Source: Antedon mediterranea (Eukaryota > Animalia > Echinodermata). Taken from it: 64,000 nucleotides of DNA. Shown in pieces: positions 1-64,000 of this stretch. Made by a program: the position numbers and the translations under genes. Every line of letters starts with the position of its first letter. Position 1 is the first letter of the stretch. The stretch lies in contig NC_092679.1 in NCBI RefSeq assembly GCF_964355755.1, forward strand, positions 22,985,432 through 23,049,431, read 5' to 3'. The notes under the pieces are model-generated. The model was given only the letters and a program-made list of their open reading frames with translations. It did not search any database and had not been told where the DNA came from.

Positions 1-1249
1 TTAATTGATCACACAAGTTGAGTACTACACATCATAACTCTAAAAACGATTCATAACAGCTTTGTTATGTATGCTTTGTAGGTAATTTAAGCGCTAATAA
101 AAACCGGTAAACTGGGTTCCACTTAATTAGGCATTGTTAACCTTTAACACAACTTAAACCAGTTATTTGAAATGGGTTTAGTTTCTGCTGCTTCCCAGGT
201 AAATTATTTGCACACTATTTATCCAGTTATTTCCTTGAAAATGAAACAATCAACTCAAGAGTGTAAACAAAATCTAAAAAAATATTGAAATATTTATGAG
301 TAATAATAGGATATTGAATCCCAAGGTGAAGTACAACCCCTGATTAGAAGAAAATGAACCATCTTGGTAACCCCTTGTGTAATAAATTATATAGTTTTAT
401 TGGAAGTTTCAGGTTTAAAAAACATAAATCACTGAAAAAGTTGTTTATGTTACATAAGCTTGGTTGGGTCTGTCTCTGTTGAATAAAACAAAAAATATTT
501 CTTACAAAAAACGCTGATGTAACAGTAAAAAGTATAAAGTGAAAGGTTAAACAAAAACAGTTAGTTTCATGTAGGGGATGAGCGGCTTTAATGAATTGTT
601 AGGTATCAACGCTAGAATGATTTTTGCAATTGATCAAGAACTTTGATGGAAAAACGAATGATTAAAACTTATTTTAATGACCATTTAATACAAATTGTAG
701 TTAATAAATAACTCATATGGCTCCAACATTTGAAATAGGAGGATGTGAAACTAAAAGTTGATTTTATGTGGTCTTTGAAAATATATAGACAAAAAATGTA
801 CAATTAGAACTAGAAAAGATATAGGTTTTGTTTATTGAACGAATCAATATTTCACAATTTCAATTCCAAAAGATAAAACAAAAAGTGTTCTATTTTAAAT
901 TTGAAGATACTGTATATGGGAGGCATTTAACTTGTTGAAATGACTTTATAACAAGGGAAATCAAAGAAGATATATCAAATTACGTCCACAAGTGACCTGT
1001 GCTTGCCTACCTATAAAACATTGCTAGTTAACTTTCATACCTCTCAATTTGTGGTAAAATTGTTTTTAATGAGGTTGAAATGTTTGTTTCTGAATGTGTT
1101 TCTGATTTGTAAACAGGCATTTCATTCATACAATTTTATACCTCCGTGTGTACGATCATTTCAGCAAACTGGGCTAATGTTTAAGAACTTACATACTGTA
1201 CTCGTTCAAACACTATTAAACTAGAAGCTAACTTTCAAATAATTTATTT

Positions 1250-1490
1250 AGTTTTCTTAAAATTCCACTCGCCATCCAATTAAAAACCCATTTCATACAC
1301 ATCCAAATACAGCAAGTGATTGCCAATTACAGGATGTATAAACACAGCTATGATGGTTTAAAACTATGGTAAGTTTCAATTGAGGTGATGTAAAAACAGT
1401 TGTAAGTTGCAACCTTGCCACTGAGATCAGAATTGAACTTAGATATTTAGATTGGAAGGCTACTGTAGCACATTAACCACTAAGCTACCT
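1250..1490 (-). mobile_element. Degraded tRNA-derived SINE (same family as 22575-22807)
   Basis: Shares blocks such as 'gccaattacaggatg', 'gattggaaggc' and 'ttaaccac.aagcta' with the better-preserved copy at 22575-22807. Confidence 0.6.
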
Positions 1491-2729
1491 TTCTAATAAA
1501 ATGATGAGTTGTTAGAATAATGAGAAAATCTCCGGATTTGAACCCAGAATTTTAAGAAGCAAGCATGCTACAGTAGTTTCCACATTTATATTTTCCTAAT
1601 TTCTAAAACAATTACAATAATTAATATCAATAACTGTATACTTATGTCAAGTATATAATTTATTAAGTTGTAAATAATTTTACCTTTTTAGTAGTATTGA
1701 ATTAAAGAATTTGAATTGCCAATTTAAATTCCAGTCAGTCTAAATAAATTGAAATATGGGATAGAATTAAATGCTAGTCACATACCAACATTTACTCAGG
1801 AAAACTTTTACCACAACATAATAAGTTTGATAAAAAAAGTAGAATAACGAGGAATGTGTTTCTACTGAATAGTAGACCTAACATTAAGGTCCTGTTTCAT
1901 GCTGCAAAAAAATAACTGGTTAATAACTGTGTGAATAAATTAACCACATATTCTCGGGAGCAAAAACAGTACAAATTTTCAATAACCGCTTAAATGGCAG
2001 CCTGAAAATAATGGTAAAAATACCTGATCGATTCGGTGTTAGTTAGAACGCTATTTAACCAGTTATTTCTGTGCAACTTATTTGACTGACAACTGCTGAC
2101 CTTGAGTCAACTACAGTATAGGTAGTGATATCCCCAAATATGGTAGTGATAGGATGTCATCATGTCCATATATGGGCACATCATAAAGGTTTATAGTGCA
2201 GACAGAGCTACATTTCCATTCCTTGAAATGTATCAAGAAAAACACATCAGTTGTTACTTTTCCATTTCCATTAATTCTATTTTTGCTCAAGCTTAAAATA
2301 TTTATCAAGATGTTGTCATTTGTCAAACATTTAATTTTTTAGAAGAAAATATTGACAGAAGAAAAACAAATTTGATTGACAGACGGAGATCAAGACCATG
2401 GTCAGTAATGAGCGAGGAATGTCATCTAATAAGCCAATAAAACCAGTATACATCAGAATGTTTACATTGATAAATCATCATGACAATTTCTAATCCATGT
2501 ATTTTAATATTCAACATTAAAAATAGGAAAAACAAGATAAAAATCGACCTTTAGAATATACATAAAGTATTACATGTATTTAGGAATAATCATGTGACCT
2601 TCAGGAAAGGACCACTTCTAAAACTAATTAATGGGTTGTCTAAAAAGTAAATCTTTGTCGGATTCATTCAAGGGTAAAATTTTTGAAATTTATTTTTATC
2701 CAAAACAGTCGAATCTACCAATACCAACT

Positions 2730-2845
2730 TCTACCAATACCGGACTCAATACCAATACCAAACACTACAGTACCAATACTAGACTCTACAAATACCGGAC
2801 TCTACAAATACCAGACTCTACCATTACCGGACTCTACCAATGCTC
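2730..2845. repeat. Degenerate ~17-bp minisatellite (AATACCRGACTCTAC-like)
   Basis: About 5-6 visible tandem units. Confidence 0.65.
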
Positions 2846-5800
2846 TACTACTCTCTCTGTAAACTGGAAACAGTCTTACAGTATACCAGACTTTTCTTGT
2901 TGTCCAAAATTATTATTTATAAAAACCCATTTAGAATACCAGAATTTCCTTTTTTGGTGAATTACGTTTTAAAAATAAGTGAGCATAACATTTGGAATTA
3001 GAGGTAGTTATAGTAAGATTGAATTGTTATGATCTGTTTCTTTGTATTCTTTGATGTCAGATCATAAACTTTCTATAAATGTATGATACAATGATGGTAA
3101 CATTCTACTACCACTTATTAAATGGTTATACTGTATATTCAAAGCCATTCTCAAGATCACAAACAGAAGTCCAGCAAAGATGATAGACAACCAACAGATC
3201 TTTGATCAATGACATTAACAGGGAGTCTAGGCACATTTCAAAACCTACAAATCCATGTAAAGCAAATGATAGTCTAGAAATTCAAAGATACTATTTGGCC
3301 TTTGGGAGGCAAATATCTTTAGAGATTTTCATGGTTGACCGAAATCCAAAAAAAGTAAAACAGACAGCAACAAATTCTGTTAAATTGAAGATAGGCCTAT
3401 ATTTTTTAGGAAAACTAATGATTTTTATCTTATTTTAATTTTACAGAACAAAAAAAAACACTTTTAAAACTGTAACTATTTCTATGATCAAATGAATATG
3501 TATAAATAATGTTTAAAATCAACTAATAAAATGAATACACTTAGAATAGGTACATTAATATTTAAATGTGCTTGTTTTTTGGAATTAAATTAAAAGTAAA
3601 TTTATTTATACTGTACCCAGAGCCCAAGGGAGATCATCCTTGAAAAATGAAATCATTATAACACCCAAGAGAATAAAATATTAATATAAACAATGTTTTA
3701 ATAATTTAAAAAATTAATAATATTTTATCAGAAATGCCCTTGACTTTGAAGCTTGTACTTTAGCAACATTGCTTCCCTTCACCCAGGAGTATAAGTAGGT
3801 ACCTCGGAGGATTGAATGCCAATGTGTTGATGTAACAACTATTATGTTCCTCCCCAAGGTGCATAGGTACAAAGTATGTGTCCTATTGATGGTATTGTGG
3901 GTAATAAATCATGAAATACTGTATGCAGCTTGGGAGTCTGTCATACCTGTATAGGAATGGTAATACTACAAAAAAATATTATATTTATATGGTTGAACTT
4001 AAAATACTGTATAGCATTAGTAGAAGCCCTATTAAGTGCCTCCTTTAAAATAGATGCCTCCCCTAAATAGGAGTTTGTGGTAATGTTAGAACATTTTATG
4101 TTTGTAGTAAACTTATGATGGTTATGAAACACTGAAATAATAGACCAAACATCAATCAATATAATAAGATTTCCCTGTTGTTAGAAGCCTAAAGGAGTAG
4201 TGCAAAAACATATAGCAACAAATTTTAAAACTTGATATGACTGAAAATACACACAATTGTAGTTTTGATATTCTTAATAGTCTAGTATACTCGGAATATT
4301 GTAGACACATCATTTTAATAATTTTGGAATAATTTGTGCAACCACAACAATTTTTTTATACTTATCGCACCATATTTCGCAGATTTTTTTTACAGGAATC
4401 TTTCTGTCCCCTTTGTTTAGTCTCTTCAAAATATATAAATCAAAGGAATTGACTATAGTAAGTATAGATAATAAGCTAATACAGACAGACATTGATGGGT
4501 CAAACAATTGTTAAAAACAGGGCAAATGTGAGAGCAACACAATTAGCTATGGCTTTTGATTGTAGCCAAATTGCTCCATCAAGAACAGATGTTAAGATTA
4601 TTGGCGTTCTGTGACTTCAGCCCTGCTTTTGGACAACATCATTTTCATTGATATACTTTAGTAATTTAGAACAATGATGAAATTGATATCATATTGTTTT
4701 ATATTATCAAATAGAAACATGATTTACAACATGGAGAGAATGTTGTTATTTATGGTATTGACTTTACAAAAAAAAATGTTTTATCTGTAAATAATTTTTT
4801 GTAAAATGGCCTATAGAAAAAAAAAACAACATTTTTATTATATTTTTTACAGGGGCAAGTAAAACAGCCAATTATTTTAAAATTAAATCATTTATAGACA
4901 AACTTATTTCAAAACAAACAGAAGTTCAAGAATCTTATACGACCACCTAAGTAGCATTCTGTCTGCATGAGTGTCCAGTAGCTACATGATAAGTGGAAAT
5001 CAACTGCCGGCCCACACTAATCTCAAAGCAATTAATAGGTTTTCCAAATCCAAGCACTGACAGTTACAATAGTACACTTACCTATTATAATATTAGCTGG
5101 AGAAAAACAAAAGCTTTCTTAGAATTAAATAATGACAGCATTGTTTTGGAATGTTGGAATTTAAAAACAACCAATTTATTCACTTAATAAGGAAACATCA
5201 AGGATGAAAAATAAAATGGTTGGTTGACAAATAAAATGGTTGGTTGAAAAATAAAATGGTTTTGGTTGTAAAATAAATTAGAATAATAACCATTTTAATT
5301 GTCCGGTTACTTTTTTTCTATTCTATTCCTTTTTTCAGTAAAACATAAAGAAAGAAAGAAAGAACGAAACACAAGGAAGACACAAAGATGTCATTTACCA
5401 AAAGGCATGTATCCCCAAAGGTATGTCTCTCCAAAGGCGTGTCTCCTCAAATTGGTCAGAGTAATTTGATATTCTTGTGCATAGATTTCTGGGGTTCGAT
5501 TGATCAACTATCATCTCAATCTCACTCTTTTTAAACGGATATTGTGTAATAATGATCGCCACATTTTAGAAGCTGTTAAAATGACACTTAACAAGGTGAT
5601 GACTGCCTTTGTTCCAATGATGTAGAAACATTTAACGAATTATAAAATTTGGAACATGAATCATAAATTACCAATACTTTCCAGAAGTACTATTAAGTAT
5701 TTGACATATGGACAGATAGACAGACAGAAATGTATGTAGGGAAACTAAAAATTAAATGGTCGGTCCAGGGGGCATCAGTTTCGACCACTAAGGAGTTGAG

Positions 5801-6111
5801 AGGGGCAACCAAAACATGGTCCGGGGAAGGAAAAAAGTTGTATTGGTCAGTCAAAAAATTGTAAAGACAGCTAATATTGACTTTATTGAGTCTATTATTA
5901 TAGTAATATTTTTTGGAAATTTTTTTTTTTTAAATTTTAATTTAAAACTGGGCAAAAATTATAATATAAACTATTCATAAATAGTCAACATTTAATTTAC
6001 TGTAATTTGCAATAAATAAACAATTTTTTTGACCTAATTTTGGACAAAGCTTGAAATGCATTGTGGGTAAGGTGATTGCATACTGTACAACACAGACAAA
6101 TTAGTGGTTAA

Positions 6112-7122
6112 AGGAAAGGAACAACCTAATATTTTACCTAACTATTATAAAAGTAACCCTACCAACTTAATATTCAGAACAATTTATGTTTAAATCGGAT
6201 TTGTAGTTTTCTAGTAAACAGGATTTTAAAGCTGTTTTCAAGACATTTGAAAATCGCCATCTTGTGCTCATGGCAGCCTGTTTGTGACGTCAGATACGGC
6301 CGACGAAAATTTTAAGATTCGCGGTTGCATTCGGCGCTTCTATTGGATAAGCGAATCCGCTAATATGATTGGCTAATAACGCGACATGCGGTCATGCAGG
6401 ACGGCGATGACGCGGTATGAGCATGCGCTGGCTTGGTAAACAAACCTTCGCTCGATCTTTTCTTCTGCAAGCCAATTCGTAAATCTTTCAGCTATTATTA
6501 ATCTATTGTTACTTTTATTGCCTAGCTGTTTCAAACGGGATTTGGTAGGGGAATTAACTGGCAAACCTTCCAAACGAAGGCTGTTGGTTGACGATGCAGT
6601 GTCTACTTTATTTTCGTTCAACACGAGTTCTAGGCCTAGTAAGGCATACAGTACAGATACACTGGCCGAAAGTACACCATTCTTCGACGGCTTGTTATGC
6701 TCGAGAATGTTCTTCTTCTCTTCTTTTTTCCTCATCTGCACAACGCAAAACTAACTCTCTTTCTGTATATTCTGGTTCCAAATTTTCTGAATTATAAAAA
6801 CTCCAAGCCATATTCCGAATTATTAGGTATGTTAGGCTATTTAATTGATTTTATTTATGGTTATATCCCGCACTTCCATATTGAAATACTGTACTAAGAC
6901 GATGGACGCTTGGATTTGCTTGAATGCGTCCACCTAATCTGACATCACATATTTGCTCTTAACCTGTCAAAATGGCGCTGTTCAATTTCCGATATGTTGT
7001 CGTTTAAAAGTCTATTTTTTAACTAAATTGCTTACTATTGTACCTTGAACCATTGTAATCATGTTTTTATTACATTTATCTATAAGCACAGTGGCACATT
7101 TAGCCCAGGGTGTTCCTTTCCT
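6112..7122. mobile_element. Non-autonomous Kolobok-type DNA transposon (1011 bp)
   Basis: TTAA at 6108-6111 and 7123-7126. 16-bp TIRs AGGAAAGGAACAACCT / AGGGTGTTCCTTTCCT (1 mismatch) with AG..CT termini. Internal remnant of a P2X7-tail-like gene. TTAA TSD plus RR..YY ends is the Kolobok signature. Confidence 0.8.
6608..6811 (-). pseudogene. Remnant of Kolobok accessory (KolX / P2X7 cytoplasmic-domain-like) ORF
   Basis: Reads MAWSFYNSENLEPEYTERELVLRCADEEKRREEEHSRA*QAVEEWCTFGQCICTVCL. Resembles the FEPEYT..EL...WCxCGxC N-terminus of P2X7-like Kolobok proteins. In-frame stop at 6695-6697. Confidence 0.55.
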
Positions 7123-9428
7123 TTAAGGGTACTAAAGAAATAATTGGTTATATTGTACAATTGCCAATTGAAACAGACCCAATGACATCATTGAAACAAA
7201 AAGTAGAACTTCAACCTAATTAAAAACAATTCAGCATTTTATATGAAAAGTTATTTTAGAATTACACGACAGATAAAACGTATTTAAAATACACAAGAGA
7301 CGTTCAGCCCACGCAAAAGACAAATGTCAAATACTAGCTAATGTGTTACTATAGACAATTACAATCATTAATGTACTTCCTAGAATAGACTTTTATTATA
7401 AATAAAGTAGTACAATTATTTTTTATTTATTTATTTATTTTTGTCCTTTGCCAGTGGAATACTGCAACAAAAAATCCCCTAAAAAATAGGGGTTGGATGG
7501 TTGTAGTATTGTATACTTCCCCTTGTTTGATTTATGTGACAGTGTCTGCTTAATAGGGTGTCTCAGTGGGCCTACAGTATTAGGTGTGTCAGTATTACTG
7601 TAACAAAGGAGGGATTCTATTTCTACTTTAATGGTCAGAGTCAGACCCACTTGGCAAAAACAAGACAGTTTTCAGGTTTTGGTAGAATAACATTCTTTAC
7701 CAGACCTGAATATTTCAAGTTTCTGAGTCTAATTAGCCAACAAAGAATAGATGGAAACAGAGTTTTCAGAAAACCTCTCCATTGAACATCATTAAATGGT
7801 GGTTTGCTTTCCTGACATTAATATTTAGTTTGGACTTAAAACATAAACTTTGCACACAGTCAGTGCAACAGTATCATTATTTAATTACTGAATGTTTTAT
7901 TATTCTTTAATAGAAATTCTTGAATTTAGTATCCTGAACACTTGAGCAACAATAAATTTCCCAAAAGTAATCAAAATTCCATTGAAGGTTCAAGAGTTAT
8001 TTTGTTTCAATTTTTGACCAGACAGGTTGTAGTGTCACATAACTGTTTCATTTCTGTTTACTTTAAATAAGAAAAGTTTATATTATAACAATGGACCTAT
8101 TTTCAAAATTCCAGCTAGGCCTACAAAACTAAGCCTAGTTAAGTTAGGCCTAAGAACGTCTACAAGAGAACATTCGACAGAAGCTACTTACTGTAGGTAG
8201 TGCATTGTTTTATCATAATTAACCATAGAACATATATTTAAGACAAAGAATGACTTTATAATGTTTTTAGAGTTATATATAATGCATTATTTTCACAAAA
8301 CGTCAACAATTACAGGTAAAGTGTCTTTATCAAATCAAGAGATCCTGTCAACAACTGCTCTTCAGAAAAAAATTAATTGTAAATTAGTGAAGTCTGACTT
8401 TGTTTGAAGGAGAGTTATTCTTTAGTGCCACTTATATGCAAGTTAATTAGACAGAGTAAAAGGATATTTCTACAATGGAGGACACCACAAAAGAAATTAT
8501 ATTATTCAATTCTAAAAGTGGCAGAATACAGGATGACAGAAACTACAAAGAAATTTATTTAATTACGCGATACCTGTGTGAAAAGTTAATAATTGGATGA
8601 ATTATCAGACAAATTACTATGTTTCAGGAATTAAATTTGAAGTGCCGAAACTTCAAAAGTTAAAAAGTCTAAGAAATAAAAGGATAATCAATCCATTAAT
8701 TGTTTGTATGTAAAAAACAAATTTTTGAATTGTTAGTCATAAAAACATATGGTATTTTTAAAATATGTTTAAATAACAACTTTTTAATCAAAGTCAATAA
8801 CAATTATTGTGTTATACAAACTTGGATTGGATATGAAAGAATAACTTTGATATGTCTTCTTTACTCAGTTCATTCTCATTCTCAGCAAGTCAATGATTTT
8901 TTAAATTCTTATCACTAATCTCAAATTTGAATTAATATTAGTTATCATTTTGCTATTTTTGTTTCTACAATTAAAATGACACAAATATGTAAACAGAGGG
9001 CGACATTCCACAATTCCAACTTCACTTAAAACAATCTGATAAATGTAAATTAGCTATATACAGTAATATATTTAAATGACTTGATTCATACTACTAGTCT
9101 CAAGTAAAACTTGAGCCACTCCCTGCATAAATATTAATTGCCAAATATTGTTCTTATTATTTAAAAACTGTAACAAAAATATTAAAGTTTTGAAATAAAA
9201 AAAAAAAAGTTTCGACAAAGATTGTCAAAAAATAATGTCTCAATTCGTTGGTTGTTATGCTACAAATATCTTCTAAAATAATAAACATTGAGACATTTAT
9301 GATTTTTTTATTTTTTATGCAAACGCATGGTATACTGCAAACCTTGCTTTACTAGCGTTATTTGTCCTGCAAACTTGTAAACAATTTTGTTTACTTCTTC
9401 TGGAGTATTGAAATAGCGAGCCAAACTT

Positions 9429-12400
9429 TTACGAAAACACAAGGTGTACTCTAAAAACATTTATTTGGCATGAAAATGTTTAGTTCTAATCAATATAAAT
9501 TGTTTCTGAAGTTATGAAATGTGGAGATGACCTTTTTAGAAACAATTAACCTAATTTATTTTCCATGCAAACTTTTAAACAATAAGATTTTCAACTTACT
9601 CTTTTCTTGTTGTTGGCGTTCGTTTGCTACTATTCTTCTCAGCTAATTTCTTTTTGTATTCTTTCCTTTTATCGCGCTTAAATCTGGCTGCATCAAACTC
9701 TTTACATTCTGGAGAAGAAAAAAAATATATCACTAACCTAATTATAAATGTTAAGAAATTGTTATACCAAAACCAATGCTAGTATGTTTTGTCGAACATA
9801 GCATCCCATCATTTTACGAGTACATTATGTGTGTCTGTAAATGTATACTCCTACAGACTCTAAACTGTATATTAGATGGAAAATTATTTTGTATGCATAT
9901 GATATACATAGATTATTTCTATTGTTATTTATTTGGATGTGTGTCTTTCAAATTAAAAGTAATTAAAATAAGTAACACAAATTAACATTTATTTTCAAAG
10001 ACAAAAGAGACATTTATAATGACATACCTTCTATTTTTGTTATTCCATTTCGCCTATATCGTATTAATTCTTTTATTCTAACCTTTAGTTCTTTTTCACC
10101 TAAGAAAAAATGTTTAAAAAAAATGACGGAGAATGAAAACCAAGTAACTAATTTTGCTCTACAAAGCTACAAAGTTAACTGAGTGGAATTATAAGAGAAA
10201 TTTGCACTGGTCGATTGGAATTATAGTCATTTTAGAAGTTAATAAAGCTACGTTCACACACAGCTAGCATTTAGCATTACTGCGATGTTAAGTATGTTTC
10301 TAAAGTTAGCTGCCTGTTCACATGCACAATAGTGATCTAGATTACAAAAATTATTGTAGTCATTTTCCTACATACATAGTTATTTTCTATTAGAAACAGG
10401 CATCAAATCCCTAACTCTTACTGATCCAGATAATAGATTCTGATTGGTCAACTTTGTTTACTGTATCTGCAATTTAATTTCTTTTGGATATGTGTTGTAA
10501 TAAAAAAAAAACTTACGTTGCATATTTTCAAATAACTCTTCGTGCTCTTTACTTTTTTGAAATTGGCAAAATTCTCGCATCCTCTCACGCAACTCTGATT
10601 CCTCTTCTGAGATCTTTCTCTTTGGGGGGTTTGAAGAAAGAACTACAATAAAAAATAAATAAAATTATGATATTAAGGATTTATTGTATAACAAAACATT
10701 TTTATTTTTCAATCCAATTGCGTTTCATATAAACACAAAATATTCACAAAGATGTTTGTGGCGGCTTGGAAGGTACTACAGTAATTTCAATATTTATTCA
10801 TCACATTAGAGCTCAAATGTTACCGCCATTTTTACAGTGCCATCAGTGCCCTCTGAGTTGGCCTGAAAACGAATAACAACCCCTACCATGCAGGGTCAAA
10901 CTTGGCAAATAAAGTGGAGGGGTGAGATGGGAACTATGTCATCTATTTCAACATTTATTCATCACATTAGAGCTCAAATGTTACCGTCATTTTTACAGTG
11001 CCATCGGTGCCCTCTGAGTTGGCCTGAAAACGAATAACAACCACTACCATGTAGGGTCAAACTTGGCAAATAAAAGGGAGGGGTGAGATGGGAACTATGT
11101 CATCTATTTCACAAGACATTAAGTGATAATCTTTTACTAGCTTTCTTAATGGTTACCCCACACTTTGATAACAGTAGAAAATGTTTACAAAAATGTATTT
11201 ACCTTGTGGTTTTGTGCTATTAAAAAAACTAGGAACTAAAGAATATTCTCTTGATATTTGTTTTCTTCTTTGTCTTTCTTTTAAGAGTTTAGTGTACATA
11301 TCTACATGGGCAAACCTAAGAGCTGGAAAAGAGAACAACACATTCAATAACATCAGTATAGCACAATTATGACAACAAAGACAACAAAGAGAACAACACA
11401 TTCAATAACATCAGTATAGCACAATTATGACAACAAAGTTACACAATATAGTAGTGACCACTCAGTTCATACAACAGTTTTATACATCAGTGGTGTTTTT
11501 TAAGAATTTAAATATTCATGATCATCTATGTTTATGGTCATAACAATAAATTAATTACCTTAATCTAAACACAATCAGCCAAAATAATCAGTTTCAGCTA
11601 ATCACATAGACAAGGATATTATGCATTTCTTACCTGCATCTAATTCATCATCTTCTAAATTGATTTGTAATTGACTAACTATTTTTTCTGAATCATTGTC
11701 AAATTCCTGAAAAGTAGAAAATTAGATTGTCAGCAATTATTAAAAAAGCAAACTCACAAATGAAGTGATATAAGCAAAGATCTGTGGTCTTTGCAAAACA
11801 AAAAGGGTTTATCTGTGGATGCGACACAATCAGTTCCACGCCTCCTAAACTTTTTGACTGATTTTCGATTCACCAATTGGCTTCCCAAATGTTTGGTTAA
11901 CGCGCCGCAGAGAATATGTACATAGTACAGTACTGTACGATCAAAGGACTGTTACGAGTTTCTATATTGGCAAGGCGAGCTCAGCATCCTATGTATGTTT
12001 ATCTTACCCTTTCAAAGTCATCCCTTAACGGCATGAAACCTAGTTGCTGTTGCTCTTCTAATAAAATTTCTATAGGTTTTAATGTTGACCTTAAACTAGG
12101 AGATAAGGGACCTGAAAAACAAAATATGAAAATATCATACATGGGGCTACCAATGCAAGTAGCCGAAATGTAGCAATATAATAAGTTATTTTTTTATAGT
12201 TTACAGTTTGGAAAAACATATACTTTAATACTTACCATCAATTGGTCCTGTGTGGTCTTGTACTTTAATGTCAAATGACGTTGGTATGGTTACTGTAAAC
12301 AACAATATATACAGTATTATCAATTTAAAGTAATAATAATAGTAATAATCTTTATTTATGAGTACTTGTACTTAATCTGTGTATAATCTGGTTTGATTTT

Positions 12401-15400
12401 CTGTTTTAACATATTTCAATTAATTCTGTATTTATACAACTTTATATGTAATGTAAGACTATTTTTTTCTGAATTGTATACTATATCCGGAGTTGGATAG
12501 CCGACTGGTTAGGACACTTAACTGTCATACAGATAGACCCGGGTTCAATTCCCGTCAACTCCCTGTCCACTCAGCTGTAAATTAGTACCTGGTTAAAAAT
12601 ACTAGGGAGAAAAAAGGCCGCGTGGAAAGAAACTGGCCACCCTACCACATAATGCCGAGGCTTAGTACAATGAGCTCCTAACAGCTCATTCCCCTACGTT
12701 CTACCACATAATGCTGAGGCTTAGTACAATGAGCTCCTAACAGCTCATTCCCCTACGTTCTACCACATAATGCTGAGGCTTAGTACAATGAGCTCCTAAC
12801 AGCTCATTCCCCTACGTTCAGAGAACACGGGACTCAACCTTACCCTTATACTATACCCAATATAAATCATAAATACCTTTTCCTATGTTACTATGCACAA
12901 GAAATTCTGTATAGTGTTCCATGGCTTGCTTGGCTGTTTTGGTGCCAATATTACTAGCAATTCCCTCCCTGTAAATCAAACAACGTTATTTTTTGTGATG
13001 CGTAATTAACCAATCAGGTGTGTTAAAATACTTTACAATATTAAGGTGGCCTTACCAATTGCCAAAGCCATAGCTCTCAATGGCGTCTAAGAGTTTCATC
13101 TCCTCTTGGCTTGACCAGTCCTCGTACATTAACGGTATCGCACCATTATCCTAAATTAAAAACAACAAAATAAACATTAAAATGAATAACACATTCAAAG
13201 TGACAGATCCAGAATTTTAAAATAAGGGGGAGGGAGGGCTGCTAAAAATTTAAAAAATTTAATTTTTAAACTTCATCCTTAAACAAATTAAAAGGAGTAA
13301 AATATTTGCATGTTTCAAAATAAAGTTTAATATCAAACTGAAAATTTACTAAAAAATTTTAATTCTATTATTATATTGAATCACATTAGGTCCGAGAATA
13401 TTTTATATTATATAACACCTATATAAATTCCTGTCATTTGATTGGACGAATGTGGGTCACATGGCGTGCAATAGTACGCACTATTCAACGATCGTTAAAT
13501 AGTACTTTTTGAAACATTTTTGTGTACGAAAAAAAAACGTCTAGATGTTATATAAAACAAATAATGAATGTTTTGTATTCGTGTAATGGTACAAATAATG
13601 GCACTTGGTGAATGATGAAAGGTTATATCAACTCGGCTTTGCCTCGTTGATATAACCTTTCATCATTCACCTCGTGCCATTATTTGTACCATTGCACTCA
13701 TAAACATTCATTATTTGTATAATAACATATGTACTATGATGTACAGTGTTTACATATTTAAGGAGATATGGAATATATTGCACATGGTACTATGATGTAC
13801 AGTGTTTACATATTTAAGTAGATATGGAATATATTGCACATGGTATTATGATGTACAGTGTTTACATATTTAAGTAGATATGGAATATATTGCACATGGT
13901 ATTATGATGTACAGTGTTTACATATTTAAGTAGATATGGAATATATTGCACATGGTACTATGATGTACAGTGTTTACATATTTAAGTAGATATGGAATAT
14001 ATTGCACATGGTATTATTCACATTCATAATCATATCATTTGCCTCAATTAATAACACTGTTACAATACATGGCTACAGTATCAATGTATGCCAATCTTCA
14101 AACATAAGGCTTTTGTTAACTACAGTAATACCATTTACAAATCGCACACACAGCTATTTCACGCTTCAATGAACATGGAAGACCCCCTTTGCATCTGCTG
14201 CCCTCATTTGCATATGAATCATGTATGGATGTACTAATTAACATTATTGTTGTATGTCTTATGATGATGCAGGCAAGCATTACAAATTATAATTATCATA
14301 ACGCAAATTGCTTTGCTATTTTGAATTATTAATGTATTATATTTTGAGGTTTTTTAATAATACTGAACTTCCTATAATAACAATAACATAATTATAATCA
14401 GGATGTTGGAATTTCCTTCCTTTTCCATCTGGAATTTTATCCATAAATTTAGTTTGTTATATCTATAAATTATGGATCTTTTTAAGATTGTTGTTTCAAA
14501 CCTGTTAGTGGCGGTATTTATCGCTGTTGGTTTTGATTGAATAAAATAAAATAAAATAAAATAATGAGAATAACACTATAATATTATTAAACTGATTACC
14601 ATATGACTAAGTATATTCCCTGGGTAGAAAATTTAGCCTAAAGTAACTTAAGGAGTGAGATTATTCTCCAGCATGGGACTATATTCGAGTAAATAATTTG
14701 AATTATTGAAATTAATATTATTTTATAATTTGATTAATTACTAACTCCAATCAGTGACCTAAATCCCATTTTGTACGTCAAAATATATTTCTAATAAACT
14801 ATAGCCATGAATAAAAATTACATTTATAATAAATATCTATTTTCATTTACATTAAAATGTACTTACAGAGAAATCACAAAGAATGTTTCAAATTATTTAA
14901 TTAAATTTCAGTATTTCACCGAGCGGTTTAGAATTAATTTACTTTGCCTGATTTGTTTAAAGAATATTTTTTAAGTGATATATTTTAAAGAAAATTAAAA
15001 TTTGGTCCTAAAAGTGATCTTAAATTGGAGGTAAAACTGAAATACAAATTACTAGGTATACTTTATAACACCATAGAGAAAAAAATATTTATTTTTTCCT
15101 CCACGATAACACGAAGCATTTCTATTATATGTTCCACGACAACCATTTACGTTCTATGTAAATACTATAATAATCTCTCAATATTTTAATCTATGCTTAA
15201 TCATGCATGACCAAGAATGCTCCCCTTGGAGGTTTGAATTTGTTGCATGTTATTATACCACACACAGAATTATTTTTCAATGGTTGCACACATGAAAAAG
15301 TAGTTTAATCATCTTCAAAGCTTGAACACAATTTTAATATTATCTTTTATCCAATTTTTATATTATTGGAATATTAATCTAGCTTTTAAAATTGTTATGC

Positions 15401-16783
15401 ATTTGCATCCATATTAGGTCATGGATGTGACTTTGTCATTAATACCTTAAATATATCATATTATTTTGTATATAATATATTACAATTTTTGTCAAGGTCC
15501 AACCCTTACAAATAATAATTAATAACTAAACTGATTTTTTTGCTTGATACTGTATTTTAATTGTTAATTTATTGGTTGAAAATTGAGTGTACACTTAATT
15601 ACTTTGATGATGGGATTAGCTAATATATCTGATGGGATTAGCTAATATATCTGATGGGATTAGCTAATATATCTGATGGGATTAGCTAATATATCTGAAA
15701 TTGTACTAAGTTTGTAAAAATGCAAATACAGTACACATTGTAGTATTTTATATATTAACACCTATATAGATTCCAGCCATTTGATTGGACGATTGTTGGT
15801 TACATGGCATGCAATAGTACGTACTCTTTAATAGTACTACCTCCCTCCCCCTTTTGTTGTATGAAAAAATATCTTCTTGTGTACGAAAAAATGAAATTCA
15901 ATAGCAGTACGGTCTGTTGATCTGCGAACGGAAACGGCAATGCACACAACACGACCTCTCCTTCATACTGTAACAACAAGGTCAGTGAAAATAGAATTTC
16001 ATCTTTCACCTCATGAAATTATTTGCACCATCGCACTTATAAACATTTATTATTTGTATATACTTACCAAGACTTCATAGTCATGAGACTTGAGGTGTGT
16101 TCCAATTTCCGCACCAGCAGAAAAGCACTGTAAAACAATTTTTAGAAAAAGAATTATTACAAAACATCGGCATAAAAATAAAATGAAAAAAATCTAAAGC
16201 TATGCTTTACTAAATGCTAGGTAAAATGTTATTATTTATGCAGAGGGTACACAGAACACAAAACAAATTCATTCAACAGTAAACAATTATTTAAAGACCT
16301 GAGCAAACTCACTGACCCATAACAAATCACTGGCACACCAGGGTCACTCCCAATTATATAAAAAAAAGATGTGCATCCAAAAATATAAATACTGTACTAA
16401 AGTCTACAGTACTACCTATCGCATTCATTATATTAAATCCGATCAGGCTATTATCCTCACAAAAGCACAGATTGGTTTTTTGCAGGCCTGAACAAAAGAT
16501 AACAGAAGGGGATTCCTGACCTATCTACACGTACGTACTGCACTTCCTTCTATGTAAATGAAGGTTACAACTTGCCTGTAAACAAAGATCGAAATCAGCT
16601 TCGGAACATTCGATGCATTTCACTCTCACGCCTTTCAGCTCCTCTTGACAATAATTACAGTAAAACTTGGTCGAAGGTTCTGAAATAAAGTAAACATACA
16701 TTTATTCACAGTTATTGTACGTTAGCTAGAAACACAGAAAAATGGATTTAAATACAAAGGTACAAAGACAACCTACCGGCCAT
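9429..16783 (-). CDS. TADA2B: Transcriptional adaptor 2-beta (Ada2b, SAGA HAT module), ~12-13 exons; 3' end uncertain
   Basis: ATG at 16783. Exons (approx.) 16777-16783, 16576-16679 (ZZ finger FYCNYCQEELKGVRVKCIECSEADFDLCLQ), 16068-16127 (CFSAGAEIGTH), 13057-13150 (SANT WSSQEEMKLLDAIESYGFGNW), 12877-12968, 12236-12292, 12008-12111 (LGFMPLRDDFER), 11635-11706, 11203-11322, 10517-10642, 10029-10099 (YRRNGITK), 9600-9708. Candidate last exon 9429-9450. Confidence 0.92.
10784..11111. repeat. Tandem duplication, 2 x ~161 bp (TADA2B intron)
   Basis: Near-identical units start at 10784 and 10945. Confidence 0.85.
12489..12850 (+). mobile_element. tRNA-derived SINE (MetaSINE-like core) with internal 3 x 59-bp tandem expansion
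   Basis: A box TAGCCGACTGG, B box GGGTTCAATTCCC, core TCCACTCAGCTGTAAATTAGTACCTGG. 59-bp units at 12642, 12701 and 12760. ACCTT-like tail. Confidence 0.75.
13411..13722. mobile_element. Interspersed element ending in a long foldback hairpin; related copies at ~15755-16060 and ~19468-19610
   Basis: Arms ~13557-13633 and ~13646-13720 are near-perfect inverted repeats around TCGGCTTTGCCTC. The head 'tataaattcctgtcatttgattggacga...gcaatagtacg' recurs in the other two copies. Confidence 0.7.
13726..14016. repeat. Minisatellite, ~5 x 56 bp
   Basis: Unit GTA(C/T)TATGATGTACAGTGTTTACATATTTAAGTAGATATGGAATATATTGCACATG starts at 13731, 13787, 13843 and onward. Confidence 0.9.
15608..15698. repeat. Minisatellite, 4 x 22 bp
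   Basis: TGATGGGATTAGCTAATATATC repeated four times. Confidence 0.9.
16128..16575 (-). other. GC-AG intron of TADA2B (within ZZ finger)
   Basis: CAG|GCAAGT donor is needed to join ...DLCLQ to CFSAGAEIG in frame. Confidence 0.85.
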
Positions 16784-16868
16784 TTTCGCCGTCCGTCGAA
16801 GATGACCCTTGGCATTAGTGATGATGTCATGAGATCCCACAATGCATCAGTCATTGCGATCAACAAAC
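16784..16868. promoter_or_regulatory. 85-bp bidirectional promoter between TADA2B and MED17
   Basis: Start codons at 16783 (-) and 16869 (+). ZNF143/Staf-like TCCCACAATGCA at 16835-16846, CRE-like TGATGTCA at 16822-16829, YY1-like AAAATGGCCG and AACATGGCGG overlapping each ATG. Confidence 0.75.
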
Positions 16869-19800
16869 ATGGCGGCCCACTCGGTGCAAGTGAGTGTTGA
16901 ATCTTTGTTAGAAAATCAAGTTCAAGAAGTTGCTCTAGATGGACAAGAGACGTATAACAAGTAGGAATATTTTCAATGAATAAAAAAATGTTTAATACAA
17001 TTGTCTGCTAAGTTTAGCTAGCTAATAGATAAGTAAGAAAGAGGCTAGGCCCGGCGCTAGCCATACTTCTTGTTCATGCATCAACCAACCACCACCGCCC
17101 TCCCCCTGGCTGGATCTGCTGCATATGCAAGATTCGGTTAATGATACATATGGCATAGGCCTACGTTGGTTTAGGAATATATTTGTTTATGAATAATGCT
17201 AGCACTACCAGCTGTCATAAATAAAAGCTCACTTTTTTTTTGCAGGCCTTTGTCTATGTCTGAAAACTTGGCAAAGTTAGCACAGAAAATTGACTTTGAT
17301 AAAGTTGAAGAAGAAGAGAAAAAAGAGGAGGCAGATAATGCTGATGGAACCACATCTTTTCAACATCCTCAGTGGCCATGGGAGAGTGTTAGAAATAAAC
17401 TTAGGTAAGGTTAATTGAATTATCGATTTTACAGTAAATACAAATTATCTAATAATGTTATTAATTAGAGATTTTTATGTTAATTGTTAACTTGTTTAAT
17501 TTATAAGCCTAATTGATTTTTAGCACACTCTTTGTAGAAATCCTAATCTCATAATACAGCATTATGATAAACTATTTATATTATTTTTATACGTTGTTAA
17601 TTGCATGCAATTTGTCTTTTGAGCAATATTTTGTATGTCACATTTTATATTGAGAATAATGAAAAGAAATAATACTATTTTACTGTTTTTCACTTAGGAC
17701 TGCATTCACAGAGATTTGTGTATTGTCTGATATACTTCACATTGGCCAAGAAAAGAAGTATCTAGTATTTGATCCAGTCAACCAAGAGGCGCCTCCTCAT
17801 AGACAAGTTCTTAAATTAGTTACAAAGAAAAAAGTAAGAATAGATGGATTTGTGCTTGATAGAGCATCACAAATTATTGTACTCCAATTAAACCTTGGTG
17901 GACCCCAATGAACCATAACAACAAACCACAATATTATAATGAACCACAGGGTACGACAAATTACTCCAATGAACCACAGCAAACAACAATAATAAACCAC
18001 AGTGAACCCTAATGAACCAGGGTCCCACAAATTACTATAATGAACCACAGCAAACCTTGTTCTTAACCCAATTAAAAAAACATTCACCTGTTGCACAGCG
18101 GTGGTGGCGAGTGACCGTGAAGTCTTTAACCCATCAATCCTGAATGGTTACTTGTCCATATATTCACTCATTGTACAAGAGAAACGGAATGAATTAAATA
18201 AGTTTACCTCTTTGTAGAGTTTAGCAACTGTGGCCGATATTTTGCTGAAGGGTGCTAAAATGCTAAGTAAGCCTCCATCAGAAGCAAATGTACCAGATTT
18301 CCATGCGGAACTCCTGAAACTCTGTCAGCACTGGCGGTTAAAAAAAGTTGGAAACAGTATACTGGGTGATCTTAGCTTCAAGTCCGGTGAGAAACCCTTA
18401 GATTGGCATAATAAATATTCCTTAAATAACTTTGAAAGAAATCTATGTTGCTAAAGAATCAATTAAATCGGGTTGAGATTTTTTAGCTGATGTTGTGTTT
18501 AATATCTTACTAATACTACTGGGCCTAAATATAAAATAAAGGGTCCTATAGAAAATATAAAAATATAAAAAACAAATTTGGGTTTGGCCAACATAACAAA
18601 TTTATTTTTAGGCCTTTAAATCATCTCTCTCCAAGTTATTTTAAACATGTTTAGATGATGTTTCACCTGGATTTGTTTTTTATTTTCTTTTATTTTTTGT
18701 AGCTGGTTCAAGATTTTGGCATAGTGGTGTATTTGAAGTAATTAAAACATCAGATATTGACACGCAAGATCCTACTGCAGTTGGTATAAATAAACGACCA
18801 CTCCAAGTTGTGGTACCTACTGATCTTGAGGGAACTAGTTATATACAAGTTATTATACAATCAGGTTTGTTATTTAGATAACTTAGAGTAAACCAAACAT
18901 ACGGCTGCTACATTTTAACATTTCTGTTTTTACACATCAGTTATCTCTTAAAGATATTTTGTCCTCCTGAAAAAAATTATTGAAAACATGTGTAAAAACA
19001 TTTTAATTTCATATAATAAAATACAAAATTGTGTGTTTTTTTTTCTGCAGAAGTAAGTAACCTTTTAAAACTACAAAATGTTGCATGTTTTGGAGGACAA
19101 TACATTTTGACTCAACAATGTCCCTTATTCTCCACTGTATTTCATATTTGTTATTGATTGTAGGTGATGCAGACATAGCCTCAACAGTTGTCTCTCAGAT
19201 GAGTCGTACCAAAGTATCAGCTAATGCTCATTGGCAGGAGAGACTGGAAGCAGCTCAAAATGTGCTATTCTGTAAAGAGCTTTTCTCTCAGGTATGTAAA
19301 GTCATTTGATTACATATATCACAGTATTAAGTATTTTGACAGATGAGGTGATGGTAGCCACTAAGCTGTGTGCGCTAAAACATCTCATGTTTGTTTGAGC
19401 CCATCAGTACTTTCTATACTTACCCCTTCTTGTTATCTAGCTTGTAATTTGTGTTGCATATTCTTAATTATAAATTAATTCCTGTCATTTGATTGGACGA
19501 TTTTGGGTAATGCAATAGTACGTACTATTTAACAGTCGCCTTGTAAAAATAGAATTTCATCTTTGACCTCATGAAATTATTTGTACCGCACTCATAAAAC
19601 ATTCATTATAGCATCGCTAATTAAAAATTCTAAACAAGAACCACCAACAGTACAGTGCACAAATAGCACAATATTAACAGTTTCAGAGGGCAGGGGAATT
19701 TTTCTCTCTCAATATTTTTTATCCACCTGCCGTTGCCACATTTTGTTATTTATAGAAATACTGTATACCATGTTTCAGATAAGCTAAGTAAGGTATGAAA

Positions 19801-22800
19801 GGCGATAATGTTGTATTTTATTTTTAGATTGCAAGGGAAGCTGTCCAGTTGAAGTCCCCTATACCACATCTTGTCATCGGTAACCAAATAATATGCTCAT
19901 TGTTCCCACGAGTACAACTCAGGATTACACTATGTCATGATTCACAAGCTGACGATGGGGTAGGTCAAAAGGTTATAATATAAATTCAGAGTAGAAATTT
20001 AGTTTGTTTTGTTGTAGAAGTTTGTGAGGCAGTCACTGCAATAAACAATGTGTATGATTAATACAACCCAGAAAAAAGCTTACAGAGTAAATAAAATGTA
20101 GTTGCTGCAATAACTGCAGTAGAGCAATGTTGACAATTTTAATTTGTACCATGTGCAGGGGTGGTTCCGGAGAGGAGATAGGCACCACTGGGAGATATGG
20201 CTTAAGCCTGTGTATTGTATCATGATGAGTACAACTACTAATCCCCCTATATCTCATCTGATCCTCTGGGACAACTATAACTAGAACAGGTGTGCTTATT
20301 TCTTTAACCACGCTGTAAATTTCCTGGAATTGCTTTATTTAGTCTGTAAATCTAACTTGTCGGCTATTCTTCGATTCATCCACCCAGATCCCAGCCATGC
20401 AGGCAAGTGACCAGAACACATCATTGGAGCATTCACTGCATCAAATGCTGAAAGCTTTGCACATAAGTAACCAGTACACAGCAACCCCTCATCCAGTCAC
20501 CATGTCTCACGTTGTTAGTAAGAAACGTAGGCTAGCTGGACCTACTGCGTCTACCAAGAAAGAAGTTATGGACAAGCAACCAGGGTAAGCAGTAGAGGCA
20601 TATCCATGATTTAAAAATAAAAACAGGGTGCGACAAATCCAAGAATCAATGTGATCTAATTTCGCCATTGTTAACCATAAAAAACAAACGGCCACATTAC
20701 GTTGAAACACTCGTCAAATCACTGAAGTTATGCAACGTTGGGTTCAGTTGCGTTCTGGATGCGAGGCCATCTGGAAATATTGCGTTGGGTGCTGTATATA
20801 CCAGAAAGTGATTGTGTAATGATAACAACGGACTAGCATGGGATAGGCATGGGTTCGAGCCTATCTGTTCCATACTGATTGTATCATTTAGGCAAAGTGC
20901 TTTACTATCATTGCCACATCCTTCGTACGGGACGTAAAGCCGTTGGTCCTGTGTATAATATGCATGTTAAAGAACAATAGGTACACTATTCGAAAGAGGG
21001 ATCGTCTCCCAGTGTGCTGATCTAGTGGACGCTGCACTTCTACCTGTCGTGGGTCTGTAAAGAGCCTAATCCGAATTTCCTCTGTTTCCAGATAAGCTTA
21101 TAAATAATAATAATAATACTTTTACCATATATTATTATATTTAAAACATTTATTCATTATTTTTCAGGGAATGCATTCTTGAAAGAATAATAAAGCAAGC
21201 TAAACATATAGTTCTTAGAAAGAGGTAGGTAAAAAAGAGGTTTGCTGTTCTATAGCATAGCGGTTAACTAATAACACAGAAGTTCATGTGTTAAAGGTTC
21301 AAACGGTCAATATGGAGACATGGGCGCAAACCATTAATTGTAAATCATGTGAAACAGTTTTGTTTTATTATAAGTTTTTGAAAATCACAATGGAAAACTA
21401 GAAGGGCACTCAGAGAGCTAAAACCTCTCCCTATGTATATGAAAATTTAATGATGTGTTCCCATACAGCTATGAAACCATCCTATAAAATCTTATAAAAA
21501 TCGGGCCATAACTTTTTGAGTAATCCTAACAATTAAATATAGAATGAAAGAAACAAACACAAATTAAAACATAACCTCCTTGTCGGAGGTAATAATATTT
21601 AAAATTTTTTACTTTATTTGAAGGGTTGCAAAAGTGATAGATGAATTTACAAAAGAGCACAGTGATCCAACGTTAATTGCGCATTGGGGATCGTTCACTC
21701 AACCTCTGCAGTCTACTGTTATACTAGATATTGTATCCCAGAGATACGACCAAATACAAAAGTAAGTTTATTTTCTGCTTTTTCACTGAACTTCATGATG
21801 TCATACTTTTATGTGTATTAACTGGTCAGGGTAATTTTAGCTTGCAGCTTTTAAATATTTCCCATTTTCCGATTTAACTGGGAATAAGTTTATTATTATT
21901 ATATTAATAGAATATATCTTTTCATATTTGAATATTTGAGCCAAAATACTTTTTTTTATTTATAGAACCCTGTTGCAACTGTTTGTTGAGTGTGACCATG
22001 TCAGAGCCGTTTTACGAGATGGACGAGTTACACAGCTGTCACATGAAGAAGAAGATCTATATGATCTCCTTCTAACACAGGTATATTAATGGGGATAGTT
22101 ATTCTAGGGGTAGATGTTGCTCTAAAGAGGATTGTTTTCCAGGGCCTAATCATTAAAATTCAACCCTTGCAATTGTTTTTAATACTGTGGTCATTTTCAT
22201 GTACAAATTTTAATATTTACAGGTGGTTCAATATTTTAAATTTTTTTACAGGTGTCTTTCCATCAAATGAACACATTGTCATTTCTTGCTAAGCTTACAC
22301 GTATGAATATTCTTCAACACAACATGCAAGTCGGCGTGGGTGATATGGCAAAACTTGGAAATGCTTCTTCTCTCCTGCTGTCGACACCGAATGGAAAATA
22401 GTGAGTTATAACATGTAATATCTTATGAGGCTGTTAATGGCTATTGACTAGGAGCTTAGGAAGGTCTTTTTATGCATGATGTATTTTTATACCTTTTTAT
22501 ATAATATTATATTTGAATTTCTTAGGCTATAGTAATTGAGTTTACTTTTGGCGCCCATAGCCAACGACGAAATTTATCTTTTTATTTTTTTAATTTTTTT
22601 ATTCATACTCATCCAACAGCGAGTAACTCGCCAATTACAGGATGGATAAACTATTTAATAATTTATCGTGCTTATAAACTAAGTCTCATTTGAGGCTTAG
22701 GGAGTGGAGTTGAAAGATTCATGAGTTACAACCCTGCACTAGGTCAGGATTGAACCCGGGACCTTGGGATTGGAAGGCAAGCAAGTTAACCACCAAGCTA

Positions 22801-23283
22801 CAGCTCCACTATTTCTGTATATATTTTGTTGTTGTATATTTTTATGGCTAAATAAATAAATGAAATGAGATTGGTTGCTGTACTTATTTGCTGGGAATTT
22901 GGCAAGGTCCAATTCGGCAAGGTCCAATTAGCTTGTGTTTTTATAAGAAAATATAGTGCATATCTCTTACTCAGTCAATGGTCACTCCACAGTTAGTAAA
23001 CAACAAAACTGTATTAATTCTTTGCCATTTTAGGATTTATTATCTTTAATTATTTTTTAATTTTAGTACAATTTCTGTTCGATCGGATCCACTACACGGA
23101 ATTAAAGTGTTTGTTCAAGGTACAACAAAGCCTGTTTTTTCCAGTATTGAGAGCAATAAAAACATCATCACCGATCCCAAATATGAACACTTTTCAACGT
23201 CCTTCAGAGAGGTAGATTGGAAGAGGATACCAGGGAGAAATTTTATACACTCTATGGAATTGTTGATGAGTTCTCTGATGTAG
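16869..23283 (+). CDS. MED17: Mediator complex subunit 17, ~13 exons
   Basis: N-terminus [87 protein letters not shown]-terminus [18 protein letters not shown]. All match MED17; GT-AG exons. Confidence 0.95.
20688..21118 (+). mobile_element. 5S rRNA-headed SINE (SINE3/AmnSINE1-like) with tRNA B box and Deu-domain-like core
   Basis: 20688-20797 is a diverged 5S rRNA copy (ACGGCCACATTACGTTGAAACAC..TCACTGAAGTTATGCAACGT..GGATG..CTGGAAATA..GTGCTGTA). GGGTTCGAGCC at ~20851, core GACGTAAAGCCGTTGGTCC..TTAAAGAAC..TTCGAAAGAG, (TAA)n tail. Confidence 0.72.
21396..21594 (+). mobile_element. Short interspersed element with 3' hairpin (possibly Helentron/Helitron2-type non-autonomous)
   Basis: AACTAGAAGGGCACTCAGAGAG start; ACCTCC-ttgtc-GGAGGT stem-loop at 21574-21590. 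Classification is from memory of similar elements. Confidence 0.4.
22575..22807 (-). mobile_element. tRNA-derived SINE with A-rich tail
   Basis: Minus strand reads GGAGCTGTAGCTTGGTGGTTAA..TTCCAATCC..CCGGGTTCAATCCTG (A and B boxes), then a non-tRNA body and poly(A)-like tail. Confidence 0.8.
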
Positions 23284-23523
23284 TAAAATGGTGCACAGTT
23301 TGGAATTTTGGTAATTTTATTCCGAATTTTAAGATACTGTAATTGTCTTTGTACAAGAAAAATCAGTGAGAAATCAGTCTTCAGAAGTATTGTAAAAATG
23401 TATATTTATGTCAATAATAAAAAGAAAACGTCAAAGATATTTCAATGTTTCATTTACAAAGCTTGATTTTTTTGTGGATGTATTTATGTAAACCAATTTC
23501 AAAAACTAGTTTGGTAACGTATT

Positions 23524-25086
23524 TCAAAATTCAAAGTAATGCGTATATGGTCCATTAGTTACAGTAGAAAATACTTGCCGATTTCCATAAGTCCCATTTC
23601 TAACCACACAACTAGCTTCGGTATATTTTGTACTCTTCTCCATTAACTCATTACACATTTGTACAAATTCTGTATAAAGTTCACGTCCAATGCCTTTTTC
23701 TATGTTACAATGATATTGCATCATTTTACCTTTCACCTTTCCCCCTAAAGTTGCTTGTGGGATTATGAGAACACTTCCCGGCAAATCGAGAATAGAGACA
23801 TTTTTTTCTTTCGTTTCACTTAGCTTTACATTCATCACCATTAATGCTAAAAGAAAATAAATACAAACTATATATAAATACAACTTGGTTGTCCTGCCAT
23901 TAAATAGCAATTTTTTGTTTTACAATGCTCGTCTTGACTACATGCAAGCAAAAAGATTTGTCTATGCTTGCTCATATATTTCTAAGGTTGCACTTGCGTT
24001 TTACTCTCGCATGCGGCCGGCCGCATCATGAAAATGAAAAGCTACCGTAGAACCTTGGACACCTATTCAGGGGAACACTTTTCCGTGGAACAAGAGGAAA
24101 CGTAGGTTTTTACTAGGGTAGGTCATCCACTATTCAGAGGGCACTTCATTTGGTACCGAAGATGTCATATAGATGTTCTACTGTTATATTATACTAATTA
24201 TACTACACCTCTTCAGCACCAGGTTTTCTACACCAAATACATATTGCATTATTGGTTTAAATTTTTGCAATGTTTTTTATGTATTTTTGTTAAAAACTTA
24301 CCCATCTTTTTGACTGTTTCACTAGTTGCTCCTTTTAAAAAGCAAACATAGACGACACATCCTTCACCAATCTGTTGAAAAAATTGTATCATAGAATTAA
24401 TTCAAGTTAAGAGTTGCTTGCACCAAAAAAAGTAATTAAAATCAATTGTGTTGATATGTTAGATCTACGGTTGAGCACTAGGGTGCTTTTTGCCTCCTTG
24501 ACAGATAAAATGTATATGAACTTAGCCCATAAAAAATAGATAAAAAGAAAAAGCAGAGGAAGCAACAAAGAGATGTACATGTTCGAGTATTTAATTTGAC
24601 CAATAACAAGCAACAACATCTAAAAACTGTGATGTTTATGGTCAAATCATATGTGTTCTGTACTATATGCTTGCTTTGCATCTTCGCACCAGATCATCCT
24701 GCCATCTTAATGGTGGTGACCACAGAGGTTGCGCATGCATAGAGTTTTCCAAGTGGAGAATTTTAGTCCAGACCTATTAACAATACACTGCAATACGTTA
24801 AAAAAAAAGACTAATTTGGCGCTAGTTCCGTTTCGCACCTGTCGTTTATTTCGACTCAAAATTGGTTAAGTAACTTTATCGCGAGTACCACACCTTAGAA
24901 ACGCCCTAAATTTTGGTAAACAATTATTTAATTGGACTGGTATTCATTTTGTGCTATACTAACTTCAACCCATTCCGCATCATTTTCATCGGTTGGTGGT
25001 TTTATTTGTAGTCTTGCTGATAAACATCTTTGTATTATAATTCTGGAATTTGGCGTTAAATTACTGCTATCACTACTGGATGTCAT
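23524..25086 (-). CDS. DTD2: D-aminoacyl-tRNA deacylase 2 / Animalia-specific tRNA deacylase (ATD), 3 exons, 171 aa
   Basis: Exons 24964-25086 ([20 protein letters not shown]), 24302-24371 (VYVCFLKGA) and 23524-23846 with ATD signatures PQATL and TNGPYTH and the GTYGNRQ motif. Splice phases consistent. Confidence 0.95.
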
Positions 25087-25322
25087 CGTTGATAAAGATT
25101 GGAGGTTATTTTTTCCGCTTCATTGAATACGGTAAAATCCAGAAGGGCGAACACACGTTAAGGCGAGATAATTTTTGTTAATGTACATCACATCTTCGTA
25201 CTCCTCGAAGTGTCGTACTAGTGTGAGTAAGTGAAAAATTAGGGTGCGATGATCTACCCGCCGCACGGCGGTGCATGTAATGTTTTGATTTAGGCCTAAA
25301 ATTGGAGAGAAAAACACCAAAA
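25087..25322. promoter_or_regulatory. Putative bidirectional promoter between DTD2 and XPO5 (236 bp)
   Basis: Divergent ATGs at 25086 (-) and 25323 (+); locally CpG-enriched. Confidence 0.6.
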
Positions 25323-28300
25323 ATGTGCGCTTTACATCTGGATAGTACTGTCCAGAAGCTCATACATAGTGTAAACATTACAATGGATCCATCTGCTTCA
25401 CACCAGCAGCGTACAGAAGCTTATCATGTAAGTTTTGTGTAGGCCTAAACTATTCATATGCCACTCCAGGGTCGGTAGCTAAAAATCCCGCGTATAGGAA
25501 GCTGGTTTGAGAGAGATATCACGTATTATTTGTAGGCCTAGAGCGTGTGGGATTTCCCAGTTTGTGTGGTTTTTTTTTATAAATAGGTTTCAACTTATAT
25601 TATATTTATAATAAGTTGGGTGATTCTCATAAATAAATGCAGATGCAGTATGAGTGTACGTCCTAGGTATAGGCTAGCTAGGCCTAACTAGCTAGGCCTA
25701 GCTAGGCTAGGCCTAAATGTTTGTTTTAAAATAAATATAAATGTAGTAGAGAGGCCTAGTACTAGGTAGGTAGGCCTACTAGGCCTAAAAATAGGCCCTA
25801 CTAGGCCTCCTACCTAGAGCCAGGTTCTGATTGGTCAGATAAATATATTCTTTTGCACATAATAATTTGGCTCTAGAGGGCTAGCCTACTCGCAAATACA
25901 TTTTCACACATGTTATTAAATTTTTTTAAATAGATATTTGCGAAAATGTATTTAGCTTTGGTTTAATTAACTTTTGACAAATAATATATGGTTTTTCTTT
26001 CAGTTTTGTGAGGAATTTAAAGAAAGTTCTCCGTTGTGTGTTGAGTGTGGTATGGTACTTGCCAAGACGGTCTACCCTCCAATCATAAGACATTTTGGAC
26101 TGCAAATTCTAGAACATTGTGCCAAGTAAGTTGTCCTTTCATGGTCATGTTTTATACCGTTCACAAAATGTTTCAACAAAAATAATAAACACACTGTCTC
26201 CATAGTACTTTATGTAATGTTATACAATGAATGTTATACAATGAATGTTATACAATGAATGTTATACAATGAATGTTTATAAGGGGAAGAGAGGGGAGTT
26301 ATAATACACTACCTACAGTAGATATCGTATAGACAAGGCAGTTAAAGTACCACACCAAAATTTTGATTATTTTTTTTATAGATTTCGATGGTTAGATATG
26401 AACCCACAACAGAAGGGAATTTTCAAAGAAGCTACAATTTCTCTCATTCAAACTGTAAGTTTAAAATCTTTTCTTTTTTACCAATTACATTTAAAATATG
26501 TCAATTTAACCATACTAGCTGATACTATTGTATGTTTTGTGTTTTTTTTAGGGTGTTAAAGACATTTTATCGGAAGAGATATTCATTAAAGATGGTCTTT
26601 CAAGGATCATGGTTGAAATGATAAAGAAGGAATGGCCACAGCGATGGGAAAGCATGCTAACTGAACTTGATCCTCTTGCAAAAAGTGGAGTAAGTACCGT
26701 ACACTTACCAGAAGATCCAATAAATAATTTTATGCAAATTAAAAAAATACAAATAATTTAATGAATTGAAAGATTAACTGCTGTAAATAAATTTGAATGA
26801 AGGAATATTAACCTGTGTCTGGACTGAATTGAGCAAAGGTGTGGACGACACATACCACAATTTCTACTCCCCTAAGGGTCCCTTCGTGTCGAGTGCTGCC
26901 AAAAAACGGCACTTGTTCGTCTGTCCACAACGACAGGGGCTAAATGGACCAGTACACCTGTGTAACCCCATAATCTTCTGAAAGATGTACTGGGTTCTTT
27001 AAAGCATATAAGCCAGATGTGTACACTGGACCTACGGTTTATAGTCCGAGAAGATTTGTTCTACCACCTGAACAATGCTCGAGGAGTGTCTGTTCTATTT
27101 ACCTTGGCTCCACCTTGTAGAATAGTCAATATTGTATCTATTCAATGTATACAAAACATTCATTGTTGAACAAAAAATGTTATAAAATAATGTTGTTATA
27201 ATAATGTATGTGTACATTCCCAAGCCTGAATATGCCATCATTTGTTATTTTTTAGGGAACACAGTGTGAACTGGTGCTTCTAATTTTGTTGCGTTTAGTC
27301 GAAGATGTTGTTGCTTTTCAAAATTTCGACCAAAAACGTCGTAAGGACATTGTGACCGGATTAAACCAAAATATGAAGGAATTGTTAGAGTTTATTTATG
27401 GAATGCTTAAAGTACACTGGGAGATGTATAAACAAGCTGTAAGTAGTCATATAATTATCTTTCTATATTAGAGCTTCCAACTTTGAAATAGTCTTTGTTA
27501 ATAGTATTGTATATTTGTGCATTATTTTCTGTAGAGGAACCCTTCAAATCACCTTTCCTGCTGTAGTGCAGCTGTTAAAACTCTCCGTTCACCCTGAAAT
27601 AAAGTTTAATGAATAATTATACAGTATATATAATTGTTGTTTCAGAAAGCAAATACCAGTGCGAACAGCCCTGAGGTAAGTTGCCATGAAAAAGGAATAG
27701 ATTGAACTACTGCTGTTTCTAAAATTGTCCATCACTGATTAAAATCATCTTATTTATGCATAGTTTATACCATATATGCAGTAAAACCTTGAAAACTGGG
27801 CTTCCTTTTTTCGAAAAGAAGCCTTCCTCTGTGGTTTGAAAAAGTAATCTTGAAAAGAAGCCCATCTCAAAATCAAGCAATGGTCTTCTATTTGAGGTTT
27901 TACGGTATTGTGTTAGGCTTAGTGTTTAAAGCATCTTTTAAAAATTAGCAAACTCCTGTTTTCATTCATATCATCCGAATATAGCTCACCACTTAACCTT
28001 TAACCTTTCAGATGAAAGTAGCATGCAAGCTCACAAATGCAACTCTAGAAACTATCGCTGCGTTTGCGGAATGGGTCACGCTTCCAATGGTTTTCTTGAA
28101 CGATGGCTATCTCTCGCAGACTTTGTATGAACTGGTAATGGAAAAGGAGTTGAGAAATAATGCAGCTGAAATTTTAAGTATTATTTTTAATAGGAAGGTG
28201 AGTAATAATTAAATTTATTAAATTATTGTGATTTATAATTACAATTATATTTGGTATTTGTAATAATTAAAGGGACCATGACAAAATAATTCTACTGCAG

Positions 28301-31300
28301 TAATTGTGCAACCACTGCAGCTATTCATATTTTGCACAGCATCACACTTCATTCATTCAAGTCAGAACTTATAAACCGTTAAAGAGTAAAGAAAATTTAT
28401 TTACTGCAGTATCTTCAGTAGAATAGTTTTGACATGGTCTTGAAAAGGTTACAAAACTGCTTTTCATGATATTTTGGTATTGTGATGGTTAATTGGGCAG
28501 CTTTTGTAGATATATTAAAAATTAATTAAAAACATGTTAATAATCCATCAATTTAAATATAATTTTTCAAATATTGAAGGCTATAGGGCAAGTTTTTGGA
28601 ACATACAGCAATTAATGCAGACAGTTTGAATTCTTTATTTTCTTAGGATCGAGACAAACAGCCTTTAGATTTTATGTTCAGTAAAGCTGCTATGATTGCT
28701 ATACTAAGTGCAGCCCAGTAAGTGCAACAACTTCTTCATTCTTTTATTACTTGTTGGAAAATTTTTTTAAATAAATAAATATACATAATACCATAATATG
28801 CCTATTGATTTAATATCGATTTATGGATTGAAGATTTGAAACGCTTTTAATATAGCATGGATAAACGCCCTCATACAAGCGGATGTATAGAGAGATTATT
28901 ATTATATTAATTATGATAATATTTTTTACAATAAATCTTGAATGGAAAATATTCAATAAGAATCTATTGTATTTGTACATTTACTTCTAAAAAAATTATT
29001 TGACCAACATTTTATTTAAAAAAATGTTTTAATCTTACAGGATGGCAAGTGCAGAGCCAGTTAACGAACAAAATTACATTTTCCTGAAAAAGATTTGTCG
29101 ATGTGTGACAGGCATGGGGTTTCAGATGACTTCTTTATGGGTAAACAATCTTCATTGAAATTTAAAATGGAATAAATTAAATAACTTTGCTGTTTACATT
29201 TGTAAATATCATTTCATTAATTTGTTTCCATTGGAATAGGAGTGTGTCTAAGGACGGACCAACTGTAGTATTTTCCTTCTTAAAATATGAAATTATGTTT
29301 AATAAACAGTCAAATAATACAAAGTTAACATACTCTATGTATACTGTAACTTCAATATACTTGAATAACTTTGGTTCATGTTACAATTATTCTACTGTAG
29401 TTACTGCAGTAACTGAATTTTCTGTAATAATGCATTGAATGTAAAGGTTTATGGGACAGTCATTGCAATAAACAGTGTGTATTAAAACTTTCTAAATAAT
29501 TTCATCAGGTTATGAAGTAAAGATAATGTAGTTACTGCATTAACTGAAGTAGAATAATTTTTGACTCTAAATATTTTAACAAAAAGCCATCATATTTTTA
29601 ATAATTAAATAATACTTTTATTATTATTATATCAATATTTATAATATATTTTTTGAATTTGAATAATACTTTTAATGAGTGCTAGCTTGTTAAGTCTTGC
29701 AATTCAATTACAGGTTGCTTACTATGAGATCTTGTTTTAATTTGGACTCAGTTGCTGCTTTTATAATAGGTACAAAAAAATATGAATACTTATAAACTCA
29801 GAGTTTTTGGGAAATAAACAACACACAATATATAATGAAATATTCTAGGATGTGAGCAGGGATTATTGTCTGGTTGTTAACATTCATGCAGTAGTTTTCC
29901 AGATAAAAAGAAATGTACAAAATATACAATATTAAAAATTATTTTTGTGTTAAAGCCTGAATATCACTTTGACGCAATGCAATGGGGTATTGTGCACTGC
30001 AAGTAATTTTGCCAATTACAAAAAGTGATGGATCATCTGAATTGGTGCTTGTGATTGGTCAACTCAATTGCATTGCGCCTACGTCATGTTGCATCAAACT
30101 TGCCAAGTAGGACTTCTCTCATGTACTAAATTATAATTTTGGTTTATTTGCAAAACCTCTGAGCTTTATAAGTGATCAGATAATCATTTTTTCAGTGATA
30201 TTAAATTTTTTTTTTGCGATTCTAATTTGACTAGGAGACGAGTGAAGCTGAAGGGGAGCCCAAAAAACCCGAAAACTTCACGGAGTATCTGAGAGCTCTG
30301 ATGGCATTCACTAGCCACGCTAGTGTACATCTGAGTCAGATGACTCTGGCCACGTGGTCTTTGTTCTTCCGTACTCCGATCATTGCGGAGGATCCAGGTC
30401 TAGTTGAGGTCCTGCCAATTTTTCTGAAGGTCGTTACTGTTCAGGCTCAGAAGGTAGGCAAAAGTCTGCGTCTTGAGCCCCTACAGAGCCCTAAAATTCA
30501 CCTTAGGGGTAGGGGTTATCTTATATGGGGTCTTAAAGGATGCTAGTAAGCCTATCACCCATCATGTTTTTATTTAGTAAATATTCATTTAATTGAGGAG
30601 TTACAGACAGTGTAATAAGTTGCGAGTGTGTATTTGCCAAAAAAAAGTGAAAGTAACCATCCCCTAATAAATAATTAAGACATTATGGATGGATAGTGAA
30701 AGTAGGATAGCATATTTGGAGTGGCTTTATGTTTATTATAATTAATTTACAAAATGTATATATTCATGTATAATTGATGTATTTGTTAATACAAGGTGGG
30801 AGACCCATCATTGTTGCCATCTCCTAAAGCAGAATACTTCCAAATGGATTTTGATTCAGAGGATGAGTTCATTTCATTTTTTGCAAGTAAGTACTGTATT
30901 ACAATAGGTCTTGCCAAAACTAAACTTCAAACTTTTGATTTTGATTGGTTGTTATGCATCCACACCACACAAAAGGTGTACTTGTTTAGGGCTAGTTTAT
31001 CAAAGTATAATGCAATTAATGAGGACCTAACCAGCTCTATTTTAAAACATTTTCTTAGCTCAGCCCCAACCATGGTAAGACATGGTCATGGGTGCTTATA
31101 CATTTTGTTTCTATTTTTCCACATTTACAATTTTTGCCCCAGCCTACACCTGACCTACTCAACATTTGTATAGTAAACCTGTGTCAGTCCTGTAGAGTGT
31201 TGTTCATATGCATAATACTAATGCTCAAAATACTTATCTCCATAAGTGAAAAAGTTAGTTTTAATTGATCAAATCATTATTTTATTGTGTTTACTTCAGC

Positions 31301-34300
31301 ATATCGTTCACTGTTCTTGGAGTTGGTTAGGTATGTTAATGGTCTGCAGCCACTGCTTACGTTCCAAGTTGCGGAGGCATGGCTTAAGCAGACACTGGCT
31401 GAACCACTCAGATATGAACCAGGTAGGTCAAACTGAACACATTCTTGAACGTTTACATCATGATTTGAATCACATTCCAAGGATTTTGGTTAAATACTAG
31501 GTTAAATCCTAAAATGTTTGTATATACTGTACTGTAAATTTATCTACATTAATGTTCTCTTTAAAACTTGTTTTCCCAAGTCCTACAATTAACACTGTAA
31601 CAGCCACACCCTCTATTAAATAGGACACAATTGGATCAACACATAATATAGCAACTATACTTTAAACATTTCCTTTAAGCTCTGTCTACACTATCAAACT
31701 AGTTTGACAAAAAAAGTGTGATGTGCCCAAATATGGTAGTGATAAGACATTTTGTTGTCACAAAGTTTATATAGCGTAGACAGAGCTTAAGATGGACATA
31801 CAGACGTAGAATCCCTCTTTTGGAACACCTGTACTCGGGGGGACATTGGATCCCTCTCGAAATATAATACAGCGACTATATCATTATTTTGTTAAATATC
31901 TACACTTTAGGGAAAACTGTCATTACTAACAACAGTCCATCGTTGTTACAATGGGATGCGTTAACAACGTTCATGGAGAGTGCTGTTCCACGTACTCTAA
32001 GAGGCGTGAATCCTCCGATTCAAGAGGGCGAAGAGCTACTGAAACAAGTTATTATTTATCAGACTACAGTAAGTGGAAAGTTTATTAGATTTAAAAAACT
32101 TTTTCTACTGTGAAGAGCCTTGAATCTGTGTCAATTTTGTGGATATAGCTTGCAGGTGCCTTAAACACTCAGCCATGACAATTTGGTACCATTCAAAATA
32201 ATTGAACTTAAGCTCTGTCTACACCATCAAACTTTTTGTGACCAAAAAAATGTGATGTGAACACGATGATGTCATATCACTACCATATTTGGGCATATAA
32301 CACTTGTTTTGTTTATCAAACTAGTTTGATAGTGTAGACAGAGCTTAACAATTTCTATTCAAATGCTCACATCACACTTTTTTTGTTAAACTAGTTTGAT
32401 AGTGTAGACAGAGCTTAACAATTTCTATTCAAATGCTCATATACACTCATTTTAATTCTTCTTATAGGATCCAATGATAGCATCGTGTGTCCTAAGCTGT
32501 GTGTCTACTCTGTTCCCAACCATAAGATATTCTCCACATTTTCTTGGACCTATTCTTGACAAGGTAAGTTGGAGAACTTGATTCAAGTTTTTAAAGACAC
32601 TTTCCATGCAATTTTTGTGTTTTGTAAAAAGGATACACATATATATATTACTTTAAAAACACTAAACCAGGTCATTCCTTTGTACGTTTTATGGTTAATT
32701 ATATGATAGATAGAGAAAAACAATGGACTACCTACGTAGTTTATGTCGAATGCCCTCTTGTCGACGGGGCTTAGGCCTAGTCTTTTTATGCTTAGTTTTG
32801 TAGAGTATGATTTGACATAACAATGTTACATTTTTCTTACAGTTATTTGCAGGAGTAACTTTCTCTGTACCCGGCCAGTCTAAGGTATGTTTGTGAAAAA
32901 CCTAGTTTTATTTAATCAAAAAATCATGTGACAAACCTAGGTCTTGATAAATCATATAACCTTTGACATATCTGGTTGAATGATTTTTAAGGAAACTGAA
33001 TATTAAAAAAAAGCCTTCAAAACAAACAAATTTACCAAAACAAAATGAACTGTGTGATAAACAGGTTATGGTTTTACTAACCTTTCTGTTAATAATATAC
33101 AATTTCACCTTTGACCTATCTATATATTTAATAATAATTTTGATATGCTGCATATTTTTCTCTCAGAAGACTAGAACACGTTCAGTCCAGAATGTACGGA
33201 GGCATGCTTGTTCTGCGTTGATAAAGATGTGTCGCGATAATCCTGAGCTCGTCATGGTAAGATGAATCAGGTTTAACTTACGAGTATGCTGTTTACAGGA
33301 TGAACTCTGACCCTTGGCACTAAAAGAACCATTTGCAGTACATACTATTAATGACTTCTTACACCTAGTTATTAGGAATCGAACACTATGGATGTATGGA
33401 AGGCAAAAAGTGACCAACTTTACTTTATAAACCAATATGAATAAACTAAAAGAAAAAATGAAAAAATACATTACACAGTTCAAAGCCTCTTGTGCAGAAA
33501 TTTAAGAACTATGCATTATAATATGTTTTGTGTGATTTTTTAAACTTTAGCCTGAATTTAACAAGATATATACTGCCACGAAAAGGTTGAGTGCTGACCC
33601 GAACCAGTTGACCCAACTTGAGAAAGTCGCCCTCTATGAGGCTTTGATACTTCTTAGCAACCAGTTCAACGATTACAGAAAGCAGAGAGATTTCCTCGCA
33701 ACCATCTTAGAACCAGTTGCTACTGTATGGAATTCTCAAGAAGTTACATTGTAAGGACAATTACATTTGTTGTATTTGCTTAAGAACTTTCGTAGTCAGC
33801 ATATAGATTCGTTGACTACTTTTTGTATTCGAATAGTAAATTTTAAATGGATTGTGCTCAGCAGAAAATCATTCAAATAGAAAACACATAATACCATATT
33901 AGATATCATCTTCTAAAACCACATGCATTTAATTTGATGGTTATTATTATTTTTTAGGGGAATTTCAACTCCAGAAAATTTCGTTGAATTTGTAGGCCTC
34001 ACTAAATATGACGAACAGGACCCAAAGGGAGTGAACAGGGCCAACATCATTGGGTCTGTGCAGACAATTGTTGCAGTAACTAAACGATGCACCTGGCCTG
34101 AAAATGAAGAGGTACTGTATATTGTAATTTAAAGCAATACATTAACACAAGAAAATGATGATATTGTTATGTTTAAATAAAGTTTGCAGAACACCACATT
34201 ATTTATGAATTTTTGAGTTTCTCAATCAATATACTGCGATTGTCGAGTGGAGTGCATACCCTTGTTATATGCATAAGTGGTATTTAGACTTACAGAACCT

Positions 34301-37300
34301 ATTTTTACTTGTTGTTTTTTTTTTTTTTCAAATATTTTGTTTTTTTTGTAGGAGGCCATGGCGGGAGGTTTTATCCAGGGTACGATGGAGAATGGGAAAC
34401 CAATCTATAGAAGCGCTTGTGCTCCTCTCATTGCACAACTGCTAAACAATGTTTTAATTTTAACAAGGTAAATTTTAAATTTATTATTAGCTTTCTGGTT
34501 TTCGTGGTTCAAATTCCACCATGTCAGAATTTTTTCTCATGACAAAATCAACTAATAATTGCTTCCAAATATTTGATTTCACTCGTGGAGAGCAAACTGT
34601 GCCTAGGTTGTCTTAGGCTATTGTTTTGCAGACAAACAATGATCTTACAGGCAATGAAGCATAATGGGAGGTTAAATGAATAGCTGCTACACAGCAACAA
34701 GACGGTGCCTTACAGAATGTTGTGTTATTAATGTGCATTTGTATATATTTAGGACAATGAATGCAATATGGTCAAGGGATGTACAGTCCAAGGTAGACCC
34801 AGCCTTTAAACAAGCCTATGAGATGATGGAATGTGACCGGCTAGCACTACTTGGTAATCTATTTATAGACTTTATTTTTCAGCATTTTGTTTTTGCGTTT
34901 CTACCATGATCGTAATTATTTATATAGTCGATTATTAATGGTTCTCATCTTGTTGAAATCACTTCCCATTGAGGAGTCCACCCTCTAGCCAATCTTATAA
35001 ACTCTTTGGCTAACACCAAGCTACAGCTACAGTTGAATTCTATTGGTTTATTTCTACTTTCAGGTTCATTTTCAATGATAAGCTCTTGTGATTCACAAAC
35101 ACTAAAAACATTACCTGATAAGCTACAGAGCTTTCTAACTATGCTTCATGACCTCTGGTAAGTAAAGGCTAAAGTGTCTAGGAACTAAAGACTATATTTA
35201 TAATAGAGTACACTGAGTTGGGAAATGTTTCAAGGTCAAGGTTTAAATCTTTTACTTAGTATTTGTCATTGAACAATGCATTTTATGAGCCTTCGATCTT
35301 CCCCCTTCAGGAAAAAAGTGGTTACTTGGGGCATTATCAGTTTTTTCCTCATATTTTATTTTTATTTTATTTTATTCATACTCATTCAACAGCGGGAAAC
35401 CCGCCCCTATCAAACCATAATCTTACTATTTTATGCAAATGATGTACTAAATAAAATAATAGTATGTTTTGTTTTTATTATTTTCTAGTTATCACACATT
35501 AGCTGGCGCCAGTACTTGCCTTGGTTATGAATTTTATGCAACACCAAACCTTGCAAAACAACTCCTGTCAACTACATTCACAAGCCTTCATCTATTACCT
35601 AACCACAAGCTTAGGCCAATCATTCATATCCTTTGTATAGATTTTCACAATTTAACACTACCCAACTTCCCACAGACTGGCCGCGCACAGGGGACTGCGC
35701 TTGGCTTAGAACTCCTAAGGGGCCCTCCAATGCTAGGCAATTGGACTGAGGCTGCTCATGCTCTCAGGTCCCTTTAAGCTATGGGGCCAGTGAATGCTCG
35801 TAGCCATTTTATCACTGATTATTGTTGTTATATTTTTAAAAATTAATCTACCACAAAAATATTATATTTTCTTAACAATTATTTACGTGTTTTTCTGAAA
35901 TTGTTTGTCCTTTATTGCCCGCTGGAATTCTATTTCTCTCTCTTGATTCCGATCTTTAGAGGGTTTTGCGAATATATGCTGATACGACTTGGTCAGTGTT
36001 GGGAAGAAGTGCATGAGAAGACTGCTACTAAGTTTGTATTTTAAAAATTTGTTTTAATATTATAGTTTACTATCTGTTTTGAACAATACTATAAAATAAA
36101 TAAACTAATACTAAAAATCAAATGGAGGTCATTGAAATTTTAGGAATAAAAGTTTCATTATTTTAGAAATGAACATTTGGTTAATTATTATTTAGCCAAA
36201 TGCAATGTAAATGTATATATAGTGTTAGGAAATATTAATGCTTGCTCTTGTCTAGTTGAAAATTAGTTAAAATCACTGGTTTATATCATTGAATTAAACT
36301 CACTATTCAAGATAGTTACTAAAAACTAAAGTTAATTTCATATTAATTATTTCAGTTCTGATAGTGATGAACCAGAGAAGGAGGTTTTAGAGGATCAAGT
36401 TGTGAAACATGTAACCAAAGATTATCTTGACTTCTTGCGTACGTTTGACACAATATAATTATTTAATTTTCTTTAAAACACTTTTTCTGAATTAAATGGT
36501 TGATATGAACCAAACCGATTCAAGTTGGTGTCTATTTTACTGTCCTGTTTTTGTACCATTGCACAAACATTGGTTTGGAACCAATGGTGCTTGTGCAATG
36601 GTACAAACCAAAATCTCATTTGTTCTTTAGCTCATTATCATGCACAAAAAGATAAACTTTTGTTCTTATTAAATAAATTCTGTCAACAAAATGTATTTAT
36701 ACCATTTGTCTATTATTTGTTTCAACAAAAAAGTAATAATTTTCCAGTTAACTTTTGTTCTTGTTTTGTATATACAGGAAATGTGTTTCGAATACGAGAT
36801 CAAGCTTTAAAGAAAAATAGTGGTAATGATGAGATGGAAACAGAAGCGAAACCAGAAAAGTTAGAACCTGGTGAAAAGACTTCAGAATTTTTTTCACTTA
36901 GTGACCTAGGAAAAGCCATAGTTAAAACTGAGGTATTTCAGATTGTAAAATATTAATGTAGTTATAATTGTACTTAAGCTAATCTTGAAATTCAGATTAC
37001 GCCCACTGCAGACCCATAAATGATCCCCTACTCTTTTTACCACTACAGCCTACCCCTAATTACGGGACACTCCTATTAAGAGGGTGCTTTTCCATAAAAT
37101 GCAGACCCATAAATGATCCCTACTCTTTTTACCACTACAGCCTACCCCTAATTACGGGACACTCCTATTATCGGGGTGCTTTTCCATAAAATGAACTAGA
37201 AGAAATGTATGTTCTACCCAGTGGCGTAACATAGAGACCTATGGCCCCTGGTTTAGGAACCCTAACTGGCCCTCCAACGCTGGAGCTATTGGCCGTTTAA

Positions 37301-39170
37301 ATGACTGTTTTTTCCTCCGCTCATATGCTCCGGGGCCCCTGGGTTTAGCCAGTGATCACTCATAGCTGTTATGCCACTGGTTTTACCACTACAGTCAATC
37401 CTATTTAGGATACACCCCTACTTTATTTGGTCCTGAAAATGTCCCCTTAATTTTTTACTGTATTATTTTCACAATTCTGAATATTTCTTGTATTAACAGG
37501 ACCTGATGCAGAACATTACATTGTTTGTATATTCCGCTTTGTCATTTGATGATTCTAATGTCTACTTCAAGGCTATAGGCGTCGCCCACCTTCTGCTGCA
37601 AGAGGTAAGATATTAAAATACTGGGAAAGACATATCAATAAAAAATACTGATGACGCATCTAAAAAGATAATCCGGTTTCGGTATTATCACTAAGCTGTC
37701 ACTACTGGTGCAATCTGGATAGTTGACTCAAACCGCAAACTAACTATTGTTATTCGCCATGCAAACCTTTAAACAATCTTTAAATGATTTATTGAATAAT
37801 TTTTTACTTTACACAGTTACCGAATTGTAACCTATTACCTGAGGCTGTGAACCACTTGTTTGTTGCTGTATTACGCCCTTTGCAAGTGCACGGACACCAC
37901 GATTCTCACGTTTCAACCATTCTAAACAACGCAATCTACCATTATGACGTATTTGTAAGCCTTTTATTTTATATTAGCATATTCATTTTATAATAGCAAT
38001 AATATACAAATAATATTGAATGCTTATAAGTGAATCCTAGTTCTGGTGGTGGAAGTCTTTTTGGATAAGGACTACAAACCATAGATCCATTGTACAGTGA
38101 TAACCTGTCTACTTTAAAGAACCCAGGTCATCATTCAAGACAAGTAAAGAGTTACCCCGGTGAACTGGTTAACAAAATAGCCCCTGTATCAGGGGGATTA
38201 TCACCTACTGTATCAGATATTAAGACAGTGAATATTTTGCTTTTTTGTAATCATTGATCACATGTGCCTAAAGAATAAAATAATATGTGGATATACAGAA
38301 CAGAGTATGCTCAGATACCCTATAGTTAAACTCTCAGCGCTTAGTTTTCTTTGATGACATGTATATATCACCACTTTGTGCAATTATTTCTGTATTTGCA
38401 GAGGCCAAAATACCCAAAGATTATTGATGTGCTCTTGCACGTGCCAGGCTGCGATGCTGAAGCGGTGCAGGCCTACGACAGCAAGGTGCTCACCACATGG
38501 TCTATAGGCAAACCAATACCAGATAAAAAGAAAAAAGATCACTTTAAGAAACTTGTTCAACCTCTTATTAGGGTAAGTCTATTTTATTGTAATGGGTATA
38601 CGATGCTTGAAACAGACGTTTAAGACCTAAAGCTTTGCCTACACTATCAAACTTTCATGTGACAAAAAAATGTGATGTGCCCATTTATGGACATGATGAT
38701 GTCATATCACTACAATATTTGGGAATATCACACAATTTTGTATTTTGTAAAACTAGTTTGATAGTGTAGACAGAGCTTAAAAATATTCCTAGCCCTACTA
38801 AATTCCACTCAAATTAAGCGGAATTAATTGTTTTCACTGCTCCTAACTTTATATTTTGTTCTTTGTTTAACATGTATGTGTTCTAAATTGTTAAACATTA
38901 GGTACATGCAAAGTGGCTCCTAGTCATAGTAGTCTTGGTAAAAGTTTTTTCTCAAAATCTGAAAGTGTAATTTAACAGGTATTTTTACTATTTTGAAGAA
39001 AAAATCATTTAAATATGCAATTATGATTTTAGGTAGTTGTCAGTAATAAATACAAAAAGGAGGTCATGTTTGGAAAGATGCCTCGTCTCTACCGCCCTCC
39101 TAAGCCTAAAGCACCCACAGTTGACGAAACCAGTCAAGAGTATGGATTGATACAGCTATTTAAGGACTGA
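25323..39170 (+). CDS. XPO5: Exportin-5, ~29 exons
   Basis: MCALHLDSTVQKLIHSVNITMDPSASHQQRTEAYHFCEEFKESSPLCVECG..IRHFGLQILEHCAKFRW, EMIKKEWPQRW, TRSVQNVRRHACSALIKMCRDNPE, LRPIIRVFLKLFVLYCP, KKKKDHFKKLVQ; stop TGA at 39168-39170. Includes a 30-nt (27646-27675) and a ~42-nt exon. Confidence 0.95.
28275..28439. mobile_element. MITE-like element with ~24-bp imperfect TIRs
   Basis: GACCATGACAAAATAATTCTACTG ... CAGTAGAATAGTTTTGACATGGTC. Related ACTGCAGTA-rich fragments near 20000-20150 and 29390-29565. Confidence 0.5.
31679..31786. mobile_element. MITE family A (GCTCTGTCTACACT TIR), TTAA-flanked
   Basis: ttaa-GCTCTGTCTACACTATCAAACT...AGCGTAGACAGAGC-ttaa. Other copies at 32212-32344, ~38630-38776 and a fragment at ~2110-2210. 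Confidence 0.8.
32212..32418. mobile_element. MITE family A copy plus adjacent partial duplication of its right end
   Basis: TIR-bounded copy at 32212-32344; the right end plus flank is repeated up to ~32440. Confidence 0.75.
35626..35886 (+). other. U12-type (minor spliceosome) AT-AC intron in XPO5
   Basis: 5' ATATCCTTT, branch-point-like TTTTCTTAAC at 35867-35876, 3' TTTAC. Removal joins C|GT to give the conserved LRPIIR-VFLKLFVLYCP. Confidence 0.9.
37007..37192. repeat. Tandem duplication, 2 x ~93 bp
   Basis: TGCAGACCCATAAATGATCCC...CTTTTCCATAAAA occurs twice. Confidence 0.85.
37219..37379. mobile_element. hAT-type MITE
   Basis: TIRs CAGTGGCGTAAC / GTTATGCCACTG; 8-bp TSD GTTCTACC / GTTTTACC (7/8 match). 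Confidence 0.75.
38030..38290 (+). mobile_element. Degraded, 5'-truncated copy of the Deu-like SINE at 47471
   Basis: CCTAGTTCTGGTGGTGGAA..GGATAAGGACTACAAACC..TTTAAAGAACCCAG..CCCGGTGAACTGG..ATAGCCCCTGTATCAGGGG. Confidence 0.7.
38630..38776. mobile_element. MITE family A copy
   Basis: GCTTTGCCTACACTATCAAACT...AGTTTGATAGTGTAGACAGAGC-ttaa. Confidence 0.75.
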
Positions 39171-39888
39171 GTGACCTCTACATTTTTAGGCAGATGTTTT
39201 AATTGATCTTTACATTGGCGTAACCATAATAAGTTGGTCAAGAAACAGGGGATGTATAGCCACAAAATAAAGCGACCTTTGACATGATTGGCCATGCTTA
39301 GGAAAATATTTCATTGAACTTTATATTGGCGTAAAAACATAGTAAAGTCAAGGATTAGGTGACATATACAAGCGACCTTTGACATGATTGATCATGTTTA
39401 GGCAAATATTTCGCTGAGCTTTACACTGGTGAACTATGTTCATTAAAATAAACAGCCACTCAAATCATGATTATAGGTTCGATTCATTTGTATAATCATG
39501 ACCTTTGACATGACCTGAAAATAAAAGAGATATCATCGTAACCATAACAGGTACTAAAGTCTGAAGTAAAATAAACAAAAAAGTTTCGTGCAAAATATCT
39601 TTAATCAATTCAACAAGAATTTAGGAACAAGAACAATAAGTTGGATATTTTTAAATTATTTTTGTTTGTGTATAAACTTTAAAACTGTTTTAAACCAGAA
39701 ATGTAATGTTTTGTTTATAACATGTTAAAATATAACAATATGTGAATCGTCTGCTAAATTCTAACTTGTCTCATCAAAGACTTCCTTATGGAAATAAAAC
39801 ACTAGCTACTTGGTTTCATAAATGTTGTATTCATTTTGTCGGTATAATTCTTTGTAATCAAATGATGCTATCAGACTATACATACAAC

Positions 39889-42160
39889 CTATGTTATTAA
39901 GTGTTTACATACATTTTGTTTTATATGTTCATTGCACAAAACAGACGTCGAATACGGGAAACACTGGGTTAGTGCCTTCGTCAGGTCTGGATCTTGATTG
40001 CTTCCAATTTTAAAATCCAAACTCTGTATATCTTCTTGATCTTCCATTAATATTCCGCTGAGATGGGAAAACAGAGTGTGGAAAGTTGCATAGTCAAAAT
40101 CCCAATGCAAAAACATAGGTCCCAATACTAAACTATGTTCACCAGTTACAGAAGTGTAATTCTTATACACAGTAGCTGTTACGTAACTTGGCCCAATATC
40201 AAATGGCCTATCGACCACTACAATGTCAAATCCATAATCTGTTTTTACGCTAAATTTCTGTTTAAAATTAACCAACTGTGTGTCACTGTGTAGTATTACA
40301 ATCGGATGTTTCCTTTTTCTCTGAATGATCCCTTGCACTAATTCTTCATTTTCCAGCATTATCAAAACCTTCATTGGAACTACTTTATTCTTCCGCACCA
40401 TGTTATATTCTTTTATAATATTGTAAACTTGTGGGAAATTTCTTGGTGTAGCTATTTCATTCTGTTCTGCCATACCTTGGTAACTTTGTATTGGTGTTTG
40501 AATGTCATTCCGTTCTGCCATACTTTGGTAACTTCGTTTTGGTGTTTCAATTTCAATGTGTTCTGCCATACATTGATAACTTCGGTTTGGTGTTTTAATT
40601 TCATTCTGTTCCACTACATCTTGGTAACTGCGTGTTGGTGTATCAATTTCATTTTGTTCCACTACATCTTGATAACTTCGTGTTGGTGTTTCAATTTCAT
40701 TTTGTTCCACTACATCTTGATAACTTCGTGTTGGTGTTTCAATTTTATTCTGTTCTGCCAGACCTTGATAACTTCGTGTTGGTGTTTCAATTTCATTTTG
40801 TTCCACTACATCTTGATAACTTCGTGTTGGTGTTTCAATTTTATTCTGTTCTGCCAGACCTTGATAACTTCGTGTTGTTGTTTCAATTTCATTTTGTTCT
40901 GCCATATCTTGGTAACTTCGTGTTGGTGTTTCAATTTCATTGTGTTCCACTACATCTTGATAACTTCGTTTTAGTGTATCAATTTCATTGTGTTCCACTA
41001 CATCTTGATAACTTCGTTTTAGTGTATCAATTTCATTGTGTTCCACTACATCTTGATAACTTCGTTTTAGTGTATCAATTTCATTGTGTTCCACTACATC
41101 TTGATAACTTCGTTTTGGTGCTTTACTTACTACGATTTGACCGTTTTGTTCGGTTTGTACGTATGATATACCTATATCTTGATCAATGTGTTCCAGTGTT
41201 TCAATTTCTACCGTTTCTAAACTTTTTGGTTGTTTTGTTTCTACGTTTTTCGAATTACCATGAGCAATGCGGTTATTACTATAAAATCCGCGATATTCTA
41301 TGAGGGCTACATCTGTTAGTTTGTTGTTTTCGTACAACGTCGTTACACGTTTTCTATAGTTCGTGTCAGGGGCTTTGAGATGTGTGTAGTATCTTCTCAT
41401 TTTGATAACTTTCTCTGGTTGCGGTACTAAAGGATGCCACAGTGACACTTTCTTGATTCTGCTTTCAATACAATAAAGATTGTCCTTCAAATAAACAGAA
41501 CTTAGTTTGCCATTTGAGTTCACAATGAAATAATTTGTAACTGCTTTTTCCCTTTTAGAGTCCCAAACTCCACAGTCATCTGGGAAAAATTGTCGTTGAC
41601 AGAAGTGTTTCTTTCCTGCATTGCATGTGTTATCTACAAGGTAAACACTGTTCTTGGGGCCACATGGGATGTGAAGATGAATGAACAAGTCTTTTGATGT
41701 TAAATGTTTATACGTTTCTGTAACGGGCAAAAATGATCCTGTCGTGTGTATCTTTGATAAACAAGACATAGATGTCATCACTTCCGACTGTTCTCCCGAT
41801 AGCGACACCATCTGCAAATAAAAATATCAAATTTCTGTATGGTGGAAAAACAAAAAAGTTAATTGTGTGCTAATAATGTTGCCACAATAGTTAATGGTAA
41901 AAGAATGGTCCATACTTTTCAAGTAACAGTTATAGATGGAAAACTACCCCCTGGAAATTTACCACCCAAACAACTACTCCCCTTGGACAACTAGCCAATG
42001 AAATATTTCCAATAATCCAGGAGGTGGTAAATACTATAGAAAAGTATGCAAGTTTCGTGTATAATACCTCAGGAAGCGATGTTTGGTGACTTTCAAGAGA
42101 CTGCCACGCCATTTGGGAATCATGTTTTGGATCATTCATAGTTGCTCTGCTGACTGCCAT
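39889..42160 (-). CDS. Mutator-like (MULE) transposase-derived protein, ~671 aa, 2 coding exons, with 14x16-aa repeat; predicted catalytically inactive
   Basis: Exon 42068-42160 (MAVSRAT..LPE|gt) splices in phase 0 to ag|41811-39889. N-terminal DDCGVW..RRYY..KRVT..LIEY.G..HGNSK block. C-terminal VVDRPFDIG..VTATVYKN..LGPMFLH..FSHL..GSNQD..FP..LCNEHIKQN resembles a MULE DDE core up to CxxH, then stops. Possible 5'-UTR donor at ~42869. Confidence 0.7.
40448..41119 (-). repeat. In-frame coding minisatellite, 14 x 48 bp
   Basis: Unit encodes (P/L)(T/K)RSYQDVVE(Q/H)NEI(E/D)T; no frameshift or stop on the minus strand. Confidence 0.92.
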
Positions 42161-44334
42161 TACCTCTTCGTCCTCTACGAAAATTAACAAATTCTCTACA
42201 GCAATATTATTTAGCCAAAGTCCACATCACTGAGATGTCAATCTATTAAATTAACAAATAACAGTAAGGTTACTAAAAATAATGAAATAAACTGTCCCAC
42301 TCTTGCTCATATGATTTAATCATAAAAGAGGTATTGTCTGAGTTGTAGACTAGGTAAACCTCCTATCCCCAGGAGAAACATTCAATTTGACACCTGACCT
42401 ACCAATAGACCTTAATTTAAATTTTCTCCTGTATTGCTAATAGCTGCATTGCATAGTAATAACAACATTAACAACAAGATTAAAATGATGTAAAACACTT
42501 CTGTAGGTTAGAGACAGTTTAATATTCGTAATAAAGAAAAACATTTTGGCACACATGGCGTGTCATACCTGTACTTGAATTGAAAATATTTTGCTGACCT
42601 CTTTAGAAATGAAATTTATTTATAATTCAGATGAGTTAAAATAACCCGTTTTTAATTATGAAATGGATGACCCGGGCATTTGGCAGGAGTGTTTCATACC
42701 AATATGGGTTCTTATACTGATTGTGTTATACTAAGTTAGTCCCTAAAACTATTATTATTCCCTAATTAAACTAGAATCATAATGGAAGACGTAGGCTACG
42801 TGGTCTAAAGCTAAAGAATATCATTTTACAATATAAAAGAATAAATATTATATACGGTACAGTACTTACGTACATAAAAAGTCCGTTTTCTTCAGTATCA
42901 CGAAAATGAACAGAGTGAAGGCAACATGGATAATTCGAAACCAATTAAGCAAAATTATGCCAATAATGAAGACAATGAAACAGTGTTCAGACAATGTACT
43001 GCGATACAATGAACACAATGAACGATTTCCGATGTCGACACAATGGTCACGTTTGTATGGAGCGCCAAGTGTGCCATCGTGGTGTGTTTTAATAGTTATT
43101 TAATGACGACTCAGGTTTTTTCATTTAATAATTTTACAATAATGTAATCATTTTAAAATAAAAAAGACAAAAGATTATTTATAATGAATGACGTCGGTGA
43201 TGAAAATGAAAATTCCATAAAGCCATTGTATTTATGGTCTAATGGTTAACGGTTTGCATATCAAGCAGAAGGTTACGGATTCGAATCTCACCGGTTTGGG
43301 CGGCTTTTTCTCATTCTCAGATAATTATTTCCTATTTATCGCTATTAACGCCAATAACCTTTGTGGATAATTGTGGACGCTACCCTACAAAGAAAGTACC
43401 GTACTACTACTACTACTTTACAACATTTTATTTTCCGATTATAGGCACACGGTAAGTACAGACTTAAATATATATACGAATTGAAATTTATATTTATGAA
43501 AAAAGAGTGATTACTATTTACATTTAGTCATGATAGTGTTCCACTATTTTATTCTGCCTACTAGTTAGTTTTCTGTCACCATTGTGTTGTATTCACTTCA
43601 GTAAGCTCATTTGCATTTTGCCAGCCATGTGAATCTTTACTGTAAGAATAAATACTGGCTATAGCTGTGAAAACACTCCTTAGAAGAGACCTGTTTACCT
43701 ATATTCAAGAAGAACATACTGATAAATTTGGTAAGCGTGTTTTCTTCCTTTATAATTAATGTTGCTGTTATAAGCTTTACTAGAGTGGTGTATTTTGGGT
43801 AGGCTAATTTTAATTTTAAACATGCTGTGTAGGCCTACTTTACTATGCGTTCTCCATAGAATTTCGTCAAATTGGTTGAGTGTAATTCTAGTTGGCCCGG
43901 GCGCGCCAACCATAGAAACTTGACTATCATCGTTATAAACTTCTTTCGTTGATTATTCTGTTTACAAATTAATGGACCATTACAAAAAAAGACTAAGTTA
44001 TAGTTAATAGTATTTTATTCAATAGGGCCTATTCCCTATTCATAAAGGTGCTTAGACGTGTCTATATTTTTAATGTTTCAGGAATTATACGCCTATTAAC
44101 TCGTTTTATGCTGTCATTAACACGAGTATTTCATTTTTTTTAGATAAAATAAATACAGCCTTCAGTATTGTTAAATGTACTGTGCTTGCTGAGTTTTTAC
44201 TCTTATAAAAAAAAACAATTATAAAAGTGCATGTCGAAGGTCAAATGACCAACAGGTTCTGAGTATAGTGTCATTTCTATGAAAACCAGAATTTAAATGA
44301 AGTGCGATTGAGTTGGTAGCATTCCAATGATGAG

Positions 44335-47300
44335 CTACATGTTCATTGTTGATTTTTCATCAATAGTACTATACATGTTCTCAATATATGTCTGTTCTTG
44401 CATTGTTTTTTTATTGTGTTGACATTTCTGTTTCTTCTTGTACACCTGCAAAATTAAATGAAGAGACAGTCAGATAATGTTTTTCTTTTAAATGTAAAAT
44501 CGTAGAGAAAGGCGAACAATTGCTAAAATTGCTATCTTCTGGTATTTTTTTAAATTTTGTATTTATTAATTTGATTTGTATTATGCTTATTAATAAGTGT
44601 TATATAAGTTATATTAGGTCACAGTATTAGGACTTTGACGTCGTTCGGAGTATAGTAGGCCTATTGATTGCATCCATTTTATGCTAAGCAAACATTTTCT
44701 TCTGTTATTAGTAATTCAACGTATTTCCTTATTAAAGGCTTCTAGTAGACCTGCCACTTGATGAAGATGTTACCCGAATATTTTTTTTAATAAATATACC
44801 GCCCTCTATCCGATGGTTATTTATAGCGCCCTCTATTGTTTTCATGAATTTTACAAGTTGGGCCTATTAGGGAAATCCCCATATTATAGACGTCTCGCAG
44901 TAATTCATCACCAAAATTAAGAACTGGTCATTTTGCAATTTAGTGCCAACTTACCAGAACTAATAGAAAGATTATTAAAGCTATTAAGACGCCGATGACA
45001 GCGCATACAACTCCGACGGTTCCTGACTGGTTATTCGTTGATATGTTTTGTTGGTCCTGATACAGTGTTCTGAACGTAATGGAATCCCGGTAGGCTACCA
45101 ACTGTGAACCTTCGAATTCGAACTGGAAATTCCCTTCATTTACCTATAAACAAAACGTTAAATTTAAACATATTTTTTTTTTATGTAATATTTTATCCTC
45201 GCTACTCATCGTAATTATTTTTCTTCTGTTATTTTTTGAGAAGAAATGAAAACACATTTTTGAATATGAACATTTATTGGTTCATTACTACGTTTCAAAT
45301 GCGTTTCAATTCTTGAACGCCGCAGAAATATCTAGTTAAAGCTTGGTTCACACTAGGACGACGTAACGCAAGGACGTAAGCCGCAACGCAAGAGAATTAC
45401 ATTAAGCTTGGTTCACACTAGGACGACGTAACGCAAGGACGTAAGCCGCAACGCAAGCGAATTACATTAAGCTTGGTTCTCACTGTGATGCAACGCAAGG
45501 ACGTAGATGCAACGCAAACGAGTTGACCAATGACAAGCTACAGTCAATCAATCGCTTGTGATTGGTCAAATCCTTTACGTACGTCGTTGTACTACGTCTC
45601 TAGTGGGAACCAAGCACCTACCTGTTCTTCCATAAATACGACAAGATCTGTTACTGATAGAGTTTCAGATTCATCTTCAATTAATTGGAAATCCACTTTG
45701 ATGCTTCCTCGAGTTATCTATTGTCCAAGATAAAATGTTGCAAAATGTAATATAACCGTATTTTATCTAACCTGAACACTTCTTACGTATGTGCATGTTC
45801 TATTTAGATTCAGTTTTGTAAACTATGCACCAACGAGTAACTAATGGTGACAAAATATTTAAAAGAAAAACACCTACATTTCTGGAAATTACTCTTAATG
45901 TTAAAAACGAAACATGGTCAATATTAAGCAAACATTTTCCGTCGAATGTTTCTCATCTAGTTATTTCCGTTGTTTTGTTATCTTTTTATGATTTAACGCT
46001 TTTGTGACAATACGGTAATTGTTTACACCTACCATGATATTCTTTACATTTCTAGCATCAACCCCATACTCAGAATTCATAAATAAAGCAAATTCTCTGA
46101 GAATAAGAAAATATTTATTCGTTCGTTCATTCATTCATATAATAGTGGTAATAATTTTGTAATAAGTAATTCAATAATTCAACTACTGTTTTAACTTTGT
46201 AACATTTTGTATACAATTCTATTTTTGTTGTTGACTTTTTACCTACAATAAGTTCAAACTCCTTATGACTTAGGAATGTTTGTTTCTTTATATATACCAG
46301 GATATTTTTTTTAATGTAAAAGAAAACCTATTCCGAAAGAAATCTGAAAACAAATACCACACTCACCTTTGAAACAACTGTGTTTTGTTGACAACAATTG
46401 AGTAATCATTTTCAAATTTTAAAGCCACGTCAATTCCCCTAGATTAATCAAAGAAGTTTAAAGATTAGGTAGGTGATTTGTTAGTCCATCGCTGCTTTCA
46501 ATCATTTTTTTTACGGATTCTAAAATACTGAGTTGATGAGTTGTGCATGAATAAAAAAGATTCATATTTTATGCCCTTAATTAGACACTGGAGAAAATAA
46601 TACAGGTCTAAGCGTTCATGGGAATGATAATCTCAACCGAATTCAGAATTTCGTTCAGTTTTCTGTCATCGGCTCAAATTGACTTAGCCCAGAGATGGAT
46701 TAATGTCTCGACCTTCCGATGTCCAAATATGGCCAAATAGTAAAATAATTGTCTACCTGTCACATACACATAAGTATCAGATAATGATACTTACTTTACC
46801 CGCATGTTTTCTGAAAAGTAAAAAGAATAAATTTATTGTAAATGGTGATGTAACACGTATTTATTATTAATAACAGAAAACAAAAGTAATTATAATCATT
46901 GTACTGTATATTTTATATGATATCGAAATATATCGGTTGTTGTTACTCACGGCATTGTGGTTTTCTATCAATCGTTCCAACATCACCTTCGATTCTAATT
47001 CCTAATTCATCAACACACCAACATTCGTTTAACAGATAATCGCACTGAACTGCCGAGTATCTGCCGTCTTCGTCGCAGTCTGGAACGGCAACGTCTTCAA
47101 CTCCAGACATTTTTCGATATTCTCCTCGTTGTCTTTCAAACATACATCGACTTGGAACTGCGTATAAAGAAAGTTAGAATATTTTTTGCCATCTTGTAAG
47201 GAAAGAAGCATAACAGAGGGAGATTTTGGCAGGGAGAATTAATGGGAAAAGACAGAGGTAGGCTGCGAATAACAACATATAAGAATGGACTGGACATGAA

Positions 47301-50300
47301 TGAGTTATCAGAAATGCGTGAGGATGGATCAACAGAGGAAAGAATGCAAATTCATGAAAGTCAATCTGCTTCTAGCGGAGGGCATCAGCAGGTAACAAGT
47401 ACTGTAATGGGACTAAAGTTGCTAAATTACAAGACCTCTTCCATTTGCAATCCATTTGTATATATAATCTGAGTCAAATGGCCGAGCGGTTAAGGCAGGG
47501 GCGCCGTTTACCGTACCTAAAAAGCCAACAACATCGGCAAGGGTTCGAGGCCGACTCGCTCCTAGTTCTCGTGGTGGAACAAGTCTTCTCGGATAAGGAC
47601 TATAAACCGTAGGTTCAGTGTACACAGTTATAACCTGTGTGCACTTTAAAGAACCCAGTTCATTATTCGAAAAGAGTAGGGGGTTAGCCCGGTGAACTGG
47701 TTCACAAAATAGCCCCTGTATCAGGGGGGATTACCACCTATCTGATAGGACAGTGATTAATTCACTATTGGTAATCCTTGGCCACATTACCTAAAGACAT
47801 AAAATAAAAATTTAAAAAAAATTAAAAAATAATCATAGTTTGCACATTGTGTAAAAGTAAAGAAAACTTGCAAAGGTTTTCACCAAACCACAACATCGAG
47901 GCGTCGGAATTCGCTCCCTAATACCGCTTTCACACGTCACCAAAAGCAAGACTCCGGAGACACTCCGGAGTTGACGCCCCGGTATTTTGATGTGAAAGAG
48001 CATTGGTGAAACTAGTTACCTTGATTGCAATCAACATCTTCTCCATCATTATTGTTAACAAACTTCACTTTACACTGGCCGCAGATGTCGATAACACAAT
48101 GTGCGTATTGGTTCCAACGACAGTACTCCATAGCACATAAGTCTTGGGTGCATATTTGAGCTGGTCGGTCTGGTGGGCATACTATCGACACCTCGTCGAC
48201 TGCTGCTTCTTCTGGTTCTGTGAGAGTAATATTATTTTGTTTAAAACCAGTGAATTGTAGCCAGATGCACTTTTAGTTCTATTGTTGTTCTTCTTCAATA
48301 AGTATCGGATTTCTATATAAGAACTTCTAAATAATAATTGCGTGCTGTAACTATAACAAGATGCACATCCTAAAGTGCACTATATAAACATAGCATAGTG
48401 CGTACACATTACTTTTCTGCGCGTACTTGACTGCGGCAATTATTTGTAGATTGTAGATTTCTAGATACTGTGATCCTGTAGTTTCACCGTCATTATCCAG
48501 TCACATTGTGTTTCGTACAAACCTTAGTGATGTTTGACAGCACTAATGTTGACATTACACTATTATTATGCAAATTAACTTATAAATCGATTGTGATTTA
48601 GGCCTGTATAAGTCTGTATATTCATGTCTTGTAGTGTGGCCAACCTTTAATACTTATTACATAGTGTAAACTAAAGAGCAACAATACTAACATGAATGAA
48701 AATATATGCATCTGAAGAAAATTGTTAAAAAAGAACAATCATTTAATCTCAAGAAATAATACTTTATTGCGTTATTGTAGAATGAATAATATTAATAAAA
48801 TGAAATATATAGGAGGCAATACAGTATTAACTGTTAAAAGAATACTCGCGAAAATTAAAATGTCAGCTTGGTAAAATCAGTCAAGCTGTTAATAATAATA
48901 TTAATAGATGAGTAAGAGTAGTTGTTGTCCAATAGCATAAACGAGCAGTTTATCAACAAGTGTCATGGAGCATGCGTGCTCCTACCTCGTTTACCAACCC
49001 TATGACTACCGGTTTCACCTTGGCAAACGATGTTCTCAGATGGCTTCGTACACGTTCTCCATATTGGCCTGCACCTATCACATGGATCCATCACACAGAA
49101 GACGTCGTCTTCATCAGAGTGGCAAACCTCACCAGAACAACGGTCCACTGAGCAAACGTCCGGGGTACTTCCGTCATCGCATAACGTGTCTGTTATTACT
49201 AAGCAAAATTGAAAATTATGATATTAATCAAACTAAAGGAGGAAAAGTTTGTATTACTTGACTTCTTTTCGTATCGTCTACTGGCCATGTACTCTATTTA
49301 GAACAAGATATTGTAGGCCCAAAAATTCATCTAAATTTTTAGTAATGTAACATGGTTGTAAATAATCTTGGTTACACGATGTTATTTTTCTCGTGTAAAA
49401 TATATATATACGATAATCTTTAGTTATAGTTATTTTAGTAAATAGTGGATCATTTAGGGTTACTAGAGTATTCGTGTTATTAGAAAGAAAAAAACATAAT
49501 TTGTCCTACTTGTTTCAGCATTGATTTCACCATCTTGGTAACATCTAAGCTCAGAAGTATCCATTCCAATCACCAACGTATTCACCAACATGCTTCCGTC
49601 TTCATCAACACACCAACACCAATCAACATCTGTACGACATTGCTTCCACTCAAATTGTCCGTCAGTAGTACAAAGAGGAACATGCGGAAGCAGTAATGGT
49701 ATGTGGCTATCTGAAAGTTTAAACAGATTGCTTTATGCTCTATCTTTGCATGTTTACATGTGTAAATGTGTATCTCTATTGGGATCCATCTTACGATTCC
49801 TACAGCATGGTCAATTTTTCGTCAATTCCTTTTGAATTTACATGAGATATAGTATAAAGAACTTCAAGACAGTATCACATATTTACTCACTGTTCTCTTT
49901 TGTTGCTCTTCTCCGTCTTCCATCGGATCCTGGAACCCCTGGTGTTCCCGGTTGCCCTGGTTTGCCTGGTTGCCCAGGACTCCCAGGAATGCCATCACTT
50001 CCTGGTTGTCTCGTTCCATAAGGTCTCTCGGGTCCAGTAGGCCCTGGTGGTACATAACTACCATCACCACCACCACCACCACCACCACCACCACCACCAC
50101 CATGTCCGCCATTCCCGCCGTTACCACCATGACCACCATTTCCGCCGTTTCCGCCATTTCCGCCGTTGCCACCACTACCGCCATTTCCACCGTTGCCACC
50201 ATTACCGCCACGTCCGCCGTCTTCATTACCTTCTGTAGGAGTAATATCCTCATCTACAGTTCATAAATAATTTTTAAATAAATTCTTTTATCTATGTTTT

Positions 50301-53300
50301 TCATGTAATTATGAACATGAAAATCATTCATATACAATTCAATTCAATTTAGGCCTGCTTTCAATAAAATACTGCTTTCTCTAATTTTCATTCCTGTAGC
50401 TGAGTTCGCTTTGATTTACCTTTTTTTGCTTATATTTATTTATTAATTTTTCTAATTTTATGATGATTTTTTCCCATTTTTAGATTACCTGAATCTGTTT
50501 CTATGGGCTGATCAAATCCTAGCTCTTTTAAAAGATCTCGGAGATCATATGTAGGCCCTTCGTGATCTGTTGTGGTCAGTGTTGGCAGATTTACTTGTCC
50601 GTCTGTTGAAACCAGTGACAGTAGGGCTTGAAACTCTTGCACACTTAAGCCCTGTCCACCAGGACCACCAATTACGTTTATAAAGTCATAATTCGGATCT
50701 ACAGTGAACGCTCGTTTGCGTGCGAAAGACAGGAGTGCTTTGAACATGGTTATGACGTCATCGTTTGGTTTTATGTTTTCTTGTTTTTCTTCCACCGTTT
50801 TACAAATACTGGCTAGTCGATGATTTAGTTGGCTTTTTGAAGAAATGGCAAAACTTGGATGTAAAGAGTTCAGACTGGTTTGTCTCTGGACCTCACATAT
50901 TGATAAACCTTAAAAGAAAATGGTACACCAGAGTTAGACGTTTCTATTGTATTTAGACATTTTAGAATTATTGAAAAAGCAATACCGTTATAGAATTGTT
51001 TTAAATTAAACAAAATTAGTAGAAAGACAACATAAACTTTTAGTTAGGTTATCTGCATACTTTGCAGGTGCGGCTACAGCGAACGAATTCCAGTAAACAT
51101 GTTGCTCTTTTCGAATAACGGCAGCAAGTTATGTTTGTGTATTATTGTAAAATCGTATATTCAACTGGATATGATTATGTTACCGTAGCGAGTAAGGTTT
51201 GATATATGAAACACGCTTACTGGGTTCAGCTAGGTGCTTTCTCACTAAAAATCACCACCAGACATGATAAGTAACTTACCTTTTGAACAATCTACTTGTC
51301 TATTGAGTCGATCATAGAATGCGTACGAACAACTTCCACATGAGTCCATTCTACAGACGGCAGTGTGGTCTCCCAGACAGACTTTGGAATCGCAAAGATC
51401 CCGGGGACAATCGAGATACGGAGTATTGTCGCGACACACTGCAATAGCAGCAAAGTGAATATTAGATGCAATAATATAAATATGATCATGAATGTTTCAT
51501 ACTAGGTTTTTCTCAAGTCATAAGAACATTTTGAACACTTAAGAAAGACATATGTGGTTAACAATTTTGAATATAAATCAACTACTCTTGTCTGTACTTT
51601 TATGGGATATGTATTACGCATTTGCCTATGTATTACCATCACGAACATTAAAACACAAGTAAGCCAACTCACCATTCCTTGTGTTCTCGTCATTATCATC
51701 TAAAAATATAAACAAAAAACCAATATGTTTTTCCCAGAAACGCCAAAAAAATATAATAACATAATATCCCTTCTGTTTAAGTGATTCTCTGTTTAGGTGA
51801 CCATCATCATTATTCCACACAAACTGTTTGATTTTGTCTACAGGACTGTCTCATGACATCTAAATTTAAAGACACTAAACAAATATCTTACCATTTCTGG
51901 ATGGTGGCAGGCCTCCATCTATAGAAAAAAGAAAAATTAAGTACATAATTATCCATATCCATATCCATAAAATATTATTTGATTTATGTCCACAACAGTA
52001 TTAATTAAAACATTTATAAAACAAACAGTCCTACTGTAATATCTTGAACAGTCTGGATTTCCCAGCACAATGCTGCCATGGATTTTCCTTCCTCTTCCGT
52101 CTACGCACCAGCACAGACCAGCTTCTCGCCAACATTGGGTTGTCAACCAGTCACCATTATGTGAACAACTAATATTTTAAAAAATATTACGTTAATTACT
52201 TAATACCAACTAGTAGTGAGATTTTATAGGGCGCCATAAGCATCAATTTAGTTTACGCCCATTTCAACTAACACACATACACTTTGCTGCTTATTGCACC
52301 TCATAAGTACTATGTTTCAACAACAATAAATGTTTTCTCTTTACCGAGGATAAAAAGACTGGAACAGACTGTACGGATACGGTATATATTGCCAAGACGT
52401 ACAAACAGTTTGTCCATCTGGAGTAAAGAAAATTGTGTAACATTAGTTTAATACGAACAAATAATGTGTCGGACGGCACACCCCGTAGTTAAAATAAAAT
52501 TTCAAAAGCTGTATAAAGGTCCTGGTTGTTTCAGTGACGATTAAAAAAAAGTGATTATTGGCCATAAACTTTATTTTTAATTGCGAGTACGTCCCAAGCT
52601 TACATCCTAAAGCATACCTTTCTGTGGCTGTACACATTGAGTTCCACATCCGTTGCTACAGCACTGTAAGCCAGGCCGACAGTCGGTATCATCTCTGCAT
52701 AACTGTACGCATGCGCCTATTATTCCAGAAGATGGTGGGCAGGTAAAACTTGGAACTAGAAAGTTTGATATGATTAATTTCAAATAAACAGAATGTTCAG
52801 ACCATTTTAGAAAAACAAATTACTAATAAGAAATCGGGTATTAATTTAATATGTGCATATAAATTACAACAATTTATTATAATAATAATAATAATAATAA
52901 ATAATATATTTATACAGGATAAAACAATCAGATAACAGTGTATCTGTTTTACATTGTGGTCCTGTCTTAATCAAAATATACAAAAGAGAAACTTAATTAA
53001 ATATAATACATGTCAGTTTTTTATGAAAAGAAATGAGATTTGTATCTAGCCTTAAAGGACGTAATTGTTGGTGCCGATTTAATATTAATTGGTAAATTGT
53101 TCCATATTTTTGCGCCTGCAACTTTAAAGGACGAATTCATTTTACTAAGGGTGTATTTAGGTATTGTTACATTCAAATTTTCTACTCCACGTGTTAAGTG
53201 GGTGTGAATATCGCGAATCAATTCAATTTCATTTACTAATCTAATTGGTGCAAGGCCGTAAACACATTTATACATTAGACATGCTAGGGAGAAATCTCGT

Positions 53301-56300
53301 TTCTCTTCAAGAGTTTGCCACGATAAGTTCTGGATGATGTTGTCACCCCTTACATTAATATAATCGAAGTTGTTAGTTACAATTCGAGCAGCTCTTTTTT
53401 GATGTCGCTTTAAAATATTTTTGTTTAACTCTGTCGTATTTCCCCAGACTGTTATAGCATAATCACTACAAGGCTGAATTGTACTTATATATAGAGTTTC
53501 AAGTAACGGTTTACTTAAACTACTAGCCATTTTACCTAGCATTGTTATTTTATATCCAATATTTTTACTAATACATTGAGTATTTTGTTTCCAAGTTAAC
53601 ATTTCATCAATTACGACTCCCAGATACCTTATACTATCAACTTGTTCTAATTTACTGGTTCCAATTTGTATATTTAAATCATTACTGTCAGCTGTATGAT
53701 TGTTTCTTAGTAACATAACCTTTGTTTTTTCAGTATTTATAGAGAGGTGGTTGTCATCATACCATTTACCAATGTTATCAATAATTATTTGTAATGAATC
53801 ATTTACTATCTTAGCAGTATCACCTGAGGTGTAAACCACAACATCATCAGCAAAAACGCTGCAAGTTCCATTTACTATAGACTGCGAAATATCATTTATG
53901 AAAATGAGAAACAAGATGGGTCCCAGGACACTTCCTTGTGGAACACCAATATTGATTTCTTTAAGTGTAGATTTGTTATTGTTACAGTATACAAACTGTT
54001 TTCTGTTTTTTAAGTAATTACTAAACCAGTAAACAACATTTTTATGGAAACCATATTTGTAAAGCTTAAATAACAAAATTGAGTGATCTATCGTGTCAAA
54101 GCACTTGGATATATCTAAGAAACAAGCGCCGACGACCTCTGAGTCATTAAAACTTTCTAACCAATCATCAACTACTCTGTGCAAGCATGTTACAGTAGAA
54201 TGGTTTTTCAAAAAGGCAAATTGATCAATGTTAATCAAATCAAACAAACTAAGAAAAGAAATGATTTGTTCCTGAACCACTCTCTCTATAATCTTTGCGA
54301 TATGAGCAACGACAGATATTGGTCTGTAGTTGCTCATACTGTCTTTACTACCCTTTCCTTTATATATAGGAGTTGTCCTTGCTACTTTCCAATCAGCTGG
54401 GACAAGACCAGACATGAGAGAGAGATTCACAATATGACACAATGGATAAGCAATGTACGGAGCTGCTAACCTTAACAATTTACTATCAAAATCAAGAACA
54501 TCTAATTTTTTTTCTGGCAAATTATAAAGCTTCCTTTTAATGGTATTTACATCAACATTTATAAAATTAAAGGAATATTCACTAGGTGGATTATTCCAAC
54601 TTGGCAGCGTATCGTCAAATGGCTGCGCCATCTTAACTCCTATGTTGGTAAAGTATTCATTAAAATGTTCGCAATCAATAGTTTTACTAATGTTAGATTT
54701 CGTTTTACCAGTTAGTTTATTTAGCTCGTTCCACATTTTTTTTGGATTATTTTTATATTTTATATTTACATTATTAAAATAGTTATACTTTGCTTTCTTA
54801 ATGTTAGTGTTAACCAGATTTCTAAGTCTTCTATACTCAGTTTTTAATCCTGGATTATTAACATTTACTTTGCTTTTAGTATAATCTCTTTTGTACATTA
54901 ACTTTATAATTTCAGGAGTTATCCAGGGAGAGAATCTATTTTTTATTCTTGAATTTTTTATAGGCCCATGCTTATTACTTAAATTTAGAAAGCAATTTTT
55001 AAACGTACCCCATGCATTGTCAACGTTATTAATATTGTGAATATTTTGTAATTTCTGAGAATGGGAAATATCATGCAAGAATGCCCCTTCATCAAAGTTC
55101 TTATAATCTCTATAATATATTGTTTTATGTTTAGCTTCTTTTTCCTTAAATTTTAAACAGCTGTAAACCATAAAATGGTCGCTTAAAGCTATTTTAGCAA
55201 CACCACTTAAATAGTGCTGATCTGGAATTGTTGTTAGTATCAAATCAATACAACTTGATGAGTGTGACGTAACTCTTGTTTTATCATGAATCAACTGGGT
55301 CATAACAAACATGTTTTCGATCATATTGATAGGATTTTTCGAGAGGTTCTCATTTAAGACATAATCAATATTAAAATCGCCGAGTAGTACAATTTCAGTG
55401 TTTTCCATACTAACTTTTTCAAGTAAATCAATAATTAAGTTAAAATATTCATAATTTGCATTTGGAGGGCGGTATAAACAGCATATTAAAATATTTTGAC
55501 TTTTTTGTCCTAATAGCTCCAGCCATACAGCCTCCAGATCATTTACATATAAATCAGATCTTTCTTTATAAGATATGGTATTCTTAATATAGATGCTAAC
55601 ACCACCACCTTTTTTTCCAGAACGATCTTTACGGATCATATTGTATCCATCTATATCTACAAACCCATCACTGATGCCCTCATGTAGCCATGTTTCAGAT
55701 ACACATAAAACATCAATTTTTGCTTTTAGTGCTATTATACGAAACTCATCAATCTTATTTATAATACTTCTGGCATTAAGATGAGCTAATTTCAAACCCT
55801 TACAATTTGATAATTTATCAATCAGATTTTTAAGCCCAATAACTGTTTCTACAGAACTTCGATATGTGTCCGGATTGGCCGCAATTGTAGCATCTTCTAT
55901 TGTTTCCTTGTCTGTATCCTTGTCTGTATCCTCTTCCGTTTCCTCTTTCGTTTCCTCTTCCGATTCCATTTTGCCTACGAAAGAATGTATCGCATTCTGT
56001 CCAGTTCTCAAGTTGGAGATTGCTCAAGAGTCGTTTTACTCCAGTTTCAGACAAGTGAAGTCCATCCGAAGATAAAAGAGTGCTCTCAAAAGTGTTGTCT
56101 CTATATTTGAAATTGTCGTCATTATTAACGAAGATTACGTTACTATCTTCCGTTACCGTCTTCATTATGTTATTAACTGTTTCAAGCTTCATAGGGTCAT
56201 GATTTCTGTCCAAACGTGGTGGTATACTGGCTATCTTCACTTTATTTGCCTTTTCCTTGGCAACTTTTATGACATCGGTAAGGAGCTCAGTTATTTCATC

Positions 56301-59300
56301 GATGGACTTGTCCGATGCTATGTCGTTCGTTCCACACACTATATTTATTTCTTCGACTGCTTCTTTGGTTGTTAGGCACTCTTTTATTTTTTGTAGATCA
56401 GCTCCACTTATGGATTTAATTTCCATAAAATCACTTGTAGTGACGATATTCTTAATAAGAGAATCGCCAATTAATAGTTTACCGACATTTTGTTTCTGTT
56501 CTTCAGCATTCAGATCATTTTCAGTATTTTCATATTTTAAGTCTTTCACTATTTGGGTTAAGTGGTCAATCTTTTTTTCTAACTCAATTATTTTTTGCAC
56601 TTGGTTTTCATTTACTTTAGCCATAGATTCAACGATCTCCAAAATTCGTGTGACTTCAGTTGGCATAGATCTACAGTTATAACATGGCCATACTCCTGTT
56701 ACTTCATCATCGCTTAATTTTAAACATTTTGTATGAAACCAGTGTCCACATATACAACACCTTATAGAGTCGCCTTGCGGTTTCCCTTTTAGTGGGCAGC
56801 CTGAGGTGCAGATTTTATCTGGTTGGTCAGGCTTCTTTATTTTCCCGGTACTAGGCATAGCAGATTTGTTTACAGTTTCAGCAGGTCTTACGTAACCAAT
56901 CGATTTGTAAGAACAAAAGAGAGAGGATAGAACAATAGAAATCCGAAAGGTGATCGGGTAGCGTATCGTTCCCCTTTGTTGAGAAGGTAAAATACCTAAT
57001 ATACCGGGCCTAGCGAAAGGCCTAGTCACCCGGGATAGATAAGAATCACCTAAAAAGCCAATGAAGTGTCCAAAAACTGACCTCTCTTGTATAAATCTGA
57101 CACTGTATTCGATTTCCGTTATGTACTGTCAAAATTGATCACGATGTATAACATATCTTATGTTTTATATCTTCTTTTTCTTTAGAGTGATTGCATACAA
57201 CCATAACCTTGTTCGTTTCTTTTTTATTTGTTGTAAGCAAATTTCTATAATATCTCAAACACTTTGGGCATAGTCATTTAATTTTCTCAACGTTCAATCT
57301 ACAATTAATAATTGTTAATAAGTAGAATAAATTTTGAAACAATGATAAGACACAACGTATACAATTAGCGCCCCTTAAGCGCTATTTAAATCATAAACGT
57401 TTGTTCCCCCTTTTCATCCATTGGCACTGTTTACTGTTCTTACCTGTTGTATTGCATTCGGTAACGTTCCCGTTGCTATCGTAGAATTCTGGCGAACAGC
57501 CCTTGCAGTAGTCTACACTACACTGTACGTCTGAACGGCTGCTGCAATGGTTGTGAAGACATGGGTTAAAAGGACACGTGTGTGGTTTCTGACCATCTGG
57601 ACACACCCTGGTCAGAAGCGATTCGGAATCTACGCACTGTGGTATGGCTGGACATGGTGGGGATTCACATACAATTCTTACCGGCACACATTCATGTCCA
57701 GTCGGACACATAGACTGGACCACCTAAAACATACAGAAACATGACATGTAATAATAATAGGAATATGTTGTCTTTTTTCGGGTTCTGCTGTCGTTTATTG
57801 AATGAATGTAAAAAGTTCCCTCGTCTATATTATTGTATGATAGTGAATTAGTTTGAATTATTCCTAGGGGCACTGACCTCACATGGATCCATACACTGGC
57901 ATAGCTTACAGCCACTGTAATCTCTTGCATATCCGTACTTACACTCAAGGTTGCACCGAAACGTCCTGCATAATGGCTTCAACCATCCTTCAAAATAAAA
58001 ACTTTTTTCGTTAAGTTTTAAATATTTATCTCTTTAGACCTTCATTTTAAGTTTCAGTTATATGGCAATGTCGGTTTCCATGTATGGAACGCCACAATCC
58101 ATTGTGAACCGCAAAGCCTAGATATTTAAGTTCATTTGTCATAGGTCGAGTTGAGAGAAGCCGCCCAAAAAACTTAGTTCCTAATTTTACTCCGCGTGGT
58201 GTGCGGATTTTGTCGTGTACTTTATAATAGATCGTTGCATGCGCGTCGCGTAATTTCCACGTGTGCCGCTGTCGTGGTATTTCGAGCGCGTACTGTTGTT
58301 GCGTAACAACGAGTTGCCACAGTATCTTGCCAACAATAAACATTGTGTCTTTTGCTTTTGCTGAGACAAGTACCTTTACAGATATCTCGGTCATTATTTT
58401 AACGTATCTACGAAATTACTAGCCATTATGGGGTTATGTTTGTCTAAAATTAAAGTTGAACCTGGCGCGGAAGATGGTCCAACCCATTTGTCAAGAAAGC
58501 AAGTCAAAGAAGGCAGAAAGTTTAACAGATTTGTTAGATTTTGGCGGCAAAGATCAAGCAAAGTCGGTCCCATGCCAGATGTGGGTTGTTTTTTCATAAA
58601 TGTGCATTTACATACTACTATATTAATGTTAGGCCTGTACAATAATTTCAAATTAAAGTCTTTATGTAGGCATACAGTGTCTAAGACTAGAAGGTCTCAA
58701 ATATTCATTGTTCTTTTCCAATTGATTCTCTACAGAGTGATTCGGAAACCAACCTATCTGATCATGCATCCTTGATGAGCCATGACGAAAGAGTGAACGA
58801 AGAACTATTAAGATTAAAGAATGGGAACTCAACTGGTAAGGTATACAAAATAAAGATAATGATGGATAGTGAGAAACTTAATACGTTGATGATAAAATAA
58901 TTTATATCAAACAATGGCTAAACAAAATAATTGAAACAATCAAATTACTATTTGTTCAAACTGTAGCAAACATTGTTCCAACTCGTCGGCTTCCACCTAT
59001 TGGTAACCAAAGTATGCCGACTCTTAGAGACAAGAGCACCTTCCAGATCTTAGAGGAGTTAAGAATGTCTGGTGTCATCGTTAACCCTAGACCTGGACAA
59101 AATGGATGCTCATTTGACATTGTGGATAGAGCCACACCTGTATTAGAGATGCCACGGTCATTGTCCAGACTCGAACGACAAACAGACGATGAGAGCAATG
59201 GAAAAGAAACTAAGCTTACACGGAAGCTAACAGCAGCCGAAGAAAGACGTAAAGTAAGAATATATTTGCAGCATTATTTATCATAAAACATACTCTTCAT

Positions 59301-62300
59301 TATCATTGTCTTCACCTAATCTGTATCATCGACAGGGCATTATGGATCATCACCAACATTTTAATTAATAACTAATAACTATTCCATGTTTTAAAGACAA
59401 ATTGTTACTTTTAATTTTAGGAATTCCTTCTTAAAAGAAAGCAATCACTTAATGCACGAAAGTCCAAAGAAGCATTCCAACGACAAATTTCCGAAAAACG
59501 TGAGTTTCAGGAAATGCAAAGACAAGCGAAACAAATCGCAGCCGAAGAGAGAAGACAGGTATGCAAATTCGGTTTCATAAATTTACCAAACGTTTCCTTA
59601 TTCTTTTAATTATGTAATACAATTTCTATATAAGTTTAATCAATTTGTGTGTAATTTTTATTAAAGAACCAACTTCTTCAAAAGACAAAGAAAGTGAATA
59701 TTGAGGATGTCAGAAAAAGATTTGATCGCATTGACAATCAAATAAGAGAAAATGCACAGAAAGTACTAAAGAAAAAAGATGAAGCTTGTAGACTAGTGAT
59801 GATGAAGAAAGAGCACAGGCAGATAATTACTTGTATGGCCACAAACCAGCATCAGAGGGCTGTCAGGTACAGGAAACATGATAGACTGGAACAACATAAG
59901 GTGGATTTGGAAGTTGAAGTGGAAAAAGACAACACTTACTTCGCATCGGAAGAACATTATGATCTTTAAATTTACCATTTGAAATTTACACAGCTTACAC
60001 TCATCAGACAATGTTTTACTCAATACGATGTTATATATATTTTTTCTTGTGAGGAATAAATCATAGAGATTTTCTTTTTTATATCCTGTGTGTTATTGTC
60101 TTTTTATTTCTATTGATAGGTTTTAAAACAAGGTGAAAATTGTAGTGTTTGTGAAATATCTAGGCCTGTCAAACAATATTTAAAGTTGAAAATCATTGAA
60201 ACAACATATTCAATGGCCAAGTAAATCAATTATTTTTCTATTCATTGTAAAAAAAAGCTATTTGACGACAATGATTAGGTTAACTTTGATTTTACCTGGT
60301 GTCCCTAGTTTGGAAATTTGAACAAGCTTGTATTATAATCATATTTCAAAATGTTTAAATTGTTTATCTTCTGCCATATTGTATTGTCATGCGTGTTTGA
60401 TTTGTATATTTATGCTGTTTGTTGTGATTGTCTTTGCTGTTTTAAAGAACCCCATTGGAATTTTCTTTTCGTGACTTTATGGGCTATCCTTGGTTTCTAA
60501 TATAATGTATTTGCTTGTAAATTGTTTGTATTCATATTGTCTTGTAATCTTATGTTGAAACCGAACAAAATCAAATCAATAATCAGGTCCAAGAATGATG
60601 ATGAAATGGAATGATGACGTAATATAAAGTAATCTTACTCTGGCATTGGTAGCTACTGGTATAATACGACCAAATGTTCGGGATCATCAATGTTCCGTCT
60701 TCGTCAAAACACCATATGTCGTCCTTGTCGTCATCACGGTACCGTAACTCGAGGAAATTCCCGTCCTGGTCACAATATGGCACGTAGAATCCTGACGTCA
60801 CGTGAAGTTGATCTTCATACGCAAACTCAACACTACTGATAAGATGACGTATGATTCTGCATGATTTTAGGTCGGGGACTGGAAGAAAAGTGTACAAAAA
60901 TAATAGTGTCTGTAACAGTCATTAGAATACACCTTATAACTCGCGAAAGATTTCTATACGTACAGTAAGAGTAAGACTTTTCAGTACAGTACATTTTCAC
61001 GTAAACGTAGATGGAAACAATTGTATAAAATATCTTACAGTAATACTGAAAGTGTAAAAGCGTACTAAATAATTAATATCTTAATTTACTTTTTAAATAT
61101 GAATCTCATTTATCGGTGAGAAAAAATCCTTACATCAAAAACATGTCATGGATGAGCTTAGACTGCCCAAGGATCCAATAATAAGTAGGTCACTTCAAAT
61201 ACAGGTCAACAAAAGTATTATATTTTTCATTGACCACCGAATAAAGTCAACGACCTACTTTTGTACTTGTTTGTTTTATTGTAAGAAGATTGAAAAATAA
61301 CTATAAGTTTCAAAATTAAACACTAGTCCGGATCACCTAATTATATTATATATTAGCAATATTATTATTATTTTCTCACCAAGGCAATGACACATGTATG
61401 TTGAATATTATTACGTCACTGAATATAAGCTAATACAAATCCTGAGCAATATTATTACAATTGATATGCTTATTGCTGTGTAGTAATTATTTCCTTTTTA
61501 GCTTGTAGATTTCCTCATCGACAAGTTAAGTGGAAAGCTTTTTTGTATTATAACACTTTAATCAACACTTTACTGCTTTCCTTATTGTTCAGTACAACTA
61601 TTGTTTACTAATATCTTATAAATTCAATAATTATTATCTATAATCTCGTATAGGATATTATAAATCCAAACAACAATTGAATCAATAATTGTATAGGCTT
61701 ATTTAAACTTATTTAGTTTTTATGTGAATTTGGTAAAATGCCAAGTAACTAATTATTGCTTGCACGAATAACATCCAAAACATTGCAGTTGTTTTTTTAT
61801 GTAGTTTATAGCAACAGACCATTTGTATTTAAATTAACGGATATATTGCAAATATGTATAATAATAATATAAAGCTCGAGTTATCCGTATTTATTTATTT
61901 ATTTTATGTCTTTAGGCAATGTGGCCAAGGATTACCAATAGTGAATTAATCACTGTCCTATCAGATAGGTGGTATTCCCCCTGATACAGGGGCTATTGTG
62001 TGAACCAGTTCACCGGGGTAACCCCCTACTCTTTTTCGAATAATGAACTGGGTTTCTTTAAAGTACACACAGGTTATAACTGTGTACACTGGACCTACGG
62101 TTTATAGTCCTTATCCGAGAAGACTTGTTCCACCACCAGAACTAGGAGCGAGTCGGCCTCGAACCCTTCAACAAGCTAAAAGATGAAATAGCGCGCCTCT
62201 GTCGTCAAAAAGTATTTTGTCGCGTTGCAATTCGCCAAGTATTTCTCTTAGTTTTTGAGAGCCGCTCGATTTACATTTTCCAATAATAAGCGAAATTAGT

Positions 62301-62600
62301 ATGACCAATACGGCAGATAATTGAAAGTGGTATAACTAGTAAGACTAGGCCCTAAATTACGGGATAAAACTCAATCTGGGTTTCCAGTCAAAACGGCAGA
62401 CCTAGAATACCTAAAAATTGTTTTGACTTAAGCATCTAATAATTATCATTTCTCACCGTCTACGTATGGTGCTGTACAACTTCTTCCACACCCGTTAAAA
62501 CAACACTTAAACTCTTCTTTGCAGTCGTTATCAAATGAACAATCCAATTCACAACTGGCTTCACTTGCATTTTTTGGTAAAGGGCACTCTAAATGTTCAC
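44335..62600 (-). CDS. Multi-domain type I membrane protein (WAP, thyroglobulin-1 x4, antistasin, Cys-rich repeats, Gly-rich/collagen-like insert, SEA-like, TM, short tail); 5' end not found in window
   Basis: WAP 62457-62600 (CSFDNDCKEEFKCCFNGCGRSC). Degenerate TY ~60639-60878. Antistasin ~57879-57988 (CNLECKYGYARDYSGCKLCQC). Cys repeats at ~57445-57722, 51280-51438, 49020-49190 and 48020-48217. TY domains with QC..CWCVD at 52035-52420, 49511-50908 and 46951-47158. SEA-like GSIKVDF 45622-46438. TM GVVCAVIGVLIALIIFLLVL ~44955-45020. Stop at 44335-44337. Confidence 0.85.
45341..45615. mobile_element. MITE family B (GCTTGGTTCxCACT TIR) with 5' end amplified as 65-bp tandem units; related copies ~63424-63548 and ~29953-30110
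   Basis: Units start at 45341, 45406 and 45471. Right TIR CTAGTGGGAACCAAGC. Internal TTGACCAAT..ATTGGTCAA palindrome. Confidence 0.7.
46795..46810 (-). other. 16-nt micro-exon of the TY/SEA membrane-protein gene
   Basis: tttcag|AAAACATGCGGGTAAA|gtaagt is needed to link the phase-1 donor at 46951 to the phase-2 acceptor at 46438, giving C-QNMRVKGIDVALKFE. Confidence 0.75.
47471..47830 (+). mobile_element. tRNA-derived SINE with Deu/Nin-like core, full length
   Basis: A box TGGCCGAGCGG, B box GGTTCGAGGCC, core CGGATAAGGACTATAAACCG..TTAAAGAACCC..TTCGAAAAGAGTAGGGG..CCCGGTG, A-rich tail. Confidence 0.8.
53021..55969 (-). CDS. LINE ORF2: APE endonuclease + reverse transcriptase (982 aa from ATG 55969)
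   Basis: APE motifs HLNARSI, VSETWL, GGGVSIY, LGDFN, IDLI, SDH. RT motifs YRPIS, FLDISKCFDTIDH, GVPQGSVLGP, FADD, YLGV. Confidence 0.95.
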   Translation of the reverse strand: MESEEETKEETEEDTDKDTDKETIEDATIAANPDTYRSSVETVIGLKNLIDKLSNCKGLKLAHLNARSIINKIDEFRIIALKAKIDVLCVSETWLHEGISDGFVDIDGYNMIRKDRSGKKGGGVSIYIKNTISYKERSDLYVNDLEAVWLELLGQKSQNILICCLYRPPNANYEYFNLIIDLLEKVSMENTEIVLLGDFNIDYVLNENLSKNPINMIENMFVMTQLIHDKTRVTSHSSSCIDLILTTIPDQHYLSGVAKIALSDHFMVYSCLKFKEKEAKHKTIYYRDYKNFDEGAFLHDISHSQKLQNIHNINNVDNAWGTFKNCFLNLSNKHGPIKNSRIKNRFSPWITPEIIKLMYKRDYTKSKVNVNNPGLKTEYRRLRNLVNTNIKKAKYNYFNNVNIKYKNNPKKMWNELNKLTGKTKSNISKTIDCEHFNEYFTNIGVKMAQPFDDTLPSWNNPPSEYSFNFINVDVNTIKRKLYNLPEKKLDVLDFDSKLLRLAAPYIAYPLCHIVNLSLMSGLVPADWKVARTTPIYKGKGSKDSMSNYRPISVVAHIAKIIERVVQEQIISFLSLFDLINIDQFAFLKNHSTVTCLHRVVDDWLESFNDSEVVGACFLDISKCFDTIDHSILLFKLYKYGFHKNVVYWFSNYLKNRKQFVYCNNNKSTLKEINIGVPQGSVLGPILFLIFINDISQSIVNGTCSVFADDVVVYTSGDTAKIVNDSLQIIIDNIGKWYDDNHLSINTEKTKVMLLRNNHTADSNDLNIQIGTSKLEQVDSIRYLGVVIDEMLTWKQNTQCISKNIGYKITMLGKMASSLSKPLLETLYISTIQPCSDYAITVWGNTTELNKNILKRHQKRAARIVTNNFDYINVRGDNIIQNLSWQTLEEKRDFSLACLMYKCVYGLAPIRLVNEIELIRDIHTHLTRGVENLNVTIPKYTLSKMNSSFKVAGAKIWNNLPINIKSAPTITSFKARYKSHFFS
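55830..56858 (-). CDS. LINE ORF1: PHD finger + coiled coil + SGNH esterase + CCHC knuckle (342 aa from ATG 56858)
   Basis: CCICGHWFHTKC..WPCYNC (PHD); IGDSL, GTND and DGLHL (SGNH blocks); CYNCGQSGHISKFC. Confidence 0.9.
   Translation of the reverse strand: MPSTGKIKKPDQPDKICTSGCPLKGKPQGDSIRCCICGHWFHTKCLKLSDDEVTGVWPCYNCRSMPTEVTRILEIVESMAKVNENQVQKIIELEKKIDHLTQIVKDLKYENTENDLNAEEQKQNVGKLLIGDSLIKNIVTTSDFMEIKSISGADLQKIKECLTTKEAVEEINIVCGTNDIASDKSIDEITELLTDVIKVAKEKANKVKIASIPPRLDRNHDPMKLETVNNIMKTVTEDSNVIFVNNDDNFKYRDNTFESTLLSSDGLHLSETGVKRLLSNLQLENWTECDTFFRRQNGIGRGNERGNGRGYRQGYRQGNNRRCYNCGQSGHISKFCRNSYWA
58428..59969 (+). CDS. STMND1: Stathmin domain-containing protein (STMND1-like), 5 exons, 326 aa, nested antisense in an intron
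   Basis: Exons 58428-58580, 58736-58835, 58967-59253, 59421-59558 and 59667-59969 splice in frame. MGLCLSK lipidation-type N-terminus; KSTFQILEELRMSGVI..NGCSFDI..PRSLSRL..KLTAAEERRK and a second AAEERR match the STMND1/stathmin pattern. Confidence 0.75.
61889..62168 (-). mobile_element. 5'-truncated copy of the Deu-like SINE, inverted relative to 47471-47830
   Basis: Reverse complement is near-identical to 47540-47810. Confidence 0.85.
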
Positions 62601-64000
62601 CTGCAAAAAGTAAATTGCATAAAACTAATCTATTTTCATTTATTCGTAGCCTATAATTCATTATTCTTATGACACTGAAAATAAGAATACGCTTGCTTTG
62701 TATATCATAGAAAATGGAAATACGGTATTTTGAATGATGTCCCAAACTCCACCCCCTTTTTAGATCCACATTGATGTAATGGGTTTAACTGGATACATTG
62801 TACCATTCTCATAAACATGCTAAATAGCATAATATCTTTATATTTTTTCTTTGTATTTAAGTAGTAGGTTATAACCGTAATGTTTTAAATTATTTAAAAT
62901 CTTTGCTATCTGAACTTTTTAATGTTGCATATAAGTGGTCCGTAAAACCAAACTTTTTTAAAAGTAGGTGTGTCAATATTAATGTCAACAGTATAACTGA
63001 AAGAATGCGTTACCGGAAAGTTTTCATAAATCGTTATGTTGCCATTAGATTCCCAATTATAGCTATTAATCAATCAAGGTACAGTAACTTAACATTTTTA
63101 CTAATTCAAACCAATTGATAATCTTTGTAAATTATAATAACATCCGGGGTCTTAAACTGACGTAATAAGTCACAGAAGGCCGAACAATGTATTTCTATGA
63201 TAATGTGTTGATGGTACTTTAAATACACTTGACCAAGTTTTGTTTGTTCAAGTTTCTAGATCTATATTGTATTTCTTGGCTCATTACCTGAGTATACTTC
63301 TATCCTACTATATCATTTGGTAGGTAAAATATTAATTTTTAATTTTGTTAATTGCTTAACCAACAATTTCAACCTTTTGTGTTATTCTTTTCTGTTTAAC
63401 ATCAACAGATATAATTAAACTTAAGCGTGGTTCCTACTAGAGACGGAACGGAAAGGCAACGCAAGCGAGTTGACCAATAACAAGCGACAGTTCGAATAAT
63501 TGCTTAATTGTGATTGGTCAAATCTTACGTCTCTGGATGGAACTATGCATAAACATTATTACATACCGAATATGCCAACGTAAAACAGGAACAGAATAAA
63601 TATTGACCTCATCGTCATTACTGCTGGAAAAACAATGTTGTGTACGATTACAAAAGTTGTATTCTGCTCATAGTTTGGTTTAAAGCAAAAACTGTTTTAA
63701 AAACAAATTTATTTTACTGTAAAGAGATTGGTATAAAATGCAATCGTCTCCCTTTGTGTGAAGCTGTAGAGTCGATTGTTAAATCATCATCATTTAAAGA
63801 CAGGTTACAACTTTTAATCTATTTACAAGTTGTTCTTATTAATATGCAGAAACGTTTTGGTATTAGATTAGAGTGAAGAAAACATAGTTTTATTTCTAAA
63901 AGTTACCTTTATTTTAATCTAAACCGAGTCATCGACACTTAGGCCTACAGACTGGTAGAAACTTAGATACAAATTATAATTAAATGAAGTAAAATAAAAT

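Follow-up and report, generated by a model that had tools for sequence, protein, structure and literature searches.

MULE transposases domesticated by their hosts are known from plants, fungi and nematodes (PMC1702500; PMC6446971). The route from MULE transposase to regulator is already in print (PMC1702500, PMC10027918), and the feather-star gene described here is a new case of it. A survey of domestication in animals covered six families, with no echinoderm or crinoid in its main text (PMC10027918), and the available part of PMC13359780 makes no mention of OTU, PHD or crabs. Among the openly accessible papers listed by literature searches, none dealt with the gene or with the OTU-MULE subfamily. 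Compared with the MULE-derived transcription factors, namely FHY3/FAR1 and MUSTANG in plants, Aft1(Rcs1)/Aft2 and Rbf1 in fungi and the solo WRKY-GCM1 proteins of Caenorhabditis, the feather-star protein stems from a different donor subfamily and is cut within the catalytic domain. The Phantom MULEs of animals, defined by a FLYWCH finger (PMC3169594), resemble it in joining an N-terminal DNA-binding domain to a MULE core, but FLYWCH is not among the best 25 Pfam families for our alignment of its family (alignment A1).

The gene is situated on the minus strand of the window, i.e. the whole 64,000-nucleotide stretch of Antedon mediterranea DNA that was analyzed. That it has been domesticated in some form is very probable, and we further consider it fairly probable that this spliced, conserved MULE-derived gene encodes a DNA-binding protein that regulates transcription or chromatin for the host. 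A stop-free exon of 1.9 kb with an acceptor had been pointed out in an earlier, sequence-only reading, and this was confirmed overall: the frame at 39889-41826 (minus strand) runs through 645 codons without a stop and is by far the longest among the open reading frames overlapping the locus. The in-phase upstream coding exon proposed at 42068-42160 also stood, its 31 codons (phase 0) joining 41811-39889 to yield a product of 671 aa, identical to the uncharacterized A. mediterranea protein XP_071963531.1 / XP_071963532.1, hereafter P0002. Four runs were mapped onto 41125-43500 for gene structure. In runs X3 (organism A) and X9 (organism B), one contig each skips both 41812-42067 and 42243-42873, with GT..AG borders on the minus strand, the suggested 42068/41811 junction thus being found spliced in both. 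None of the listed runs is on record as RNA; we took X3 and X9 as transcript-derived because both introns are spliced out. Together with the two RefSeq protein accessions, this describes a transcribed and spliced gene.

Exon 1 is non-coding and extends at least over 42874-42981, with a contig of organism B reaching 42999. Its donor, placed near 42869 in the earlier reading, is present, although its true position is 42873, 4 nt off. Intron 1 (42243-42873, 631 nt) is followed by exon 2 (42068-42242), which holds 5' UTR, the ATG at 42160-42158 and the first 31 codons; only its coding part had been rightly delimited, as the exon is longer than supposed and begins at 42242. Intron 2 (41812-42067, 256 nt, phase 0) separates it from the coding part of exon 3 (39889-41811), i.e. 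640 codons plus TAG. A likely 3' UTR at 39562-39888 (minus strand) continues directly from the ORF within one RNA-type contig of X3 and is represented by overlapping pieces in X6 and X9; it may overlap the 3' UTR of XPO5. The spliced 5' UTR contains, within 42068-42242, two upstream ATGs with uORFs of 9 and 6 codons, and exon 3 opens with an in-frame ATG at 41811.

The supposed housekeeping cluster around the gene exists on its 3' side only, where exons of TADA2 (11156-16701, minus strand), D-Tyr-tRNA deacylase (23527-23919, minus strand) and XPO5 (26552-39170, plus strand) are found. The tail-to-tail arrangement with XPO5 holds, the XPO5 stop at 39168-39170 lying 718 nt from that of the P0002 gene. 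The assignment of the last XPO5 coding exon (39033-39170, plus strand) is likely only: it has no Pfam match, while upstream exons match Xpo1 and Exportin-5, and we take it to belong to XPO5 from its position and likeness. On the 5' side, a multi-exon gene at 44943-62784 (minus strand) encodes thyroglobulin type-1 domains, at least four in number, and two WAP domains. It has Cys-rich exons, one Gly-rich exon around 49886-50260 and, at 44943-45143, an exon that is likely transmembrane. Within it, an apparently intact LINE, presumably CR1/L2-like by its architecture, occupies 53021-57128 (minus strand), with both ORFs stop-free: ORF1 (432 aa) carries PHD, an SGNH-type esterase and a CCHC knuckle, and ORF2 (1000 aa) endonuclease and reverse transcriptase. 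Several frames of 100-136 aa without Pfam match also occur within the thyroglobulin gene span, at 58365-59969 (plus strand).

MULE ancestry was borne out by the C-terminal part of the protein. The truncated MULE/RNase H core (39892-40452, minus strand) matches relatives at E 1e-26, and 36 of the 48 aligned family members match PF10551; P0002 itself has no match to the Pfam MULE families PF10551 / PF00872. The core is of the RNase H type, as in IS256 and hAT transposases. Foldseek with the core model gave four matches at E<=0.001, all of them either glucokinases or a mitoribosomal protein; Hermes and ISCth4 ranked lower by E and higher by TM. The catalytic lesions read from the letters alone proved correct: the first Asp survives in VDRPF (D565, 40212-40210), the second is replaced by Asn in GSNQD (N636, 39999-39997), CxxH survives as CNEH (C657/H660), and the stop, estimated at about 12 aa past CxxH, comes 11 aa after the His, so that the catalytic Glu region is gone. 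Two of the three residues of the DDE triad are consequently lost, and the Trp downstream of CxxH has disappeared with the tail, as has the insertion domain. Rescue of the tail by read-through or frameshift was considered and not accepted, an HMM of 52 tails finding nothing near the stop; local-score tests of three post-stop frames for tail likeness gave p 0.87, 0.045 and 0.055, uncorrected. An HMM of 22 fronts found no OTU or PHD remnants in the 64-kb window.

The same order of N-terminal domain, linker and core, at 30-40% identity, is found in (PHD)-OTU-MULE transposases of marine invertebrates (Littorina XP_070207400.1, Pinctada KAK3082787.1, Haliotis XP_046346407.1, and the proteins P0007 and P0174), of which P0007 and P0174 belong to the same subfamily as P0002 and have all five catalytic-site residues intact. 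Unlike these, P0002 is without OTU and PHD, has Asn for the second Asp, has lost the tail with its Trp and Glu, and has a linker extended by 14 repeats. Its nearest N-terminal domain (46-47%) is that of P0035, a protein dead at all five catalytic-site columns, the best named relative of which reaches 42%. Together with P0035, a clade of brachyuran crab derivatives (Eriocheir LOC126982622/623/630, Scylla LOC135095266, Portunus LOC123515096, Chionoecetes KAG0722056.1) fall in this subfamily and have degenerate catalytic sites. Like P0002, they have no OTU match or front in those inspected, and the linker of Eriocheir P0107 contains repeats as well; unlike P0002, they keep the C-terminal tail. 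The Eriocheir genes LOC126982425/622/623/630 (P0107, P0099, P0154-P0156, P0169) are each on a contig of length 12,937,974, which would fit dead MULE-derived genes clustered in tandem. Among the sequence-search matches, no other echinoderm contributed an orthologue.

Trees were built with FastTree and fast IQ-TREE from 47 and 35 rows, leaving out relatives without both domains. The subfamily is split from the rest with supports of 0.98 and 95, but its inner branching is not fixed, P0002 and P0035 being joined at 0.40 and 80.6 and the intact pair being positioned at 46.9. Because the trees leave the interior of the subfamily unsettled, one shared domestication and several separate ones are indistinguishable.

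No TIR had been seen in the earlier reading, and our searches agree: when the 3' flank was compared with 5.2 kb upstream, no inverted match was better than a single AT-rich 21-mer of 90% identity (39699-39719 / 45145-45165), and the inverted-repeat searches gave short AT-rich matches only. MULEs without TIR exist (PMC6446971). In X1, a run of DNA, the coding exon is covered by one contig, at depth 28, beside a neighboring contig at depth 24, and nothing further at >=80% identity covers it; the gene is apparently single-copy at this level in the X1 contigs, although read depth is a weak measure of copy number. Short high-copy repeats, at depths of 600-41,000 over the mapped runs and of 600-3300 in X1, lie upstream (43235-43325) and in both introns (42533-42578 and 41925-42004). 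The upstream one has the look of a tRNA derivative, although ARAGORN reports no tRNA there. A dispersed repeat is present in two directly oriented copies (38044-38283 and 47572-47807), 70-86% identical and 9.5 kb apart, which flank the gene, one of them being inside an XPO5 intron. A 36-nt match of 39891-39926 to other contigs in organism B was set aside as a probable chance AT-rich match.

Copy number also bears on the idea that the gene is a domesticated transposon repressor, which would act on related MULEs by binding their ends, or would pair with their transposase by means of its half core and so poison it, without regulating host genes. The anatomy fits, as the DNA-binding domain is intact, the core is retained and selected, and the catalytic helix is absent; truncated P-element repressors offer a parallel for such poisoning. 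Intact relatives exist in the same subfamily, and transposases that regulate their own expression have been noted (PMC1702500). Against it, no Antedon-named transposase of the P0002 family appeared in protein searches or among the 20 records examined, no other sequence at >=80% identity covers the exon in X1, and the nearest intact relatives are just 34-40% identical. We therefore regard a repressor as rather unlikely.

Our preferred reading, i.e. a host DNA-binding regulator, draws on the N-terminal domain (41248-41742, minus strand; approximately aa 55-219), which is predicted to have a WRKY/GCM/NAC-type DNA-binding fold. It is basic (26 K+R vs 15 D+E) and retains 29 of the 34 family-conserved columns, a level of conservation equal to that in intact transposases. 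A fold search with the model of the domain led to the wider WRKY-GCM1 superfamily, matching the antiparallel beta-sheet fold of WRKY, GCM, NAC and Aft2, and from this model the domain would be expected to bind DNA. None of the Pfam families FAR1, FLYWCH, GCM and WRKY matches the domain, Foldseek with its model gave no match at E<=0.001, the profile of alignment A1 retrieved only designed repeat proteins from the PDB sequences, and ESM Atlas features (GCM, FAR1, FLYWCH and ZSWIM3_N included) were all below 0.9 and serve as a lead only. The likeness to CG-1 of CAMTA (PF03859) suggested earlier was not established, as the P0002 domain has no Pfam match at E<=1. One of the 48 aligned relatives faintly matches CG-1 (E 0.076, 13.2 bits vs a cut-off of 23.5) at positions 81-114, the strand block flagged originally, and no CG-1 structure stands among the matches listed by the structure searches. 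CAMTA factors also carry TIG, ankyrin and IQ domains, none of which was hit in the Pfam search of the ORF. The family-conserved columns include only one Cys and one His, both kept in P0002, whereas a zinc site takes two Cys and two His/Cys; NAC domains have no metal site (PMC1702500).

An improbable alternative is that the host uses the protein as a scaffold of a chromatin complex and that, as with Ssr4, a remodeller subunit of fission yeast, it does not bind DNA sequence-specifically. In the fold search, Ssr4 and GCM are tied within 1 Z, but the matches that follow are sequence-specific DNA binders, and the basic domain keeps the residues that are conserved among transposases, which have to bind their own ends.

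Between the N-terminal domain and the core of the putative regulator lies a tandem array (40443-41120, minus strand; aa 265-488) of 48 bp x 14.1, i.e. 14 units of 16 aa, which makes up about a third of the ORF and was absent from the earlier description. It is acidic and contains 10 TP motifs. In intact relatives, the linker at this position has 26-57 aa. A linker HMM matches the last array unit at E 0.0013 and others weakly, and of 300 shuffles only 3, 2 and 0 reach the scores of three units (19 for a fourth). Since the linker is matched in this way and three of the four units tested score above shuffles, the array was likely amplified from the helix of the ancestral transposase linker. The sole Pfam match on the ORF, Fibrinogen_BP (aa 236-453, across the array), was rejected as a repeat artefact.

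Organism B shares the introns, the upstream DNA to 43500 and the 3' flank, followed to 39560 and thus short of the XPO5 coding exon. It also shares the catalytic lesions, so the differences between A and B postdate the inactivation of the enzyme, and a skew toward synonymous sites consequently reflects selection on the broken form. Such a skew was found. In 39560-40440, the B contig spanning the end of the ORF differs, without gaps, at 15 sites, and none of the 13 listed affects N636, C657, H660 or the stop. In the 180 codons of the core, eight differences are synonymous and five non-synonymous (dN/dS 0.16, p 0.002 against neutrality); in the worst case, with both unlisted differences non-synonymous, dN/dS is 0.23 and p 0.006. 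Of the 26 differences where the N-terminal domain ends, eight are listed, six of them synonymous and two non-synonymous. Exon 2, with two synonymous and six non-synonymous differences (0.73), is weakly constrained and nearly neutral. The overall skew has p 6e-5 (29 differences, two close taxa). The sole length change in the exon 3 pieces of B is 3 nt, in frame, compared with deletions of 3, 8 and 3 nt 3' of the stop. A decaying, still-transcribed transposon relic, its ORF open by chance and without host function, is accordingly very improbable and already largely refuted: the lost catalytic residues, tail and OTU/PHD front, the repeat expansion, the presence in two close taxa only, the near-neutral exon 2 and the one post-stop frame faintly like the lost tail (p ~0.05, uncorrected) are marks of decay too, but the synonymous skew, the frame-preserving length change and the N-terminal conservation all contradict it.

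Host co-option, as proposed in the earlier reading, is thus supported by the MULE origin, the broken core, splicing, RNA-type contigs, the apparent single copy and purifying selection. In the regulator that we envisage, DNA sites would be bound by the predicted WRKY/GCM-type domain, and the first of them were probably the parent transposon's ends along with scattered relics of these. The acidic, TP-rich 16-aa repeats could provide a flexible spacer or a surface for activation, and the half RNase H core, still selected, may help in folding or in contacts with other proteins, being incapable of cutting DNA. The OTU protease and PHD finger of the parent are absent, and the start codon comes from the short exon 2.

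It is conceivable, if doubtful, that with this gene a class of animal transcription factors, overlooked so far, has its first recognized member. One OTU-Mutator subfamily with a Pfam-invisible WRKY/GCM-fold domain would then have been tamed repeatedly and independently in feather stars, crabs and at least one more lineage, with OTU and catalytic residues dropped each time and a repeat array gained in the same linker more than once. This predicted DNA-binding domain, common in invertebrate transposases, is invisible to Pfam, and domain-based surveys (e.g. PMC10027918) would therefore omit such genes. For crinoids, a lineage with few such data, the gene is a well-supported and probably young case of a transposase becoming a host gene, which allows an early stage to be studied, as the lesions are fixed, selection is measurable and intact relatives are known. 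With the crab parallels, in turn, it becomes possible to test whether a single donor subfamily was domesticated repeatedly.
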